Shown piece after piece: positions 1-64,000 of a DNA stretch of 64,000 bases. The first letter of the stretch is position 1. Each line of letters opens with the position of its first letter. The notes below the pieces were generated by a model that made no database searches, had not been told where the DNA came from, and was given only the letters and a program-made list of their open reading frames with translations. The DNA is taken from the sequence record SRR31156797_2770; one strand, written 5' to 3'. The position numbers and the translations under genes were made by a program.

Positions 1-160
1 CCTCCACATAACACCGTTATGATAGAAATATCCCAAAAATATTTTTCACCCCTTTATCCTGCCAGTCTTATGACTGGTTTTTTTGTTGTTCCAAAGACTC
101 GAAAAGATTGAACTTAAGGTGAGTTATTCGTATAATAGGGGACAGCGATAAATTAGGAGG

Positions 161-865
161 ATGAAGATGCGCAACGAAATGATGCATCGTCCAGTAGTCA
201 AACCAGAACTAGTGGCGTTTATGCGTGAAAAACAAAAACAATTACCCGGCGAACTTGGTGAAATCGAGCAAGCCGCTCATAAAAAAGAAGTGCCAATCAT
301 CCCACATGAAACAGTGGTCTTTTTGCAGTTTTTATTAGGACAACTCCAGCCAAAAGAAATCCTTGAGATCGGCACAGCGATCGGTTTTTCTTCAAGCTTG
401 ATGGCGCAATGTGTGAAAGATGGTCATGTCACAACGATCGATCGCTTTGACGTCATGATCCGCAAAGCCAAAGAAACTTACGCTCGCTTAGGAAATGAAG
501 AAAAAATCACGCTATTAGAAGGACAAGCGGCAGACGTTCTACCTACATTGAGTGGCCCTTATGATTTTATCTTCATGGACAGCGCCAAATCAAAATACAT
601 TGAATTTTTACCAGAATGTCTGCGTCTATTACGCAAAGGCGGTGTGCTGATGGTGGATGACGTATTTCAAGCTGGAACGATTCTACACCCCATCGAAGAA
701 ATCCCTCGTAACCAGCGAGCGATCCATCGCAAATTGAATCTTTTCTTGGATACCGTGATGAACCATCCTCAGCTGACCTCCACGCTTGTCCCTTTAGGAG
801 ATGGTGTGATTCTCATTACGAAAGAAGCAGATAGCGTAATTCTTGAGGAACCTGAGAAAGGTTGA
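161..865 (+). CDS. SAM-dependent O-methyltransferase (YrrM/TrmR-like, caffeoyl-CoA OMT family)
   Basis: ILEIGTAIGFS SAM-binding motif and DFIFMDSAK; AGGAGG RBS; TTGAAC-17-TATAAT promoter at 108-136. Confidence 0.85.
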   Translation: MKMRNEMMHRPVVKPELVAFMREKQKQLPGELGEIEQAAHKKEVPIIPHETVVFLQFLLGQLQPKEILEIGTAIGFSSSLMAQCVKDGHVTTIDRFDVMIRKAKETYARLGNEEKITLLEGQAADVLPTLSGPYDFIFMDSAKSKYIEFLPECLRLLRKGGVLMVDDVFQAGTILHPIEEIPRNQRAIHRKLNLFLDTVMNHPQLTSTLVPLGDGVILITKEADSVILEEPEKG

Positions 866-919
866 GGGCAGCTGCGCTTCCTTTTTTCAAAGAAAAAATA
901 AGAAAAGGGCGAAAAGCGA

Positions 920-948
920 TTGACATTGCTGCGCCCTTTTTCTATAAT
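920..948 (+). promoter_or_regulatory. Consensus sigma-A promoter of the tRNA gene
   Basis: TTGACA (920-925), 17 nt spacer, TATAAT (943-948). Confidence 0.85.
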
Positions 949-1010
949 GTTATTTGTTGCTGATTGATTTCAACAGCTTAGGCGAAGTGAGCATTCGCTG
1001 AAATTTATTT

Positions 1011-1084
1011 GTTCCAGTAGCTCAGCCGGATAGAGCATTCGCCTTCTAAGCGAACGGTCGGGGGTTCGAATCCCTCCTGGAACG
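1011..1084 (+). tRNA. tRNA-Arg(TCT), CCA not encoded
   Basis: Acceptor stem GTTCCAG/CTGGAAC; D arm GCTC..GAGC; anticodon stem TTCGC/GCGAA with loop CTTCTAA (TCT at 1045-1047); GGTTCGAATCC T arm. Confidence 0.97.
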
Positions 1085-1090
1085 TTATTT

Positions 1091-1124
1091 AACCGTCGAG
1101 AACCCTTGTTCTTGGCGGTTTTTG
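1091..1124 (+). terminator. Intrinsic terminator after the tRNA
   Basis: AACCGTCGAGAAC/GTTCTTGGCGGTT hairpin (with G-U pairs) followed by a T run. Confidence 0.65.
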
Positions 1125-1555
1125 TTTGTTCTTGTGCCAAATGTGTGCCAAATTGATCTAATTTTTTTGCCATAGCAATTTGGTGACTAATCAACAGCCT
1201 GTTCCCTTCCTCATCACAAAGCAATCAAACGATCGCTTCCCATCCGCTTCAATCTTCAGCAAATTTCTTTCATTGGCATCATCGTTTCCGTATTTATTCT
1301 AATTGTCAGCAATTTCTCTCCGTAAAATACTCATTCTCTAGTTAAATGATACCTCGCCGTTTTATTTAGTAGACACTGTTCTAACAAACGAAGACTTGGC
1401 TTTGCCTGTATGATCGATGAGATCTATAAATCGTTCCATTTAAACAGCTTAGTTTCTTCAATTTCACAATTCCAAGAAATATCTGATTTACTTAACTCGA
1501 TGCCGTCATGCTATACTTATTAGCTAATAATCTAATTTATTAAAGGAGACGAACT

Positions 1556-1804
1556 ATGAAAAAAACGAATTTCGTTGTTGTTTTTTGGCTGATTCTTACA
1601 CTTATTTCTTTCATTGTCTTTCTGTTCAACTTCAATTCCTTCTGGCAATACCTCTCTTCCTTGATTTTTCCCATTGATGGCAGCTACTTAGATAAAAATC
1701 GTTATTATCGTCAACTGTTTTCTGTGACCCCTATGTTGATAGTTACAGTCGGATTTTTTTACGCTGGTCTCAAACAAGCATTGAAAGTTTACAATCAAAG
1801 TTAA
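1556..1804 (+). CDS. Small membrane protein with two predicted TM segments, unknown function
   Basis: AAAGGAG RBS; extended -10 TGcTATACT at 1509-1517; two hydrophobic segments. Confidence 0.75.
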   Translation: MKKTNFVVVFWLILTLISFIVFLFNFNSFWQYLSSLIFPIDGSYLDKNRYYRQLFSVTPMLIVTVGFFYAGLKQALKVYNQS

Positions 1805-2165
1805 ACTATTTCCGCCTCGCAGTAAGGTTATCATTTTTTTATGCAGCAATGATTTTAGCATAACCTCAACGCTTTTTACCAAACGATTTAAGTAAATGAG
1901 AAAGCAACAGGGATGCTGCGTTCTCATTTGCTTTTTTGATAGCTAAAATATTTACTGGTACCTATAAGATAATAGTTGACGAGAAAGGTTGGCATGCTCA
2001 AAGGAACGTTTTTGCTATAGTATGCTTACATACCGCACTCTTCGATCACTCATTTTTTTCATTTTGTCGTACCTTCAGTATAACACGCTTACCCAATCCG
2101 TTTTCATATCCTCCTCCTGCAAAAATTATGCTATGCTTAACAAGAACAAAGAAAGCAGGTGTCCT

Positions 2166-3023
2166 ATGGAGATAACGGTACATATCGCAAGTGGGTTTAG
2201 TAAAAATCAAACGGGTGGCAACAAGGCTGGAGTCGTCTTGTTGGAACAGCCTCTTACGCCACAACAAAAGTTAGCCGTCGCAAAAGAGTTAGGCTTTTCA
2301 GAAACAGCTTTTTTATCGAAATCCCCGCAGGCCGATTTCCGATTTGACTATTTTACGCCAAAAGAAGAAGTTGACTTATGCGGACATGCAACAATTGCCT
2401 CCTTTGCACTATTATCGTATCTAAACAAACTTTCCAGGCAACAGTATCGCATCGACACCAACGCCGGACGTTTGTCGATCACCATCAAAGACGGTGTCAT
2501 TTTCATGGAACAGAACAAACCACTGTTTTCAGATGTGCTTTCACTAGAACAATTAACTGACTGTTTTGATACCAATGCTATCAATGATCAAATTCCTATT
2601 CAAATCGTTTCTACTGGATTAAAGGATATCCTTATTCCAATCAAAACAACGGCCCAGTTGCAGCAAGTTGCACCTAATTTTGAGGAAATAAAAAAAGTAA
2701 GTGCGCTTCAACAAGTAGTTGGCATGCACTTATATGCAATGGAAAAAGAACGAATCGTTTGTCGTAACTTTGCTCCATTGTTTGACATCAATGAAGAATC
2801 TGCCACAGGCACTTCCAATGCCGCCTTGGCTTGCTTCTTGTATCAAAAGTGTGCCCTCGAAAAAGAAGTGTATCGCTTTGAACAAGGCAGCAATTTAGGT
2901 GAACCTTCTGAAATCTTTGTCAAACTCGTTACGACTTCGCGAAAGGAAATCCAACATGTTTACGTTGGGGGCAGAGGGCATTTTTGCGAGACAGTAACCA
3001 TCGACACCGATACACTGGCATAA
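2166..3023 (+). CDS. PhzF family isomerase/epimerase
   Basis: GGNKAGV, SETAF, EVDLCGHAT and EESATG motifs; start moved to ATG 2166 (MEITVH). Confidence 0.9.
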   Translation: MEITVHIASGFSKNQTGGNKAGVVLLEQPLTPQQKLAVAKELGFSETAFLSKSPQADFRFDYFTPKEEVDLCGHATIASFALLSYLNKLSRQQYRIDTNAGRLSITIKDGVIFMEQNKPLFSDVLSLEQLTDCFDTNAINDQIPIQIVSTGLKDILIPIKTTAQLQQVAPNFEEIKKVSALQQVVGMHLYAMEKERIVCRNFAPLFDINEESATGTSNAALACFLYQKCALEKEVYRFEQGSNLGEPSEIFVKLVTTSRKEIQHVYVGGRGHFCETVTIDTDTLA

Positions 3024-3134
3024 TCACGACAATTTGGGGCTGATCTTCAATCAGCCTTTTTTCTTTTCCTCTTCACACATCACGTTCTTTTTTCCATAGC
3101 AGCCCATCAGTACCTCGAATACTAGTTTTCTCAT

Positions 3135-3161
3135 AAAAAAAGAACCCAATTCGGGTTCTTT
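3135..3161. terminator. Terminator downstream of trpA, probably bidirectional
   Basis: AAAGAACCC/GGGTTCTTT hairpin flanked by A and T runs. Confidence 0.7.
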
Positions 3162-3176
3162 CCTTCACATTGTTTT

Positions 3177-3953
3177 CTATGGCTTACCAACAAGTTCTGC
3201 TAACAGCTCACTGACTTTAGGCAGTGGCTCGTTTTGTAGCGCTGCTACGATTTTTGAACCGATCACTACCCCCTCACACACACTGGCAAAGCGCTGCACA
3301 TCTGCGTGGGTCGAGACCCCGAAACCAGCTAATACTGGAATCGGACTTTTTTCCGAAATGGCTTGCAAATGCTGATCCAGCTGTACGTTGTATTGGCGAT
3401 TTTCTCCAGTGACACCGTTCACTGTCACAGCATAAACGAATCCTTCCGCGTCTTCGATCAGCGTCTGAATTCTGTCTGGAGGACTGGTCAAAGAGACCAG
3501 TGTGATCAGCGCGAGATCCGCCGCATCAAAAGTAGGCGTTACTAGTGATCGATGTTCAAAAGGTAAATCTGGAATAATCAACCCTTTCACATTTGTCGCT
3601 TTTAACTCATTTGCTAACTGTTCAATCCCATAATGAAAGAATGAATTGGCATACCCCATCAATACCAGTGGAACCTCGGAATGGATGGTTTGCAGCAAAG
3701 CAATGATCTTTTTTAAAGTGGTCCCATTGGCTAATGCCTGCATTCCAGCTGCTTGGATGACGGGTCCATCTGCGACTGGGTCTGAAAAGGGCACGCCGAT
3801 TTCAATGGCCGCTGCGCCATGTGTCGTCAACAGCTCGATTTCTGCTGGCAGGCGTTCCAGTCCGTTGGCACCCGCCATAATATAAGGAACAAATAGTGGC
3901 TTGCCTTGTTTTTGGCGCTCCTTTAGTTTCATCGTCAATGTTTTGCTGGTCAT
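3177..3953 (-). CDS. trpA: Tryptophan synthase alpha chain
   Basis: [23 protein letters not shown] and GVVIGS motifs. Confidence 0.97.
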
Positions 3954-5143
3954 TTCGCTGCTCCTTTCCGGTCTTTGATTTGTTGAACATCTTTGTCCCC
4001 TCGCCCAGACAAGCAGATCACTAAGCGTTCTTCGGGTGTCATGATTGGGGCTAGCTTTAGGGCATAGGCAACGGCATGAGCACTTTCCAAAGCAGGAATA
4101 ATGCCTTCGATTTGAGACAAGAGATAAAAGGCGTCAACGGCTTCTTCATCAGTGACAGCGAAATACTCCGCTCGCTCAATCTCCTTCAAGTAAGAATGCT
4201 CGGGACCGACCCCTGGATAATCCAAACCAGCTGAAATCGAATAAGGTTCGATCACTTGCCCATCATCGTCTTGCAGCAGATACATTTTGGTACCATGTAA
4301 AATACCGATACTGCCTTTCGTCAAGGTCGCCGCATGCTCAGTAGTATCCACACCTTTCCCAGCTGCTTCAACGCCAATCAAACGAACGGTCTGATCATCG
4401 ATAAAAGGGTAAAACATTCCCATCGCATTGCTGCCGCCGCCAACACAAGCAACGACTGTCGTCGGTAGTCGTCCTTCTTTTTCTAATAGTTGCCGTCGTG
4501 TCTCACTGCCAATCACACTTTGAAAATCTCGAACGATCTCTGGAAAAGGATGCGGACCGAGTACGGAACCCATCACGTAATGGGTGTCCTCGACGGTTGC
4601 GACCCAGTAACGCAGCGCTTCATTGACAGCATCTTTCAATGTATGATTGCCTGAAGTGACTGAAACCACTTTTGCTCCCAACAATTCCATTCGAAAGACG
4701 TTTAGTGCTTGCCGCTGAACATCTACCGCACCCATAAAAATCGTGCATTCCATACCGAACAACGCGGCCGCAGTCGCTGTGGCGACGCCATGCTGTCCAG
4801 CACCGGTCTCCGCTACCACTTTCTTTTTCCCCATCCGCTTTGCTAATAACACTTGCCCTAGCGCATTATTGATTTTATGGGCGCCCGTATGATTCAAATC
4901 TTCTCGCTTCAGATAAATTTTGGCACCGCCTAAGTGTTGTGACAAGCGCTGTGCATGATAAAGGGGGGTCTCTCTTCCTACATACTCTTGCAAATATTCC
5001 TGTAATTCTGCTTGAAAACTTGCGTCCGCTTGTGCTTCACGATAGACAGTTTCCAATTGCTTGACTGCATACATCAATGTCTCTGGCACAAACAGCCCGC
5101 CAAAAGAACCATAAAAACCTGCTTCTGTGGGGTATTGGGTCAT
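3950..5143 (-). CDS. trpB: Tryptophan synthase beta chain
   Basis: [16 protein letters not shown] (PLP lysine), [20 protein letters not shown]. Confidence 0.98.
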
Positions 5144-5787
5144 TTTATCTTCTCCTTTACTAAGTAAATAAATTGTTCGATTTTCCGACTGTCTTTCTTC
5201 CCCTGGGTTTCAACGCCTGAAGAAACATCGACAGCATAAGGCCTAAAAAGTTGGATCGCCTCTTCTACATTTTCCGCGTGCAAACCGCCAGCAATAAAAA
5301 ATCGCTCAGACAACGGCAACGGTTTTCTCGCCGCTTTTTGCCAATCAAAGGATTGGCCGTTGCCGCCAGCATAAGGGTGATCTCTTACTGGAGCGTCCAA
5401 TAACCCAAAATCTGCATCGCAGCTTAGGAAATCTTGTTCTAAAGTCTCTGCTTCTCCATCAAAGGCTTGGATCACTGCGATCTTTTGATGCGCAAAAATG
5501 CCTGTCTGGATGGCTGTTTGCAAAGATGGCAGAACCTTTCCATGGAGCTGAATCGCTGTCAGCTGGGCGGCTTGAATTGCCGCTTGCACTTCTTCAAAAC
5601 TTGGAGAAACGAAAACCCCGACTTTCCCTACATTTTGGGGTACTTGCTCCGTTATCTTGCGGACTTGTGTCGGATCGATTCTCCGACGGCTTTCGGCAAA
5701 AACAAAGCCAAGGTAATCTGCTCCTGCACTGATGGCAGTTTCGACATGCAGCCGTTCGGTGAGTCCACAAATTTTCACTTTGGTCAT
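5140..5787 (-). CDS. trpF: Phosphoribosylanthranilate isomerase
   Basis: [20 protein letters not shown] and VDVSSGVE motifs. Confidence 0.95.
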
Positions 5788-6542
5788 CGGCGGCTCACCT
5801 GCAAATCTGCAGCTGTTTCAGCAATTCGATTGCTTCTCATCAACGTTTCTCCAACGAGGACTCCATGATAAAACGGTGCAAGCTGCAGCACATCGGAGGC
5901 AGTTCGAATACCAGATTCACTGATGTAAACCGCCTCTGACGGCTGAGGTGCTAAAGCAACACTGATATCCAAGGAAACGTCAAAGGTTTTTAGGTCACGA
6001 TTGTTGACGCCGATGATTTTGGCCTCTAAGGCTTGGGCTTGTTGAAATTCAGCCGCATTATGAGTCTCAACGAGTACTTCCAACCCTAGTGCTATTGCCT
6101 CTTGATGAAGTATGGCTAAGCGTTCTGGTTTTAAAGCGGCCACGATCAATAAAACAATACTGGCACCCGCATTCTTGGCGCGAATCAATTGTTTTCTGTC
6201 GATAATAAAGTCTTTGCATAGTATAGGCACCGAAACGGCATTACTGACTGCTTCAAGATCTGCCAGCGAGCCTTTAAAAAACTGCTGGTCGGTCAAAACG
6301 GAAATCCCGCTGACACCCGCGGCTTCATAAGCTTGCGCTTGTGTGACTGGGTCGATTCCTTGGTTGATGTCTCCTTTTGAGGGTGAAGCACGCTTGATTT
6401 CAGCAATGAGGTGCATTTTTTGTGGTCGGTCCTTGACTTGCTGATAAAATGATGGACGTTTCGTTACGACCTTTTCGATTTCTTGTGGCATCGCGGCAAC
6501 TTCTTCAACTTTTTTCTGGATGATCGTTTCTAAAAAATCCAT
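5784..6542 (-). CDS. trpC: Indole-3-glycerol phosphate synthase
   Basis: IAEIKRASPSKG, KDFIID, GVNNRDL and SESGI motifs. Confidence 0.97.
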   Translation of the reverse strand: MDFLETIIQKKVEEVAAMPQEIEKVVTKRPSFYQQVKDRPQKMHLIAEIKRASPSKGDINQGIDPVTQAQAYEAAGVSGISVLTDQQFFKGSLADLEAVSNAVSVPILCKDFIIDRKQLIRAKNAGASIVLLIVAALKPERLAILHQEAIALGLEVLVETHNAAEFQQAQALEAKIIGVNNRDLKTFDVSLDISVALAPQPSEAVYISESGIRTASDVLQLAPFYHGVLVGETLMRSNRIAETAADLQVSRR

Positions 6543-6568
6543 GATTCTCCTCCTTACAGCTTTCGTAG

Positions 6569-7603
6569 TTAATGGCTATTTGACTGACGAATCAGCATCT
6601 GCAGTTTGTCGTAGGCCGCGCCCGAAGCGATACACGCTCGTGCCATCGCAAAGCCTTCCGCTAGGGTGGCGGCTTTGCCGTTGGTATAAAAGCCTAACCC
6701 TGCATTTAAGACCACTGTCTCTAGATAAACGGAAGGGTGATTTTTCAAAACTGCTGTTAAGATCGCGGCGTTTTGAGCCGCATCTCCGCCGACGATCGCC
6801 TCGATCGGTGCTGGCGTAAAGCCATACGCTTGCGGATCCAAAGAAAAATTCCTCACCTTTCCTTCGTGATAAAAACTGATCGCCGTTTCACCTGCCAAAT
6901 TGGCTTCATCCATCCCATTACATCCATGGATCACCATTGCTCGTTGCCGACCAAGACTGCCTAACGCCTGAGCGGTGTCTACCAAGCTCTCGCCAGCGTA
7001 AGTACCGATCAGTTGCGTAGTCAACGGAACAGGATTGATCAAAGGGCCTAATAGATTAAAAATCGTTGGTGTCGCTAATTCTTGCCGTATTTTCATCACT
7101 GCTTTCATGCCCGGATGCAACGACGGGGCGAAGAGAAAAGCGATGCCGACTGTCGCTAATAGATCGGCGATTTTTTCTGGTGATGCTTGAATTGCCACCC
7201 CCAAGCATGCTAAGACATCGGCACTGCCTGAACGACTAGAGATACTGCGATTGCCGTGTTTTGCCATCGTGATTCCCCCAGCTGCTAAAACGAAGGCAGC
7301 CGTAGTGGAGACATTAAAACTATTGGCGTGGTCGCCACCAGTGCCGCAATTATCCATGGTGTCTCCTCCTTCATAAGGAATGGTCACGGCATGCTCTAAC
7401 ATAATTTCTGCTAAAGCAGTCAATTCGGCAGCTGTGATGCCGTTGATCTTCATCGCAACTAATGCTGCGCCCAATTGACTTTCTGAAAACACCCCGCTTA
7501 AAATTCCTTGAGCAAATTGACGCATCTCCTGATAACTTAAATGACGGCCATTAAATAATTGCTGAGTGATTTGTTGCGGCGGCTGCTTTTTTAGTGCTTG
7601 CAT
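6569..7603 (-). CDS. trpD: Anthranilate phosphoribosyltransferase
   Basis: DNCGTGGD, KHGNRSISSRSGSAD and TIFNLLGPL motifs. Confidence 0.97.
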   Translation of the reverse strand: MQALKKQPPQQITQQLFNGRHLSYQEMRQFAQGILSGVFSESQLGAALVAMKINGITAAELTALAEIMLEHAVTIPYEGGDTMDNCGTGGDHANSFNVSTTAAFVLAAGGITMAKHGNRSISSRSGSADVLACLGVAIQASPEKIADLLATVGIAFLFAPSLHPGMKAVMKIRQELATPTIFNLLGPLINPVPLTTQLIGTYAGESLVDTAQALGSLGRQRAMVIHGCNGMDEANLAGETAISFYHEGKVRNFSLDPQAYGFTPAPIEAIVGGDAAQNAAILTAVLKNHPSVYLETVVLNAGLGFYTNGKAATLAEGFAMARACIASGAAYDKLQMLIRQSNSH

Positions 7604-8199
7604 TAAAGATTCCTCCTTTTTTCATCTTGTGTTTTTTCTGTATTATCCGAGACGAGTTTAAGAAACTGTTCTATGAAAAATGCCCCCTCGTTTGTTCCCA
7701 TTGATTCTGGATGGAATTGGAGTCCTACGATTGGTTTTTCGCGATGCTGAATCGCCATGATGATCCCTTCTGTTTCAGCCAACACCTCAAATTCCGCTGA
7801 AAGTGTCGCTGGCTCAATGACAAGCGAGTGATAGCGCATGACAGTCATGTCTCCTAGGTAGGTTTCGAATACGCCTTTTTTCTGATACGTAAGGGTCGAT
7901 TGCTTGCCGTGCATAATAGCTGGTGCTTGGACCACTTTGGCACCAAACGCTTCACCAATGGCTTGATGACCTAAGCAGATGCCTAAAAGCGGCTTGCTAT
8001 CTTGGTATGTTTTGATCAAAGAAATCATGAATTCTGCCTCTTCGGGACGGCCTGGTCCCGGGGAAAAAATGATGGCATCTGCTTCTTTTGCAACAATAAA
8101 AAGCTCTGGATCGTCATTTCGCAAGACGATCGTATCCGCTGGACATTGCTGGACTAAGTTATACGTAAAGGAATCATAATTATCGACGAGTAAAATCAT
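7603..8199 (-). CDS. trpG: Anthranilate synthase component II (glutamine amidotransferase)
   Basis: DNYDSFT, SPGPG, GICLGHQ, RYHSL, QFHPES; start moved to ATG 8199, which has a GGAGGT RBS. Confidence 0.95.
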   Translation of the reverse strand: MILLVDNYDSFTYNLVQQCPADTIVLRNDDPELFIVAKEADAIIFSPGPGRPEEAEFMISLIKTYQDSKPLLGICLGHQAIGEAFGAKVVQAPAIMHGKQSTLTYQKKGVFETYLGDMTVMRYHSLVIEPATLSAEFEVLAETEGIIMAIQHREKPIVGLQFHPESMGTNEGAFFIEQFLKLVSDNTEKTQDEKRRNL

Positions 8200-9586
8200 T
8201 GGCTGACACCTCCAATAGTGCTTTGGCTTTGTGTAATGTTTCTTGGTATTCAGATGAAGGATCAGAATCATAAACGATCCCCGCCCCTGCTTGGACATAA
8301 GCGATCTCGTCTTTCAATACCAATGTCCGAATCCCGATGGCAAAATCCGCTTGATCATTTCGTGAAAAATAACCAACTGCACCAGCATAGACCCCTCTTC
8401 GAACAGCTTCCCACTGATAGATGCGAGTCATGGCACGAATCTTTGGTGCCCCGCTGACCGTGCCTGCTGGCAGGGTTGCTTTCAAGGCATCCATTGCCGT
8501 CACAACTGCTCTGCGCTTGGCAGCCACTACCGAAACGATGTGCATGACATAGCGGTATTTCTCGATCACCATGTATAAAGGAACATGAACCGTCCCATGT
8601 TCAGCGATCCGCCCTAAATCATTGCGCCCAAGATCGATAAGCATCTGATGCTCTGCACGTTCTTTTTCATCTGCCAATAGTTCATTTGCCAAAGCTTCGT
8701 CTTCTGCTTTGGTTGCACCTCGTTTGCGGGTACCAGCGATCGGATTCGTGGTGATTTCGTCGCCTTGAACGCGAATCAGGCTTTCAGGTGAGCTACCAAT
8801 CACTTTAAATCCGTGATCGAAATCAAGATAATAGAGATACGCGGAAGGATTTGTCACTCGTAGTTTGCGGTAATAGTCAAAGGGCTCTTGTTTAAATGAC
8901 GCTTTCAGACGTTGCGAAGGAACGACTTGGAACATGTCTCCCGCCGTAATTCGGGCTTTCGCCTCTTGAACGATCGCTTCATAGGCTTGCTGTGTGACAT
9001 TGCTGGTAAAATGCAGTTTTTCATTTGACAATACACGGGTCTCAGCGGCGACTGGTGTCCTTAACTGCTGCTTCACTGCTTGCATTACCTGCCCCATCTC
9101 GACGGTTCCTCTTTGGCTATAGCAATTTTCAAGAATGATCGTTAAAGTTTCCGTCTGATGGTCAAAAACGAGAAAAGTTTCGAAAAGCCAAAAGGCCATA
9201 TCAGGCACTTGCAATTCATCTGCGGGCAGTTGTCCGATGTCTTCATAGCAAGCGGCGATATCATAGCCCGCATACCCGATAGCCCCACTTTGCAGCGGTA
9301 GATTCGGTAAAGCGCTAATTTCCTTTTTGACTACATACCCTTCCATTTCTTTTAAAGGGTCCTGACACGGGTACTTGTTGACCGTTTTTTTCAAAAGATC
9401 CTCCACCTGAAAAACACCATCCTTAAAGGTCATTTTCTGAACGGGATCAAAGGTAAGGATCGAATAGCGTCCGGTATCTTCTTCTCTGGGAATACTTTCC
9501 AATAAACATTTATGCGCCCCTTGAATCCGTAAAAAAACTGAGACAGGTGTCAAACAATCGCTGTTGATTCGTTCCATTCGATACAT
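8180..9586 (-). CDS. trpE: Anthranilate synthase component I
   Basis: LLES, NPSAY, PIAGTRKRG, EHQMLIDLGRND, PAGTVSGAPK; start moved to ATG 9586, which has an AAGGAG RBS. Confidence 0.96.
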   Translation of the reverse strand: MYRMERINSDCLTPVSVFLRIQGAHKCLLESIPREEDTGRYSILTFDPVQKMTFKDGVFQVEDLLKKTVNKYPCQDPLKEMEGYVVKKEISALPNLPLQSGAIGYAGYDIAACYEDIGQLPADELQVPDMAFWLFETFLVFDHQTETLTIILENCYSQRGTVEMGQVMQAVKQQLRTPVAAETRVLSNEKLHFTSNVTQQAYEAIVQEAKARITAGDMFQVVPSQRLKASFKQEPFDYYRKLRVTNPSAYLYYLDFDHGFKVIGSSPESLIRVQGDEITTNPIAGTRKRGATKAEDEALANELLADEKERAEHQMLIDLGRNDLGRIAEHGTVHVPLYMVIEKYRYVMHIVSVVAAKRRAVVTAMDALKATLPAGTVSGAPKIRAMTRIYQWEAVRRGVYAGAVGYFSRNDQADFAIGIRTLVLKDEIAYVQAGAGIVYDSDPSSEYQETLHKAKALLEVSANDFTRR

Positions 9587-9604
9587 AAGCTGCTCCTTTC
9601 TTTG

Positions 9605-9885
9605 TAAACAAAAAGCCCTCAAGCAAACGCCATAAAAACGTCTGCTTGAGGGCGAATGATCGCGGTACCACCTCAATTGAAGTTGCCCAAATAAACAACT
9701 TCTTCTCTATCAACCGTCTAACAACGGTCTTCCTCTATAACGGGAGTTCCCGCATTTTCCTACTGCCAAAAAAGGGTTCAAAAAATGATCGGCTAAGGCC
9801 ATTTCCTTGATTTCTTGGTGCCGGACTCTCATCACCGCCGACTTTCTGTAACCAAAAAAGACTCAAGTACTTCTCTTAGTTTGAT
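9605..9885 (-). ncRNA. T-box riboswitch 2 (proximal), Trp specifier
   Basis: T-box AATTGAGGTGGTACCGCG (9661-9678 rc); terminator GCCCTCAAGCA/TGCTTGAGGGC with U tract; GAAA-TGG specifier at 9799-9801; ends approximate. Confidence 0.92.
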
Positions 9886-9919
9886 TTTACGTTTATTTTT
9901 TTATTGGTTGAAGGGCAAG

Positions 9920-10166
9920 AAAAACAAAAAAGCCCTCAGGCAAACAAACTTGTCTGCCTGAGGGCGATTACTCACGGTGCCACCTCAATTGGTTCTCTAG
10001 ATCGTCTATCAACGATCGTTCTCTGTAACGGGAGTTCCCGGAAAAAGCCTACTGATTTCAGCCTTTCGACACAAAAGTCCATTTCTGAAGCGTCAATCTG
10101 CTGATTTGCACCACCATCAGCTCTCTGCAAGACGAACGTCCTCATACTTCTCTTTTGTTTAGTCTG
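9920..10166 (-). ncRNA. T-box riboswitch 1 (distal), Trp specifier
   Basis: T-box AATTGAGGTGGCACCGTG (9973-9990 rc); terminator GCCCTCAGGCA/TGCCTGAGGGC; AGTA and AGAGA motifs; GAAA-TGG specifier at 10079-10081; ends approximate. Confidence 0.92.
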
Positions 10167-10172
10167 GTAGCT

Positions 10173-10201
10173 ATATTACGCGGCTTTTGTTGATCTGTCA
10201 A
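10173..10201 (-). promoter_or_regulatory. Sigma-A promoter of the trp leader
   Basis: TTGACA-17 nt-TAATAT on the minus strand. Confidence 0.8.
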
Positions 10202-10529
10202 CAGGAAAAAGCGAATTTTTTTTTTTGACTCCTTTTGACAAAACAAGAAAACATCCTGCAACGGTTTGTCTTAACCAAAATGACGACACATTCTTTAGGC
10301 CAAAAATGCCCTTCACTTCTTTCAGATTACTTAATTATAGTTGCTGATCCATTTAAATAATATTTGTTTTTTTATAACCCTTACGTGAAGATCAAGCTAC
10401 GAAATATTCGCTATCTTTTACCAAAAAATCGACATTTACCCAAAATTTTCATGACATCATGAAAAAACAGAATTGTTATTCAAAATATTATTCTATATGA
10501 TTGAACCGGATATAAGAAAGGGTGATTAA

Positions 10530-10799
10530 ATGCACATAGACAAATTATATTTCTCCACCTTTATTTATAAAATGAGCTGCTTAGAATTTACTTACTCTCT
10601 CATTCAATCCAATGAGAAAAATGCCGATTTATCAGAGGAAGAACAAGCAGAAATTGAATGGATCATCGACTCTGCTCTCCATCGAAAACTCTACGCCTCT
10701 CGCAAAAAGAGTCTTTTTTCCTCAAAAATAAAATTATCGAAAGAAAGTTATTCTTTGTATTTGCGAATGAAGAAATACGAACATATGATAGACCTCTAA
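10530..10799 (+). CDS. Hypothetical protein, 89 aa
   Basis: AAAGGGTGA RBS; TTGTTA-17-TATGAT promoter upstream. Confidence 0.65.
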   Translation: MHIDKLYFSTFIYKMSCLEFTYSLIQSNEKNADLSEEEQAEIEWIIDSALHRKLYASRKKSLFSSKIKLSKESYSLYLRMKKYEHMIDL

Positions 10800-10968
10800 C
10801 CGTTAAAACACATAAAAAACCTCATTCCTTTAGACAGTTACTCAGAAGGATACCCATTCCATCTTTTTTAATAGAAAAACATCATTCGGTGAATTGGAAA
10901 TAGCAAAACTTGCCTTTTTCGTATAAAATCAAAAAGAACACGAAAGACTCAGAAAGGAAGTTTTTGTC

Positions 10969-12420
10969 ATGGATGGGATGATGAAAAAAATCATTACCGA
11001 GAAGGATTTATTACGTCAGATCCTTCTCTTGGAACAACTGGCGAATCACAAAATGATCACTGCCAAGCAACTAGCAAAATTGATCGATACGACGGAACGA
11101 ACGGTTTTTTCTGATATAACCTATATTCGTCAACAATTACCCGAAGGTTGGCAGATTGAAGCCGCCAGTAATGGCTTTGCTTTGACCTATGATGGGCCAT
11201 TGTTGATGAGTCAGCTATGGGAAACGTTTTTCCCTCAATCAATCGGTGTTTCTTTAATGAAAGCATTGCTTTTTTCCAGCGAACTTAGCACGCAAGAAAT
11301 TCTTGGCCAAGCGGGAACTTCCTATGAAACTTTGCGGCGGCATATTACAAAATTAAATAAAAGTTTGACGGATTTTTCCTTACGGATTCGCATCACAAAT
11401 CGCGTGATCCGCTTTGAAGGAAGTGAGATCAATATTCGGGTCTTTTTCCATCGACTTTTACTGCCTTATACCCATAACAATTACTTTTTTGAGGAATATA
11501 CAATTCATGAGTCCCACTATCAACATTTTTTACAGCGTCTGGGCAAAGATAAACTCCAAATCGACGTAGAACAAATCTTCGGTACTTGCTGGTTTTTTAT
11601 CAATACAATCCGTATCAAGGCCAATTGCCGCATTGATTCCTTCGAATTTAATGGGGATGATCCCCTCTACGGTCTTTTCCAACAGCCATTAAGTTATCTC
11701 TACCAAAAAGAAGGCGTATATTTAGAATGCAGCGAACACTTCTTTAGCTTCTACTGTTTTTTAGAAAGCTGGAACTACAATAACGATTGGTCCCAAACGA
11801 TTCAAGCGACTCTTGAAACGTATCAAACCATTCACGATAAAACGACCCATTTTGTCGAACAATTAGCCCGCTCGTTGCAGCTACCTCTCGCTAGCGGGAC
11901 GCAGCTGATTGAGAATCTGTTGCTGCTCTTGATCAAAACGCAAGAGTCTGCCAAACTCTCAGAATGGTTTGGGTTAGAATTTCACGAGATCCAGCGCTTG
12001 AATCAGCCCTATTCGCTACCGATAGAAGCAACGATCCATGACTTTTTAGAAGAACAGACAAACAGTCAAAGGGAAACGAGTTTTCCTTTATGGTCAACCA
12101 CCACCTTGTTGATCCAACAGGCTATTTTACAAATCAACCCTATCCGGGCAAAGGGATACTTTATCTTTCAAGGGGAGCCAGCATGGAAAGCTTACCTTAT
12201 GCAAGAATTGAATGACTTTCTCGGAGCACGTATTCTACTATCGGCGATCGAACCAGGTCAACTAGAAGGGCTATCGGCAACCGACGTTGATTTTGTTTTG
12301 TCAAACTTCCCATTAGATGATGCCCCTGTCCCAGTCTTTTATTTATCGATGGTACCGACCAAAAATGAGCTCAATCAAGTGACTGAGCTCATTCAAACCT
12401 ATTATTTAAGTTATCACTAG
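10969..12420 (+). CDS. mafR: Mga/AtxA-family transcriptional activator, MafR-like
   Basis: Two N-terminal HTHs, a PRD-like middle and an EIIB-like C-terminus. ITEKDLLRQI, TTERTVFSD, HNNYFF and FCFLESWNY match my recollection of E. faecalis MafR; the adjacent P-type ATPase matches its context. Confidence 0.8.
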   Translation: MDGMMKKIITEKDLLRQILLLEQLANHKMITAKQLAKLIDTTERTVFSDITYIRQQLPEGWQIEAASNGFALTYDGPLLMSQLWETFFPQSIGVSLMKALLFSSELSTQEILGQAGTSYETLRRHITKLNKSLTDFSLRIRITNRVIRFEGSEINIRVFFHRLLLPYTHNNYFFEEYTIHESHYQHFLQRLGKDKLQIDVEQIFGTCWFFINTIRIKANCRIDSFEFNGDDPLYGLFQQPLSYLYQKEGVYLECSEHFFSFYCFLESWNYNNDWSQTIQATLETYQTIHDKTTHFVEQLARSLQLPLASGTQLIENLLLLLIKTQESAKLSEWFGLEFHEIQRLNQPYSLPIEATIHDFLEEQTNSQRETSFPLWSTTTLLIQQAILQINPIRAKGYFIFQGEPAWKAYLMQELNDFLGARILLSAIEPGQLEGLSATDVDFVLSNFPLDDAPVPVFYLSMVPTKNELNQVTELIQTYYLSYH

Positions 12421-12436
12421 AATCATCAAGCTGCCT

Positions 12437-15001
12437 TTATTGTTTCACTGGGGCAGCTTTTTGACGTCCTTGCAGCTTGTTTGTAATAAATTTCTCACCT
12501 TCGACGACTGTGAAAAGAAGTGCCCCGTTGGCTGCAATACTCAACTGCTGCATCAGCGTCAAAGAACCAATCCCTAAAAGCTGGTGTCCGATAGGTGTTA
12601 GGAAAATCGCTGCCTGCAATACAATCAGTAGTGCCAGGGAGACTAAGAGTGCTTTATTGGCAAAGAGTTGGCGATTCAACGCCGGCTTTACCAGCTCACG
12701 ACAGTTCAGTAAGTAGACTGCTTGAGCAAAGACGATACTTTGCAGTAGCATGCTTTGTTGAAGGACCGTTCCTTCAAACTGAATCGCTAAGACGTAGGAA
12801 GGAATCATGATTAACAGCGAGACATAGAAGATGCGGAACAGACTGTACCAAGATAAGATACCTTCTTTGATTGGCCGTGGTGGTCGATTCATGACATCCG
12901 CACTTGCCTTCTCAAAACCGAGTGCGTAAGAAAGCGTGATGGTTGTCACCATATTTACCCATAAAATTTGTACAGGTGTCAGTGGCAGTGGTCGGTTCAA
13001 CAAGAGTGCCGCAATAACGATCAATCCTTGTGCAACAGCCGTTGGTAAGAAGAAGTTGATGGTTTTCTTCAAATTATCGTAGATCCGTCGACCCACTCGG
13101 ACGGCATTGGCGATCGTATGAAAATTATCGTCTGCCAAAACCATATCGGCTGCTTGCTTGGTTACTTCACTGCCTTTGATCCCCATAGCGATCCCAATGT
13201 CGGCTTTTTTCAGCGCTGGTGCATCGTTTACACCATCGCCGGTCATTCCGACAATCTCTTCATTCGCCTGCAAAGCACTAACGATCCGTAATTTATGCTC
13301 TGGGGTCGTTCGAGCAAAGATATCTGTCTTTTGGACTGCTTGCTGCAACACCTCCTCAGACAGCAGATCGATTTCCAGCCCTTCCAACACGTGATTCGTG
13401 TGCTTCAATCCAATTTGCTTGCCGATGGCTTGAGCGGTCTTGCCATGATCTCCTGTGATCATTTTGACTTGGATGCCCGCTTGCAAGCACTCTTTTACTG
13501 CTTTGATGGCACTGTCTTTCGGAGGATCAATGATGCCAGCGATCCCAACAAAGGTTAAATTGATGAGTGCTTCGTGGGACAAGGACTCCTGTGCCGACAG
13601 CGTCAGATGCGCAAAGCCGATCAGTCGCTGCCCTTTCGCTGCTAATTTTGCACTTTCATCTAACCACCATTGCTTTTGATCTGAAGTCAGTTGGCTTTTC
13701 TCAAGCAACACTTCGGGCGCACCCTTGACAAACACTACCGAGTCATTCGGCTCTTCTTGATTTTGATGGCGTGTTGCCATGTACTTGTAAGAGGAACTAA
13801 AAGGAATTTTATCGACTGTTTTACGCAATGGTTGCTGCGCTAATTCTGCGTATTGTAACAAGGCTTTTTCGGTTGGGTTTCCAACGAGTTCAGCCGCCTT
13901 TTGTCCTTCGTCTTGCTTCAAATCTTGACAATTTGCCATGATATCAAGCACCGTTGCTTTATCCACGTTTGACTCAACTAAGACATCGACGACCGTCATT
14001 TCATTTTTGGTCAAGGTTCCTGTTTTGTCTGAACAAATCACCGTCATGGCACCTAGTGTCTCCACTGATGGCATCGTTTTGATGATTGCTTGCTCCTCAG
14101 ACATTTCCTTGACACCCATCGATAAAATCATGGTCAGCACGGCTGGCAAGCCCTCAGGAATCATTGCTACAACTAATGCGATACCTGATGAGAACAAGAG
14201 ATCAAGATCAAAGCCGTAGCGGAAGGTAGTAAAGAAGATCAAGAAAATCACTAATCCGATAATGCCTTTAAAGATTTGGTGATTCAATTGCTTCATTTTT
14301 TTGATCAACGGGGTTTCTTGCGCTTTCACAGACTGAATTGCTTGATTGATCTGGCCGATTTGTGTATCGTCTCCTGTTTCAACGACGATCCCGCTGGCAG
14401 TTCCGCTTTCTACATGGGTACCAGAAAACGCCATGTTCCGCTGGTCACCAATCGTACTTTCTTGAGTAATGGGTTCGGTCATTTTTTGAACTGGCTCAGA
14501 TTCGCCGGTTAAGATAGACTCTTCAATCACAAGATCATGGGTTTCGATCAAGCGCATATCTGCTGGTACGACATCTCCTGGTCCTAAAACGACTAAATCT
14601 CCGTTTACTAAGGAAGAAACAGCAATTTTCTTCTTGCGGCCATGAACATAAATTGTTGCTTCTTGCCCCATGAATTGCTTCAACCCATCCAGTGACTCTT
14701 GGGCTTTACGCTCTTGCCAGTAGCCGACTAATCCATTGATGACGACGACCGCCATAATAATGCCGCTTTCGATATAATCACCCGAAACCCCTTTTAAGAC
14801 GGCTGCGACGATTAAGACCAACATCAGTAAGTCTGTAAAATGCTTGCCGACTTTCTTCCATGTAGGGATCTGCGCAGCCTCAGTAATTTTATTTTCACCT
14901 TGCTTTGCTAAACGCTGGTTGCGTTCTTCGGAGGAAAGGCCCTGCCGTGTTGTTTGCAACGTATGTAATAGTTCTTCTGTTGTGTTTTTGTACCAATTCA
15001 T
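12437..15001 (-). CDS. Cation-transporting P-type ATPase (type IIA, Ca2+-like)
   Basis: TGES, IPEGLP, DKTGTLT, KGAPE and GDGVNDAPALKKAD motifs. Confidence 0.95.
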   Translation of the reverse strand: MNWYKNTTEELLHTLQTTRQGLSSEERNQRLAKQGENKITEAAQIPTWKKVGKHFTDLLMLVLIVAAVLKGVSGDYIESGIIMAVVVINGLVGYWQERKAQESLDGLKQFMGQEATIYVHGRKKKIAVSSLVNGDLVVLGPGDVVPADMRLIETHDLVIEESILTGESEPVQKMTEPITQESTIGDQRNMAFSGTHVESGTASGIVVETGDDTQIGQINQAIQSVKAQETPLIKKMKQLNHQIFKGIIGLVIFLIFFTTFRYGFDLDLLFSSGIALVVAMIPEGLPAVLTMILSMGVKEMSEEQAIIKTMPSVETLGAMTVICSDKTGTLTKNEMTVVDVLVESNVDKATVLDIMANCQDLKQDEGQKAAELVGNPTEKALLQYAELAQQPLRKTVDKIPFSSSYKYMATRHQNQEEPNDSVVFVKGAPEVLLEKSQLTSDQKQWWLDESAKLAAKGQRLIGFAHLTLSAQESLSHEALINLTFVGIAGIIDPPKDSAIKAVKECLQAGIQVKMITGDHGKTAQAIGKQIGLKHTNHVLEGLEIDLLSEEVLQQAVQKTDIFARTTPEHKLRIVSALQANEEIVGMTGDGVNDAPALKKADIGIAMGIKGSEVTKQAADMVLADDNFHTIANAVRVGRRIYDNLKKTINFFLPTAVAQGLIVIAALLLNRPLPLTPVQILWVNMVTTITLSYALGFEKASADVMNRPPRPIKEGILSWYSLFRIFYVSLLIMIPSYVLAIQFEGTVLQQSMLLQSIVFAQAVYLLNCRELVKPALNRQLFANKALLVSLALLIVLQAAIFLTPIGHQLLGIGSLTLMQQLSIAANGALLFTVVEGEKFITNKLQGRQKAAPVKQ

Positions 15002-15270
15002 ATTTTTTTCCTCCTTGTTTATTTATTTGATCTGAACATAGTATAAGACATTAAAACCATAAAATTCTGGCGATAATTTCAGTGGAGCCTGAAAAAAATG
15101 AGTGTTTTTATTAAAGGGGAAGGGCGGCTTCGTCCCGTGGTTTCACAAAACCAACAGAAAACGTTTGTTGATTGTTTTTGCAGGTGTAATCAAGTAAACT
15201 AAGACACACCCAATCAATTGCTATCTGTCCCCATCATCCAAAGGTAAGATAGAAGAAAGGAGCCAAATTA

Positions 15271-15609
15271 ATGGCAATCTATACCGATACAAAAATCGCG
15301 CAAGGACCTTTTCTTTTCATTTCTGGTCAAACGCCGTCACAAGACGGAGCCACACCTGAGGACCCGCAAGAGCAAACAGCCATCGTTTTGAAGAAAATCG
15401 AAGAGCATTTATCAGCCAATCAACTGTCTTGGTCATCAGTGGTCAAAATGACCGTCTTTTTAACGGATGCTGCTTACTTAGCTGCTGTCCGTACGGCATT
15501 CACAACCATTTTGGCAGAAAACAAACCGGCCATGAGTCTCGTCATCGTTGCCGGCTTGGTTGCCCCTGAATTTAAAGTGGAGATTGAAGCACAAGCCACC
15601 TTGGCTTAA
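15271..15609 (+). CDS. RidA/YjgF family protein
   Basis: LFISGQTP, VVKMTVFL and VEIEA motifs. Confidence 0.9.
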   Translation: MAIYTDTKIAQGPFLFISGQTPSQDGATPEDPQEQTAIVLKKIEEHLSANQLSWSSVVKMTVFLTDAAYLAAVRTAFTTILAENKPAMSLVIVAGLVAPEFKVEIEAQATLA

Positions 15610-15617
15610 AAAGGCGC

Positions 15618-15673
15618 AACACCAAAAAACTTCGTACTGGCGATTGCCTTCCCTACGAAGTTTTTTGGTGTTT
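15618..15673. terminator. Bidirectional terminator between convergent genes
   Basis: AACACCAAAAAACTTCGTA/TACGAAGTTTTTTGGTGTT inverted repeat. Confidence 0.75.
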
Positions 15674-15678
15674 GCTTC

Positions 15679-16845
15679 TTATTTGGTTGGAAAATCAGTG
15701 ACTTCTGAAGGAGCTGATCCGGTCTTTTTTTGCCACTGCTCCACAAAGCCGGCGATGGCTTGAGCAATCTGTTGAGCATTAATCAAGGTTCGCTTTTTTT
15801 CCATCGCTTCTGCCAAGGAAACTGGTCCTTGTTGGATACTGAAGACTGTTGGAAGCAATTGCGACAGTTCACCGAGACGTTCGGTTCGGGAGCCACAGAT
15901 TGCAACAATTGGGAGTTGGCGTTTTTGAGCGATCAAAGCGACACCGTAGGGTACTTTCCCCCTAGCTGTTTGGCCATCGATACGACCTTCACCGGTGATC
16001 AATAAGTCTGCTCCTTTGATTTTTTCCTCAAATCCAATCAAGGAAGCAATCGTCGAAAATCCCGGAACCAACTGACCACCTGCCAAATAAACCGCACCAC
16101 CAAGGCCCCCAGCTGCACCAGAACCAGGGACTTCCAAATCGATCCCCGTGGTCCGCTTGATGTGTTCAGCCAAACGCTTTGCTTGTTGATCCAACTGCTG
16201 GATCGTTTCTTTGGTTGCCCCTTTCTGTGAACCAAAAACTGACGCAAATCCTTGTTCACCTGAATAAGGATTTGTTACATCGGCTAAAGCAAACAGGTCA
16301 ATTTGTGCAAGCAGAGGGTTCAACTGGCTGAGCTCCAGAGATTCTGCCTGCAGCAAAGGATTGTTTTCCATTCGCTCGTTTCTTTGAATGGTTGCTCCTA
16401 ACGCAAGTAAAAAGCCTACGCCCCCATCAGAAGTGCCGCTACCGCCAAGGGTCAGGTAAATCTTTTTCACTCCTTGTCTGCAAGCTGCTAAGACCATTTG
16501 GCCTAAACCAAAAGAAGAGCTATTGCGGGTGGTCTCGTCACTAGGTTCCACGAGTTGCAATCCGATCACTTCCGCAGATTCAATCAAAGCGATTTTTTCT
16601 TCATTGATTTTTGTGACCAACATACGGGCTTGCAACTTACCACCTAATGGGTCGGTCACTGGAACCGTTTCGTAATTGCCTCCAAACGCAGCAAAGACTG
16701 CTGCTATTGAGCCTTCTCCCCCATCAGCGATGGGAATACTACATTTTTCCCACTGGTCTGAAAACCCGCTTAAGACCGCTTGATTTAATTCTGCGGAAGT
16801 GGCGCTTCCTTTGAAGGAATCAATCGCTGCTACAATTTTCATCAT
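15679..16845 (-). CDS. Glycerate kinase (GlxK/GarK family)
   Basis: DSFKGS, ADGGEG, GGSGTSDGG, GAAGGLG and TGEGRIDGQT motifs. Confidence 0.93.
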   Translation of the reverse strand: MMKIVAAIDSFKGSATSAELNQAVLSGFSDQWEKCSIPIADGGEGSIAAVFAAFGGNYETVPVTDPLGGKLQARMLVTKINEEKIALIESAEVIGLQLVEPSDETTRNSSSFGLGQMVLAACRQGVKKIYLTLGGSGTSDGGVGFLLALGATIQRNERMENNPLLQAESLELSQLNPLLAQIDLFALADVTNPYSGEQGFASVFGSQKGATKETIQQLDQQAKRLAEHIKRTTGIDLEVPGSGAAGGLGGAVYLAGGQLVPGFSTIASLIGFEEKIKGADLLITGEGRIDGQTARGKVPYGVALIAQKRQLPIVAICGSRTERLGELSQLLPTVFSIQQGPVSLAEAMEKKRTLINAQQIAQAIAGFVEQWQKKTGSAPSEVTDFPTK

Positions 16846-17012
16846 TCTGCCTCTCCTTCTAGATCATCTCTTTGTCAGAGATGGGGGCACCTACGTTAAT
16901 AATCAACCTATGGTTAATCAAATCAACCAAAAGTTAACTAGTAATCCATTGTAAGTTATCCCTTCTCCTCTTATGATAGAAGTATATCAAACAAACCTAT
17001 CGGAGGTGTACT

Positions 17013-18203
17013 ATGGACTTACCAATTGGCGAGGAAATCGCCCGGAGAAGAAAACACAGAGGCGTTACGCAGCAAGAATTAGCAGCATTTATGAACGTGT
17101 CAAAAGCATCCGTTTCAAAATGGGAAACGGGACAGACGTATCCAGATATCACTTCACTGCCCTTATTAGCGGCGTATTTTGATTGCAGCGTCGATGAATT
17201 ATTGATTTTAGATTCGCAGCTATCACCTAAAGAGATCCAGCGAATCTACCAATTATTAAAAGACGCCTTCCAAACAAAAACACCAACGGAAGTTCTCGCT
17301 CTTGCTCAAAGTTTTACCAAACGGTATTACTCTTGTTATCCATTCTTATTACAAATGGGGTCCTTTTACTTGAATCATTGGGATCTGTTGCCGGATGTCC
17401 CCGTAGAAGGCGTCCCGAAAGGGCAAACTTACGAAGACGCTTTGATGGAAGCAAAGAAAAATACCTATTTGAAGGAAGCAGAAACCCTGTACCAACGGAT
17501 CATGGACCAAGGAGACAGTGAGCTGGCACAACAAGCGAAACAGATCGATGCTTATTGTCTTCTGATGAGAAACAAGCCAGAAGAAGTCTTGGCGATCCTT
17601 GGCACGAAAACTCTCTCTTTTTTACCTAGCGAACCGTTGATTGCCGCAGCATTTCAGCAAAACAATCAGTTGCAACAAGCTGAGATCGTTACGCAAAGTG
17701 CGATTTACCAGTACTTAATTATTTTTATGAGTTTGCTAACGAATTATTTAGCAATGCTCACACAAGACGAGGAGCAACTGGAAAAAACCTATGCACGTGG
17801 ACTGGCACTCAGCGAGAGCTTCCAACTGGCCGAATTGCATCCCCTCTCTTTACTGAATTTTCTAGCCGCTGGGATGGTTTCGTTTGCTGCTTTAGGAAAA
17901 GAAAGCTTATTGTTACAAGCATTAACGCTGTATGTCAAAACATTAGAAGCTACTCCAGAGGAAATCGTTTTGAAAGGAGATGATTATTTCAACAGCATCG
18001 ATGAGTGGATCAGTGAATTAGAATTAGGGAGTCAGATCCCGCGTAACTCAGGTAGTGTCAAAAAACAATTTCTTGCAATAGCACAGCTGACACCCTTGTT
18101 TGAACCGTATCAAGAAAAACCCCCATTTAAAGAGTTGTTTCAGCGCTTGAGCAATCTGGCTGAACAAGTATCTAATTCGCAAAGGAGTGACTCACATGAA
18201 TAG
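17013..18203 (+). CDS. XRE-family HTH regulator with a long helical C-terminal domain
   Basis: TQQELAAFMNVSKASVSKWETGQTYPD HTH; GGAGGT RBS. Confidence 0.88.
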   Translation: MDLPIGEEIARRRKHRGVTQQELAAFMNVSKASVSKWETGQTYPDITSLPLLAAYFDCSVDELLILDSQLSPKEIQRIYQLLKDAFQTKTPTEVLALAQSFTKRYYSCYPFLLQMGSFYLNHWDLLPDVPVEGVPKGQTYEDALMEAKKNTYLKEAETLYQRIMDQGDSELAQQAKQIDAYCLLMRNKPEEVLAILGTKTLSFLPSEPLIAAAFQQNNQLQQAEIVTQSAIYQYLIIFMSLLTNYLAMLTQDEEQLEKTYARGLALSESFQLAELHPLSLLNFLAAGMVSFAALGKESLLLQALTLYVKTLEATPEEIVLKGDDYFNSIDEWISELELGSQIPRNSGSVKKQFLAIAQLTPLFEPYQEKPPFKELFQRLSNLAEQVSNSQRSDSHE

Positions 18204-18423
18204 TTTTTCACTAAACGTACCAGAAAATATATCTGATTATTTGCCCATACTGATCCCTCTGATTCTTTTGCAATTGATCTTGATCGTTTTGGCAGTTCGA
18301 GATATTTTAAAACAAGAACAATTTAAGTTCGGCTCTCGTATTCTTTGGCTCTTCATCGCCTGTTTTGTTAGCCTGATCGGTCCTATCCTTTATTTTGCTT
18401 TTGGAAAAGGGGATCAACAATGA
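18196..18423 (+). CDS. PLDc N-terminal-domain small membrane protein (YxlE-like)
   Basis: Two TM segments and the IGPILYFAFGK motif; overlaps both neighbours. Confidence 0.8.
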   Translation: MNSFSLNVPENISDYLPILIPLILLQLILIVLAVRDILKQEQFKFGSRILWLFIACFVSLIGPILYFAFGKGDQQ

Positions 18424-19331
18424 AGATGATCGAGATCAATCACTTATCCAAACGTTTTGGGCATAAACAAGTGCTACAAGACCTATCCTTTTCGGTCCCC
18501 AAAGGGAGTGTCGTGGGATTTGTAGGGGAAAACGGCGCCGGCAAAACAACCACCATGAAAGCGATTTTAGGGTTACTCCCTATTGATGAAGGCGAAATCA
18601 CTGTCTGTGGCGAACCAGTACAATTTGGCTCAACCAAGACCAATCGCTGGATCGGCTATTTACCAGATTTGCCGCAGTTTTACTCTTTTATGACAGCTGT
18701 AGAATATTTGACTTTCTGCGGAAAAATTCAGCCAAATAAAGAATCTTTTCAGCCTCAGCGAGTGATGGAAGTCTTAGAGTTGGTAGGCCTGAAAGCTTCG
18801 AAACAAAAAATCGCTGGCTTTTCTCGCGGCATGAAGCAACGTCTAGGGTTAGCCCAAGCTCTGATCAACCGCCCCGCCATCTTGATTTGTGATGAACCAA
18901 CATCCGCACTAGACCCTCTAGGACGCAAAGCATTTCTTGATGTATTGGAAAAAATCAAAGAAGAAACGACAGTGCTTTTTTCCTCTCATATTCTCGCAGA
19001 TGTCGAACAGCTGTCAGATTATATTGCGATTTTGCACAAAGGTCAGATCCGTGCGTTCGAAACGATGGATTCCTTAAAAAACCGTTATCGAAAAACCGTC
19101 TTTGGGATTGTCTTTACCGACGAAGGTGACCATTTAAAATTTGCCAAAGTGTTAGCAATCCACGGCATATCGGCAAAAAGAAAGAACAATCAATTACTGA
19201 TCGATGAACAAACTGGAACCAATATCGGTTCACAGCTGCTACAATTGCTGAACGAACAACACATTGTCCCAGAATCCTTTCAAAGAATCGAACCATCGTT
19301 AGAGTCGATTTATTTGGAGGTGATCAAATGA
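18420..19331 (+). CDS. ABC transporter ATP-binding protein
   Basis: GENGAGKTT, FSRGMKQR and DEPTSALD motifs. Confidence 0.95.
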   Translation: MKMIEINHLSKRFGHKQVLQDLSFSVPKGSVVGFVGENGAGKTTTMKAILGLLPIDEGEITVCGEPVQFGSTKTNRWIGYLPDLPQFYSFMTAVEYLTFCGKIQPNKESFQPQRVMEVLELVGLKASKQKIAGFSRGMKQRLGLAQALINRPAILICDEPTSALDPLGRKAFLDVLEKIKEETTVLFSSHILADVEQLSDYIAILHKGQIRAFETMDSLKNRYRKTVFGIVFTDEGDHLKFAKVLAIHGISAKRKNNQLLIDEQTGTNIGSQLLQLLNEQHIVPESFQRIEPSLESIYLEVIK

Positions 19332-20092
19332 ATGCGTTTCTTGTTTTCTTAAAGAAAGAGTTTCTCGGCGGTCTTCGCAGCAAAAAACTACTGATTTGCT
19401 TGATCCTGTTTGCCCTGATTGGTATGCTTTCTCCCTTTACTGCCAAAATCATGCCAGATCTGATGGCCAGTATGATGCCGGAATCGATTGAAATCACGAT
19501 TGCTGATCCGACATCGATCGATGCGTGGCTTCAGTTTTACAGCAACATCGGCACGATTGGCCTGCTAGTATTTGTGATTCTTTTTACCGATACGCTCTCA
19601 GCCGAAATAAATCAGGGTACCTTTATTCAGCTGATCACCAGAGGCTTACCAAAAACCACGATCGTCATAGCAAAAGCTTGCTATTTAATGATTCTTTGGT
19701 CTTTGAGTTACCTCCTAAGTGCCAGTGTCAGTGCTTTTTATACGATGATTTATTTCGATGATTCCAGTGCTGCTCAAGTCCCTAGCGCTTTGGTCAGCTA
19801 TTGGCTTTTCGGTTTACTAGCAATCAGCATCCTGCTGCTAGGTTCCAGCTTTGCTAAAAGTATCTATCAAGGTTTGTTGTTTATTGGCGTCTGTTATCTG
19901 ATGGGCATGTTAGGCAACCTATGGAGTCAAGTAACAAACTGGAATCCATATTCCCTTTCCAGCCAATTTCCTAACTACTTAACCGACCAAATCAAACTAG
20001 GGGAACTGCTGCCAGCACTGTTGTTAACTTGCTTTTTGATCATCGCTTGTTTGACTGGTTCCATAGCTGTTCTAAGAAAAAGAAAATATTAA
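19328..20092 (+). CDS. ABC-2 type permease (YxlG-like)
   Basis: About 6 TM segments; E-x3-GT loop motif; 4-nt overlap with the ATPase gene. Confidence 0.88.
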   Translation: MNAFLVFLKKEFLGGLRSKKLLICLILFALIGMLSPFTAKIMPDLMASMMPESIEITIADPTSIDAWLQFYSNIGTIGLLVFVILFTDTLSAEINQGTFIQLITRGLPKTTIVIAKACYLMILWSLSYLLSASVSAFYTMIYFDDSSAAQVPSALVSYWLFGLLAISILLLGSSFAKSIYQGLLFIGVCYLMGMLGNLWSQVTNWNPYSLSSQFPNYLTDQIKLGELLPALLLTCFLIIACLTGSIAVLRKRKY

Positions 20093-20127
20093 AAAACATC
20101 GGTGCAGATTTTTTGCACCGATGTTTT
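20093..20127. terminator. Bidirectional terminator
   Basis: AAAACATCGGTGCA/TGCACCGATGTTTT perfect inverted repeat. Confidence 0.8.
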
Positions 20128-20144
20128 GCTTCTGATATGTTACT

Positions 20145-20762
20145 CTATTTTGCTGTTCCTTGGACTTTCACAGATTTCTTGGCCTGCATTTTTTGTTCGA
20201 TTCTCATGAAGAGCCGCATGAAGAAGGCAATCAAGTAGATTGAAAAGGCAGAAATAAGTGCTTCTTGCCAAGAAAAGATCAGAAGGTTCAATAAGATGAT
20301 GATCAAATTGGTCAAGAAAACCCCACTAGATCTGCGAATGCCATAGTATTTTTCCAAAATTAGTGGCGGAATCGTCACGCCGCCATTAGACGCACCAATT
20401 TTGTAGAGCGAAAAGATGCCGAAGCTAAAGAAGAAACTACCTAAAATCAATGAGATGGAATAAAAGCGCAGCAGCATAATTTCTGGTAAAAGTGCTAGAA
20501 GAACGGGAAATGCCAAACTACCGATAACTGTATTGACAAAGACCTCTCGTTTCAAAAGTAAAAACGCAAGGGCCAGCATCAATAAATTTATACCCCAGAC
20601 AACGATATGGCGATTGATCGACCAGCCAGTTTCGATGAGGTAGCCAATCGACCCGACACCGGCAGAAGCAATGCTGTGAGGTAAAAGGAAGAAGTTTAAT
20701 GCGATGCAGATCCATAGCACCCCAAGCAATAAAGCAAGATTTTTTTTGATAAGTGTTTCCAT
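20145..20762 (-). CDS. YitT family membrane protein (short form, no C-terminal soluble domain)
   Basis: FLLPHSIASAGV and GASNGG motifs; multiple TM segments. Confidence 0.82.
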   Translation of the reverse strand: METLIKKNLALLLGVLWICIALNFFLLPHSIASAGVGSIGYLIETGWSINRHIVVWGINLLMLALAFLLLKREVFVNTVIGSLAFPVLLALLPEIMLLRFYSISLILGSFFFSFGIFSLYKIGASNGGVTIPPLILEKYYGIRRSSGVFLTNLIIILLNLLIFSWQEALISAFSIYLIAFFMRLFMRIEQKMQAKKSVKVQGTAK

Positions 20763-20930
20763 CAACGTTCTCCTTTCGATCTGGCAACTATTTTTATGTA
20801 TAAAAGCTTCTGTCTATTCTATCAAAAAAATCGTAAAAGAAAGAACCAATTTTTTCATGAAAACATGAAAAAATTGATTCTGACCTTCAAGAAAGTATTC
20901 TGCTATTTTTTCATTCCTTTAAGATTGCTG

Positions 20931-21491
20931 TTAAGCTGCACAGCAATCACAAGCGGAAAGGATTTCTTCTACAACAGATTCCCGCCATGCTCTTCTATTC
21001 GCCATACGTTTCTTCTCTGACGGCAAATGAACAAAGTAAACCGACAATTCTGATCCTTTAATCAATTGATAGGACATCAAGCGATTTTTTTGCTGCAAAA
21101 GCAGCTGATGCTTTTTCGGGGAAAGGGAAAGATCAGTTGCGGACACCAATTGCTTTAATGCCTCTGAATGACAAAGGTTTCTTTCTGGTGCGACACTGAT
21201 CAATTGGCTGACCTCTGCTAATTTCATCGCCTCGATCACCCGCAGCGTTGCCCGCGGATCATGGATATCCGTCAAAAAAACCGACTGGCAACCTTGCAAT
21301 GCCCGAACGAGTCGCCCTAAATCGAGAAAGTCACCATCAATGATCGTCTCACGCGCAGCATCAATCTGTTGCAAACGCTCCGTTGCCTGGCGGGCATAGA
21401 GTACTAGGGAGAAATTGGTTCTTTCTAAAAGTGTTTGGCGTGTCAGCTGCCCAATCGTTCCAGCAGCACCTAAAATCGCAAGTCGTTTCAT
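20931..21491 (-). CDS. NAD(P)H-binding Rossmann protein with a divergent C-terminus
   Basis: ILGAAGTIG and LYAR motifs; start moved to MKRLAIL. Confidence 0.7.
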   Translation of the reverse strand: MKRLAILGAAGTIGQLTRQTLLERTNFSLVLYARQATERLQQIDAARETIIDGDFLDLGRLVRALQGCQSVFLTDIHDPRATLRVIEAMKLAEVSQLISVAPERNLCHSEALKQLVSATDLSLSPKKHQLLLQQKNRLMSYQLIKGSELSVYFVHLPSEKKRMANRRAWRESVVEEILSACDCCAA

Positions 21492-21557
21492 AAGCTTCCT
21501 TTCTATTGGATTCCATTGAGCAGAACGTTTCAATTTCCATAGTAGCGAATTCAGTCA

Positions 21558-21962
21558 TTAAGACTTAGTGACCAAATTGGCTTTTCGTTGACGCAATCGT
21601 TCTTCTGTCGGCAGAACATGCTCGTCGTAATGTTCTAGTTTGTATTCTAAACGTTCAACAGCTTCCGTCATATCTGAGATTTTCTCCCTGAGTACCGCAA
21701 TTTGTTCTGCTAAGAGCTGCTTGCGCTCAGGAACCGTCCCTCGCCCTTCTTCAAATAAAGCCAGGTAATGACTCAACCCATCAATCGATAGTCCAGCATT
21801 ACGCATTTGCCTAGTAAAGGTGATCCATTTTAAGTCGTCATCATCAAATTCACGAACACCGTTTTTATTGCGTTTGACCGGCGGAATCAGCCCAATTTTT
21901 TCATAGTAACGGATGGTATCAGCTGAGACACCGCTCAGTTCACTGACTTTTTTGATATTCAT
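21558..21962 (-). CDS. MerR-family regulator (AdhR/NmlR clade)
   Basis: TIRYYEKIGLIPP and MRNAGLSI motifs. Confidence 0.92.
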   Translation of the reverse strand: MNIKKVSELSGVSADTIRYYEKIGLIPPVKRNKNGVREFDDDDLKWITFTRQMRNAGLSIDGLSHYLALFEEGRGTVPERKQLLAEQIAVLREKISDMTEAVERLEYKLEHYDEHVLPTEERLRQRKANLVTKS

Positions 21963-22037
21963 GGCTTCACTTCCTTGTTTTGCATTTTTTCCTAGATCGT
22001 TTTGTATGCTACGAGCCAGAAGCCCTTTTGTTACTCG

Positions 22038-23018
22038 TTATTCCGCTCCTACCACTGCATGAGGCAAGTAAGGCTCTTCCAAATAAGCAATCTCTTCGGC
22101 AGTCAGCTTTAGATCAAGGGCAGGTAAAGCATCCAATAAGTGGCTTTCTTTTGTTGCGCCAATAATTGGTGCGACCACTTGTTCTTTTTGCAATAACCAA
22201 GCCAAGGCGATTTGCGACCGTTTGCTTTGGTGATTGTCAGCGATCTTTGCGACTCGTGCCACGATCTCCCGGTCTTGTTCCATCGTTTTGTCGTACTTTT
22301 GATTGGCAGTTTTATCCGTTAAGTACCGTTTGGTCTCTGCACCCCAATCTCTTGTTAAACGTCCAGCAGCCAAAGGACTATATGGCGTCACGGCAATTTT
22401 TTGATCGGCACACAAGGGCATCATTTCTCGCTCTTCTTCTCGATAAAGCAAGTTTAAGTGATTTTGCATCGAAACAAATTTGGTCCAGCCATTTTTCTCT
22501 GCAACTGCTTGTGCTTTGGCAAATTGCCAAGCGTACATCGCGGATGCACCAATATAGCGCACTTTTCCAGAAACCACCAAATCATGTAAGGCCTTCATGG
22601 TTTCTTCAATTGGCGTGTGGTAATCCCAACGATGGATGATATACAAATCAATGTAGTCCATTTGTAGGCGTTTTAAGCTTTGTTCGACTTGATAAAAGAT
22701 CGCTTTTCGAGACAGCCCTCCACTGTTTGGCCGTTGCTTCATTTTTGAATACAGTTTTGTGGCAACCACGATCTCATCCCGCGGAGCAAAATCATTCAAT
22801 GCTCGACCGACGATTTCTTCGCTCGCTCCATAAGAATAGACATTTGCCGTATCAAAAAAGTTAATGCCTAGATCCAAGGCTTTTTTGATGACTTCGCGAC
22901 TATCTGCTTCTTCTAACACCCACTCATGAAAGCCACTATTGGGATCGCCAAATCCCATTGTCCCTAAACATAATGGTGACACATCAAGTCCCGTATTGCC
23001 AAATTTTACATAGTTCAT
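22038..23018 (-). CDS. Aldo/keto reductase
   Basis: LCLGTM, FFDTANVY, DYIDLYIIHRWD, GKVRYIGAS and PYSPLA motifs. Confidence 0.95.
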   Translation of the reverse strand: MNYVKFGNTGLDVSPLCLGTMGFGDPNSGFHEWVLEEADSREVIKKALDLGINFFDTANVYSYGASEEIVGRALNDFAPRDEIVVATKLYSKMKQRPNSGGLSRKAIFYQVEQSLKRLQMDYIDLYIIHRWDYHTPIEETMKALHDLVVSGKVRYIGASAMYAWQFAKAQAVAEKNGWTKFVSMQNHLNLLYREEEREMMPLCADQKIAVTPYSPLAAGRLTRDWGAETKRYLTDKTANQKYDKTMEQDREIVARVAKIADNHQSKRSQIALAWLLQKEQVVAPIIGATKESHLLDALPALDLKLTAEEIAYLEEPYLPHAVVGAE

Positions 23019-23050
23019 TTGCTCGTCCTCCTGTTTTTTAAGTTACACTA

Positions 23051-23081
23051 AGCATACAGGTTGAAGTGCACTCTAAGTCAA
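23051..23081 (-). promoter_or_regulatory. MerR-type promoter with operator in a 19-bp spacer
   Basis: TTGACT-19 nt-TATGCT; dyad TTAGAGTGCACTTCAA overlapping the spacer, similar to AdhR/NmlR operators. Confidence 0.85.
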
Positions 23082-23227
23082 GCGAATCAGCAAACTTTTT
23101 TTCATTTTACTCGCAAATGACTCATAATGACATGCTTTTTGTCGTGCGTTTCATTTCGAATCAGCTTTTGGTACACTAAAGATAAGTATCGATACGCTAT
23201 CTAGCTGAGAAAAAGGAGCGGAAGATT

Positions 23228-23593
23228 TTGACTTGTATTTTTTGTACTGCCTCAAAACATGCGATCATTGAAAACGAACGCTTTTATGCGATCTTTGATA
23301 AGTTTCCCGTCACCCCTGGACACCTGCTATTGATCCCCAAAGAACATCGAAGGGATTATTTTGCCCTCACCCAAGAGGAATTACAAGACTTGCAGGCTTT
23401 GTTGCAGGAAGGCAAAGCCTATTTGTTGGAAACCTATCGACCAGACGGCTTCAACATCGGCTTCAATTGCGGGGAGGCTGCCGGACAGACGGTCTTTCAT
23501 TGCCATTGTCATTTGATCCCACGCTACCAAGGCGACGTGGAGGAACCAAAAGGCGGCGTTCGAGGCGTGATTCCTGACAAGCAAGCCTACTAA
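23228..23593 (+). CDS. HIT family hydrolase
   Basis: CIFC, AGQTVFHCHCHLIPR histidine triad; TTG start with AAGGAG RBS. Confidence 0.93.
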   Translation: MTCIFCTASKHAIIENERFYAIFDKFPVTPGHLLLIPKEHRRDYFALTQEELQDLQALLQEGKAYLLETYRPDGFNIGFNCGEAAGQTVFHCHCHLIPRYQGDVEEPKGGVRGVIPDKQAY

Positions 23594-23595
23594 AT

Positions 23596-23638
23596 ACAAA
23601 CAAGCCGTTTCTTCCAGCAAAGGGAAACGGCTTGTTTG
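23596..23638. terminator. Bidirectional terminator
   Basis: ACAAACAAGCCGTTTC/GAAACGGCTTGTTTGT inverted repeat. Confidence 0.75.
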
Positions 23639-23660
23639 TGTTTGTTAAAAATGAGGACGC

Positions 23661-24509
23661 TTAGGAATTGATCGCTGAATGGTTCATCAACCGATTGATA
23701 TGAACGCCTAGATAGACGATTTCATTGACAGGGATCTTCGTTTGATATTCTTTATCGATATAGGCTTTGACTTTTGTCGCGATCTCCATAGCATTTGGAT
23801 AAAGAGCCCACATTTGACGGTATAGTCCTTCGTCTTCTTCTTGCAGCAGACCATCCAAAAAGAACCGGTCAACGAAGAAACGCACGTGGGTGATAAAGCG
23901 ATTATAATGGATCGAATTGGTGTTGACGTCTTGCTGGATCGAGTAGCGTACCATATTGACGATCAACCCGATCAATTTGGCTTTTTTCAACCCATCTTGA
24001 TTTTCCTCGGTGTTCGACTGGGCATTGATCAAATGAAACGCGATATTGGAGGCTTCTTCTTCCGGCAGATCAATTTGATACTTCTCTTTCAACAAGCGTA
24101 GTGCCTGTTCGGCGGCTCGAAATTCCTCCGTATAGTAATTCTTGATTTCCCAATAGAGTCGATTCGTCACACTCAAGCCTTTTTGCTGACGTTCCACAGC
24201 AAAGTGCAAGTGATCCGATAAGGTAAGGTAAATCGTTGAATTTAGCGGATAGGGCAGCATTTTTTGCGCCAGCTGAACGATTTCTTTGGTCATTTCAAAA
24301 TAGTACAACGGAATCTCATCCACCAAATCGGCAAACTGACCCGATTTTTTTTCATCGATTGGCAGAAAAACTTGATCGATCTGGGTATCGGCTATGCTGT
24401 CGCCGACTTTCTTTCCATAGCCGATCCCCTTCCCAAGTGCAATCATTTCCTGGCCTTCCTTATCAACAAGTACGACACTTGAATTTAAGACTTTCTTGAT
24501 GTAAATCAT
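23661..24509 (-). CDS. BglG/LicT family antiterminator
   Basis: CAT domain (IKKVLNSS..GKGIG) and two PRDs (LSDHLHFA, IAFH, ITHVRF); start moved to MIYIKK. Confidence 0.93.
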   Translation of the reverse strand: MIYIKKVLNSSVVLVDKEGQEMIALGKGIGYGKKVGDSIADTQIDQVFLPIDEKKSGQFADLVDEIPLYYFEMTKEIVQLAQKMLPYPLNSTIYLTLSDHLHFAVERQQKGLSVTNRLYWEIKNYYTEEFRAAEQALRLLKEKYQIDLPEEEASNIAFHLINAQSNTEENQDGLKKAKLIGLIVNMVRYSIQQDVNTNSIHYNRFITHVRFFVDRFFLDGLLQEEDEGLYRQMWALYPNAMEIATKVKAYIDKEYQTKIPVNEIVYLGVHINRLMNHSAINS

Positions 24510-24529
24510 GCACTCTCGCTCCTCACTGT

Positions 24530-26008
<1,479 letters not shown>

Positions 26009-26039
26009 TTACATTGTTTTTGTTGCATTGCTCATTGGT

Positions 26040-27872
26040 TTAGACGATCGGTGCAATCGATAAAACACCTTGTTCGTTGTGCTCATCGGTTGATTCGATC
26101 GGTTTGACCGTAAAGTTTTCTTGATTGGTGACCACACAGATCACGATTGGATCAAACCCAGCTGCTTTGATGGCATCTAGATCAAATTGAATCAGGGGTT
26201 GCCCTTGTTTCACTTGATCCCCCGCTTTCACGTAAGGGGTAAAGTGTTTGCCTTCTAATTGAACGGTATCCAAGCCGATATGAAAGAGCAATTCTGCGCC
26301 ATTACGAGTTTTTAACCCGATCGCATGGTTGGTTTCAAACAACATCGTGATTTCGCCATCTTCTGGTGCGATCAATTCGCCAGACGTCGGGATGATCCCG
26401 AAACCTTCTCCGATCATACCGCTTGAAAAGACTTCATCGTTGACTTCAGATAGGGCTACCACTTGGCCTTCTACTGGTTTACTCAATACTTCGGCTTTCG
26501 GATCGGCAACTGTCGTCTTATTTTCCACTGTTTTGTCTTTGAATAAGAAAAGGACAAGGACGAAGGAAACAGTAAAGGATACCCCTAACGTGACTAATGC
26601 CCACACAAGATTCATCGGGTTGGCTTCATCGACGAACATAGTGATACTTGCTAGACCGGGACCAACTAATGCGAAGGCCTTGATGGCAAATAACCCAGCC
26701 ACTGCACCACCAACTAGGCTGGAAGCCATCACGCCGTAAAGCACTCGTTTGTGCAGGATCGTCACCCCATACAAAGCAGGCTCGGTTATGCCAAAAAGGG
26801 CGGAGATGCCTGCAGAAACAGCGGTTGAACGAAGTTTTTGGTCTTTGGTCCGAACACTCACCGCAAAACAAGCACCGGCTTCTGCGATGTTATGTGCCAA
26901 TGAGGCAGGTAAGTATAACAGCTCTGCCCCCATCTCACTCATGGACGAAACAGCATAAGGAATCATAGCTTTGTGCATACCGGTAACCACCATCAATGGT
27001 AAAACAGCGGCTAAGATCCCCGTTGCCACCCAACCTAAATGGGCATACAGCCAAATGATCGCTGCTGAGAAAATCGTTCCGACTTCAAAGCCTAATGGGC
27101 CTAAAATCAATAAAGCAACTGGAACCGTAATAACTAAGCTCATCATTGGAACAAAGAAGATACGGATCGGTTTTGGTGAGATTCGGGTAAACAGTTTTTC
27201 AATTTGAGCGTAAAATAAAACCGTTAAAATGGCTGGAAATACTTGTGACGCATAAGCGATATTTTGTAAACCGAAGCCCATGAAAGCTACGCCATCTGTC
27301 AATAGTGTTGTTAGTTCAGGCAAAATCAAGGCACCGACAGCGGAAACCGCCACCAATTGGTTGACCTTTAATTTATTTGCCGTGGTGATCGCCACTAAAA
27401 TCGGTAAGAAATACAATGGTGCGCCACCGATCAGATTCAAAATTTGATACGTTTGGCTGGTATTGTCCATCAATCCAGTGACAGAAGCAAGTAGCAGTAA
27501 GGATTTCAAGACGCCCCCACCAGCGACCGCTGGAATCAACGGTTGAAAAATCGAGATAATAAAATCAAGCAGGACCGCACCCCACGATTGTTTTTGTTTG
27601 CCTTCACTTCCTCCATCCGCTGTTAGCTCATGACCTAACACGTTCATAACCTCATCATACACTTCGACGACATCATTGCCGATGATGACTTGGCATTGGA
27701 CATTTTGTCGCACCCCAATCACGCCATCGACTTTTTCCAAGGCATCTTTTTGTACGAGGCTATTGTCTTTTAAGGTAAAGCGCAAGCGTGTGGAGCAATG
27801 TTCCAAATGTGCGATATTTTCTTTTCCGCCAATCAACTCAACGATGGCAGTTGCCGTTTCTTTTACATTCAT
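26040..27872 (-). CDS. PTS beta-glucoside transporter IIBCA (BglF-like)
   Basis: HCSTRLRF (IIB), GITEPALYG (IIC), HAIG/HIGLDT (IIA). Confidence 0.95.
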   Translation of the reverse strand: MNVKETATAIVELIGGKENIAHLEHCSTRLRFTLKDNSLVQKDALEKVDGVIGVRQNVQCQVIIGNDVVEVYDEVMNVLGHELTADGGSEGKQKQSWGAVLLDFIISIFQPLIPAVAGGGVLKSLLLLASVTGLMDNTSQTYQILNLIGGAPLYFLPILVAITTANKLKVNQLVAVSAVGALILPELTTLLTDGVAFMGFGLQNIAYASQVFPAILTVLFYAQIEKLFTRISPKPIRIFFVPMMSLVITVPVALLILGPLGFEVGTIFSAAIIWLYAHLGWVATGILAAVLPLMVVTGMHKAMIPYAVSSMSEMGAELLYLPASLAHNIAEAGACFAVSVRTKDQKLRSTAVSAGISALFGITEPALYGVTILHKRVLYGVMASSLVGGAVAGLFAIKAFALVGPGLASITMFVDEANPMNLVWALVTLGVSFTVSFVLVLFLFKDKTVENKTTVADPKAEVLSKPVEGQVVALSEVNDEVFSSGMIGEGFGIIPTSGELIAPEDGEITMLFETNHAIGLKTRNGAELLFHIGLDTVQLEGKHFTPYVKAGDQVKQGQPLIQFDLDAIKAAGFDPIVICVVTNQENFTVKPIESTDEHNEQGVLSIAPIV

Positions 27873-27918
27873 AATTTTCTTCTCCTTTAATTAGTTTTCC
27901 TTTGTTGGCCAAACAAAG

Positions 27919-28013
27919 AAAAAAGCAGGCAACACCTACAAAAACATTGAACGGAATCCAACGATCCCTTCCATGTTTTTTATAGGTCCTGCCTGCATTA
28001 CCAGTCACATGCC
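27919..28013 (-). promoter_or_regulatory. RAT antiterminator and overlapping terminator of the bgl operon
   Basis: GGCATGTGACTGGTAATGCAGGCAGGACCT (27984-28013 rc) fits the RAT consensus; downstream TTGCCTGCTTTTTT forms the terminator arm. Confidence 0.88.
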
Positions 28014-28046
28014 TGTTTTATTACTTGCATAATACCATGCTTTATT

Positions 28047-28060
28047 TGAAAACGCAACCA
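28047..28060. promoter_or_regulatory. cre-like (CcpA) site overlapping the -35 of the bgl promoter
   Basis: TGAAAACGCAACCA; minus-strand promoter TTGCGT-17-TATTAT. Confidence 0.65.
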
Positions 28061-28208
28061 CCGTTTTAAAAATATTTTGCTAAGCCTTTTGCTGAAACGA
28101 GAAGTTTGCTACACTTAGTGGATAATCAGTTATTTCGTCTTCCTTGGCTTGCACCAGAAGCAAGAAGAACATCGCTGGCTAAACGTATCACAAGAAAGGA
28201 TGAATCGG

Positions 28209-29099
28209 ATGACTTCATTGAATCACTCACTGCATGTTGCCGTCCCAACAGCATTTGATCATGCAGAAAGACTTGACACGAAAAGGACGATCGCTCATAT
28301 CTTGCAACTGCAAAAGCAAGGGATCAAATCGGTTTTGGTGTGCGGCTCCACCGGTGAACAGCATTCATTGACTTTAACAGAAAAAAAACAGCTTCTACAT
28401 GCCTTAGCGCAAGAAACCAGTTGGGCAGCCGATTTCGAAGTCCTCTTCGGTTTAGCTGGCATTGTATTTCATGAAACGCTCGCGTTGGCAGAAGCAATCA
28501 GCAAAAATCCCCGAATCGATGGTGTGGTTTTAGGCTTTCCCCCTTATCTTTGCCTGACCCAAAAGGAAGCCGTGCTCTATGCTCAGGGATTGATCCATAC
28601 TTGTGAAAAACCAGTTATTTTATACAACAATCCCCGCCGCACGGGCTTTGATTTATCTGCAGAAAGTCTCTTGACCTTAATCGCTGACCCTCGGGTGATC
28701 GGCTTAAAAGAAGCTGGCAGTAAGGAGCGAGTGCCTCAACTAAAAACAAAGACGGCTGCCGATTTTCGTTTTTATGCTGGTGGTGAAGCAGACTTGGCGG
28801 AAAAGGTCGCACTAGGGTTTAACGGGCTGTCATCAATGGCAGGAAACCTTTGTCCCGAGGAGATCCAGGTGATTTGGCAAGGGTTACTCAAAGGTGTTGC
28901 AACGATTTCTACGTCGAATGAATGGCAGAAAATGGAACAAGCAGCTGCCGGCGATCCAACAGATACCATCAGTTACCTTCCGTGGCTCAAGCAGCAAATC
29001 ACCATTGATGGACAGCCCTTTGGCTTTTGTCGTCAGCCGCTAGGTCTAGAAACGAGTGATCGGTTTAGCACTGGCTCAATTCCCCCTCATCTAGCATAA
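28209..29099 (+). CDS. DapA/NanA-family class I aldolase, substrate unknown
   Basis: VPTAF, GSTGE, LYNNP and GLKE (Schiff-base Lys) motifs. Confidence 0.88.
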   Translation: MTSLNHSLHVAVPTAFDHAERLDTKRTIAHILQLQKQGIKSVLVCGSTGEQHSLTLTEKKQLLHALAQETSWAADFEVLFGLAGIVFHETLALAEAISKNPRIDGVVLGFPPYLCLTQKEAVLYAQGLIHTCEKPVILYNNPRRTGFDLSAESLLTLIADPRVIGLKEAGSKERVPQLKTKTAADFRFYAGGEADLAEKVALGFNGLSSMAGNLCPEEIQVIWQGLLKGVATISTSNEWQKMEQAAAGDPTDTISYLPWLKQQITIDGQPFGFCRQPLGLETSDRFSTGSIPPHLA

Positions 29100-29121
29100 G
29101 AAAGGCAGGAGAACCAGACAA

Positions 29122-29769
29122 ATGAAGATTGATCCACAACTAAAGCACTATATTGAAAACTCCATCATCCCGCAATACAACCAATTGGATAGCAGTCACT
29201 CCCCAGCGCACGTCCACCAAGTGATCCAAAATAGTTTTGAGATTGCTGAAACATTGCCTGTTGACCTGAATATCGTCTATACGGTAGCTGCCTACCATGA
29301 TATCGGCTTGCTCTATGGCCGCAAAAACCACGAAAGCAATTCCCGCAAGATCGTTGAACAAGATGCTGTGTTGCCACGCTTTTTCTTGCCTCCAGTCATT
29401 TCAATGATCGGCGAAGCAGTAGAAGACCATCGTGCTTCGCTGCCCTATGAGCCTCGCTCGCTTTATGGCAAAATTATTTCCGAAGCCGATCGTGACTTAG
29501 ATTTTGAGCGAATCCTCAAGCGAACCTTGCTGTTTGCTTATGAGAAAAAGCAACTCACAGATCTAGAACAATTGCACCAAGAAGCGTATCCGTACATTTC
29601 AAAGAAATATGGTCCTCAAAGTGAGCTGAAGGTTTGTTTGGATTATCGCAAAAACCAAGACGGTTTGGCGATCATTTATCAAAAGTTAGCACAACCTGAA
29701 AGCTTTCGTCACTCCTTTGAAAAAATCGTGCCGTTAGTTATCGCTACAATCAAAGAAACTGAAAATTGA
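29122..29769 (+). CDS. HD-domain phosphohydrolase
   Basis: H-x3-H, YHDIG, EDH and EADR motifs. Confidence 0.88.
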   Translation: MKIDPQLKHYIENSIIPQYNQLDSSHSPAHVHQVIQNSFEIAETLPVDLNIVYTVAAYHDIGLLYGRKNHESNSRKIVEQDAVLPRFFLPPVISMIGEAVEDHRASLPYEPRSLYGKIISEADRDLDFERILKRTLLFAYEKKQLTDLEQLHQEAYPYISKKYGPQSELKVCLDYRKNQDGLAIIYQKLAQPESFRHSFEKIVPLVIATIKETEN

Positions 29770-30048
29770 CACTTTGATCCAGCACCAGACTTTAAATAGA
29801 AACCCTCTGATTTCAAAATACGCCAAGTGTTTGCGTGCGCTGAATCAGAGGGCTTTTATTGTTATTCTAGTTCTTTTTTCACGGAAGTCGCCCCTCTCCT
29901 TCATTGCTCAAACGATTCTATCGAAATAAAAGAGCAGTAATTGGTTTTCTTCAATCGACAGACGCCCTTCTAAATAACCTTCCTTTTTTCACCGAATTTA
30001 CTCTTTGTAAGCAAGATAGTTTGCTGAAAATAAAAAAAATGGTATTTT

Positions 30049-30070
30049 TATTTTATCAAGTGATAAAATA
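30049..30070. promoter_or_regulatory. Palindromic operator (FhtR-like) between the -10 and the RBS
   Basis: TATTTTATCA-AG-TGATAAAATA, a perfect 10-2-10 inverted repeat; core TTATCAAGTGATAA. Confidence 0.8.
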
Positions 30071-30085
30071 ATAGGAGGAATCGTT

Positions 30086-31150
30086 ATGTTTTTGGCAATC
30101 AATGAAATACGCCATTCCAAATTGCGTTACGCCCTAGTCACAGGGGTCATGTTTTTAATCGCCTATCTGGTCTTTTTTTTAACTGGCTTAGCGTATGGGT
30201 TGGCTCAAGATAATCGGATGGCGGTCGACAAATGGGAGGCAGATCAAATTTTGTTGACTGAAGAAGCAAATGATAATTTAAACATGTCGATGCTTCCTCG
30301 CAGTCTTTATGACGAAGTCGATGCACCAGAAAAAGCTGTTTTGGCGCAAACCGCTGGGGTAGTGACTAAAGAAGATAACGGTGAAAAAGTCGATGTCACC
30401 TTTTTCGGCATTGATCCAGATCAATTTCTAGCACCAAATATTATCGATGGCGAGATGTTTGCGTCAGATGATGAAGCGGTCGCAGACAGCAGCATTGAGG
30501 AAGAATACGGGATTTCCATTGGTGACACCATCAAATTAGCCGGCAGTGACAAAAAATTGAAAATCGTCGGTTTTACAGATAACGCCCGCTTCAGTGTTGC
30601 TCCGGTCCTCTACACCTCGATCGGTGCCTATCAAGAAATTCGTTTTGAAAAAGAAGATGATTCAGAAAATGCCCGTATCAACGCGATCGTAACTCGTGGC
30701 AAAATCAAAGAAGTGCCAGATGATCTAGTCGCTACGGATATCAGCAAATTTATTAATGAATTGCCTGGTTACAACGCACAAGTGCTGACCTTTGGCTTTA
30801 TGATCGGGTTCTTGATCGTGATCGCTGCCATCGTTATCGGTATTTTTATCTATGTGTTAACGATGCAAAAATCAGAAATTTTCGGTGTCATGAAAGCCCA
30901 AGGGATCTCTAGCCACTACATTGCTTTTTCGGTGATTGCCCAAACGTTCTTATTGGCAACCTCGGGTGTTTTGATCGGTGGGTTGGCAACGATCGGTACC
31001 GCCCTCGTGTTACCTGCGGCAGTGCCATTCCAAATCAATCTATTATTCTTTGCTAGTATCAGTGTAATGATGATTCTGATCGCGATGCTAGGTGCTTTCT
31101 TCTCGGTGCGAACGATTGTAAAAATCGACCCATTGAAAGCAATCGGATAG
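30086..31150 (+). CDS. hrtB: MacB/FtsX-type ABC permease, HrtB-like
   Basis: MFLAINEIRHSKLRY N-terminus; one TM, a large extracellular domain, then 3 TM; FGVMKAQG and KIDPLKAIG. Confidence 0.75.
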   Translation: MFLAINEIRHSKLRYALVTGVMFLIAYLVFFLTGLAYGLAQDNRMAVDKWEADQILLTEEANDNLNMSMLPRSLYDEVDAPEKAVLAQTAGVVTKEDNGEKVDVTFFGIDPDQFLAPNIIDGEMFASDDEAVADSSIEEEYGISIGDTIKLAGSDKKLKIVGFTDNARFSVAPVLYTSIGAYQEIRFEKEDDSENARINAIVTRGKIKEVPDDLVATDISKFINELPGYNAQVLTFGFMIGFLIVIAAIVIGIFIYVLTMQKSEIFGVMKAQGISSHYIAFSVIAQTFLLATSGVLIGGLATIGTALVLPAAVPFQINLLFFASISVMMILIAMLGAFFSVRTIVKIDPLKAIG

Positions 31151-31161
31151 GAGGAAAAAAC

Positions 31162-31878
31162 ATGAGTGCCATTGAATTCAAACAAGTCAAAAAATCATTT
31201 AAAGATGGGGACGCGACGATTGAAGCCTTGAAAGAAACCAACTTTTCGGTAGAAAAAGGCGAATTTGTCGCCATCATCGGTCCTTCCGGCTCTGGGAAAA
31301 GTACCTTTCTGACGATTGCCGGTGGTCTACAAGCTCCCTCTGAAGGCGAAGTATTTATCAATGACGAACCCTTTAGTAAACAAAAAGAAAAGCAACGGGC
31401 AAAAACTCGATTCAAAAAGATCGGCTTTATTTTACAAGCTTCCAACCTTGTCCCTTTTTTGACGGTCAAAAAGCAACTTCAATTGGTGGATAAGGTCAGC
31501 AAAGAACCCCAAGAGCAATCAGCTACTGAATTGTTTGAACAACTAGGGATTGAAAAGCTGCAGAACAAATACCCCGATGAACTATCTGGTGGTGAAAGGC
31601 AGCGTGTGGCTATTGCCCGAGCGCTCTATCATGATCCCACCATCATTTTGGCAGATGAACCAACGGCGAGTCTTGATTCAAAAAAAGCCGTCGAAGTCGT
31701 CAAAATCTTAGCAAAAGAAACCAAAGAAAAACAAAAAGCCACCATTATGGTGACCCATGATACCCGTTTGACAGATTATTGTGATCGGGTCCTCGTCATG
31801 AAGGATGGCGTTTTAGAAGAAAAAGAACACACGAAAAAAGAAGCCGAATCAAGTGATTCGCAGAAGGAGCAAGCATGA
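31162..31878 (+). CDS. hrtA: ABC ATP-binding protein, HrtA-like
   Basis: GPSGSGKST, GFILQASNLVPFL, LSGGERQR and DEPTASLD motifs. Confidence 0.75.
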   Translation: MSAIEFKQVKKSFKDGDATIEALKETNFSVEKGEFVAIIGPSGSGKSTFLTIAGGLQAPSEGEVFINDEPFSKQKEKQRAKTRFKKIGFILQASNLVPFLTVKKQLQLVDKVSKEPQEQSATELFEQLGIEKLQNKYPDELSGGERQRVAIARALYHDPTIILADEPTASLDSKKAVEVVKILAKETKEKQKATIMVTHDTRLTDYCDRVLVMKDGVLEEKEHTKKEAESSDSQKEQA

Positions 31879-33362
31879 AAAAAATTATTGTTGTCGGTGC
31901 GGGCGTGTCAGGATTAGCTGCTGCTGTCCGTTTGCAAAAACTTGGCTATGACGTCACCCTCTACGAAAAAGAAGGTCAACCTGGGGGCAAAATGAATCAG
32001 ATCAAGGAAAACGGCTTTACCTTTGATGTGGGACCCACCATCGTGATGATGCCTGAAATTTATCGTGAAGTGTTTGAATTTGCTGGCGTTGATCCGAATG
32101 ACTATATTCCTATGGAGAAAGTCGATCCGATGCTGCAGCTGTATTTTGCTCAAGGCGAACCGCTGACCTTCTCAAACGACTTAGTAGAATTGACCAAAAC
32201 GCTAGAAGCGATCTCGGAAGAAGATGCTCAAGGCTATTTTGCCTTTTTAGCAGATATTTACAAACGCTATGTGATCGCCAAAGAGTCCTTCATCACCAAG
32301 TCGTTTCGGACATGGCGAGACTTTTACAATCCCAAATCATTATGGGCAGGGTTAAAGCTGCGAACGTTTAGTGACGCCTACTCTTCCATTTCTAAATTTG
32401 TCAAAGATGATCGCCTGCGAAAATCATTGGCGTTTCAAACCTTGTATATCGGTGTCTCCCCTTACCAAGGGCCGTCCCTTTATACCATCATCCCTATGAT
32501 CGAGTTGATGTATGGGGTCTATTTCATCAAAGGCGGCATGTATACATTAGCCACTGGTATGGCACGTTTGTTCCAAGAATTAGGCGGAACGATCCATTAC
32601 AATACCCCAATCGATGAATTATTGATCGAAAACAAGCAAACCAAAGGCGTTCGTGTCAATGGAGAAACGATCACCGCAGATGCCGTGATTTGTGCGGCTG
32701 ATTTTCCTTATGCTATGGAAAGCTTGATTCCTGATGAATCAAAACGCGGCAAATACACCAATCAAAAAATCGCTTCGATGGATTACTCTTGTTCTTGTTT
32801 CTTGCTTTATTTAGGACTGGACAAAAAATATGAAGATAGCGCACTCCATAGCATTTATTTTGCCAATGATTTCAAACGCAATGTAGACGATCTTTTCGAG
32901 GCTGGCAAGCTGCCAGAAGATCCTTCCTTCTACTTGTATCGTCCAACCCTGAAAGATGCTTCCTTAGCACCTGATGGTCAAGAAGGTCTTTATGTATTAG
33001 TCCCAGTACCTGAATTATCTAAATTTGATCAATGGACGGATGAAACGATCCAAAGCTACCGCCAGCAGATCATTGGATTATTAAAAGAAAAAACGATCTT
33101 TACGGATATCGATGAACACATCGTGTATGAAAAAATGTATACGCCAGATACGTTCAATGATCGGTTCAATGCCTACAACGGTGCGACATTTGGCTTGAAA
33201 CCAACCTTGTCGCAAAGCAATTACTATCGTCCCCATAATAAATTTGATTATGCAGAAGGCCTATACTTCTGCGGCAGCAGTACGCATCCGGGAGCGGGTG
33301 TGCCAATCGTGATGCAAAGTGCCAAGTTAGCTGTGGAGGAGTTGTTAAAAGATGACCGTTAA
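31875..33362 (+). CDS. crtN: 4,4'-diapophytoene desaturase (CrtI/CrtN family)
   Basis: GAGVSG FAD motif, FDVGPTIVMMP, FQTLYIGVSP and HPGAGVPIV. Confidence 0.9.
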   Translation: MKKIIVVGAGVSGLAAAVRLQKLGYDVTLYEKEGQPGGKMNQIKENGFTFDVGPTIVMMPEIYREVFEFAGVDPNDYIPMEKVDPMLQLYFAQGEPLTFSNDLVELTKTLEAISEEDAQGYFAFLADIYKRYVIAKESFITKSFRTWRDFYNPKSLWAGLKLRTFSDAYSSISKFVKDDRLRKSLAFQTLYIGVSPYQGPSLYTIIPMIELMYGVYFIKGGMYTLATGMARLFQELGGTIHYNTPIDELLIENKQTKGVRVNGETITADAVICAADFPYAMESLIPDESKRGKYTNQKIASMDYSCSCFLLYLGLDKKYEDSALHSIYFANDFKRNVDDLFEAGKLPEDPSFYLYRPTLKDASLAPDGQEGLYVLVPVPELSKFDQWTDETIQSYRQQIIGLLKEKTIFTDIDEHIVYEKMYTPDTFNDRFNAYNGATFGLKPTLSQSNYYRPHNKFDYAEGLYFCGSSTHPGAGVPIVMQSAKLAVEELLKDDR

Positions 33363-34275
33363 ATCATTAAGCGTCTTTGATGAATACGACAACGATTTTT
33401 TATACTGTGAGGCCATCATAAAAAAGCATTCGAAAAACTTTCATACCGCCTTTTCTCAATTGCCAAAAGACAAAGCACGCGCCGTCTATGCCGTCTACGC
33501 CTTTTGCCGACGTGCCGATGATGCCGTCGATGAAAAGCAAGACCCATTGTTGATCGAAGCCATGAAAAAACGCTTGGAAGAAATACAAGAACTATTAACC
33601 GGCGATGCGATCGACTTGCCGCAAGCCATCAAGGAAGAAGATCCTGATGAAGCCATTTGGCGGGCATTGACCCTTTCTTTCCAACAGTTTGACCTACAGT
33701 TTCAACCCTTTTTCGATCTATTGGTGGGACAAAAACAAGACCTTGACTTCCAGCAGCCCACCTCTGAAAAAGAGCTTTCCGACTATAGTTACTACGTAGC
33801 CGGCAGTGTGGGTCTGATGCTCTTGCCGATTCTCTCACAAACAGCCGCTGCGATTCAAGAGCCCGCCATAAAATTGGGTGAAGCGATGCAACGCACCAAT
33901 ATTTTACGTGATATTGGCGAGGATCTGCGAATGGGCCGCATCTATTTGCCACAAACGGTCTTGGCGCAATTCAACCTTTCGCGAGAGGCATTAGCAGCTG
34001 GCAATCAAAACCAGCAGTTTATCGAGATGTGGGAACACGAAGCGCAACTTGCTGAGACGCTTTATCAGGAATCTTTTGTAATGATGCCGCAAATCGATGA
34101 AGATTGCCGTGAAGCTCTATTAGCAGCTGCTTTGATCTATCGGGAAATCTTGACTGTGATCCGCAAAAACAACTATCAAGTATTTGCTGAAAAAACAGCG
34201 GTACCGAAACAACGGAAAATCCAACTTTTGTTTACCGCGAAAAAAATGCTTCGTCAGGAACGTTGGGAGGGCTGA
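33352..34275 (+). CDS. crtM: Dehydrosqualene (diapophytoene) synthase
   Basis: YAFCRRADDAVD, YYVAGSVG and NILRDIGED..GRIYLP motifs. Confidence 0.9.
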   Translation: MTVKSLSVFDEYDNDFLYCEAIIKKHSKNFHTAFSQLPKDKARAVYAVYAFCRRADDAVDEKQDPLLIEAMKKRLEEIQELLTGDAIDLPQAIKEEDPDEAIWRALTLSFQQFDLQFQPFFDLLVGQKQDLDFQQPTSEKELSDYSYYVAGSVGLMLLPILSQTAAAIQEPAIKLGEAMQRTNILRDIGEDLRMGRIYLPQTVLAQFNLSREALAAGNQNQQFIEMWEHEAQLAETLYQESFVMMPQIDEDCREALLAAALIYREILTVIRKNNYQVFAEKTAVPKQRKIQLLFTAKKMLRQERWEG

Positions 34276-34277
34276 CT

Positions 34278-34838
34278 TTGAACTTGCGAGAAAAAATATT
34301 ACGAGTCGCAGAAAACCTGTTTATGCAGCAGGGGTATCAAGCAACTTCTACTAGACAGATCGCAGAAGCCGTCGGCATCACCCAGCCCAATCTTTATTAT
34401 CACTTCGAAGGCAAAGAAGCCATCTATTATGAAGTGATGGTCTCTTTGGCACAAGAGGTTTCTGGAAAATTAAATCAGACTGTTGAAGATACTTCCTTGA
34501 CGATCTCTGAAAAAATCTTAAACATGTTTCTTTTTTTAAGAAGTCGGCATCGCATCAATTTTTATATGATGATGCACGACATTCAGCATACCGTTTCTGA
34601 GGACACTTCAAAAAAACTGTACTTGCTTTGGCGGAAAAATTACAAAGAACCGTTTCTTGACTTGTTCCGTCGCAGTGATTCCAATCTTCGTTCGGATGTC
34701 GATCCAGAATTTGTTACCAGCCAGTTGTTAGTGCTGATGGCGGCTCACTTGGACTCACCGGGAAAAGAAGACAAAATGCCAGAAGCGATCGATTTGTTTT
34801 TATTCGGTGCACTAGGCAGTGGGCCAATTGCGAAATAG
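34278..34838 (+). CDS. TetR-family regulator, FhtR-like
   Basis: LFMQQGYQATSTRQIA..ITQPNLYYHF HTH; TTG start with a GGGAGG RBS inside the end of crtM. Confidence 0.88.
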   Translation: MNLREKILRVAENLFMQQGYQATSTRQIAEAVGITQPNLYYHFEGKEAIYYEVMVSLAQEVSGKLNQTVEDTSLTISEKILNMFLFLRSRHRINFYMMMHDIQHTVSEDTSKKLYLLWRKNYKEPFLDLFRRSDSNLRSDVDPEFVTSQLLVLMAAHLDSPGKEDKMPEAIDLFLFGALGSGPIAK

Positions 34839-34937
34839 CGAGTCCAATTGGGTAATGCGCGAGAAAAATTATTAGACGAATTTCTGACAATCGCGTACAC
34901 TGATCCTGTAAACTGGAACATAAAAGGATGGATGTAC

Positions 34938-35516
34938 ATGTCAAAAAATCGAATCGAAGCCTTTACGGATGCGGTCATTGCGATCGTAATGACCTTATTA
35001 GTACTGGAATTGCACCAGCCCGAAGGCGATACATTTGCTTCTTTTTTAGGAGTGGAACAGCAATTTATTATTTATTTGATCAGCTTTGTGATGTTAGCGA
35101 TCTACTGGAACAATCACCATCATCTATTTCAAGTAGTATCTAAAATTGACGGTTGGACCTTGTGGGCGAATCATTTATTGATCCTGGCACTAACCCTCTT
35201 TCCTTTTGTAACGTCATGGGTCAGTCGTTATCCAGTCGCTCTTGCCCCTCAGCTGCTATACGGGTCTGTCATTTTATTGACGGATTTCAGCTATTTCCTT
35301 GTAGGAAAGTCCTTGGTGCGTGCCAACCCTGACAATCAAGCCATCGTAGAACTGTTTCGCGGATACAAGAAACTCTACTTTACGTTGTTTATCAACGTGC
35401 TGGCATTGCTCCTCGGCTGGCTGGTCCATCCACTACTTATCATCACGCTGGATAGTCTCGTGCTATTATTGTGGGTGATCCCTGAGAAAAAAGTAGAAAC
35501 CTTTTTAAAACAATAA
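34938..35516 (+). CDS. TMEM175 family potassium channel
   Basis: RIEAFTDAVIAIVMTLLVL and YWNNHH motifs. Confidence 0.9.
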   Translation: MSKNRIEAFTDAVIAIVMTLLVLELHQPEGDTFASFLGVEQQFIIYLISFVMLAIYWNNHHHLFQVVSKIDGWTLWANHLLILALTLFPFVTSWVSRYPVALAPQLLYGSVILLTDFSYFLVGKSLVRANPDNQAIVELFRGYKKLYFTLFINVLALLLGWLVHPLLIITLDSLVLLLWVIPEKKVETFLKQ

Positions 35517-35621
35517 AAACACTTGCGTCCTTCTCCTGATGGATAACTGCGCAAAAGCAGAACAATCGGCTGCTTTTGCGCAATCATCCATCGCTTTTAG
35601 GAGAAGGACGCAAGTGTTTTT
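35515..35621. terminator. Long nested hairpin acting as bidirectional terminator
   Basis: 23-bp perfect outer arms (35515-35537 and 35599-35621) enclosing 7-bp and 13-bp inner stems. Confidence 0.75.
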
Positions 35622-35622
35622 T

Positions 35623-36627
35623 CTAGCGAATCAAGTCTTTCCCAGGTGCCCGTAAGACTTGTTCCACTTGTTCTTTGGTGGTTAAGGGGACATCTCCCAG
35701 CATCGTATGAGCCAATACAGCATTCGTGATTGCAAAATCAGCGGTGCGTTGGAGCGACCATTTTTCGGCATAGCCTAATAATACACCAGCGGCATAGGCA
35801 TCCCCTGCCCCGATCCGATCCAAGACTTGCAGCAGCTGCGGTGCCGTTTCATAGGCATCCTGCGCCGTAATGATTCTTCCACTGATAAACTGCTTGTCTT
35901 CCACGGCTAGACGGCGTGTCCCGCAGAACCATTCTAGTTGATACTGGTCAATAAAGGATTGGATCAACGCAAGCTCGGCGCCTTCTGTTTCCTCTAAGGG
36001 ATATGCCAGCAGCTCCTCCAAGTCACGGACAGAGCCGAAAACTAGATCACAATAAGGTAGAATCGTTTCATACCGTTGTTTTAGTACCTCCCGATTTAAT
36101 TCTTCATTCAAGCTTGGGCGGAAGTTAAAATCAAAGCAGACGCGAATCTGCTTTACATGGGCCTGTTTCGCCAAAGCCAATGCAGTTTGCCAGGTTCTCT
36201 CAGTCAAACTAAGAGAGATCCCGCAAATATGAATGAGATCGACTGTTTCTAGAAATCCATCGATGGCATATTCTTCTGGACCTGAAACGCCAAAGGAACT
36301 ATGATGGCGATTTTGATAAGTCACGTAAGTCGGACGAGCGCCGTAGCCGATCTCGGCGAAATAACTGCCGATATGGCTGTATTTTTTGCCAACAAATGCT
36401 GTTTGAATCCCATAGGAACGCAAGCTGGCTTTCGCCGTATCCCCTAAACGGTTGGCTGGCACTTGTGTCAGCATCGAGGTGGTCAAGCCGAAATGCGCCA
36501 AATTGCCTAACAGATTGACCCCTGTTCCTGTAAAATCCATCCGCAAAGAGTGGGTCTGTTCCAGTGTTCGATATTCTGGTGGTGTCAACCGCATCATTAC
36601 CTCACCGTAAGCACCGATTCGCATCAT
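35623..36627 (-). CDS. kdgK: PfkB sugar kinase, 2-keto-3-deoxygluconate kinase-like
   Basis: GEVMMRL, FDFNFRPSL and DRIGAGDAYAAG motifs. Confidence 0.75.
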   Translation of the reverse strand: MMRIGAYGEVMMRLTPPEYRTLEQTHSLRMDFTGTGVNLLGNLAHFGLTTSMLTQVPANRLGDTAKASLRSYGIQTAFVGKKYSHIGSYFAEIGYGARPTYVTYQNRHHSSFGVSGPEEYAIDGFLETVDLIHICGISLSLTERTWQTALALAKQAHVKQIRVCFDFNFRPSLNEELNREVLKQRYETILPYCDLVFGSVRDLEELLAYPLEETEGAELALIQSFIDQYQLEWFCGTRRLAVEDKQFISGRIITAQDAYETAPQLLQVLDRIGAGDAYAAGVLLGYAEKWSLQRTADFAITNAVLAHTMLGDVPLTTKEQVEQVLRAPGKDLIR

Positions 36628-36636
36628 TGATCCCCC

Positions 36637-37386
36637 CTATTTGGCTGCTGCCAGTACCTTTTTCGTCATTTCTGCTAATTTCTGTACATCTTCAGGGCGT
36701 GTGTCCCCTGTTTCGCCATCGATGATCGAGCTGTAAATATGTGGAATGACTTTTTTCACTCCTGCATCAACAGCGATCTGCAAGATTTCTTCAAAGTTTT
36801 CTAAATCGATGCCGCCGGTCGGTTCCAAATAAAAATCATTCGCAGCACAAGCCTCTGCTACTGCTTGATACTCTGCTTTATGAGCCAACCCTTTCATTGG
36901 AAAATACTTGATAGAACTAGCCCCCATATCTTTTAATAAAGCGATCGCTGTTTCGACGGGGACTTCTGCAGCTGGAGTTTGTGAACTCAATGGTCCAGTA
37001 GCAATATTGACATAGCCGACTTTTCCCGTTGGTGAAACAAGGGCATTGACGATCGTTTCAGATTGTCCTAGCAAAGCTCGTGAGGTCCCCGCTCCCGTGA
37101 ACACTTGGTTAACATGCTGTGGCTGTAGAACAGCGGAAATTCGGGAGACCATTTCACTTTGGTTGGGGTCGCCAGCACCAAGTCCAACAGAAAGGGCATT
37201 ATTTGTTGCCGCTTGATAGGTTTTCATGTCAAAGATGGCTGCCTCATCGCTAGCATAATTTTTTGATAAAACACCTAGGACGATGTTGCCCTCTGCTGCT
37301 TCATAACAAGCTTTCGCATTTTCAATAGAGTTTGCTAACACATTCAGACAGACACGGTCAGCGAAATAATTGGGTGAAGTTTTCAT
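36637..37386 (-). CDS. dgaF: KDPG aldolase, DgaF family
   Basis: SVGLGAGDPNQ, QHVNQVF, SIKYFPMKG, LEPTGGID and IPHIYSSII motifs. Confidence 0.85.
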   Translation of the reverse strand: MKTSPNYFADRVCLNVLANSIENAKACYEAAEGNIVLGVLSKNYASDEAAIFDMKTYQAATNNALSVGLGAGDPNQSEMVSRISAVLQPQHVNQVFTGAGTSRALLGQSETIVNALVSPTGKVGYVNIATGPLSSQTPAAEVPVETAIALLKDMGASSIKYFPMKGLAHKAEYQAVAEACAANDFYLEPTGGIDLENFEEILQIAVDAGVKKVIPHIYSSIIDGETGDTRPEDVQKLAEMTKKVLAAAK

Positions 37387-38489
37387 TTTTGGGTTGCTCC
37401 TAACATAATTTCTTGTAAGCGATCGGTGATCACTGCCATTTCTTGTTCATTGACTGCTCGGATATCAAATTCAATAATGCCGTTATTGGCTTGGTATTCA
37501 CGGGTATAAATCGCTGGTTCTCCCGCTTTTAGCGCGTCGATCACTGCTTTGGCACTTGGTTCTTTCACTTTGACACTCGCTCGATAAATGTCTCTGCCGG
37601 CGCTGTCTTGAACGATTTTTGCTTCGAAACCAGTGATTTCATTGATTGCCGCAATAAATGGTTGTAGGCGCTCTTGCATCGAAGCGCCAGATTCTGTTCC
37701 CTCCGCTAGATAATCCGTCACGGCTTGGGTAAATCCGAGAATATTGTCTTTACCGATTTTCATTGCTCGACCAATACCTTTGGATTGCAGGCGCACCCAA
37801 GAGACATAGGGCTGCTTGCCGATCACTAAGCCAGCACTTGGTCCTGACAGTGCTTTCGCACCTGAATAGATCACTAAATCAGCACCTGCTTGGGTATAGG
37901 CAAACAAATCTTCCTCAGCAGCCGCATCAACGATCAATGGAAGATCGTGTGCCTTGGCAACTTGGGCCGTTTCTGCTACCGTCAGCATACTTTTTTGAAC
38001 GGTATGATGACTCTTTATGTAGAGGATCCCCGCCGTTTCGGGCGTAATCATCTGTTCAATGTGCTCGGGTGTGCACATATTGGCATAGCCTGCTTCTACG
38101 ACTTTTCCGCCGCCTTGCGCCACCATCACTTCCACCGGTGTGCCATAATCTACGTTGTGGCCTTTGGGCAAAATGATCTCCCGCTTGCTGATTTTCTCAC
38201 TATATGGGTGGTACAAATGATAGCTGTCTCCTTGACCGATGAGTGCCGCCACTGATTGGGCGATTCCCGCCGAAGCGGAAGAAACGATTTGCGCATCTTC
38301 CGTTTTCAACAATTTTGCTAAATAGGCACCGGTTTTTTCTGCTAGATCTGCCATTTCAAAGAAATGCTCCCCGCCATAGCGCTGGGCTGCAAGCACGCCT
38401 TCGCTGACTTTCGAGACACCTAGAATCGTCATTTTGCCGGAAGCATTGATGACTTCTTTCAAGCCTAGTTCTTCAATATTCAGTGTCAA
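37383..38489 (-). CDS. dgaE: PLP-dependent ammonia-lyase, DgaE family (SelA-like fold)
   Basis: VINASGKMTILGVS, YIKSHH, DAAAE, YSGAK and GIGRAMKIGK motifs. Confidence 0.85.
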   Translation of the reverse strand: MTLNIEELGLKEVINASGKMTILGVSKVSEGVLAAQRYGGEHFFEMADLAEKTGAYLAKLLKTEDAQIVSSASAGIAQSVAALIGQGDSYHLYHPYSEKISKREIILPKGHNVDYGTPVEVMVAQGGGKVVEAGYANMCTPEHIEQMITPETAGILYIKSHHTVQKSMLTVAETAQVAKAHDLPLIVDAAAEEDLFAYTQAGADLVIYSGAKALSGPSAGLVIGKQPYVSWVRLQSKGIGRAMKIGKDNILGFTQAVTDYLAEGTESGASMQERLQPFIAAINEITGFEAKIVQDSAGRDIYRASVKVKEPSAKAVIDALKAGEPAIYTREYQANNGIIEFDIRAVNEQEMAVITDRLQEIMLGATQK

Positions 38490-39585
38490 AAAGTTCCCCT
38501 CCTATCACCGCTTTTTGCGGCACGATCTGTTGTGTCGTGATTCGGCGATTGCCGTTAGAATCCGTCAATTCCTTTTCGCCCTCTTCAAAGCGGAAAATCG
38601 TAAAATCAGCATCATATCCCAATGCGATCTCGCCTTTGTCCTGTAAATGAAATTGCTTCGCAGGGGCACTGGTCACCTTCTCGATGATCTCACGCCAATC
38701 ATACCCTACGACCGCTAATTTTTCCATAGTCGTCGCTAAATCAAAAACAGGTCCATTGGTACGATTGCGGATGTAGATATCCGTACTAATGGAAGAAGCC
38801 TTTAGCTGATTGGCAAAGGCCGTCTCCGCCACATCAAAATTAAAACTGTCTGTCCCATGACCAATATCGAAGACCAAGCCTTTTTCATAGGCAGCAAAGA
38901 CGAAAGGCTTGATGGTTTGGTTCGTCTGATCCAAAATCCCATTGGGTTTGCCGTTAAAGCAATGGGTCACCACATCGCCTGCTTCCAATTCAGCGAGAAT
39001 CTCTGCTAAATTCGGTGGTGCTGAGCCGATGTGAACCATCAGAGGCAGCGGTTGATTTTCAGCCTGGATCGCTTTGGCTAATTTCAACGGTGTGATGCCA
39101 TTTTCGCCGATCACCGTTTTGCTCATTCGGGCTTTGATTCCGACGATAAAGTCAGGAAACTTCTGCAGCGCTTCTTTGACCAATTCTTTTTTGACTTTTG
39201 ACAGATCCGCAAGTTCATCCTGCTCTACGATCCCCCATTTGGAAATATTGACTAAAGCAAAGACATTGGTTTTGGCTTCTTTGGCTAAATCATAAAACCG
39301 ATGGATATTTTCGGCGCCAGTCGTCCCCGCATCGATAACGGTCGTGACGCCTCGTTTGACACCGATCTCGTCTGGATAATCATAATAGAGCGTCATTTCC
39401 TCGAAACAATGGACATGGTCATCGATCCAACCAGCTGACAAGAACTCCCCTTCTGCTAAGGTCAGCTCTTGTTTCGCCTGCTCCTGCAACGTGGGTGCCA
39501 AAGCAGTGATTTTGCCGTCTTGAACCCCAATATCAAATACTTCTTCATCGATCGTGCGGGCTTGACGAATAATCAAATCAAACAT
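38473..39585 (-). CDS. Amidohydrolase/deacetylase family metallohydrolase
   Basis: WIDDHVH, DAGTTG, KAR, MVHIG, THCF, DIGHG and STD metal ligands. Confidence 0.88.
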   Translation of the reverse strand: MFDLIIRQARTIDEEVFDIGVQDGKITALAPTLQEQAKQELTLAEGEFLSAGWIDDHVHCFEEMTLYYDYPDEIGVKRGVTTVIDAGTTGAENIHRFYDLAKEAKTNVFALVNISKWGIVEQDELADLSKVKKELVKEALQKFPDFIVGIKARMSKTVIGENGITPLKLAKAIQAENQPLPLMVHIGSAPPNLAEILAELEAGDVVTHCFNGKPNGILDQTNQTIKPFVFAAYEKGLVFDIGHGTDSFNFDVAETAFANQLKASSISTDIYIRNRTNGPVFDLATTMEKLAVVGYDWREIIEKVTSAPAKQFHLQDKGEIALGYDADFTIFRFEEGEKELTDSNGNRRITTQQIVPQKAVIGGELFDTEY

Positions 39586-39589
39586 TTCG

Positions 39590-40684
39590 TTACACCTTCC
39601 TCTCTGTGAAAGTGAATTTCGACCAAGGATGGATAAAGGGCAGCAGAACTAACTCTTGTTCGACGATCGAACCGATTTTATTTTTTCGTGGGTCTGAGTG
39701 AGGCTCTAGCACTACTTGCAGCTCGTTTTTGTACTTGCCAAAACGATCATTGCCGATCACAACATCCCCTCGTTGAAAGACGCCTTCGTGGTCATGGGCA
39801 GGATTGTCATGGTTCTTATACTTTTTACGAACTTCTGTGGAACGGATCATCCGGTCAGTGATGTCGCCTCGGCGGTAATGCTGCTCGTCAAGGGCGATTC
39901 GGCGTTCAACTTCATTGATTTCAGGCACAAATTCAATCGCAAATGCCGTCTGGTAGCGATCAATCGCTCCTAGTGCCGCCAATTCTGCTTCCGAAGCATA
40001 AGCATTGCCGATAATGACATCATCAATCAAGCCTGTGGCAAACAAATGCTTTGCGGCAGTTTCTACAGGCATTCTTCGGTGCATTTCTAAGGTCGGTAAG
40101 CCATCATTGATATCCCAAGGTCCGATCGTTCCCGTTTGAGAAGAGATAAATGCGGCGGTTCGAATGCCTTTTTCCTTGAAACGACGACTGCATTTTTCAA
40201 AGAAATCATAGGGTAAGGCAGTCCCTTCTTGTGGATAGAAATTGTGGCAGCCGTATAAGTAAGGAATGTTGGCTTGATAGGTCAAAATATTGTCTAAATA
40301 CGCCACATCATTGCTCATATTCAATTCAACAGCTAAACCAAAGGGATTGTAGGTCAACATCGCTTCTTTGTTGCCGTCAAAACCTAAATCTAAACGAATC
40401 CCATCGGCACCTAGTTCATGGAAAAAGGTCAAGTCATCATAGGAGATGCCTAGTTCAGAAAAGATGGCTGGTGCCACGTCTAAAATCGTTTCATAGCCTA
40501 ACCCTTTGGCAAAATCAATCAACGCTTTAAATTTTTTCTGCACGTTTTCTTTGCCGTCGCTCACTTCCAACATACTCATAAAAATGCGGCTAAAGCCATA
40601 ATCATGGGCTAATTGCAGATAGGCTTTATCTGTTTCAAAATCACTGTGATCGGGATACACCGATACTCCTAGTTTTCTTTTCAA
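39590..40684 (-). CDS. DUF871/MupG-family phospho-glycosidase
   Basis: LGVSVYP, IRLD, ELNMS, CHNFYP and GLPTLEMHR motifs. Confidence 0.88.
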   Translation of the reverse strand: MKRKLGVSVYPDHSDFETDKAYLQLAHDYGFSRIFMSMLEVSDGKENVQKKFKALIDFAKGLGYETILDVAPAIFSELGISYDDLTFFHELGADGIRLDLGFDGNKEAMLTYNPFGLAVELNMSNDVAYLDNILTYQANIPYLYGCHNFYPQEGTALPYDFFEKCSRRFKEKGIRTAAFISSQTGTIGPWDINDGLPTLEMHRRMPVETAAKHLFATGLIDDVIIGNAYASEAELAALGAIDRYQTAFAIEFVPEINEVERRIALDEQHYRRGDITDRMIRSTEVRKKYKNHDNPAHDHEGVFQRGDVVIGNDRFGKYKNELQVVLEPHSDPRKNKIGSIVEQELVLLPFIHPWSKFTFTERKV

Positions 40685-40685
40685 C

Positions 40686-40937
40686 TTATCTCATCCTCAT
40701 TTCTTCATAAAAAGCAGTAAAACGTGTCAGTAAAAGCGAACTGCAAACAATCGTCGCCGTCATCGTCAAAAATGGTCCCCATGGAAACTGACGGCTCAGT
40801 AGGATCGCTGCAGCAACGCCAAGAATCCCGAACAAAAGCATCCGCCAAAACGGCACTTCTTGAATTTTTTTCCCTTGTGCTGATTTTGTTAACCAAATTT
40901 GACAACCAAAAAATAAACAAATGGCATAAATCCCCAT
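40686..40937 (-). CDS. Small membrane protein with three hydrophobic segments
   Basis: GAGGTG RBS; fills the gap between the IIC and DUF871 genes. Confidence 0.75.
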   Translation of the reverse strand: MGIYAICLFFGCQIWLTKSAQGKKIQEVPFWRMLLFGILGVAAAILLSRQFPWGPFLTMTATIVCSSLLLTRFTAFYEEMRMR

Positions 40938-40964
40938 GTTTGCACCTCACTCTTTTTGTTTTGC

Positions 40965-42263
40965 TTAAGCGGCTGTTTCTTCTTCTTGCTCTCGGGCAAT
41001 CTGCTGTTTCTCAAAGACTTTAAAGAATGGGTAATAGATTGCGAGTGTGATAAAGAAGTTGACGATCACTAAAATCGCTGCTGCGATACTCCAGTCCGTA
41101 CTCATCCAGGCGGCGATTGGTGCTGGAATGGCAAACCCAAGTCTGGCAGCCATCATCGGTACAACACCGGTAATGGTAGCGAAGTAAGAAATCGTTGTCG
41201 TAATCAACGGTGCCACCAAGAAAGGAATACCTAAGATTGGGTTCATTACGATCGGTGCACCGAAAATCACTGGTTCATTGATATTGAATAGGCCTGGCAA
41301 GATGGACAAACGGCCCAATTGTTTCAAGTATTTTGATTTGGAGAAGAAGAACAAAACGACCAACGCTAAGGTCGTACCGGCTCCACCGATCCATACGAAC
41401 CATTGTAAAAATTGTTCCGTAAAAATATTAGGCAATTCATGCGCATTGCCAGATGCTTGGAAGGCTTCCATATTTTCAGCGATGGAAATATCCCAGAAGG
41501 GACGAATGACAGGACCCATGATGGCTGGTCCATGAATTCCCAGTACCCAGAAGAAACAGATCAAGAAGACAGTCAGCAAACCACCAAACAAGCTATTACC
41601 AGCAAGCACGTCTTTTAACGGCATCAACAAGTTACTTAAAAAGCCATTGATGTCAAAGCCTAACATATGACGGATCACCCAGAACAAAATCAGGATCGCT
41701 CCTCCAGGAATCAACGCCATGAATGAATTCGTCACTTCTGGTGGCACGCCATCTGGCATTTTGATGGTAATGTTTTTTACGATAAAGAAACGATAGATTT
41801 CAACGGACAAGATTGCCGTGACGATCGCGCCAAACAAAGAGCCGGAGCCTAGGTTGGCCACATTGATATAACGTCCCGCATCAATGATACCTTCCACAGA
41901 ATCAAAGACTCGCAACGGTGGTGCAGCGGTTACAAGAAAGGACATCGTTGCTAAAATACCCGCAGTCAATGAATCCAGCTTGTAGCTTTTGGCTAGCGAT
42001 GAAGCAATCCCATACGTTGCATACAATGCCAATAACCCGACTGTATAACGAAAGGGAATATCCAAAACTTCCCGATACGGTTCGATCACGGCAGCGACTG
42101 ATTCGATGGGAAAATTCAGTAAGATCGTGAAGAAAGACCCAACGATCGTTAATGGTAAAGTAGCGATGATCCCCTTACGAATCGCTACCATGTGCCGTTG
42201 CATCCCCACTTTATTTGCAATCGGCATCAATTTCTGTTCAATAAATTCTACAAACCCTTTCAT
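40965..42263 (-). CDS. PTS lactose/cellobiose/chitobiose-family IIC permease
   Basis: KMPDGVPP, WVLGIHG, GGAGTT, FNINEP and YYPFFK motifs. Confidence 0.95.
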   Translation of the reverse strand: MKGFVEFIEQKLMPIANKVGMQRHMVAIRKGIIATLPLTIVGSFFTILLNFPIESVAAVIEPYREVLDIPFRYTVGLLALYATYGIASSLAKSYKLDSLTAGILATMSFLVTAAPPLRVFDSVEGIIDAGRYINVANLGSGSLFGAIVTAILSVEIYRFFIVKNITIKMPDGVPPEVTNSFMALIPGGAILILFWVIRHMLGFDINGFLSNLLMPLKDVLAGNSLFGGLLTVFLICFFWVLGIHGPAIMGPVIRPFWDISIAENMEAFQASGNAHELPNIFTEQFLQWFVWIGGAGTTLALVVLFFFSKSKYLKQLGRLSILPGLFNINEPVIFGAPIVMNPILGIPFLVAPLITTTISYFATITGVVPMMAARLGFAIPAPIAAWMSTDWSIAAAILVIVNFFITLAIYYPFFKVFEKQQIAREQEEETAA

Positions 42264-42403
42264 AATTGCCTCCTTAGTTTATAACATTATAATGTTTATA
42301 CAAGAATAATAGCACAGAGGATCTGGGTTCGTAAATAGTTTTTTAAACAGTAGATAGAATAATCTTTTCGCAATAACATTTCCTACAATAACCATCAAGC
42401 GTC

Positions 42404-42649
42404 CTATCGTTGTCCTTTCGGTCGATACTGATACATAAATCGATTTTGGATGACGGTACAATTGATAATAAGTAACAAAATGAAAACTGGCGCCAAAGGA
42501 GTGCGGATCAACAGTAAAAACAAACTGAGTAAGAAAAGTAAGGAAACAAGTAATAGTTTCCAAAAAGACAGCGTGATTCTAGCATTATTTTTTTCTAAAA
42601 GAAGATGGGTCAGAAAAATCGAGAGCAAACAACTCACTACTAGAACCAT
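42404..42649 (-). CDS. Small membrane protein, probable paralog of 40686-40937
   Basis: Hydrophobic; starts next to the IIC stop (ATG 42649, alternative GTG 42658); shares a motif with 40686-40937. Confidence 0.7.
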   Translation of the reverse strand: MVLVVSCLLSIFLTHLLLEKNNARITLSFWKLLLVSLLFLLSLFLLLIRTPLAPVFILLLIINCTVIQNRFMYQYRPKGQR

Positions 42650-42650
42650 T

Positions 42651-43955
42651 CTACTCACCTTCTTTAACTGTTTCTAGCTCTTGCGCCACTTGAAGTTTCT
42701 CAAATGCTTTGAAGAATGGATAATAAATCGCTAACGAAACGAAGAAACAGACGAAGACCATCAAACAAGCAACCCAATTCCAATTTGAGGTAATCAATGC
42801 GCCAAGAGGTGCGGGAATTGAAAATGGTGGTTTGACCATCATCTTAGGCATCCAATTTAAAGCGGTAACGATATAAACTATAATGGTATTAGCAATTGGC
42901 ACTAGAATAAAGGGAATCGCCAATAGCGGATTCATTACAATCGGTGTCCCAAAGATCATTGGTTCATTAATATTAAAAATTCCCGGTAAAATGGAAAGAC
43001 GCCCCAATTGTTTTAAATAGTTTGAACGGGAGAACATAAACAAAACAACCAATGCAAGCGTTGATCCTGTTCCACCCATTTGGGCATACCATTGATAAAA
43101 TTGCTCGGTAAAAAGATTTGGTAGATCAAAGGCAGACATCCCATTTTGGAACAATTCTGCATTTTCTAAAATTGCCTGATCCCAAAACGGGCGAATGATG
43201 GGACCTAAAACGGCATGGCCATGAATACCCAATACCCAGAATACACAGATTACAAATTGTGTGATGATCCCACCAATCAAATTATTTCCCGTTAAGAACC
43301 CTTTTAAAGGAGAGATGGCGATCGTCAACAATCCATTTAAATCAAAACCAAAAAAGTGTCGCGGAATCCAAAAGACTAAGATAACTAGCAAGGTTGGTAG
43401 GAGTGCCGCAAAGGATTCTCCTACCACAGGAGGTACGCCTTCTGGCATCTTGATTTCCAAGTTTTTTGCTTTCGTAAAATGATAAATCTCTACTGAAACT
43501 AGCGCCGCAATGATCGCACCGAATAGTCCTTGTGATCCAAGTGAAGCGATGGGTAAATACCTTCCTGCAAGTACGGCATCTCCTGTCGTGCTGATGCCTT
43601 CCGCCAAATTGATTGGAACGACCATTAAAATCGTCGCTAACATGGATAAAAACCCACTTGTTATCCGATCGAGTTTGTAACTTGCACCTAAGTTGGAGCC
43701 GATCGTAAATGAGGCATAGAGAGACATTAGCCCCACCGTAAATCGAAAAGGAATGTCAAGTGCCGGTAAATAAGGAGCGACCCATTCGGTATAACCAGGA
43801 ATCGGCAAATTTAAAATAATGGTGAAAAAAGAGCCAACGATCGTGAGCGGCAAAATAGAAATCAACCCATTTCGAATTGCCTGCAAGTGCCGCTGCTGTC
43901 CAATAGCATTGGCAATCGGTAATAACTTCATTGCAACCGAGTCTAAAACTTTCAT
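42651..43955 (-). CDS. PTS lactose/cellobiose/chitobiose-family IIC permease
   Basis: KMPEGVPP, WVLGIHG, GGTGST, FNINEP and YYPFFK motifs. Confidence 0.95.
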   Translation of the reverse strand: MKVLDSVAMKLLPIANAIGQQRHLQAIRNGLISILPLTIVGSFFTIILNLPIPGYTEWVAPYLPALDIPFRFTVGLMSLYASFTIGSNLGASYKLDRITSGFLSMLATILMVVPINLAEGISTTGDAVLAGRYLPIASLGSQGLFGAIIAALVSVEIYHFTKAKNLEIKMPEGVPPVVGESFAALLPTLLVILVFWIPRHFFGFDLNGLLTIAISPLKGFLTGNNLIGGIITQFVICVFWVLGIHGHAVLGPIIRPFWDQAILENAELFQNGMSAFDLPNLFTEQFYQWYAQMGGTGSTLALVVLFMFSRSNYLKQLGRLSILPGIFNINEPMIFGTPIVMNPLLAIPFILVPIANTIIVYIVTALNWMPKMMVKPPFSIPAPLGALITSNWNWVACLMVFVCFFVSLAIYYPFFKAFEKLQVAQELETVKEGE

Positions 43956-43967
43956 TATAAAAACCTC

Positions 43968-45359
43968 CTAAAATTCGTTTGAAAAACCATTTCTTTGAAT
44001 CACTTCTTTAAACCATAGACCAGACTTTTTCACCGTTTTTTCTCCTGTTTCTAAATCTAAGCGATAAAAGCCATAGCGATTTTTGAACGCATTTTGCCAA
44101 CTCCAACAGTCCACAAATGTCCACATGTGATACCCCAGACAGTTACTACCCTCCGTCATTGCTTGGTGAAGCTCAATTAAATGCTCTTTTAAAAAAGCAA
44201 TCCGATAGTTGTCTTGTACTTGCCCCCCTTCGATAAATGTTTCTTCTCCCTGAATCCCGATGCCATTTTCTGAAACAAACCAATCAATATTCCCGTATTC
44301 TAACTGGATTTTTTTGGCGATATCATACAAGCCATGAGGATAAATTTCAATCCCCCTTGAAGTATTCATCCTTCTGCCGGGCATCTCGTAATCATCGTAA
44401 AACCATTCTGGCGAAAAAACTCCCTCGGGATTAGGCAATGATTCTTTGGCTCTCACTCGCCGTGGACGGTAATAATTGATCCCTAACAGATCAATCGTTG
44501 TTTCAGCAATCAAGGCAAGATCCTGTTCTTCCACTCGTGGCATTTGGTCGTAGCACGTTAAAATAGCCTTTAACTCTTGAGGGTAACGACCTTTTAATAT
44601 CGCTTCATTAAGGGAGCGAGTATAGAAGAGGTCTGCCATTTCCGCTGCCTTTAAGTCGGCAGGATGCTGGCTTCTTGGGTAAACTGGGATCACATCCATG
44701 ATGATACCGATTTTTCCTTGATAAGTTCCTTGTCGAAAGACCTTAACTGCCTCACAGTGAGCAAGGATGATATGGTGAAGTACTTGTGCCGCTCGTTTAA
44801 AATCAACTACATAAGGATAGTGCCGGTCATGCAAATAGCCGGCTTCTGCTGGAATCATCGGCTCATTAAAGGTAAACCAGTACGCAACTTTCTCATGAAA
44901 TAAATCAAAACAAATTTTCGCATACGCCCGATACGCTTCGACGACCTCACGATTTTCAAATCCGCCGATTTCTTGTAATTTCATTGGCATGTCAAAGTGA
45001 TAAAGATTGATAAACGGTTTGATGCCTCTTTGATTTAACCCATCAAGCATTCTGGTATAAAAGTCAACTGCTTCTGGATTGACTTCCCCTGTACCTTCGG
45101 GAATAAGACGTGACCAAGAGATCGAAGTCCGAAAAGAATTAAAAGAAAGTGCCGCCATTCGATCCAGATCCGCTTCCATTTCCTGATAAAACCTTGATGT
45201 ATGTTCTGTTGTAACTCCTTCAAAAAACCGATGGTTATAGTTTTTTGATGCATAATCCCAAATGTTTTCTCCTTTATTGTCTCCAGCTATCGTTCCTTCT
45301 GATTGTGTCGCACTCGTTGCTGCACCCCAGAAAAAGTCCTTCGAAAAATTATACTCCAT
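43968..45359 (-). CDS. GH1 6-phospho-beta-glucosidase (GmuD/CelA-like)
   Basis: FFWGAATSATQSEG, TFNEP, VSENG and NAFKNRYG motifs. Confidence 0.95.
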   Translation of the reverse strand: MEYNFSKDFFWGAATSATQSEGTIAGDNKGENIWDYASKNYNHRFFEGVTTEHTSRFYQEMEADLDRMAALSFNSFRTSISWSRLIPEGTGEVNPEAVDFYTRMLDGLNQRGIKPFINLYHFDMPMKLQEIGGFENREVVEAYRAYAKICFDLFHEKVAYWFTFNEPMIPAEAGYLHDRHYPYVVDFKRAAQVLHHIILAHCEAVKVFRQGTYQGKIGIIMDVIPVYPRSQHPADLKAAEMADLFYTRSLNEAILKGRYPQELKAILTCYDQMPRVEEQDLALIAETTIDLLGINYYRPRRVRAKESLPNPEGVFSPEWFYDDYEMPGRRMNTSRGIEIYPHGLYDIAKKIQLEYGNIDWFVSENGIGIQGEETFIEGGQVQDNYRIAFLKEHLIELHQAMTEGSNCLGYHMWTFVDCWSWQNAFKNRYGFYRLDLETGEKTVKKSGLWFKEVIQRNGFSNEF

Positions 45360-45393
45360 GTCGCCCTCCTACAATTCCTTTTTTACTAAGCGA

Positions 45394-45407
45394 AGCATCC
45401 GCTTACA
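45394..45407 (-). promoter_or_regulatory. cre-like site upstream of GH1; second cre-like site at 45467-45480
   Basis: TGTAAGCGGATGCT and TGAAAACGTTCTCT on the minus strand. Confidence 0.55.
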
Positions 45408-45530
45408 TTATTGAACAACGAAAGTATAGCATGAAGTAAAATCAATATAATGTTATAATCCTAAATAGAGAACGTTTTCATCCCTTGTCATTTGTTCCAC
45501 AAAAAAAACACTTTGTTACGGAGGTGCATC

Positions 45531-46301
45531 ATGCTTTTTCTTGACTACAATCCTGAACTTACTGCACTAGAATACGAGGTTTACCGATTTGTATCAAAAA
45601 ACTTGGCTTCAGTGTCTAAAATGAAGATGAAAGAACTTGCCAAAGAGACTCATACCAGTACTGCTAGTATTAGCCGCTTTTGCAAGAAATTTGAATGTGA
45701 TACGTTTACCGAATTTAAGATCAATTTGCGCTTTTACTTAGATTCTCTCGTAAAATCCAAAATATCCGATAGTGATGAATCTCAAACAATTGATTTCTTA
45801 AAGCGAGTAAACCAGCCCTTTTTATCTGAAAGAATCAATCGAGCAACAGAGATTCTTAAGAACAAAAGCTTCGTGCTATTTATTGGATCAGGCTTATCTG
45901 AAACGATTGCGGAATATGGCGCACTCTATTTTACTGACTTGGGAAAAACGGCATTAAAAGTTGACGATCCCTCAAATTATCCTATCGACTGGTTTCCAGA
46001 AGACATATTGTGCAAAACCGGTATCATTGTTTTGTCGATTTCTGGGGAAACACAAGAAATGATTCGATACTTACAAAAGTTAAATCAAAAAGAGTGTCAG
46101 ATTATTGCCATCACGAATACCGAAGATTCAACCATCAGCCAGTTATCCGACTTGACGGTGCCCTATTACATCGAAAGAGAGACCATTTTTAAAGCCAGTC
46201 AGAAAAAAGAGAAAACCATTGAACTGACTTCTCAACTACCAGCAATCTATTTAATTGAAAAAATTGCCAAAAGAATACGCCTATCAGAAGAACTTCTCTG
46301 A
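45531..46301 (+). CDS. RpiR/MurR family regulator
   Basis: HTH TSTASISRFCKK..FTEFK and SIS domain LSISGET; GGAGGT RBS. Confidence 0.92.
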   Translation: MLFLDYNPELTALEYEVYRFVSKNLASVSKMKMKELAKETHTSTASISRFCKKFECDTFTEFKINLRFYLDSLVKSKISDSDESQTIDFLKRVNQPFLSERINRATEILKNKSFVLFIGSGLSETIAEYGALYFTDLGKTALKVDDPSNYPIDWFPEDILCKTGIIVLSISGETQEMIRYLQKLNQKECQIIAITNTEDSTISQLSDLTVPYYIERETIFKASQKKEKTIELTSQLPAIYLIEKIAKRIRLSEELL

Positions 46302-46325
46302 TAGACGCAGGTAGTTTCATTTTAT

Positions 46326-47063
46326 TCAGCGATCTTCACAATCTGTAACTAAATCAAATAAAAGTTCCACCAAATAAATGGCTGGAATTTGTGAGGACAA
46401 TGAATCAGCTTCTTGATTATCGGAATAATAATAAGCAAAATTTCGCTCAGATAGTTTAGCAATTGACGTTGTTGAACGATTTGTCAGTGAAATGGTTGAA
46501 ATTCCAGAGAGGCTACATTCAGTGATCAAAGATTCAAGGAATGGATCGGCGCCTTTATTAGAAAAGACTAGCAACGTGGTTTCGCTACTTAAGGTTCGCC
46601 AAACGGATTTAATCGATGTTGCTTCTTCCTCTACGCTCACGATCTTATCTAAACGTGCAAACTTTTGTTGGGCATAGCTCAAAGCAAGTGTCGATTCCCT
46701 ATCACTGGCTAAGATCAAAAGTTTTGCTTTACTTATTCGTTTGGCGATCGTTAATAATGTTTCTCGATAGAAGGATTCATCCATACGTTCAAAAAAATAG
46801 TGCAGGGCTTTTTTATCTTGTTTGAATAATCGATCAGTCTTTCCTTGTTTCTGTAACGTCTTTTTCAATTTGATTTTAAATTCTGAAAAACCTTCGCAAT
46901 CAAATTTTCGACAAAACCGCAGAACAGTCGTTGAGCTAGTTTTTGTTGTATCAGCCAGTTCACGAATAGACATCGAACAGACTTCTGCTTGCTGATTTAA
47001 AACGTATTGAAATAGTTGCCATTCTTTCTTACTGAACGACTTATTCTTGGCAGTGAGTTCCAT
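46326..47063 (-). CDS. RpiR/MurR family regulator with a divergent SIS domain
   Basis: SIRELA..TSSTTVLRFCRK..GFSEFK HTH. Confidence 0.88.
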   Translation of the reverse strand: MELTAKNKSFSKKEWQLFQYVLNQQAEVCSMSIRELADTTKTSSTTVLRFCRKFDCEGFSEFKIKLKKTLQKQGKTDRLFKQDKKALHYFFERMDESFYRETLLTIAKRISKAKLLILASDRESTLALSYAQQKFARLDKIVSVEEEATSIKSVWRTLSSETTLLVFSNKGADPFLESLITECSLSGISTISLTNRSTTSIAKLSERNFAYYYSDNQEADSLSSQIPAIYLVELLFDLVTDCEDR

Positions 47064-47077
47064 TCGTTTTCTCCTTG

Positions 47078-47581
47078 TTACGCCCCTTCGTCTCCAGCAA
47101 TCTTCTTCTCATAAATAAAATCATCCATAACAAATCCCGAACCAATCGTAACGGTGCGTTCAGAAACGCGTTCAAAGCCGCGATGTTCATAAACAGCGAT
47201 CGCCTGCTGATTTTGTTTGTTGACGTTTAAATGCAACGTTTTGCCTGAGGCGATTTCCTCATACCAATCAAAGACTTGGCTGGCATAGCCTTTGCCTCTT
47301 GTGGATAGGTGGAGATACAATTTACTTAAATAAATCTGCTGCGGCGTTTCTTCATACGCTGTATACCCCACTGCTTGGTCACCTTCCATTAGTAAAAGAT
47401 AGACGGCTCCTTGCTGGACTTCGTTTTGAATCGCTGCTGGTGATTGATAATGAGCCAGCATATACGCGACTTGATCCGAACCAATGATTGGTGTAAACAC
47501 TTCTGGCCAGATTTCTTTGATCAAACGATCCAACGTTTGGAAGTCTTCTGGTGATTGAATGATTTTTTGTGTAATTGCCAT
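47078..47581 (-). CDS. GNAT acetyltransferase
   Basis: LSKLYL..RGKGYA and NVNKQN..AIAVYE..GF motifs. Confidence 0.92.
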   Translation of the reverse strand: MAITQKIIQSPEDFQTLDRLIKEIWPEVFTPIIGSDQVAYMLAHYQSPAAIQNEVQQGAVYLLLMEGDQAVGYTAYEETPQQIYLSKLYLHLSTRGKGYASQVFDWYEEIASGKTLHLNVNKQNQQAIAVYEHRGFERVSERTVTIGSGFVMDDFIYEKKIAGDEGA

Positions 47582-47752
47582 AAGAATCCCTTCTCTCTGT
47601 TGCTGTGCGAAACAGAAGCTCGCTTATAAATATCTCTATTATAAGGGAAGAACCAAAAAAAGAAAGGGCACGTTGAATAAAGATCCCTAAAAGTTTCAAA
47701 AGATGGTAAACTAGAAGTGAAAAAATGGCTACAAAAAGGAGGTAGCAACACG

Positions 47753-48016
47753 ATGCAACTCTTACAACTACTTTTACTGGCAATCATTTTTGTTTCTTTC
47801 TTCATGGTGTTGATTGGATGGGTTTTATCGATGACCAATGGCTTGATCTTTTCTCGTTCTCCTCAGCAATTTAAAGCACACGCTCATGATTCTAACTATG
47901 AAAAAGAACGACAAGCAGGCAAGCGCTTGAAAGAGATTATATTTCGACGCATTGTTCCTTTAGGTATAGCCTCTTTGCTCGTCTATGGATTAACCGCACT
48001 ATTAAACGTCCTTTAA
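47753..48016 (+). CDS. Small membrane protein with two predicted TM segments
   Basis: AGGAGGT RBS before ATG 47753; two hydrophobic segments. Confidence 0.7.
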   Translation: MQLLQLLLLAIIFVSFFMVLIGWVLSMTNGLIFSRSPQQFKAHAHDSNYEKERQAGKRLKEIIFRRIVPLGIASLLVYGLTALLNVL

Positions 48017-48129
48017 AAGTTTTTAAAAAGACTTGAACAAATCGAAAAATAACCGGCATCTTTTCCTGTTGATCAATGCTCCTTCGCTTTCGCTGCGGGG
48101 AACATCAATGCATAAGATGCCGGTTTTTT

Positions 48130-48300
48130 TTATTTGCTTACTGCTGCTTTAGAGGCTTGAACTTTTTTCAGTAAAGCGAAGAGGACTTGGCTATCATCGA
48201 TAGCCGCAATATATTGTTGGCAAATTGCCATCATTTCTGTTTCATCCATTTTATCTAAAGAAATAACTAATTCATTTTCTACTACCTGCTTATTATTCAT
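48130..48300 (-). CDS. Small hypothetical protein, 56 aa (absent from the ORF track)
   Basis: MNNKQVVENELVISLDKMDETEMMAICQQYIAAIDDSQVLFALLKKVQASKAAVSK; AGGGAG RBS; stop abuts a terminator. Confidence 0.7.
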   Translation of the reverse strand: MNNKQVVENELVISLDKMDETEMMAICQQYIAAIDDSQVLFALLKKVQASKAAVSK

Positions 48301-48431
48301 AGGGCTCCCTACTTTCTTCCTTTGTTACCTCTAGTTTGCCATGAATGAGCAGGTTCCGTAAGAACTTTTCAGTTTACAAACAGGAAACGGGTGGTTTACA
48401 TCCTTGTCCTACCAAGGTTTTGCCAGAAAAT

Positions 48432-49307
48432 TTATTCGGTAGCTGGCTCAATGTGGATGTCAGTATCAAACACCTGAAAACGATCAGCTAAGAGATCTTC
48501 AATAGCATCTGCCACGTTATGACTCTTTTCAACCGTCAAAGATTTGTCCATCGTCACGACGACATCGAGAAAAACATTGGCACCATACATTCTTCCTCGA
48601 ATCGATTTAACAGATTTCACTTCAGAAAAACCAGCGATTGCCGCTTCATACTCCACGACTAACGATTCATCAAACCCATCAGAAAGTGAAAAGGCACTCT
48701 CGCGAAAAATGTCAACGGCGGTTTTGATAATCAAAAGAGCTACCACGATCGCAGTCAAACTGTCTAACCAACCGATACCAAATGAGGCGGCAAAAATAGC
48801 GATCGCCGTTCCAATACTCGTCCACGCATCGCTGCGGTTGTCTTTAGCAGCTGCTAGCAAAGCGGAGCTTTTTACGCGAGCGGATAATCGCTTATTGTAG
48901 TAATACATACTATACATCAAAATAGCTGAAATGATACCGACGACTGCCGCAATCATATCGGGACTTTGCGTTTCACCGAGTAGAATCGTTTGAATGGAGG
49001 ACCATAAAACCTGCAGACCGACCGCCAGCATAATCAAGGATGTTACGAGACTCGCCACATTTTCTGCTTTCCAATGACCATATTTATGGTCTTCATCTGC
49101 TGGCTTTTGAGCCAAACGCAAACCGATCAAAACAGCGATAGAAGCTACGATATCCGTCGCATTGTTTAATCCATCCGCCCATAATCCTTCAGAGTTTGCC
49201 AAACGACCAATAACTAGTTTGGCGATGGAAACAAAAATGTAGGCAACGATACTTAAGATAGCGCCTCTTTCTGCTTGTTTTAATTCTGCATATCTTGTTT
49301 GATTCAT
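48432..49307 (-). CDS. Cation diffusion facilitator (FieF/MntE-like)
   Basis: ADGLNNATD, HKYGHWKAE, DNRSD and HIEP motifs. Confidence 0.93.
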   Translation of the reverse strand: MNQTRYAELKQAERGAILSIVAYIFVSIAKLVIGRLANSEGLWADGLNNATDIVASIAVLIGLRLAQKPADEDHKYGHWKAENVASLVTSLIMLAVGLQVLWSSIQTILLGETQSPDMIAAVVGIISAILMYSMYYYNKRLSARVKSSALLAAAKDNRSDAWTSIGTAIAIFAASFGIGWLDSLTAIVVALLIIKTAVDIFRESAFSLSDGFDESLVVEYEAAIAGFSEVKSVKSIRGRMYGANVFLDVVVTMDKSLTVEKSHNVADAIEDLLADRFQVFDTDIHIEPATE

Positions 49308-49507
49308 GTCATCCCCTCCAATTAGTCAACTTGAAAATAATAGCTGAAATTTTCATCAATTGCATCATTTATTTGAGAGATTTTATTTTTTAGGAGTGGC
49401 AAACATTCACTTCTAGTGAAACGAATTTCTGTTCTGAGGTTACCAAAAAAACAGGACTCCCAAGGGAATCCTGTTTTTTGCTTTTTTTCTTTCACAAAGA
49501 ATCGCTG

Positions 49508-50533
49508 CTACTCGTTCACCAGCAGCTGTCGATTTCTTTCACTGAATTTCTCATTATGGGAAGAAACCATCGCCTGTGGGACACTGGTCGGCTCTAAATA
49601 GTGTTTGATTTGGTTGACTGCTTGCGCAGCATCTTGAAAGGCGCCTGCCAAAAGATTCACTTTGCCTTTGAAGTAATGGATGTCACCAGCTGCAAACACA
49701 CCGGGATGGCTGGTTTTTGTTGGAATCTCACAGTTCAAATAAAAATCTTCATGACGTGCGAGATCAAAGGAAACTTTATCTAACAAGGCACTGTCCCGGT
49801 CATAGCCATGTTGGATCAACAAATGATCGCATAAAAAATCGATCGTTTCTTGGTTAGCACTGTTTTTTAATCTTAGAACCATATTGAAGGTTTCGGCTTG
49901 ATTCACCCCGTCAATCGTGTGATTCATCAGCACTTGAATCCCTTCTGCTTTCATCTTCTTTACTTGTGCTTCATGGGCCTTCAATTTCTCGCCCCGATAA
50001 CAAAGCGAAACTTTTGCCCCATAAGACGCCGCTTCAATCGCATAATCAACTGCTGCATCCCCGCCGCCAGAGATCACAAGATGTTTGCCTTGGATCGCTT
50101 GCTGGTCAGGAAACTGATAGTGGATATAGTTGTCGACATTATTATGGATGAAACAAGGCAATTTTTGCGGAGAAACGACACCGCCGCCAATACAAACTAA
50201 AACGGTGCGTCCAACATGGGTCCTCCCTTGGTCATCCACTGCATAAAAAAGATCGTCTTCCTTGGTCAATTCGATGATTTTCGTTTTCAGATAGATCGTT
50301 GGATCAAACAACTTAGCCTGTTCAATCAAGTGTTCTTTGACTTTCTTCCCCTTGGTTGGCGGCAATGCACCCACATCCCAGACCATTTTTTCAGGATAAA
50401 AATTGATCTTCCCGCCTAATTCGGCTTGTGCTTCAAACAATACGACCGATAGATCACGTAATCCAGCATAAAAACTCGCATAGAGCCCCGTGGGCCCTCC
50501 TCCGATAATCAGAACATCTGCTATAGTGGTCAT
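49508..50533 (-). CDS. Ferredoxin--NADP reductase (TrxB-like YcgT/YumC type)
   Basis: GGGPTG, YPEKMVWDVG, GGGDAAVD and AAGD motifs; no CxxC. Confidence 0.88.
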   Translation of the reverse strand: MTTIADVLIIGGGPTGLYASFYAGLRDLSVVLFEAQAELGGKINFYPEKMVWDVGALPPTKGKKVKEHLIEQAKLFDPTIYLKTKIIELTKEDDLFYAVDDQGRTHVGRTVLVCIGGGVVSPQKLPCFIHNNVDNYIHYQFPDQQAIQGKHLVISGGGDAAVDYAIEAASYGAKVSLCYRGEKLKAHEAQVKKMKAEGIQVLMNHTIDGVNQAETFNMVLRLKNSANQETIDFLCDHLLIQHGYDRDSALLDKVSFDLARHEDFYLNCEIPTKTSHPGVFAAGDIHYFKGKVNLLAGAFQDAAQAVNQIKHYLEPTSVPQAMVSSHNEKFSERNRQLLVNE

Positions 50534-50555
50534 TGGCTAGCCTCCCTCTCATAAA

Positions 50556-50570
50556 TGAAAATCATTCTCA
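50556..50570. promoter_or_regulatory. Fur box
   Basis: TGAAAATCATTCTCA, a 7-1-7 match to TGATAATNATTATCA, just upstream of the reductase RBS. Confidence 0.8.
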
Positions 50571-50799
50571 ATTAGTTAGTTCGATTATAGTCAACGAATA
50601 CGTGTTTGTAAAGAATTTTCTGAAAACAAATTAATTAACTTAGCCGATTATTTTTATTTACATTGTAAAGAAAAAAGCCTTTTCCTAAATATCTGCTAAA
50701 GAAAAAATGAGTAGAATGTTATTTTTTCTCATTTTATCTAGTGATATGTTTGTGATAGCTACTGACTTCAAGGTATACTCTTAGAAAGTAGGTGAAAAA

Positions 50800-51525
50800 A
50801 TGGAAGTTGAAAAATGTTACGCACCCTTACCGGATGGGTCTGTCCTCTATTATGAAAAAACCGGTTCAGGATGCCCTCTTTTTTTATTGCACGGAAACGG
50901 CGGTAGCAGTGCCTATTTCTCAAAGCAGGTCGACGCATTGCGACAAAAACATCAATTGTACTTAATCGATAGCCGTGGGCATGGCAAGTCCACTAACACA
51001 CAGAAAAAGATCGATTTTTTTAAAATGGCAACGGATCTTTTAGCAATCATTCAGCAAGAAAATTTGTCTAAAATCGCCCTATTAGGATTTAGTGATGGGG
51101 CTAATCTAGCAATGGTCTTTTGTCATCTTTACCCTGAGTATGTTAGTTGTATGATTTTAAACTCGGGCAATACTGAGCCACGGGGAGTTAGACTCTTTTC
51201 TCGAATGGGGAGTGTCTTGCAATATCTGATCGTTTGGCTTTGTTCCCCATTCTCAAAAGGAATGCGGGGCTTTCTCCCTATTTTGGGATTGTTGTTTCGT
51301 CCAATCGGTTTATCTACAGCCGATTTGAATCACCTCAGTGTGCCGACATTGATTTTGGTCGGCAAACGTGATTCGATCAAGCTTTCCCATTCTTTTTATA
51401 TTGCAAACAGTATCCCTCAGTCCAATTTTATCGTCGTCAAAGGACAAGGACATAGTTTTGCACGAAAGAATCCAGAGGTATTTAACACGAAAGTATTATC
51501 TTTTTTAGAAAAGGTCGGTGAATAA
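50800..51525 (+). CDS. Alpha/beta hydrolase, AhyD-like aminoacyl-phosphatidylglycerol hydrolase
   Basis: HGNGG, DSRGHG and GFSDG nucleophile motifs; ends 2 nt before mprF, the known ahyD context. Confidence 0.8.
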   Translation: MEVEKCYAPLPDGSVLYYEKTGSGCPLFLLHGNGGSSAYFSKQVDALRQKHQLYLIDSRGHGKSTNTQKKIDFFKMATDLLAIIQQENLSKIALLGFSDGANLAMVFCHLYPEYVSCMILNSGNTEPRGVRLFSRMGSVLQYLIVWLCSPFSKGMRGFLPILGLLFRPIGLSTADLNHLSVPTLILVGKRDSIKLSHSFYIANSIPQSNFIVVKGQGHSFARKNPEVFNTKVLSFLEKVGE

Positions 51526-51527
51526 CT

Positions 51528-54074
51528 ATGAGAATCTTTACTTGGCTCCGCGACCACCGCTCACTGTTTAAAACACTCTTCTTGATTGCAGTAGCCGTGA
51601 TCGTGTTGGGCGAACTGCTTTCATTAAGCAAGACGATCTCCATTGATCAATTAAAAGAGTTGTTTGCGCAACTGGCACTTTGGCGAGTGGCATTAATGGC
51701 TGTCATTGGGTTATTATGTGTCTTGCCAATGGTCTTATATGACATTGTCTTGAACCGCCTATTAGGGGACAAACCTGATCGCCGTTATTTGCTGGAAACC
51801 AGCTGGATCATCAACACTATGAACAACTTAATCGGCTTCGGCGGTTTCATCAGCATCGGATTACGCTCGGAATTTTACGGCAAAGGAAAAAAAGGCAAAG
51901 AAGTTGCCCAAGCAATTTCGAAGATTTTTATTTACCTGATGTCTGGTCTTTCGATTTTATCCCTTGCTGCACTAGCCTTCGTCTTATTTGGTCCAACGAC
52001 AGATTATCTGCAACAGTATTGGATCTGGCTTTTAGGCGGTAGTCTTTATTTTCCAGTTGTCTATGCCCTTAGTTTTTCCAAAAAAAATGCTTACTTAGGT
52101 GGACTGCAACGGCGTGATCGTCTGCAGTTGATCGCCGCTTCCTTATTAGAATGGCTAGGTGTTTTTGCAGCCTTCTTTACGACTGGTCTCTTGATGGGCA
52201 TCTCGGTGGATGTGTTTCAATTGTTGCCACTTTTCATCGCTGCCTCCGTGATTGGGATCGTTTCGATGATTCCCGGAGAACTTGGAACCTTTGATGTAAT
52301 GATGATCATGGGAATGGGCTCACTGCAGATTCCCCGTGAAAGTGTCATTGCTTGGCTGTTGCTTTTCCGCCTGTTTTATTACATCATTCCCTTTTTGATC
52401 GGTTTGCTTTTTTTCTCAAAAAATGTCGGCGTCTCCCTCAACCAGCGCTTTTCTGGTATTCCAAAAAGCTTGTTGTTGGAAGTGTTCCACAAGATCGAAG
52501 TGTTGCTGCTTTATTTGACGGGAACGATGTTGGTGCTCTCCGCCACGATTCCAGAAGCCTTTGATCAAATCAAATGGTTAGCCCACCTCAATCCGATTCG
52601 CTTGAATTTTGTGATGCAGTACCCGAGTATTTTTCTCGGTTACCTCTTTTTAATTGCCGGTCGAGGGATATCTGCCCGTGTCAGTCGCGCGTACGTGCCG
52701 ACGCTTTTGTTGATTGCAGCAACAATCGGTTATGCTATTTTTGCTGGCTTCCGTTTTTCGACCATGCTGTTTCTTCTATTATTATTAGCAATCATGATTT
52801 TTTCAAAAAGCGAGTTGTTCCGTAAACAACTCGTCTTCTCGTGGGAATGGCTGACGATCGATGGTTTGTTAATTGGTTCGTTGACGATCCTCTATGTCAT
52901 TATCGGGGTCTACAATATGCCTCATATCAATCGACATCCAACGCATCACCATTCGATGGATTTTTTGCTTTTCCCTTCTGAAAAATTATGGCTGCAAGGG
53001 TTCGTTGCGATTTTATTCGTCGCCATTGCGATGCTGCTGTTTGCCCGGTACTTGATGGGACCAAAACACCAATTAGGCGTCAGTGCTGCCACTGATAAAG
53101 TGAAACATGTTTTAAATACTTACGGTGGCAACAGCGACAGCCATCTGGTGTATCTAAAAGACAAGAAAGTATACGTGTATCCAGAAATTGGCGAGCCGAC
53201 GGTCTTTTTTCAATTTACGACCTTTAATAACAAATGTTTAGTCATGGGGGATCCTTCTGGGAAGCAAGCAGACTTTCCACAGGCACTGGAAACTTTCTTA
53301 ACAGAAATGGATCAATGGAATTATCTGCCGGTCTTTTATGAAAGTAGTGAAGAAATGGTGATGCTGCTGCATGAATTTGGGTATGACTTTATCAAATTCG
53401 GTGAGAAAGCTTATGTGGATCTACCTAGCTTCACCCTCTCAGGAAAGAAAATGAAGGGACAGCGGGCATTGAACAATAAGATCACTAAAGAAGGCTTTAC
53501 TTTTGATGTGCTCACCCCACCCTTTTCAGCCGAAACATTTGCAACGCTTAAGGAAATTTCTGACAACTGGCTAGATGGACGGAAAGAAAAAGGGTTCTCC
53601 CTTGGGTTCTTTTCAGAATCCTATCTAAGCACCGCACCAATTGCTGTCGTCCGTAATCAGCAACAGGAGATCGTCGCATTCGCTTCCTTTATGCCCACCT
53701 ATCAAACAGGCCTAGCATCCATTGATTTGATGCGCCACGATCCTGAAAAAGCGCCGAATGGAACGATGGATTTCTTGTTTATTCAGCTATTCGACTATTT
53801 TAAAGAACAAGGCTACCAACAATTTGATTTAGGCATGGCACCATTAGCCAACGTTGGTACTTTCCGCAGCAGTTTCTTGCAAGAGCGGATCGCCTATCTC
53901 GTTTACACCTTTGGTTCTCGTTTCTATTCTTTTGAAGGGTTACGCGAATACAAACAGAAATATGCCGCTTCTTGGTCCCCTCGCTACATTTTATACTCTC
54001 GGGATAGTTGGATCGGGTATGTCATGATGGCCCTCTTGATCGTCGATAATCAATCGGCGGAAAAAACGAAGTAA
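51528..54074 (+). CDS. mprF: Aminoacyl-phosphatidylglycerol synthase/flippase
   Basis: Multi-TM N-terminus with SMIPGELG and LLFRLFYY; C-terminal EKGFSLG, DLMRH, GMAPL and FYSFEGLR..K. Confidence 0.95.
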   Translation: MRIFTWLRDHRSLFKTLFLIAVAVIVLGELLSLSKTISIDQLKELFAQLALWRVALMAVIGLLCVLPMVLYDIVLNRLLGDKPDRRYLLETSWIINTMNNLIGFGGFISIGLRSEFYGKGKKGKEVAQAISKIFIYLMSGLSILSLAALAFVLFGPTTDYLQQYWIWLLGGSLYFPVVYALSFSKKNAYLGGLQRRDRLQLIAASLLEWLGVFAAFFTTGLLMGISVDVFQLLPLFIAASVIGIVSMIPGELGTFDVMMIMGMGSLQIPRESVIAWLLLFRLFYYIIPFLIGLLFFSKNVGVSLNQRFSGIPKSLLLEVFHKIEVLLLYLTGTMLVLSATIPEAFDQIKWLAHLNPIRLNFVMQYPSIFLGYLFLIAGRGISARVSRAYVPTLLLIAATIGYAIFAGFRFSTMLFLLLLLAIMIFSKSELFRKQLVFSWEWLTIDGLLIGSLTILYVIIGVYNMPHINRHPTHHHSMDFLLFPSEKLWLQGFVAILFVAIAMLLFARYLMGPKHQLGVSAATDKVKHVLNTYGGNSDSHLVYLKDKKVYVYPEIGEPTVFFQFTTFNNKCLVMGDPSGKQADFPQALETFLTEMDQWNYLPVFYESSEEMVMLLHEFGYDFIKFGEKAYVDLPSFTLSGKKMKGQRALNNKITKEGFTFDVLTPPFSAETFATLKEISDNWLDGRKEKGFSLGFFSESYLSTAPIAVVRNQQQEIVAFASFMPTYQTGLASIDLMRHDPEKAPNGTMDFLFIQLFDYFKEQGYQQFDLGMAPLANVGTFRSSFLQERIAYLVYTFGSRFYSFEGLREYKQKYAASWSPRYILYSRDSWIGYVMMALLIVDNQSAEKTK

Positions 54075-54122
54075 AAAAGGTTCCCATACTCCTCTTTCTT
54101 CTCGGAGTATGGGAACCTTTTT
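54074..54122. terminator. Bidirectional terminator
   Basis: AAAAAGGTTCCCATACTCC/GGAGTATGGGAACCTTTTT inverted repeat. Confidence 0.8.
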
Positions 54123-54139
54123 CAATTGTTGTGCTTAAC

Positions 54140-55099
54140 TTATTCAGCCGATTTAGATGGTGCATTTTCCCAAAGTTGTTTGACGACTGGAATATTTCCC
54201 AGTTCCGTCATATTTGATGGCAGAATGACCGTATTGGTATTGCTATTCACCACATCTCTGAAGGCTTCGATCCCTAGATATGATAGTGAGCGCTCGTCGA
54301 GCTGGCTTTCTTTGATTGCTTCATTGATGGCTAAAATCCGTTTGCGTTCAGCTTCAGTGATTTTCGCGATTCGTTCTGCTTCCGCCTCGGCATCAATCCG
54401 TACACGCTTTGCCCGCGCCTCGGCATCGATTTGAGTTTGTTCCGCTCGGGCTTCGGCGTCGATCGTCATTTGAGAAGCTTTGGCTTCTGCACTCAAGACT
54501 GAAGAAGATTTCTCACCTTGGGCTCTTGTGATCATCGATTCTTTGTCTCTAGAGGCAGTGATCAATTTGTTCATTGATTCAATGATTTCTTGCGAAACTT
54601 TGATTTCCCCAATGTTGATTCGGTCAATCGCTAAGCCATAGCCTGCCGTGATATCTTTGATTGAAGTAAACAACGCTACGTTGATTTCTTCAGTCCCATT
54701 TAAAACTTCATTTAAATCCATTTTCCCGATGATTCCCCGCAAGTTCGATTGGGCATCTTGGATCATTGAAACAACGGAGTTTTCATTTTCGTAGACAAAG
54801 GCACGCACATCTGTGACATGGTATTTGATTGCTTCATCAATTTGAACGATTACATTATCTTTTGTGATTGCACTTTGGGGTTCGATCTCCAAAGGAATCT
54901 GTTTCAAGGACACTCTTTCTCTAACTGTATACAAAATCGGAACAAGAAAATGAAGCCCAGGTTCCAACGTTCGAACGTACTTCCCAAAACTTTCGACAAC
55001 TTTGACTTCCCCTTGACGAACAATCACAGCAGTGCTTGCAATCAGCCAAATCAGAATCACTAATACTAAAATAACTAAAATAATTTGGATAATGATCAT
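54140..55099 (-). CDS. SPFH/band 7 (stomatin/QmcA-like) protein
   Basis: N-terminal TM; VESFGKY, PGLHFLVP and ITKDNV motifs; AEA-rich coiled coil. Confidence 0.93.
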   Translation of the reverse strand: MIIIQIILVILVLVILIWLIASTAVIVRQGEVKVVESFGKYVRTLEPGLHFLVPILYTVRERVSLKQIPLEIEPQSAITKDNVIVQIDEAIKYHVTDVRAFVYENENSVVSMIQDAQSNLRGIIGKMDLNEVLNGTEEINVALFTSIKDITAGYGLAIDRINIGEIKVSQEIIESMNKLITASRDKESMITRAQGEKSSSVLSAEAKASQMTIDAEARAEQTQIDAEARAKRVRIDAEAEAERIAKITEAERKRILAINEAIKESQLDERSLSYLGIEAFRDVVNSNTNTVILPSNMTELGNIPVVKQLWENAPSKSAE

Positions 55100-55371
55100 T
55101 GTAAAAACCCTCTTCCATTTTCAAATAATGTATTGTTTACACGGGTCAATAAGACACCGTTTTCAACCCCGATAATCTCTAACATGACATTTTCAGCAGG
55201 AATCCCTGCAATCACCCGATATTCTGTATAGGTGCCATAAAGCCGTATATAGCCTGAATAATGATCCGTCAACGATCGAAAATAGCGCCCTACCGCTCGT
55301 TTTTCCATATAATCTACGATGATTTTCACCCTCTTTGCCTTCACGCAGTAAATTTGAAGCTTCAAACTCAT
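55096..55371 (-). CDS. Small NfeD-like partner of the SPFH protein
   Basis: 4-nt overlap with SPFH; beta-rich GYIRLYG..EIIGVENGVLL pattern resembles the NfeD C-terminal OB fold. Confidence 0.6.
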   Translation of the reverse strand: MSLKLQIYCVKAKRVKIIVDYMEKRAVGRYFRSLTDHYSGYIRLYGTYTEYRVIAGIPAENVMLEIIGVENGVLLTRVNNTLFENGRGFLQ

Positions 55372-55511
55372 TTGATAATCTATTACAAGTGTTACTAACT
55401 ATGATAGCACGTTTCACCCAAGAGAACAGTAAACTTATGCTGATTACGCTTTTTTTTAGAAAAAAAACATAGAACGAAAACCAATTCCTTGCATTTTTCG
55501 TTTAAATTGCA

Positions 55512-55526
55512 TACAATTTAATTGTA
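55512..55526. promoter_or_regulatory. OhrR operator
   Basis: TACAATT-T-AATTGTA perfect dyad, the known OhrR box, overlapping the -10. Confidence 0.9.
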
Positions 55527-55553
55527 CAAAATATAAAAATCAGGAGTGAAGAA

Positions 55554-55967
55554 ATGATGAAAAAAATGTATTCGACTAAAATGATCAACACTGGTGGCCG
55601 TTCAGGAGAAGTACACAGTCCCGATCATTCATTTGAGCTAAACATCACTGCACCTGGCAAACGTGTCGAAAATGCTACCAATCCAGAACAACTTTTTGCA
55701 GCTGGTTTTAGTGCTTGCTTCAACAGTGCCCTTGAATTGGTGAAAAGCAGCAAAGGAATCGATGGTGCTTCTACGGTGAGCGCACAAGTGACCTTATACG
55801 CAGAAAGCGAATCCAGTTTTGTCTTGGGTGTTGAGATCGAAGGTCAAATCGAAGGATTGTCAACAGAAGAAACACAAGAATTGCTTGAGATCGCTCATAC
55901 CGTATGTCCTTATTCAAAAGCCACAGCTGGCAACATTGAAGTGACTGTCAAGGCCGTTAGCGAGTAG
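55554..55967 (+). CDS. ohr: Organic hydroperoxide resistance protein
   Basis: GGRSG, TNPEQLFAAG..ACF and VCPYSKA motifs. Confidence 0.95.
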   Translation: MMKKMYSTKMINTGGRSGEVHSPDHSFELNITAPGKRVENATNPEQLFAAGFSACFNSALELVKSSKGIDGASTVSAQVTLYAESESSFVLGVEIEGQIEGLSTEETQELLEIAHTVCPYSKATAGNIEVTVKAVSE

Positions 55968-56025
55968 ACTTTCGTTGAAAAAACAGCTATGATAAGAGGC
56001 GGATATTAGAAAAAGGGGTGAAAAC

Positions 56026-56460
56026 ATGAATGTCTTAGCGTTAGAAAACCAATTGTGTTTTCCTCTATACGCCGCTTCAAAAGAAATTATCAAACAGTAC
56101 AAAGACTTACTGGACCCGTTGAATTTGACCTATACCCAATATTTAGTGATGTTGGTGTTATGGGAAGATGAAGCGATCAGTGTCAAAGCATTGGGGAAGC
56201 AATTATGTCTCGACTCTGGCACACTGACACCGGTTTTAAAAAAGCTTGAAGCAAAAGGCTACCTAGTAAGAAATCGAAATCAAGACGATGAACGTTCTTT
56301 GCGTGTCACATTGACTGACTCAGGCAAAGCGCTTCATGAACAAGCGTTAGAGATCCCCTACAGAGTGACCGAATTCTTGCCTCTTGAACCGGAAGAACTG
56401 TCCGTGCTCCATCAATTGACGACAAAAATGGTACAAAAATTTCAAGAACAAGAAAAATGA
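56026..56460 (+). CDS. ohrR: MarR-family organic hydroperoxide regulator
   Basis: ENQLCFPLY sensing Cys, LTYTQYLVM and DSGTLTP; adjacent to ohr and its operator. Confidence 0.9.
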   Translation: MNVLALENQLCFPLYAASKEIIKQYKDLLDPLNLTYTQYLVMLVLWEDEAISVKALGKQLCLDSGTLTPVLKKLEAKGYLVRNRNQDDERSLRVTLTDSGKALHEQALEIPYRVTEFLPLEPEELSVLHQLTTKMVQKFQEQEK

Positions 56461-56490
56461 TCCGCTGTTTTCACAGCGGATCATTTTTTT
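56454..56490. terminator. Bidirectional terminator
   Basis: AAAATGATCCGCTGT/ACAGCGGATCATTTT inverted repeat. Confidence 0.8.
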
Positions 56491-56510
56491 ATCATGCAAA
56501 CGAGTATTCT

Positions 56511-56873
56511 TTAAGAAGCTTTAGTTTTCAATTCACCAATCACATTTAGCAACTGGGTTAATTGTTCAGGATCTTCGATTTTTCTGATGGCGATTTTCAC
56601 TAATTCAAAAATCTGGTCATCGGTTAGGCCTGTCTGTAATATCTCCAATTCACTTACAGCTGGCTGAAAGCGACGAGCCAAGACTGATCCGCTCATTTTG
56701 ATACTTGCAATCTCCAGAACTCCTTTGTTTACTAACTTGCGAATCACGGACAGTGATGTGTTACGGTTTAAGCCGAAACGTTCACTAAATTCTGTACAGC
56801 ACAGAGGTTCATCCACAGCCCAAAAACAAACTAAGACTTCCCACTCTTTTTTTGAAAAACTCAAGTAATCCAT
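56511..56873 (-). CDS. BlaI/MecI/CopY-like winged-helix regulator
   Basis: SKKEWEVL..FW, NT..SVIRKLVNKG and RFQPAVSE motifs; AAGGAG RBS. Confidence 0.75.
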   Translation of the reverse strand: MDYLSFSKKEWEVLVCFWAVDEPLCCTEFSERFGLNRNTSLSVIRKLVNKGVLEIASIKMSGSVLARRFQPAVSELEILQTGLTDDQIFELVKIAIRKIEDPEQLTQLLNVIGELKTKAS

Positions 56874-57151
56874 AATTGCTCCTTTCCATGCCGATGAGGC
56901 TGGTTCTTATTTTCTAAATTAAAACAATCGCAGCTATTTCAGTCAGCTGGCTTTCCTCTTCCTTTTTTCGATTGTTTTTTCTTTCACTAAAAGGATTATA
57001 TACCAATAATAATCTATTTTATTCATAATTTCAAAATAATTTTTATTTTAATGATAAATAACATGTTTAATTATTCTTTTTCTTGATAAAAAAAAACGAC
57101 TAGATCAGCTAGTCGTTTTCTTACTCTACTTGATATTCCTACGAGAAGTGT

Positions 57152-57520
57152 TTATTGAACACTGAAGATCAAACTCTCATGCTCTTGTTCTTTTAAGGAA
57201 TAGCCACAAAATTCTTTATTCAAATTCGGAAAATCACGTTCGATCATCTGAATAATCTCGATTTCCGTCAACAGTTTGTCTTCTGACAATTGCAGCGAGT
57301 TCAACAAAACAAAGCGAGAATCATAGCCTAAAATTTCCGGCATCAACCGCCAAAAATTTGTGCTGTCAATTTGTTGGATCGTTTGTTCCATAGCAACAAT
57401 CAAGTTTTGCACGTGTTCATAGACTTTAGGATAATCAGATTTTAGTAGATCCAACAGTGCTTGGTCTAGCACTTTATCTAAATAAGCCTTTGTATCGGTA
57501 TAAATTATTGAAGAAATCAC
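57152..57520 (-). CDS. Hypothetical protein, 122 aa
   Basis: Open frame with GTG start and AAAGGA upstream; terminator-like hairpin at about 57088-57120. Confidence 0.6.
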   Translation of the reverse strand: MISSIIYTDTKAYLDKVLDQALLDLLKSDYPKVYEHVQNLIVAMEQTIQQIDSTNFWRLMPEILGYDSRFVLLNSLQLSEDKLLTEIEIIQMIERDFPNLNKEFCGYSLKEQEHESLIFSVQ

Positions 57521-57975
57521 TTATTTCATCAATCCTTTCATTCAAATGCCATATTCGACATTGTCAAGGATGGCTCCTTGTTCTTATATATAGCATACTA
57601 TCGGTGATTTTCGTTCTCAGATTAAGGATAGAATATAGAAAAAAAAGAGAAGCGTCTTTTCTTGTACCCTAATCTTACTCCACAATAGCAAAATTTTGCT
57701 AAACTGATAAGCAAAGCGATTCAGCACCTATCGAAAATGAGAAAATTGTCAGATTTCCTTCCTTTTTTATCTATAGCGATTCCTACCCATCGGGCTCTGT
57801 AACTGCCAATAGCCTCGCAATTACACACTTCCACGCCTCCCCCCAATAAACGTAGGTTTTTTCTCATTTTAACAAACGTCTTACACAGCATAATTTCAGA
57901 CAGAACCTTATACAACATGTATAATTAAATTATAGAAAGTCATCAAAATAAAACGAAACGAGGAGTGGATCACAG

Positions 57976-58152
57976 ATGAAGAGTCATTGTAAATGTGGAA
58001 AAAAAATGAATGCCCATGAAAAAAGCTGTCCAGACTGCAAACACAAAAAACAGCAAACCTTAGAATCCTTGGAAAAATTCGTTAAATACGGCAGTTTTGC
58101 TTTAGCAGGTCTATCATTAGTTTTAAAAATTGCGAAAAGTCGCCAAAGTTAA
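57976..58152 (+). CDS. Small Cys-rich protein with a hydrophobic C-terminal helix, 58 aa (absent from the ORF track)
   Basis: MKSHCKCGKKMNAHEKSCPDCKHKKQQTLESLEKFVKYGSFALAGLSLVLKIAKSRQS; GAGGAG RBS; TATAAT at 57920-57925. Confidence 0.75.
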   Translation: MKSHCKCGKKMNAHEKSCPDCKHKKQQTLESLEKFVKYGSFALAGLSLVLKIAKSRQS

Positions 58153-58177
58153 AGGGACCGACTTAAACTTTTAGACG

Positions 58178-58206
58178 AAAAAAACGCCTTCTAGGCGTTT
58201 TTTTTT
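58178..58206. terminator. Bidirectional terminator
   Basis: AAAAAAACGCCT/AGGCGTTTTTTT hairpin. Confidence 0.75.
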
Positions 58207-58207
58207 G

Positions 58208-60370
58208 CTATTCATTAATGATTGTACTCTCCAACAGCCAGTCGACTGTGCCTGTATAGGTACCTGGTAAAATCAAATCTAACTTGGGGACAAAGCGAAA
58301 GTAGCAATCATATTCCTGAAGATCCAAGGTTAAGTCCGTTGCTCCTGTTGGCTCCTGCTGGAAAATCACTTGCTCTTCAGAAGTGACAGAAGCCACCAGC
58401 TGATTGGTCACCGGATCATAGAGTACCAACTGAATTTCCTCTGCCAATAGTTGCTGCTCTTGCATAAAATCCTTTATCTGTCCACTTAACTGCCAGGTTC
58501 CTTCGCTGGTATTGCTGATAGACAAAAGGGCTTCTTGATCAAAAGCAATCGCTATATAAGCAAAGCCATCGTCTCTGATGGATCGTACCAGTTCATTCAA
58601 GGTCACTGTCGCTGTGATTGAAGCAGGCGCACGCTGAAATTCTACAATCCCACGAAAGTCAATCCCATAATAACGTGTCGCCGATCGATTGCCTTCTGTA
58701 TCGATCACATAGGAAGCCAGATAATAGGTTGTGCCTGGTTCTAGTTCTTCGGTGTCTAACACCAATGTATCCGTTAGCGGCTCCGACAATGTTCCCCGTT
58801 CAACCAACGCTGCTTCAGAGAAATCGGTTTCGGTGATTGTCACATCCTCCGTAAAGAACTCCGTGACATATATTTTGGCTTGGGTCGAGTTTTGGTCATC
58901 AATCGTGATCGGTATATAGGAATTGCGCTTTTGCCGCACGATCTGCAGGTCTGCTTTTGATTCTGCCAATGACGCCGAACCTGTTGTAAGCGTTGGTGGA
59001 AAGATTCCAGTCATTTGATAATAATGAATTTCTGGATCACCTGACGTCATACTGGAAACAAAAGCATTTCCATTAAAAACAGTTTGGACAGGGATGGCTA
59101 TATCTAAATTCTGATTGAGCGGCGCTTCTGTGTAATTGACGGAAAAGTGAACGATGTATTCATTCCCTTTGACCATGTCAGGCAGTGTCGCAACCAATTG
59201 CCCATTTTCAATGACAAAAGGTAAGGCAGTTCCGCCTTCCGGCATGCCATTAACCATGATTTCACTGGCTTTTCCAAAATAAACCGCCTCGGGAACTAAT
59301 GATAGTCCTTCTGGAAAAAGCGATGAGAGCAAGATTCCCGATTCCAAGTCAGCTAGATCACTGGTGCTTTTATAGGAGAGATAGGTCGCATAAGTAATGG
59401 TTTTGCTATTGTCGACAGTGGCTGGCTGGGAAAGTGTCGTACCAGTATCCAACAATAGTTTGACTGGGTCTTTTTCAAAAACACCGGTTCGCATCTCAAG
59501 TTCTACTAATCCTTCAACATCGACAAACGCCACTGCTTTTTCTTGAACATAGCCCCCGTTTGCACCAGTAAAACCAAAATAGACCGGTGCACTATTAGTC
59601 AGGTTCAAATTTGATTTGAAGGTGTCATCAACAGGTACCGTCACATCAACACCGAAATCTGGTACGGTGTAACGCAACGTTTGCGTTGGCTGATCAAAAA
59701 CTACTGTAAAACTATGCCACACCCCATCGGAAATATCACTTACTGATACCGTATCACGATGATTTAAGACTTTATCGATAATCAGCCAGCCATCGGTGGT
59801 ATATGCGTCATTTGAGCCGGGAAAATTCCATGCGATATGATGGCCGGAAGGAACATCGCGATCCATCATACCGTCCCCAGTCAAACCGGCATTATTATAG
59901 AACGTATCGAATTCAATCGCAAAACTTTGCGGGATTGCCCCCGTATTTAAAGGAGTCGTTCCTCCTGTATTTGACCAGACGCCAATCGTCGGTCCTGCTT
60001 GTTCTGCCAGCGCATTTAAGCCATTGCTTTGCATCACAAAAGCGAGCCCATCGCTGTCCGTTGCTGTATTATCGATACAAAATGCCATTTCTAACCGAAA
60101 AGAGCGAGTAAAAGAAACCGGCTTATTGAACCAGATACCACCACTGGAGTTGGTAGTAGCTCCATCATTAATCTGAACATAATTAACGCCCGGTTCCCCT
60201 TGTGGCGACCCCGCTTGTCCCACAGGAGTGATCAGAGAATCGTCAATCGCTAACGTAGGAAAATCTGGCGCAGATACCGCAGCATGGACGATTTCTTGTT
60301 TCCCACATAGCAGCAAAATGCTAAAAAAGAACACATAGCCCCATCGGATAATGCCAAACTTTTTCATCAC
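58208..60370 (-). CDS. Large WxL surface protein with an L-type (ConA-like) lectin domain (CscC-like)
   Basis: Signal peptide; DGLAFV, FAIEFDT and YFGFTGANG lectin motifs; C-terminal W-x-L and YTGTVDWLL. Confidence 0.88.
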   Translation of the reverse strand: MMKKFGIIRWGYVFFFSILLLCGKQEIVHAAVSAPDFPTLAIDDSLITPVGQAGSPQGEPGVNYVQINDGATTNSSGGIWFNKPVSFTRSFRLEMAFCIDNTATDSDGLAFVMQSNGLNALAEQAGPTIGVWSNTGGTTPLNTGAIPQSFAIEFDTFYNNAGLTGDGMMDRDVPSGHHIAWNFPGSNDAYTTDGWLIIDKVLNHRDTVSVSDISDGVWHSFTVVFDQPTQTLRYTVPDFGVDVTVPVDDTFKSNLNLTNSAPVYFGFTGANGGYVQEKAVAFVDVEGLVELEMRTGVFEKDPVKLLLDTGTTLSQPATVDNSKTITYATYLSYKSTSDLADLESGILLSSLFPEGLSLVPEAVYFGKASEIMVNGMPEGGTALPFVIENGQLVATLPDMVKGNEYIVHFSVNYTEAPLNQNLDIAIPVQTVFNGNAFVSSMTSGDPEIHYYQMTGIFPPTLTTGSASLAESKADLQIVRQKRNSYIPITIDDQNSTQAKIYVTEFFTEDVTITETDFSEAALVERGTLSEPLTDTLVLDTEELEPGTTYYLASYVIDTEGNRSATRYYGIDFRGIVEFQRAPASITATVTLNELVRSIRDDGFAYIAIAFDQEALLSISNTSEGTWQLSGQIKDFMQEQQLLAEEIQLVLYDPVTNQLVASVTSEEQVIFQQEPTGATDLTLDLQEYDCYFRFVPKLDLILPGTYTGTVDWLLESTIINE

Positions 60371-60385
60371 TGTCCTCCGCTTTCT

Positions 60386-61435
60386 TCATTCTGATTCTTC
60401 TTGCACTGACAGCCTAACATCTGCTTCTGCTTTTTTACGTCTCCTATATAAAATGAACAAGAGAAGTAGGACAAACAGGAAGAGAAGTAGCCCTCCTGCA
60501 TAGAGCCAGTACTGTTTTTGAAGATACGCTGCACCTAACGTTGTCTGACGGTTGATAAGGTTGGCTTGCTTGCGATCAACCACCACCGAATCCTCAAACA
60601 CCCATGTTCCTTTAGGCGCATTCAACTCAATCCGTAATAGATAGGTTCCCGGTTCGAGAATGTTCTGATCAAAGGCACTAAACAGCTCCAAAACCGAATT
60701 CGGAGCTATTTGAAAATTCTCTGCAGAAAACCCACCGACCTTGTTGCCGCTGTCTTGCTCACGTATGATCGTTTTCACAGATATTTTGCCAAATGCTGTG
60801 GGCTGACTATTGCGGATACTGCTTTTGAGAGCAGCAGAACCATTTCTTTCCGCCGCCTCAGAATTAATCAACGACAATTGGGGATCAGGCATGGTTGCCA
60901 GATTCTGACGCAAGCGGATCCCTTGCTGAATTTTATAGTTGACTTGCAGATTTGTTTGCTGGCTTTCAGTTGTCTCTGACGGTTCTTCTTCAAAGGCAAA
61001 CACACCAAGTATTTCTCCTGCAAATTCTTTTCCTTTCATTGAAAGGGTAAAATGAACCTGATAGCTTTCTCCAGGGGCAAGTTGGATCGTCTGCCTTGGA
61101 TTTTCAATCAATTCACTAAAAGAGATTCCTTGGTTCTCTTCGGCGGTCTGTTCTGCTTGGTACGCGATGATCCCAGTAGAGGCCGTATAACTATTTAGTG
61201 CTGCTGCTTTAATGGTCAACGGCTCTGAACTTGTATTATGAAGGGCAACGGTCAAATTCTGTTCGGTCTCATGATTTACCAGTAAGTCGAAATAACTGAC
61301 GTCACTGACTTGATTTTGGGGAAGTTCTGGGGTTACAGTGAACCGTGTGGTCTGTGCATGACCGGTGACTTTCGTAAAGCAACACAAACTGATAAAGAAA
61401 CTAATGAGTACGAAGCACTTGATTTGTTTTTTCAT
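60386..61435 (-). CDS. DUF916/DUF3324 membrane-anchored WxL partner (CscA-like)
   Basis: Signal peptide; VTPELPQNQ..SYFDL and IAPNS motifs; C-terminal TM plus basic tail; start moved to MKKQIK. Confidence 0.88.
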   Translation of the reverse strand: MKKQIKCFVLISFFISLCCFTKVTGHAQTTRFTVTPELPQNQVSDVSYFDLLVNHETEQNLTVALHNTSSEPLTIKAAALNSYTASTGIIAYQAEQTAEENQGISFSELIENPRQTIQLAPGESYQVHFTLSMKGKEFAGEILGVFAFEEEPSETTESQQTNLQVNYKIQQGIRLRQNLATMPDPQLSLINSEAAERNGSAALKSSIRNSQPTAFGKISVKTIIREQDSGNKVGGFSAENFQIAPNSVLELFSAFDQNILEPGTYLLRIELNAPKGTWVFEDSVVVDRKQANLINRQTTLGAAYLQKQYWLYAGGLLLFLFVLLLLFILYRRRKKAEADVRLSVQEESE

Positions 61436-61451
61436 TGTCGCCCTTTCCTTG

Positions 61452-62033
61452 CTATTCTGCTTGATAGGTGTTTGATAATGTCCAAGTGATCGTTCCACTA
61501 TAAGTGCCGCTGTTCACATTTTGTTTTGGTACGGTTAATGAAGCATTGGAAAAGTTAAAGTCATTGGTTGCTAAGCCGGTCGTCCCATTAGCAGAAGCGA
61601 TCAATGTAGGTTCTGTTGCCCCTACCATCAATTCGGTGCCCGATACTAGCGTTGCATCGCCCGAAGCCGTTGAACCATTTAAAGTGACTTTGGCATTTGC
61701 TAGCTCGTTATCGCTGGCATTCGTCATTTTCGATAATTGCGCAGTCAACTGCCAGCCAGCTTGATTTGGTCCACGGTAATCCGTGATCGATGTCACTTCA
61801 TCCGACGTTGTTTGAATCACTTGTTCATCGGTAGCGATATCTTGGATACTGCTTGTACCGAAGTTAAAATTGTTCACCTGATCCAGTGACAAGATTCCTT
61901 GTTCGATCGTTAGTGTTGCTTGACTCGTCATTGAAGCCGTTGGATTCGCTTCTGCTGCAGCTGCCGCAGTGGGCGCCATTCCTAAACCCATTCCGACCAA
62001 ACCTAACATTCGTACCTTTTTGTTCATTTTCAT
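61452..62033 (-). CDS. Small WxL domain protein (CscB-like)
   Basis: Signal peptide; FNFG, DYRG..GWQL and YSGTITWTL motifs. Confidence 0.92.
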   Translation of the reverse strand: MKMNKKVRMLGLVGMGLGMAPTAAAAAEANPTASMTSQATLTIEQGILSLDQVNNFNFGTSSIQDIATDEQVIQTTSDEVTSITDYRGPNQAGWQLTAQLSKMTNASDNELANAKVTLNGSTASGDATLVSGTELMVGATEPTLIASANGTTGLATNDFNFSNASLTVPKQNVNSGTYSGTITWTLSNTYQAE

Positions 62034-62211
62034 CTCTTCCTTCACTTTTTTTAATGAGAAACCGAGGGTCATCGAAAAAACAGCCTTAAAAAATAATAAT
62101 TTAATTGGTGTTTTTTCATTCTATTCTCATCTATCATAAGTATAATCCATCATGGTTATCATACGGTTCACAGATTTAGCGTAAAAAAAACGCCAAAAAG
62201 GAGAATCCCTT

Positions 62212-63717
62212 ATGTATCGAGAATTCATTTCTCCCGCAGAAGAAAAGAAATTAGAGATTTTCAAAGTTGTCTGCAATTCCAACGGAGTGACATTGGTCCA
62301 ACTGTCAGAAGTTTTGAATATCCCGCAAAAAAGCCTGCAAAAATATATCTATTTTTTAAATGAAGATTTGCAGCTGCTCTCACCTCACATGCTTCTATCA
62401 AAAAATCATTACAATCAGTATTTTCTTGATCGAACAGAGGATGATGAACCTTTTTATGCACAATTGATGTATCATTACTTGCTCAACTCCACACAATACA
62501 ACCTGATTCATTACTTGATTGGGCGCCCGCAAATGACCTTGACTCAATTATGTTTGGATTTGCATGTCAGCCAATCGCATATGTATCGGTTGATCAAGAA
62601 AATCAACCAACTATTGGAAAAATTTCAAATCCGAATTCGAACAGACCTGAATAATCGCATCGTTCTTGCTGGAAAAGAGCTTGATATCCGTATTTTCACC
62701 TACAGTTTCTTGACCCAAAGTGCGCCTGCTGATTTGTGGCTTTTGCCGAGTGTTTCCCATAAAAATGTCGAAGAATTTACGGCATTCTTTGCTGTTTCTC
62801 ACTTTGATCCGTTGACGAAAAATAAACTCGCTGCATTTTGGCAAGCAGTGGTCAGCCGAACGATCCAGAAAAAATATTTACCGCCGATTCCTGAAAAATA
62901 CATGGGATTGATGAATTTCTATTGTTTTTTACCAGAAGAAATTCTCGAATCACTTTTTTTGAGTGCCGATTATGCCTCAGAAAAGATGCTTCAGTCAGAG
63001 TATCTTTACTTGAATTTCTTTTTGCATGTCTTTTTGCCAGGGGTTGTTCCCCAAGAAAAGAATCAAACGATCATCCAAGAGATCAAACATTCTGATACTG
63101 ATCTTGTGCGCTTTTTCACTGCAATGATCAAAGATTGGCACGATACCTTTGCTCCAAGTCAGGAAGCCGCCGAATTCGAAAAATTATTAAGCAGCTGTCT
63201 ACTGGTCTTCAATCTATCGATCATTATCGGCATCGATCTTCTGGAAGTGTGGCAGCTAGAACACCAACTGTTGACTGAAAATGCTCCTTCTAAAGACAGA
63301 ACCTATGAAGCAATCTGCACACTTTTACTGACCCATGTTGAAAAGTATCCATTTGCTGACTTGGATAAAGAGTATTTTGAACAGACACAGTTGCCTTATC
63401 TGGCTCATCTCTTGTATTTGGAAACACAGATGAATACGCCCCCGACCGTGTCGATCTATATTCAAACGACGATTCAATACCGCACAAAGCAAATGATTGA
63501 GACGAGGATTCGTTCGATTTATTCTAAAGCTTCTGTGACTTTCGTCAAACAAATGGAAGCCGCAGATTTATTGATCACGGATAATTATGAAGAAGTGATG
63601 TTTTCCGAAAAATTAGTCTTACTGTCTAACCTGCAAGCCGAGCAAGAGTGGGCAGCCGTTTTTGCAAAGATCAATCAACTGATGATGACCAAGATGTTTG
63701 CCGAACAAGGAAAATAA
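62212..63717 (+). CDS. Mga/AtxA-family HTH regulator, divergent from the WxL cluster
   Basis: Two HTHs (LHVSQSHMYRLIKKINQLL), GKELDIR and an EIIB-like tail ADLLITD. Confidence 0.85.
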   Translation: MYREFISPAEEKKLEIFKVVCNSNGVTLVQLSEVLNIPQKSLQKYIYFLNEDLQLLSPHMLLSKNHYNQYFLDRTEDDEPFYAQLMYHYLLNSTQYNLIHYLIGRPQMTLTQLCLDLHVSQSHMYRLIKKINQLLEKFQIRIRTDLNNRIVLAGKELDIRIFTYSFLTQSAPADLWLLPSVSHKNVEEFTAFFAVSHFDPLTKNKLAAFWQAVVSRTIQKKYLPPIPEKYMGLMNFYCFLPEEILESLFLSADYASEKMLQSEYLYLNFFLHVFLPGVVPQEKNQTIIQEIKHSDTDLVRFFTAMIKDWHDTFAPSQEAAEFEKLLSSCLLVFNLSIIIGIDLLEVWQLEHQLLTENAPSKDRTYEAICTLLLTHVEKYPFADLDKEYFEQTQLPYLAHLLYLETQMNTPPTVSIYIQTTIQYRTKQMIETRIRSIYSKASVTFVKQMEAADLLITDNYEEVMFSEKLVLLSNLQAEQEWAAVFAKINQLMMTKMFAEQGK

Positions 63718-63741
63718 GTTGCCGATTCCATTTTCATCCGC

Positions 63742-63777
63742 AAAAAAAGCCCGAGCCTCTTTGCTCGAGCTTTTTTT
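63742..63777. terminator. Bidirectional terminator
   Basis: AAAAAAGCCCGAGC/GCTCGAGCTTTTTT hairpin with one mismatch. Confidence 0.7.
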
Positions 63778-63800
63778 CTACTATTTTAGTCCTAGGAATT

Positions 63801-64000
63801 TTAAGCGAAGAAGCTACCGCCAGTTACACTGTAAACTTGACCAGTTACATAACTTGCTTCATCAGAGGCTAAGAAAACATAGACTGGTGCTAATTCGACT
63901 GGTTGTCCAGCACGTTTCATCAGTTCTTTTTGACCAAATTCTGGGATCGCAGATTGTGGCTGTCCACCCGAAATTTGAAGTGGTGTCCAGATTGGACCAG
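63801..64000 (-). CDS. SDR oxidoreductase (YdaD/YhdF/YghA type), 3' end only; runs off the window
   Basis: [55 protein letters not shown]. Confidence 0.9.

Follow-up and report, generated by a model that had tools for sequence, protein, structure and literature searches.

The window analysed here is a 64,000-nt stretch of sequence record SRR31156797_2770. It was assigned to the Enterococcus casseliflavus group, and the nearest genome, G001, stood in for the window's own. Five co-oriented genes in the window encode an HrtB-like permease, an HrtA-like ATPase, CrtN, CrtM and a TetR-type repressor (Table 1). The ORF coordinates gave the gaps and overlaps of +11, -4, -11 and +2 nt listed in a preliminary description, which had also seen no evident internal terminator. 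Indeed, 7 terminator-like sites were found compared with 7.7 in shuffled sequences, and the two on the + strand inside the gene row have 5-6 pairs each. As judged from this layout, the permease, ATPase, crtN, crtM and TetR genes form one operon.

Table 1 Features of the pump-carotenoid locus, in positions of the window.
Feature	Position	Strand	Remarks
AGCA element, about -45 to -42	30010..30013	+	Spx activation-element position; start site inferred
Likely promoter: weak -35 (TTGCTG), extended -10 (TG-n-TATTTT)	30021..30048	+	Read from sequence
Putative operator, 11-2-11 perfect palindrome	30048..30071		Core TTATCAAGTGATAA at 30053-30066, over predicted start site
HrtB-like permease (MacB_PCD + FtsX), 354 aa	30086..31150	+	Pfam
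HrtA-like ABC ATPase, 238 aa	31162..31878	+	59% to ATPase of FhtR locus
crtN, diapophytoene desaturase, 495 aa	31875..33362	+	TIGR02734 467 bits, cut-off 238
crtM, diapophytoene synthase, 307 aa	33352..34275	+	PF00494 E 1e-70
FhtR-family TetR, 186 aa	34278..34838	+	TTG start behind GGAGGG; Tyr122 = FhtR Tyr132
TMEM175-like potassium channel gene	34938..35516	+	PF06736
Long hairpin between convergent genes	35515..35621		-68.6 kcal/mol, z -13, 0/200 shuffles

The gap between the TetR gene and the TMEM175-like gene contains no stable hairpin (z -1.0). The first strong hairpin is the one behind the channel gene, and it likely marks the end of the transcript. The TMEM175-like gene, which is possibly co-transcribed with the operon and possibly has a weak promoter of its own, adjoins the TetR gene in three loci but does not do so in the loci of other genera. 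RNA-library contigs, used as contigs alone with read depth left aside, gave weak hints in this respect: X14 spans 30066-35521, i.e. through the channel gene, and X18 contigs cover 30074-33956 and 34072-35610. The starts of X14 and X18 (30066 and 30074) lie just behind the predicted promoter, which is weak evidence, the runs possibly belonging to one campaign. Contigs X10 and X1 continue through the flanks in a DNA-like manner.

The predicted promoter scores below the threshold of a consensus scan; a TG-n-TA-type element occupies the same place in the promoters of relatives. The palindrome behind it had been described with 10-2-10 arms. It is perfect, but the arms are one pair longer. The operator form of E. 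faecalis FhtR given in that description is correct; the core is identical at 12 of 14 positions to P1 as printed in PMC7858072. Three other perfect palindromes (arms of at least 10, spacer of at most 4) occur in the window, all ending in terminator-like runs of T or A. The pattern TTATCAANNGATAA has a single exact match in the window, at the operator core. With two mismatches allowed, it was found 15 times against a mean of 10.1, which is not above chance; therefore, support for the operator comes from position and conservation rather than from counts. The box is conserved at the same promoter place in relatives.

The AGCA element lies 33 nt upstream of the predicted -10. Of 42 boxed hrtB promoters, 34 have AGC followed by A or G exactly 43 nt ahead of the box, the base rate being 0.009 per position. 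Among stand-alone crtN promoters, AGCA occurs at 44-45 nt in 8 of 25 and is absent at the hrtB spacing from most; it is also absent from four FhtR-clade promoters checked. The Spx element of Bacillus subtilis trxB is -45AGCA-42, and the Spx-activated trxB and nfrA promoters resemble that of the window in that AGCA at -45 to -42 is followed by A/T-rich sequence and the -35 is poor (PMC2801614). Unlike them, the window promoter pairs AGCA with a predicted operator that covers the start, and the position of its element is counted from the predicted -10. Three genes of G001 exceed the cut-off at the level of the ArsC/Spx family as a whole. In E. gilvus, spx has been named as a regulator of carotenoid synthesis (PMC6256589). 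An input of Spx at the operon promoter appears likely from these sequence features. The account in the preliminary description did not include an Spx-type element.

The TetR protein carries an N-terminal HTH (PF00440). Its predicted structure (pLDDT 89.6) had only TetR proteins as top fold matches, that is, a generic TetR fold with no information on the ligand, and no light-sensing or B12-binding domain was detected in it with Pfam. It matches FhtR at 36% over 119 aa, and its best match in genome G002 has an E value of 1.7e-21. In the back-search of G001 with FhtR, it was found at E 1.2e-21, followed by the next protein at 4.2e-7, making the pair reciprocal best hits. An FhtR-family profile gave 245 and 208 bits for the two proteins and at most 61 bits for other TetRs. 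The HTH similarity and the Tyr at a comparable position noticed earlier were both recovered: the two proteins have almost the same recognition stretch, and Tyr122 aligns directly with FhtR Tyr132. Of the 55 family rows, counted after removal of one unrelated row, 54 have this heme-ligand Tyr and one has Phe. In a quick tree, nine rows formed an FhtR clade with a support of 100 that excludes the window TetR, and both lineages co-occur in g13 genomes. Therefore, the proposal that the TetR is an FhtR ortholog stands as to reciprocity and the ligand residue, but the protein is placed in a sister clade. A heme-type ligand for the window TetR is likely. The FhtR family is present in 140 of 401 sampled Lactobacillales genomes.

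The sole solved-structure match of the permease is HrtB of Corynebacterium diphtheriae (7W78, E 3.5e-24), and the order of the genes, a MacB/FtsX permease of about 350 aa and then an ATPase, is that of HrtBA. The permease is at 43% to the FhtR-linked permease of G002. A permease tree resolved two clades (support of 99 each), with the window protein outside the clade of E. faecalis HrtB; by this placement it is a paralogue of that protein. The earlier identification as a heme-detoxifying hrtBA pump thus holds for an HrtB-like permease and an HrtA-like ATPase, but not for orthology to E. faecalis HrtB. Gln232 of the permease takes the place of Glu219, which is the iron ligand in C. diphtheriae HrtB. 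This feature is not discriminating, because the working E. faecalis pump also has Gln at this position and the E219Q mutant of C. diphtheriae HrtB still rescues growth (PMC9271180). G001 has a second hrtBA copy, nearer to the E. faecalis pump and beside an HrtR-like TetR, which might already deal with heme. A 386-aa permease beside TetR in loci L322-L328 was considered as a third HrtB lineage and rejected, as it matches LolE/LolF/YtrF.

The box, TTATCRNNYGATAA, heads 43 of the 47 crtN units in 46 Enterococcaceae genomes. It is found at all 14 units with crtN behind hrtA and at 29 of the 33 units not behind the pump (26 exact and 3 with one mismatch), as well as ahead of 26 among the 30 best hrtB matches. 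The background was 0 exact and 2 one-mismatch sites in 307 other ORFs, and exact sites numbered 2 to 10 per genome in seven genomes. As raw counts over units, with kinship ignored, the box in other Lactobacillales families occurs at 18 of 22 crtN units from genomes that have the TetR family and at none of 17 from genomes that lack it. Seven of eight box-less units sit in genomes with a best FhtR-family profile score of at most 61 bits (members score 208-245), and five genomes have the TetR present and the box absent at crtN. Since the box follows TetR presence even where crtN is apart from the pump, these data indicate a regulon rather than a chance neighbourhood. The comparison across Enterococcaceae, in line with the synteny check recommended earlier, showed the box kept at all pump-adjacent and most separate crtN units. 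The comparative box counts bear out shared control: the pump and crtNM are very probably under one FhtR-family repressor acting through the box. The sequence data confirm the original observation and enlarge it to a regulon in yellow enterococci and their relatives.

One unit of genome G140 contains an FhtR-clade TetR, the box, an FhtR-clade permease and crtNM, and so pump and crtNM are coupled in the same way on the branch for which heme sensing is proven. In six genomes of another family, the pump-crtNM link is found without the box, with an OhrR-like gene instead. Both partial units exist as well, namely hrtBA-tetR without crtNM (in Shouchella and other genomes) and crtNM-tetR without hrtBA. 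The other of the two exact boxes in G001 is at the start of tgt, probably by chance; several other genome-wide matches fall inside genes. No box was found at crtPQO and cydAB of G001.

We propose that a TetR dimer bound to the palindrome, which covers the predicted start site, holds down expression of the pump genes, crtN, crtM and tetR itself, the tetR gene inside its own boxed unit providing negative autoregulation. When heme or a closely related metal porphyrin builds up, it would bind the repressor via Tyr122 and release it. The HrtBA-type pump would then pull the tetrapyrrole from the membrane, and the product of crtN and crtM, which encode the first two carotenoid enzymes, would guard the same membrane against tetrapyrrole-caused oxidation. 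Through the AGCA element, Spx may lift the promoter under oxidative stress, so that full output would need both signals. The operon would be one of several layouts within a wider regulon, crtNM and hrtBA each being boxed even when far apart. Pigment and pump are probably turned on together by heme or a similar molecule. Bacteria of the E. casseliflavus type are yellow on ordinary media (PMC3374389), which suggests that repression is leaky or that traces of inducer suffice.

By analogy with FhtR, heme itself is a reasonably likely inducing signal, and we lean to a comparable degree towards the whole reading of an FhtR-family repressor, release by heme or a close tetrapyrrole, co-induction of export and carotenoid, and an oxidative-stress input from Spx. 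Counted for heme were the behaviour of E. faecalis FhtR, which binds heme as well as a box-type operator, heme causing its release (PMC7858072), the Tyr conservation, the G140 unit and the box at 5 of 30 loci of tspO, encoding a porphyrin-binding protein; within the genus of the window, tspO is box-less. Counted against heme were the TetR outside the FhtR clade, the paralogous permease, the second hrtBA, the regulon kept without cytochrome bd in two genomes, ferrochelatase found in 0 of 5 genomes examined, the light-stress neighbours described below, the OhrR-linked box-less units and the box-less crtPQO and cydAB.

The same repressor and regulon might, in the sister clade, answer photo-oxidative danger, the pump exporting the compound concerned. 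Candidate signals are porphyrins (metal-free or with zinc), products of chlorophyll breakdown or lipid oxidation, and light via a bound pigment or partner protein. Since other regulon members are photoprotection genes, a photosensitiser or light has to be taken seriously as an alternative signal. In relatives, uvdE-DUF1722 is found under or beside the box, regulon neighbours include DUF2177 and DUF1295, which are both in a table of the Chlamydomonas singlet-oxygen response (PMC4067076), and a photolyase gene lies near regulon loci. The boxed tspO and a stand-alone B12-binding protein point the same way, but the gene for the latter adjoins TetR only in another family and is absent from enterococcal loci, and no light-sensing domain is present in the window TetR. 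Neither Pfam nor NCBIfam gave a match for a 268-aa membrane protein encoded under the box. Because porphyrin triplet states are quenched by iron, heme itself is a poor photosensitiser; moreover, the second, HrtR-linked hrtBA could take care of heme, and in another family pump and crtNM are linked again, there with an OhrR-like regulator. However, the iron-ligand Tyr is almost invariably conserved, although a metal-free ligand would have no use for it, and the FhtR-clade protein of G140 heads crtNM too. We consider a photo-oxidative signal unlikely, though worth keeping in view.

There is little chance that crtNM is a passenger that landed behind hrtBA and has its own or a leaky promoter, with pigment set by oxygen and Spx alone. 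The yellow colour looks constitutive, carotenoid synthesis in E. gilvus is induced aerobically (review PMC7524341), and the Spx-type element and the box-less later steps crtPQO would fit such a case, but crtN has its own box at most loci away from the pump and the box is lost where the TetR is lost. In addition, the consensus scan of the window found no promoter-like site on the + strand within hrtA, which overlaps crtN by 4 nt. It is highly improbable that another, global regulator of the Fur/PerR type binds the palindrome beside an unrelated TetR gene: the core holds GATAA half-sites and five genomes combine a TetR with box-less crtN, but just two exact sites in the 4.0 Mb of G001 are too few for a global regulator, the box tracks TetR presence, FhtR binds the motif in vitro and the HTH recognition stretch is nearly invariant.

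More speculatively, the FhtR family may at its root be a sensor of tetrapyrrole danger for photoprotection in Lactobacillales, of which the control of heme efflux in E. faecalis would be a reduced, pigment-less remnant. The sister clade of plant- and insect-associated enterococci would read photosensitising porphyrins or products of chlorophyll degradation (and, in certain lineages, light via the adjacent B12-binding protein), in an AND gate with Spx, and turn on export, carotenoid, TspO and UV repair. We regard this as doubtful; if true, it would represent a new class of carotenoid regulator.

In the portions of the literature available to us, the control of carotenoids in lactic acid bacteria consists of aerobic induction and a mention of Spx alone. 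The present finding supplies a named candidate repressor and a predicted operator for the carotenoid genes, and extends FhtR, so far a pump regulator of a single species, to a Lactobacillales family with a membrane-protection regulon. It predicts that pigment, a trait used for species identification in enterococci, varies with the growth medium and can be induced in some pale species that have crtNM. It may also offer a simple route to a higher C30 carotenoid yield in food-grade strains.

The closest known system is FhtR-HrtBA of E. faecalis (Saillant et al. 2021, PMC7858072), which shares the TetR family, the operator motif, the ligand Tyr and the box before hrtBA. Unlike in that system, the window regulator and pump both belong to sister clades, one operator is present versus two in G002, the unit includes crtNM and the AGCA element, and tetR lies inside its own operon, 2 nt after crtM, whereas the FhtR gene is monocistronic, constitutive and ahead of hrtBA. 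The word "carotenoid" is absent from the main text of the FhtR paper, and our literature searches found no description of FhtR-family or heme-type control of crtNM and no experimental work on the sister clade. HrtR-HrtBA of Lactococcus lactis also has a TetR gene within the operon of an hrtBA-type pump, autoregulated and heme-released according to the summary in PMC7858072. However, HrtR is of another TetR subfamily: its structure (3VOK) does not appear in the top 60 structure matches of the window TetR, and the HrtR-like protein of G001 belongs to the second hrtBA copy.

The same two enzymes are encoded by crtNM of E. gilvus and Lactiplantibacillus plantarum and by crtOPQMN of Staphylococcus aureus, the last under SigB control. 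The product in these systems is the C30 carotenoid 4,4'-diaponeurosporene, and by analogy with papers on enterococcal pigments the window crtNM would also yield a C30, not a C40, product. A CrtN homologue has been reported in E. casseliflavus (PMC3374389). For E. gilvus, the parts of the literature that we consulted describe aerobic induction (review PMC7524341) and name spx (PMC6256589), with no repressor or operator for crtNM. Finally, in the light-controlled systems of non-phototrophs, CarH/LitR (B12) and CrtR (MarR) (PMC6739363), carotenoid genes are likewise under a repressor, and repair genes often lie close by. Unlike these, the window regulator is a TetR without a B12 domain, and its regulon includes an efflux pump.

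The operon in the window encodes a MacB/FtsX permease (HrtB-like), an ABC ATPase, a phytoene desaturase family protein (CrtN), a squalene/phytoene synthase family protein (CrtM) and a TetR regulator, and both these five genes and their intergenic spacing agree with the preliminary description. The upstream palindrome is also present, but its arms are 11-2-11 rather than the 10-2-10 first reported. The TetR is 98% identical to an E. casseliflavus protein and 97% identical to an E. innesii protein, with the same layout in both. A TMEM175-like gene comes after it, and the first strong hairpin lies only beyond that gene.

Features located in the window and in loci fetched from relatives
Record	Position	Feature	Remarks
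Window	3177-9676, minus strand	Complete tryptophan synthesis operon	Based on ORF starts only
Window	30048-30071	Upstream palindrome (box)	
Window	34874-34902 (near)	Candidate weak promoter of the TMEM175-like gene	
Window	34938-35516	TMEM175-like potassium channel gene	Immediately 3' of the TetR gene
Window	35515-35621	Near-perfect 107-nt hairpin (z -13), flanked by convergent genes	Exceeds plain terminator length; possible small repeat element; one RNA-library contig has it in inverted orientation
L002 (E. innesii)	4886-5598	ATPase gene	Matches in two partial, overlapping pieces; apparent frameshift in this record
L161 (G001, genome nearest the window)	4003-6600	Second hrtBA, then HrtR-like TetR gene	Promoter with two copies of another palindrome
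L162	3809-4615	Gene for 268-aa membrane protein	Recurs under the box and adjoining crtNM (also L258, L259, L319); no match in Pfam or NCBIfam

The operator P1 of FhtR, the heme-sensing repressor of E. faecalis hrtBA, is reported as TTATCAATCGATAA, with P2 as its mirror form and Tyr132 as the ligand (PMC7858072). In genome G002 the two operators are separated by 26 nt and followed by hrtBA, and the TetR has Tyr at 132; this protein was therefore taken as FhtR. When the window TetR was aligned to it (36% identity over 119 aa), Tyr122 fell on Tyr132, as had been supposed. Tyr occupies this position in 54 of 55 TetR family rows (56 less one unrelated TetR) and Phe in the other. The suspected kinship with FhtR held at the level of family membership and of reciprocal best hits, but not of the FhtR clade (nine rows, support 100), which leaves out the window TetR in a quick tree. 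The permeases divide in the same way, those of the window and E. faecalis falling in separate groups. Therefore, the window protein is an FhtR-family protein, not FhtR itself. Many genomes of group g13 have both TetR lineages, and the FhtR homologues in Fig. S7 of PMC7858072 may include the window TetR. Outside Enterococcaceae, 37 of 38 sampled genomes of family f7 carry an FhtR-family gene, a broader distribution than PMC7858072 gives. In one genus, G068 (L212), G074 (L213) and G071 (L211) have a boxed hrtBA-tetR without a crtN match; Phe replaces the ligand Tyr in G071, offering a natural test case.

Among 134 Enterococcaceae genomes, 48 had a crtN match. The box survey covered 47 crtN loci from 46 genomes, leaving out a G056 fragment and a frameshifted, though boxed, copy in G088 (77%-complete genome); its counts are raw, and kin genomes are not independent. 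crtN lies behind hrtA in 14 loci (11 flagged by script, three with a 4-nt overlap assigned from coordinates), and an exact box starts all 14 units. At the other 33 loci, the box within 150 nt was exact in 26, had one mismatch in three and was lacking in four. hrtB matched in 127 genomes; among its 30 best matches, 26 also have an exact box. The background was zero exact and two one-mismatch boxes among 307 other ORFs of at least 150 aa in 40 fetched loci. Seven of the eight box-less units belong to genomes of four genera whose best family-profile score is at most 61 bits (members score 208-245); G011 is the exception.

In 401 sampled Lactobacillales genomes, crtN matches were found in 85 and TetR profile matches in 140. 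Of 39 crtN loci beyond Enterococcaceae, 20 were fetched before the TetR search and 19 after. The box heads 18 of 22 crtN units with the TetR in the genome, a count inflated because 11 of the later loci were picked for a TetR near crtN, and none of 17 without it; the first 20 loci alone gave 4/5 and 0/15. In G221 the exact match falls within crtM, at its end, and was not counted. The order of crtNM, hrtBA, tetR and box varies between genomes: box-hrtBA-crtNM-tetR in the window, box-crtNM-tetR in G008, G129, G181 and G254, box-crtNM-hrtBA with divergent tetR in G223 and G137, tetR-box-hrtBA-crtNM in G140, separate boxed units in G036 and G101, and box-hrtBA-tetR at a Shouchella locus without crtNM. 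The most important arrangement is that of G140, whose TetR and permease each cluster with their E. faecalis counterparts. L253-L256 have hrtB-hrtA-crtN but neither a box nor a TetR family member, and crtM is absent from the part fetched.

Heme or a close tetrapyrrole is the inducer in the favoured explanation; the main rival is a photosensitiser or a light signal. Four main points count against heme. The regulator and pump of the window are paralogues of E. faecalis FhtR and HrtB. G001 has a second hrtBA closer to the proven pump; the TetR beside it is HrtR-like (3VOK profile match, E 5e-25) and has His at position 72 of HrtR, a ligand residue. This second hrtBA is possibly the dedicated heme exporter of the species. 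Six genomes of another family have an OhrR-like gene in place of the box: at L246-L251, hrtBA, an OhrR-like MarR gene, crtN, crtM and a crtP-like gene form one unit lacking the FhtR box, and a common upstream motif may be its operator. Finally, yellow colour is reported on ordinary media (PMC3374389). cydA is present in G001, G060 and G065 and absent in G036 and G008; no ferrochelatase was found in these five genomes, and any heme therefore comes from outside.

Other boxed genes bear on the same question. One boxed operon encodes DUF2177, Dak2-DegV and DUF1295 proteins, tspO is boxed in five of 30 loci, and uvdE-DUF1722 and a B12-binding protein lie under the box in other families. TspO binds porphyrins. 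The boxed gene set reads as a defence against porphyrin and light damage, and fits heme, but other tetrapyrroles at least as well. DUF2177 and DUF1295 genes appear in a Chlamydomonas singlet-oxygen response table (PMC4067076). Photolyase and an HrtR-like unit adjoin one mobile version of the boxed units: the block at L178, L179, L150, L221, L224 and L225 runs photolyase, HrtR-like tetR, hrtBA, DUF2871, then boxed DUF2177-Dak2/DegV-DUF1295-hrtBA-crtNM-tetR. It is nearly identical across several genera, often beside insertion-sequence genes, with crtNM absent or broken in some copies, and looks like a mobile photoprotection island. At L321-L328, within or beside crtNM units, an FhtR-family tetR precedes genes for a free-standing B12-binding protein of 213 aa and a LolE-like permease; the B12-binding protein might partner the repressor in light sensing.

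A second input may be marked by AGC[AG]. Of 46 hrtB promoters examined, 42 are boxed, and 34 of these carry it exactly 43 nt upstream of the box, as do the DUF2177 operons. At tspO promoters, read by eye, its distance to the apparent -10 is constant and the box position shifts. Stand-alone crtN promoters have it at 44-45 nt in 8 of 25, most being without it, and it was not found in four FhtR-clade promoters. In the window, AGCA at about -45 to -42 stands where B. subtilis trxB has its Spx element (PMC2801614). E. gilvus pigment is reported to be air-induced (PMC7524341), and spx has been named as a regulator of its carotenoid synthesis (PMC6256589).

A mostly title-level literature search, with the Hagi E. 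gilvus studies (the likeliest place) outside its scope, found no description of heme- or TetR-controlled crtNM. E. faecium hrtAB has been linked to a TetR in a paper whose covered part holds no mention of carotenoid or pigment (PMC11282960). The FhtR-family regulon for carotenoid synthesis and HrtBA-type export is apparently undescribed so far, and its novelty is probable. Judged from comparisons of box, TetR and gene order, the pump-pigment coupling first proposed for the window is part of a real, conserved FhtR-family regulon that unites HrtBA-type export with carotenoid synthesis.

Follow-up and report, generated by a model that had tools for sequence, protein, structure and literature searches.

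The minus strand of the window, i.e., of the whole stretch of 64,000 nucleotides that was analysed, carries seven genes at positions 35623–42263. The earlier note had described a tightly packed unit of seven genes, and the same genes were found at the same coordinates and with the same packing. From the IIC gene to the kinase gene the distances are 27, 1, 4, -17, -4 and 9 nt (negative values are overlaps). The features are, in the direction of transcription:

42283–42296, minus strand: palindrome AACATTATAATGTT, presumed operator upstream of IIC
40965–42263, minus strand: IIC, Lac/Cel-family PTS EIIC, 432 aa (PF02378, TIGR00410)
40686–40937, minus strand: small membrane protein, 83 aa, hydrophobic ORF (no Pfam or NCBIfam match)
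39590–40684, minus strand: GH170 (DUF871/MupG-family) protein, 364 aa, presumed 6-phospho-beta-glycosidase (PF19200, PF05913)
38473–39585, minus strand: EF_0837-type amidohydrolase, 370 aa, presumed N-acetyl-D-glucosaminate(-6-P) deacetylase (TIGR03583, PF22647)
37383–38489, minus strand: DgaE-family PLP ammonia-lyase, 368 aa, presumed to convert D-glucosaminate-6-P to KDPG (TIGR01437)
36637–37386, minus strand: DgaF-type KDPG aldolase, 249 aa (NF047796, PF07071, TIGR03581)
35623–36627, minus strand: KdgK-like PfkB kinase, 334 aa, presumed GlcNAc1A 6-kinase, alternatively KDG kinase (PF00294)
35515–35621, minus strand: intrinsic terminator, long hairpin followed by a U-run

The perfect palindrome AACATTATAATGTT has a TATAAT hexamer at its centre and is located about 27 nt 5' of the IIC start. 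Of 62 related loci, 54 have its 9-mer core no more than 200 bp 5' of IIC, compared with a background of 81 matches in 1,595,251 nt, i.e., about 0.01 per 200 nt. The nearest genome (G001) has one perfect copy, which is at the operon. In another genome (G120) the operon is split; the palindrome precedes both units, and these are the only two sites in that genome with at most one mismatch. Transcription would start from a promoter with its -10 box inside the conserved palindrome, which is presumed to be the operator for a GntR/HutC-type repressor. In this species, no gene for a GntR/HutC repressor adjoins the operon. The kinase stop codon is immediately followed by a hairpin of -76.4 kcal/mol (z = -13.6; none of 200 shuffles was as stable) and then a U-run. 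This terminator is common to the operon and a convergent TMEM175-like gene.

The DUF871 protein was used as a query to gather 80 loci, and the co-occurrence of the large genes was analyzed by tblastn. The DUF871 orthologues were 67–98% identical, and the gene was followed by the amidohydrolase gene in 66 of the 80 loci. All six large genes were present in 57 of these 66 loci, and three of the nine exceptions run off the end of the sequence. The 57 full loci span Enterococcus, Vagococcus, Lactococcus, Pseudolactococcus, Companilactobacillus, Lacticaseibacillus, Marinilactibacillus and a Turicibacter MAG, and more distant copies occur in other families of the Bacilli. The earlier note had mentioned similar clusters in other enterococci, and operon-type loci were found across the Lactobacillales. 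The seven genes form one operon that is conserved well beyond the enterococci, and the retention of the gene set in many loci rules out a chance assembly.

The IIC matched PF02378 (205 bits) and TIGR00410 (390.9 bits, cut-off 236). It remained under the cut-offs of the cellobiose equivalog TIGR00359 (390.9 bits, cut-off 434.45) and of the equivalog for the E. coli chitobiose IIC, NF007634 (180.8 bits, cut-off 760). The nearest paralogue (54.8%) is a neighbouring IIC that is coupled to a GH1 enzyme. The operon itself encodes neither IIA nor IIB; G001 has four Lac-family IIA and 27 IIB matches, and among the matches listed none is on the operon contig. In E. faecalis NagY is described to target EF0834, a cellobiose-type IIC, upon induction with GlcNAc (PMC12502629). 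The 83-aa membrane protein matched no Pfam or NCBIfam family. A same-strand ORF of 83–110 aa with a strongly hydrophobic stretch was found between IIC and DUF871 in 55 of 63 loci, in many of them with a C-terminal KYRxKFxxMERG-like motif.

In the GH170 protein both MupG_N and MupG_C were above the gathering cut-offs (PF19200, 322.6 bits, cut-off 24; PF05913, 123.6 bits, cut-off 24.4), and the matches to PDB entries were 1X7F (477 bits) and 2P0O (111 bits). As had been noted before, MupG cleaves a 6-phospho-N-acetyl-aminosugar disaccharide, namely MurNAc-6P-GlcNAc (PMC6262408); its catalytic residues were, according to that account, not known to the authors. None of MurP (Glc-family PTS), the etherase MurQ and MurR, the partners that would mark a MupG orthologue, is encoded in the operon, and the neighbours are the Lac-family IIC and dga-type genes. 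The protein is presumed to be a 6-phospho-beta-glycosidase. The DUF871 paralogue with the highest identity in G001 (62.7%) is part of an AnmK-IIC-DUF871 operon. By analogy, this parallels the design seen here, in which a PTS and a GH170 enzyme are combined with a kinase whose presumed substrate, the aglycone, cannot receive its phosphate from the PTS. DUF871 paralogues of 65% identity adjoin a GH1 gene in a different operon type.

The amidohydrolase matched TIGR03583 "EF_0837" with 539.7 bits (cut-off 432), PF22647 "Deacetylase EF_0837-like" with 87.3 bits, and the PDB entries 2ICS (570 bits) and 2OGJ (226 bits). Relatives in cog3964 such as 2OGJ were reportedly found by Ornelas et al. in 2013 to be active on acetyl-(R)-mandelate. 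From this study and the family names, the enzyme is presumed to remove the acetyl group from N-acetyl-D-glucosaminate(-6-P). DgaE scored 563.6 bits with TIGR01437 (cut-off 385), 373.1 bits with the Salmonella equivalog NF047797, which is under the cut-off of 600, and 301.5 bits with PDB 7LC0/7LCE. Its residues H161/H162 and R303/R330/R344 align with H162/H163 and R301/R332/R346 of Salmonella DGL, and the PLP lysine K212 is present. The equivalents of Arg-301, Arg-332 and Arg-346 showed no variation in any of the relatives compared (20 of 20 and 14 of 14), kinase contexts included; the role of these three arginines in phosphate binding is derived from manual docking only, as described in PMC9529869. 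DgaF matched PF07071 (354.6 bits), the equivalog model NF047796 (391.1 bits, cut-off 300) and TIGR03581 "EF_0839/AHA_3917" (403 bits).

The kinase belongs to PF00294 (97.6 bits). Its best NCBIfam matches were KDG-kinase families, all far under their cut-offs (e.g., NF052444, 47 bits, cut-off 400). Among PDB entries, it scored 420 bits with 3KTN and 126 bits with 2AFB, the KdgK of T. maritima.

The DgaE-DgaF core carries four alternative front-ends (A–D). Context A has a sigma-54 activator and a Man-PTS, without amidohydrolase and kinase. Context B has a PRD regulator, the Gly-rich-SFCGS/DUF4312/4311/4310 genes and the amidohydrolase, also without kinase. Context C, the type found in the window, combines the Lac-PTS IIC and GH170 with the kinase. 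Context D has the gene order amidohydrolase-DgaE-DgaF-kinase-GntR-GntP permease, and the permease points to a gluconate-like acid. All 13 Lac-PTS/DUF871 loci have the kinase, as does the GntP-permease context, and it was found in none of three Man-PTS loci and none of four SFCGS-transporter loci. In addition, a search at E <= 1e-5 revealed no relative of the kinase in a 100%-complete genome whose only front-end is context B. The kinase therefore occurs only where the acid should arrive unphosphorylated, and it appears to track these uptake routes. This supports the key argument of the earlier note, that the extra kinase is the mark of an unphosphorylated aldonate. In 17–18 of the 66 loci, and also in genomes G002 and G097, type-B transporter genes are located directly upstream of IIC, and here one catabolic set may serve both monomer uptake and the disaccharide system.

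From these gene assignments the following pathway can be proposed. The Lac/Cel-family IIC would import a disaccharide and phosphorylate O-6 of its non-reducing sugar, and it would have to borrow IIA and IIB encoded elsewhere, possibly together with the 83-aa membrane protein. The GH170 enzyme would split the phosphorylated disaccharide into a sugar-6-P (GlcNAc-6-P, which would go on to NagA/NagB) and free GlcNAc1A. The KdgK-like kinase would phosphorylate the freed GlcNAc1A at O-6, the EF_0837-type amidohydrolase would take off the acetyl group, DgaE would convert D-glucosaminate-6-P to KDPG and ammonia, and DgaF would cleave KDPG to pyruvate and glyceraldehyde-3-P. That the aglycone is an N-acyl-glucosaminate that is released unphosphorylated is likely. 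The whole reading, i.e., uptake and catabolism of a beta-linked disaccharide ending in GlcNAc1A, with the acid half following a phosphorylated route, is tentative but comes close to being probable. The best single candidate for the substrate would be chitobionic acid, GlcNAc-beta1,4-GlcNAc1A.

Several parts of this scheme resemble known systems. The Salmonella operon dgaRABCDEF shares the trunk, made up of a PLP lyase of the DgaE family and the KDPG aldolase DgaF, and the His and Arg residues of DGL are kept. In agreement with the earlier note, the DgaABCD/E/F system is described with a Man-family PTS and without a kinase (PMC9529869). In contrast, the operon in the window has neither the Man-family PTS nor the sigma-54 activator DgaR, and it adds the Lac-family IIC, GH170, the amidohydrolase and the kinase; a true dga-like operon exists in related genomes as context A. 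As in S. aureus MurP-MupG-MurQ, the PTS would phosphorylate the non-reducing sugar and the DUF871/GH170 enzyme would free a sugar-6-P and an unphosphorylated aglycone, as judged here from the genes. However, MurP is not a Lac/Cel-type PTS, and the downstream genes of the operon, which include neither MurQ nor MurR, are presumed to act on an amino-aldonate and not on MurNAc-6-P. In L. paracasei chbC-chbD-chbE the gene order is the same, with a small accessory gene between the gene for a cellobiose-type IIC and the GH170 gene; chbE, together with a cellobiose-type PTS, is needed for growth on chitobiose, and the genetics point to a 6-phospho-GlcNAc glycosidase (PMC12791066). The accessory protein there is a 139-aa DUF3284 protein, in contrast to the 83-aa membrane protein, and the operon in the window lacks IIA/IIB and has four extra genes, presumably for the aglycone.

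The marine deacetylase-deaminase-KdgK route that the earlier note had brought in is described for Pseudoalteromonas with the deacetylase OngB, the deaminase OngC and KdgK (PMC9537276). In both cases, as proposed here for the operon, a glycosidase frees GlcNAc1A from GlcNAc-GlcNAc1A, and the later chemistry has deacetylation and deamination steps, a KdgK-like kinase and a KDPG aldolase. However, all parts of the operon except the kinase belong to other families, set apart by the family descriptions in PMC9537276. The ong system has a periplasmic GH20 enzyme (OngA) instead of GH170 acting on a PTS-phosphorylated disaccharide, TonB receptors and the SSS symporter OngIT instead of a PTS, a D-aminoacylase (OngB) instead of the EF_0837 family, and a D-amino-acid deaminase (OngC) instead of the SelA-like DgaE; the RidA protein OngD has no counterpart in the operon. 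The operon route probably has phosphorylated intermediates from the beginning; this possibility was, according to PMC9537276, tested and rejected by the authors for Pseudoalteromonas, the KdgK of which phosphorylates GlcNAc1A weakly.

The order of the steps probably differs from that in the earlier note, which had placed deacetylation and deamination to KDG before phosphorylation. With the same substrate, GlcNAc1A would then be deacetylated, DgaE would produce KDG, a true KDG kinase would follow and DgaF would act on KDPG, i.e., the ong logic with other families. The KDG and KDG/KDGal kinases as best family matches, the similarity to the KdgK 2AFB, the position of the kinase gene last, after DgaF, in most loci, and the Pseudoalteromonas route, described as free of phosphate up to KDG (PMC9537276), are in line with this order. 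Nevertheless, it is unlikely. In genome G002 DgaE and DgaF of the context C operon are 99.2% and 100% identical, respectively, to the copies in the context A operon, the Man-PTS of which would deliver a 6-phosphate as in Salmonella, and the arginine triad is invariant in every context, including those with the kinase. Furthermore, the split operon of G120 has one unit of IIC-small ORF-DUF871-kinase and one of GntR-amidohydrolase-DgaE-DgaF, and in E. canis a unit of IIC-DUF871-amidohydrolase-kinase is separate from DgaE-DgaF. The near-identity of DgaE in G002, the invariant arginines and the location of the kinase with IIC-GH170 in G120 suggest that the kinase probably acts on the freed acid first, before deacetylation and deamination. 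Given the release of an unphosphorylated N-acyl-glucosaminate, an action of the kinase before DgaE is favoured, albeit with some reserve.

The co-occurrence with AA10 LPMO genes, which the earlier note had proposed to check, is positive, but it is leaky, and many genomes have the operon without an LPMO. By hand count of related and thus not independent genomes, an LPMO was found in 48 of 72 operon-bearing Enterococcaceae versus 6 of 62 others. In a class-wide sample, equally hand-counted and not independent, it was found in 19 of 35 genomes with the kinase module versus 32 of 366 others, an enrichment of about six-fold. It was missing in 24 of the 72 operon-bearing Enterococcaceae, in 9 of 10 operon genomes outside that family and in 16 of the 35 kinase-module genomes. 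G001 has an LPMO, and a GH18 chitinase match was not found in it; across 66 loci the operon has no recurrent chitinase or LPMO gene as a neighbour. From soluble LPMO products chitobiase leaves GlcNAc-GlcNAc1A as end product, as described in PMC13325158. An origin of the substrate as LPMO-derived chitobionic acid is plausible, and chitobionic acid as the substrate is quite possible, though short of probable. The genomes without an LPMO, the missing GH18 match in G001, the GH1-coupled nearest relative of the IIC and a Gfo/Idh/MocA oxidoreductase gene, which in 19 of the 66 loci is found upstream and in the same orientation, would also fit N-acetylglucosaminate as aglycone of another disaccharide, either with a different non-reducing sugar (Glc, Gal, GlcN or MurNAc) or from another oxidation, e.g., by enzymes of the host or of insects, by oligosaccharide oxidases from fungi or, in the gut, by reactive species. 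Taken jointly, these options are unlikely: the LPMO enrichment among module-bearing genomes argues against them, and bacteria without an LPMO could use products of other organisms. In addition, no abundant natural glycoside of GlcNAc1A other than chitobionic acid is known to us. It is very unlikely that the transcript joins two unrelated functions, IIC-DUF871 for an ordinary disaccharide (chitobiose, cellobiose or MurNAc-GlcNAc) and the other four genes for a monomeric acid taken up by another transporter. The catabolic module does occur without IIC-DUF871 in other contexts, and GH170 enzymes elsewhere cleave ordinary disaccharides (PMC6262408, PMC12791066). However, of the 74 cross-checked Enterococcaceae genomes with a DUF871 match of at least 68% identity, 72 have this match within about 2.2 kb of DgaE; one further 68% match, in genome G026, does not adjoin DgaE. 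G001 has a single DgaE with no type-A or type-B transporter found beside it, the split halves keep the same presumed operator, with hardly any other copy of it in the genome, and the kinase was never found with PTS-type monomer uptake.

Taken together, the preferred reading, a phosphorylated route for GlcNAc1A, may be part of a wider picture, in which the Bacilli have a phosphorylative GlcNAc1A pathway (6-kinase, EF_0837 deacetylase, DgaE and DgaF) on interchangeable front-ends, here a Lac-family PTS and a GH170 enzyme specific for chitobionic acid. This generalization is rather doubtful at present. If it is true, LPMO products would have a first Gram-positive route, and the GH170 family a first enzyme whose substrate has an aldonate as aglycone. 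The KdgK-like protein, a relative of PDB 3KTN, would be a new GlcNAc1A 6-kinase, and the SFCGS/DUF4310-4312 genes would encode a so-far undescribed PTS-like monomer uptake system. On the preferred reading, the operon would illustrate the use of oxidised sugars such as chitobionic acid by Gram-positive bacteria.

An ORF reading of the window revealed seven ORFs that form one packed unit on the minus strand (42263 to 35623). The gene products are:

Gene 1, minus strand: PTS EIIC of the lactose/cellobiose family, 432 aa (family profile match)
Gene 2, minus strand: hydrophobic protein, 83 aa (no family match)
Gene 3, minus strand: DUF871/MupG (GH170) protein, 364 aa (family profile match)
Gene 4, minus strand: amidohydrolase, 370 aa (NCBIfam model named for E. 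faecalis EF_0837)
Gene 5, minus strand: DgaE-family PLP lyase, 368 aa (family profile match)
Gene 6, minus strand: DgaF-type KDPG aldolase, 249 aa (family profile match)
Gene 7, minus strand: PfkB kinase, 334 aa (top matches are KDG kinases)

Four of the gene junctions are gaps of 27, 1, 4 and 9 nt and the other two are overlaps of 17 and 4 nt; the stop codon of the kinase gene is followed by a hairpin (-76.4 kcal/mol, z = -13.6) and a U-run. ORFs, family scores, the promoter palindrome and this hairpin confirmed the gene set and the tight packing that the earlier note had described. No IIA or IIB gene is present inside the seven-gene unit. The nearest of the compared genomes, G001, was used as a stand-in genome; it has 75% of the window's words in common, and its copy of the operon is 98% identical at the DNA level. 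A family search of G001 revealed four Lac-family IIA matches and 27 IIB matches outside the operon.

A DgaE relative was found in 97 of 134 Enterococcaceae species genomes, and in 72 of the 134 a hand comparison of coordinates placed a DUF871 orthologue (68% identity or more) some 2.2 kb away from a DgaE match. Similar clusters do occur in other enterococci, as had been claimed. The order DUF871-amidohydrolase-DgaE-DgaF-kinase was present in 13 of 20 fetched regions, 12 of them with an IIC match. A DUF871 protein scan with one genome per species yielded 216 loci, the best 80 of which were analyzed. Among these best 80, DUF871 is followed by the amidohydrolase in 66 loci. All six large genes were detected by tblastn in 57 of the 66, and three of the nine remaining loci run off the end of the sequence; by ORF clustering, 61 of these 66 have a member of the kinase family, and a small ORF lies between IIC and DUF871 in 55 of 63 loci. 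The hosts include many Enterococcus species, Vagococcus, Lactococcus formosensis, L. petauri, Pseudolactococcus, Companilactobacillus, a Lacticaseibacillus, Marinilactibacillus, a Turicibacter MAG and a Lactobacillales MAG, as well as Pilibacter termitis, where the operon is present and the kinase had no tblastn match. Four Atopobiaceae loci have DUF871 relatives of 67-71%; in the one examined (L083) it is surrounded by genes of defence type. In 19 of the 66 loci from the best 80 of 216 (L049 1577-2533, L035 6290-7246 and 17 more), a Gfo/Idh/MocA oxidoreductase gene precedes the regulator of the operon on the same strand; it could be an unrelated neighbour or encode a step that oxidises or reduces C1 of the sugar.

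DgaE and DgaF were found with four alternative front-ends, contexts A to D. Context A (3 loci) has a sigma-54/PRD activator and Man-family IIA, IIB, IIC and IID, with neither amidohydrolase nor kinase, and its layout is that of Salmonella dga. Context B (4 loci) has a PRD regulator, a small PRD protein, a Gly-rich-SFCGS protein, DUF4312, DUF4311 and DUF4310, then amidohydrolase-DgaE-DgaF, and the kinase is absent here as well. Its SFCGS set is located at:

L010, 4042-8518
L016, 12020-16560
L021, 13941-18510

Context C is the operon type of the window, and the kinase is present. Context D, from other families of Bacilli outside the Lactobacillales, consists of amidohydrolase-DgaE-DgaF-kinase, then a GntR/UTRA regulator and a GntP-family permease, and was seen in three of eight annotated IIC-less loci (L124, L128 and L135; a ninth IIC-less locus, L137, was left out). 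In the class sample, 13 of 14 fetched kinase loci had amidohydrolase-DgaE-DgaF-kinase, and 4 of these 13 had IIC-DUF871 too. One genome of 100% completeness with context B only has no kinase relative at E <= 1e-5.

Judged by gene content, the kinase is present where the acid would come in unphosphorylated, either bound as the aglycone in a disaccharide that a PTS imports or by way of a gluconate-type permease, and is absent where a PTS-type system would take up the monomer. This distribution over contexts A to D fits the earlier proposal that the extra kinase marks an unphosphorylated aldonate, and it is the strongest support for it. An independent pointer to a gluconate-like acid is the GntP permease, and the logic of an aldonate aglycone is well supported by comparative genomics. 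Context D is a candidate utilisation cluster for the monomer N-acetylglucosaminate (GlcNAc1A). All six sampled genomes of the L124 genus (5.0-5.6 Mb) contain an LPMO, and no LPMO match was obtained in the genomes that carry L128 and L135. The SFCGS/DUF4312/4311/4310 set of context B looks like a new PTS-like uptake system, and among the papers within reach of the literature search none deals with the function of these genes. Type-B transporter genes lie directly 5' of IIC in two comparison genomes (G002 and G097) and in 17-18 of the 66 loci from the best 80 of 216; in such cases one catabolic set would serve both uptake systems.

The order of the steps is probably different from that of the earlier note, in which the acid is deacetylated, then deaminated to KDG, and the kinase acts last. 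Three observations argue for an earlier action of the kinase. The first concerns DgaE. In G002, which carries both contexts (L010 versus L011, 99-100% protein identity), the context C and context A enzymes are 99.2% identical for DgaE and 100% identical for DgaF; the E. faecalis genes ef_0839 and ef_2975 are also identical (PMC2912369). Since the Man-PTS of Salmonella delivers the 6-phosphate (PMC9529869), the near-identical DgaE presumably takes the 6-phosphate in contexts A and C. The next observation concerns the residues that Phillips et al. set beside the phosphate by manual docking (Arg-301, Arg-332 and Arg-346; PMC9529869). They align with R303, R330 and R344 of the window, and the three Arg together with His-162/163 are invariant in all 20 sequences of contexts A to C and in all 14 of a set that includes context D. 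The last observation is the split of the operon in the comparison genome G120, where one unit comprises IIC, an 86-aa ORF, DUF871 and the kinase, and the other GntR-amidohydrolase-DgaE-DgaF. The palindromes at the two units are the only two sites of this genome with at most one mismatch (one site for the reversed-pattern control). E. canis has IIC-DUF871-amidohydrolase-kinase as its first unit, with DgaE-DgaF at another place. Because of the DgaE identity, the invariant residues and the split operons in G120 and E. canis, we infer that the kinase behaves as part of the front-end, with the role of the Arg residues taken only from the docking. The closest named relatives of the kinase are KDG kinases, which argues against an early action. 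EF0838 was flagged as 'potentially critical' in a Tn-seq study (PMC7701990); this might stem from ambiguous read mapping of the DgaE/DgaF duplicates rather than from essentiality. In the order proposed here, the Lac-PTS and the GH170 protein would free GlcNAc1A, and kinase, deacetylase, DgaE and DgaF would follow. The earlier interpretation is supported in part: its aldonate-aglycone logic has good support, and the sequence of the steps is probably another.

The origin of the substrate from LPMO action and its identity as chitobionic acid (GlcNAc-GlcNAc1A) are plausible but unproven. In agreement with this disaccharide, growth of L. paracasei on chitobiose requires a GH170 gene that is accompanied by a cellobiose-type PTS (PMC12791066). 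A chitobiase converts soluble LPMO products to GlcNAc and GlcNAc-GlcNAc1A (PMC13325158), and the dimer is therefore the natural end product. Within G001, the DUF871 protein has its closest paralogue (62.7% identical) in an operon with an AnmK-like kinase and a Lac-family IIC, and an AA10 LPMO is encoded elsewhere in that genome:

L110, 8772-12549 (G001 contig C77): AnmK-IIC-DUF871 operon, three genes
L111, 9737-11200 (G001 contig C120): AA10 LPMO, 487 aa, fn3 and CBM5/12 domains

The gene content of the AnmK operon suggests PTS uptake of a disaccharide of the GlcNAc-anhydroMurNAc type and a kinase for the aglycone. It would share the design logic of the window operon, which fits GlcNAc-GlcNAc1A. 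Against this disaccharide, the operon IIC is nearest to a GH1-coupled paralogue. As a separate observation by tblastn, a DUF871 paralogue (64-65% identity) lies just after IIC and GH1 in the E. avium group and in Ligilactobacillus apodemi (L098 5233-11092 and nine alike: L099, L100, L102-L105 and L107-L109); Pfam annotation of L098 and L100 gave the order IIB, IIA, Eis-like acetyltransferase, IIC, GH1, DUF871.

LPMOs that act on chitin are common among enterococci, lactococci, listeriae and bacilli. A co-occurrence of the operon with AA10 LPMO genes was found as an enrichment, with an LPMO in 48 of 72 operon-bearing Enterococcaceae versus 6 of 62 others, and in 19 of 35 genomes with a kinase relative versus 32 of 366 others class-wide; these are hand counts of related genomes that are not independent, so the ratios overstate the link. 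It is no strict association, because 24 of the 72 operon bearers (hand count) have no LPMO, nor do 9 of 10 operon-bearing genomes outside Enterococcaceae. As a speculation, such bacteria may use the products of other organisms. The G001 LPMO gene lies away from the operon; it has a flavoprotein reductase-like gene on one side and a 2-hydroxycarboxylate transporter/malic enzyme pair on the other. G001 has no GH18 match. When all ORFs of the 66 loci (best 80 of 216) were clustered, neither chitinase nor LPMO was a recurrent neighbour of the operon.

A perfect palindrome, AACATTATAATGTT, with a TATAAT hexamer at its centre, precedes the IIC start by about 27 nt. Its 9-mer core was present within 200 bp upstream of IIC in 54 of 62 loci of several genera (from the best 80 of 216), at a background of about 0.01 per 200 nt. 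The palindrome was not found at contexts A and B, the AnmK operon or the GH1 paralogue operon. A GntR/UTRA regulator adjoins the operon in 38 of the 66 loci from the best 80 of 216. None is next to it in the window, and G001 encodes a protein 54% identical to this regulator downstream of ftsK; the top G001 match to the GntR/HutC protein lies on contig C43. E. faecalis EF0834 is listed as a cellobiose-type IIC with its own 124-nt leader and is a NagY target after GlcNAc induction (PMC12502629); the RAT predicted there overlaps the same palindrome 9-mer. Inspection by eye revealed no clear cre site upstream of the operon IIC. The supplements of an E. faecalis RpoN study list EF0361/EF0362, and none of EF0834, EF0836, EF0837, EF0838 and EF0840.

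The following genes surround the operon:

31875-34275: CrtI-family desaturase (495 aa) and squalene/phytoene-synthase family protein (307 aa)
42404-42658, minus strand: hydrophobic ORF, 84 aa, following the second IIC
42651-43955, minus strand: second Lac-family IIC, 54.8% identical to the operon IIC
43968-45359, minus strand: GH1 enzyme, upstream of the operon
45492-46301, plus strand: divergent RpiR gene
46326-47063, minus strand: second RpiR gene

The GH1/IIC/RpiR block (42404-47063) is treated as a separate insertion outside the operon finding, because it is missing from Enterococcus innesii GAL7 (L030), the closest named record, where a GNAT gene is immediately 5' of the operon IIC. It was found in some relatives (L032, L034, L047 and L014). 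BLAST detected no similarity between its 84-aa ORF and the 83-aa ORF of the operon. A cre-like site and a half-copy of the operon palindrome lie upstream of GH1 (~45400-45455). The carotenoid genes fit a yellow-pigmented enterococcus. Among runs labelled as ant metatranscriptomes, 18 contain 60-68% of the words of the operon. In four of these 18, contigs of up to 8-10 kb, about 99% identical, cover the whole region 29000-48500 and run across convergent genes. Their flat depth looks like DNA and carries no information on transcription, operon structure or induction; the identity indicates that a close relative of the organism occurs in ant-associated samples.

Taken together, the operon shares the pathway trunk with Salmonella dga, the PTS-plus-GH170 logic with MurP/MupG and the L. 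paracasei chb cluster, and the overall chemistry with the marine ong pathway, and as a system it belongs to none of them. Marine Proteobacteria have the sole described route for aldonic-acid products of chitin LPMOs (PMC9537276). The papers within reach of the search (PDF-only and old-format papers were outside it) describe neither a PTS for chitobionic acid nor a glucosaminate kinase, nor any route for GlcNAc1A in a Gram-positive organism, and they have the EF083x genes in transcript and Tn-seq lists, with nothing functional. A search with the PDB codes 8WZY, 8JE0, 3KTN, 2ICS, 1X7F and 8T7J gave nothing relevant. If the proposed pathway is true, it would provide a substrate for a widely conserved operon (E. 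faecalis loci ~EF0834-EF0840) and for the structural-genomics orphans 2ICS, 3KTN and 1X7F. The specificity known for GH170 would be broadened, amino-aldonate catabolism would gain a phosphorylated variant, and the presence of a kinase in only some of the dga-type clusters would be explained. Enterococci of the gut and of insects would have a testable nutrient niche, the use of oxidised amino sugars from LPMOs or host oxidation.
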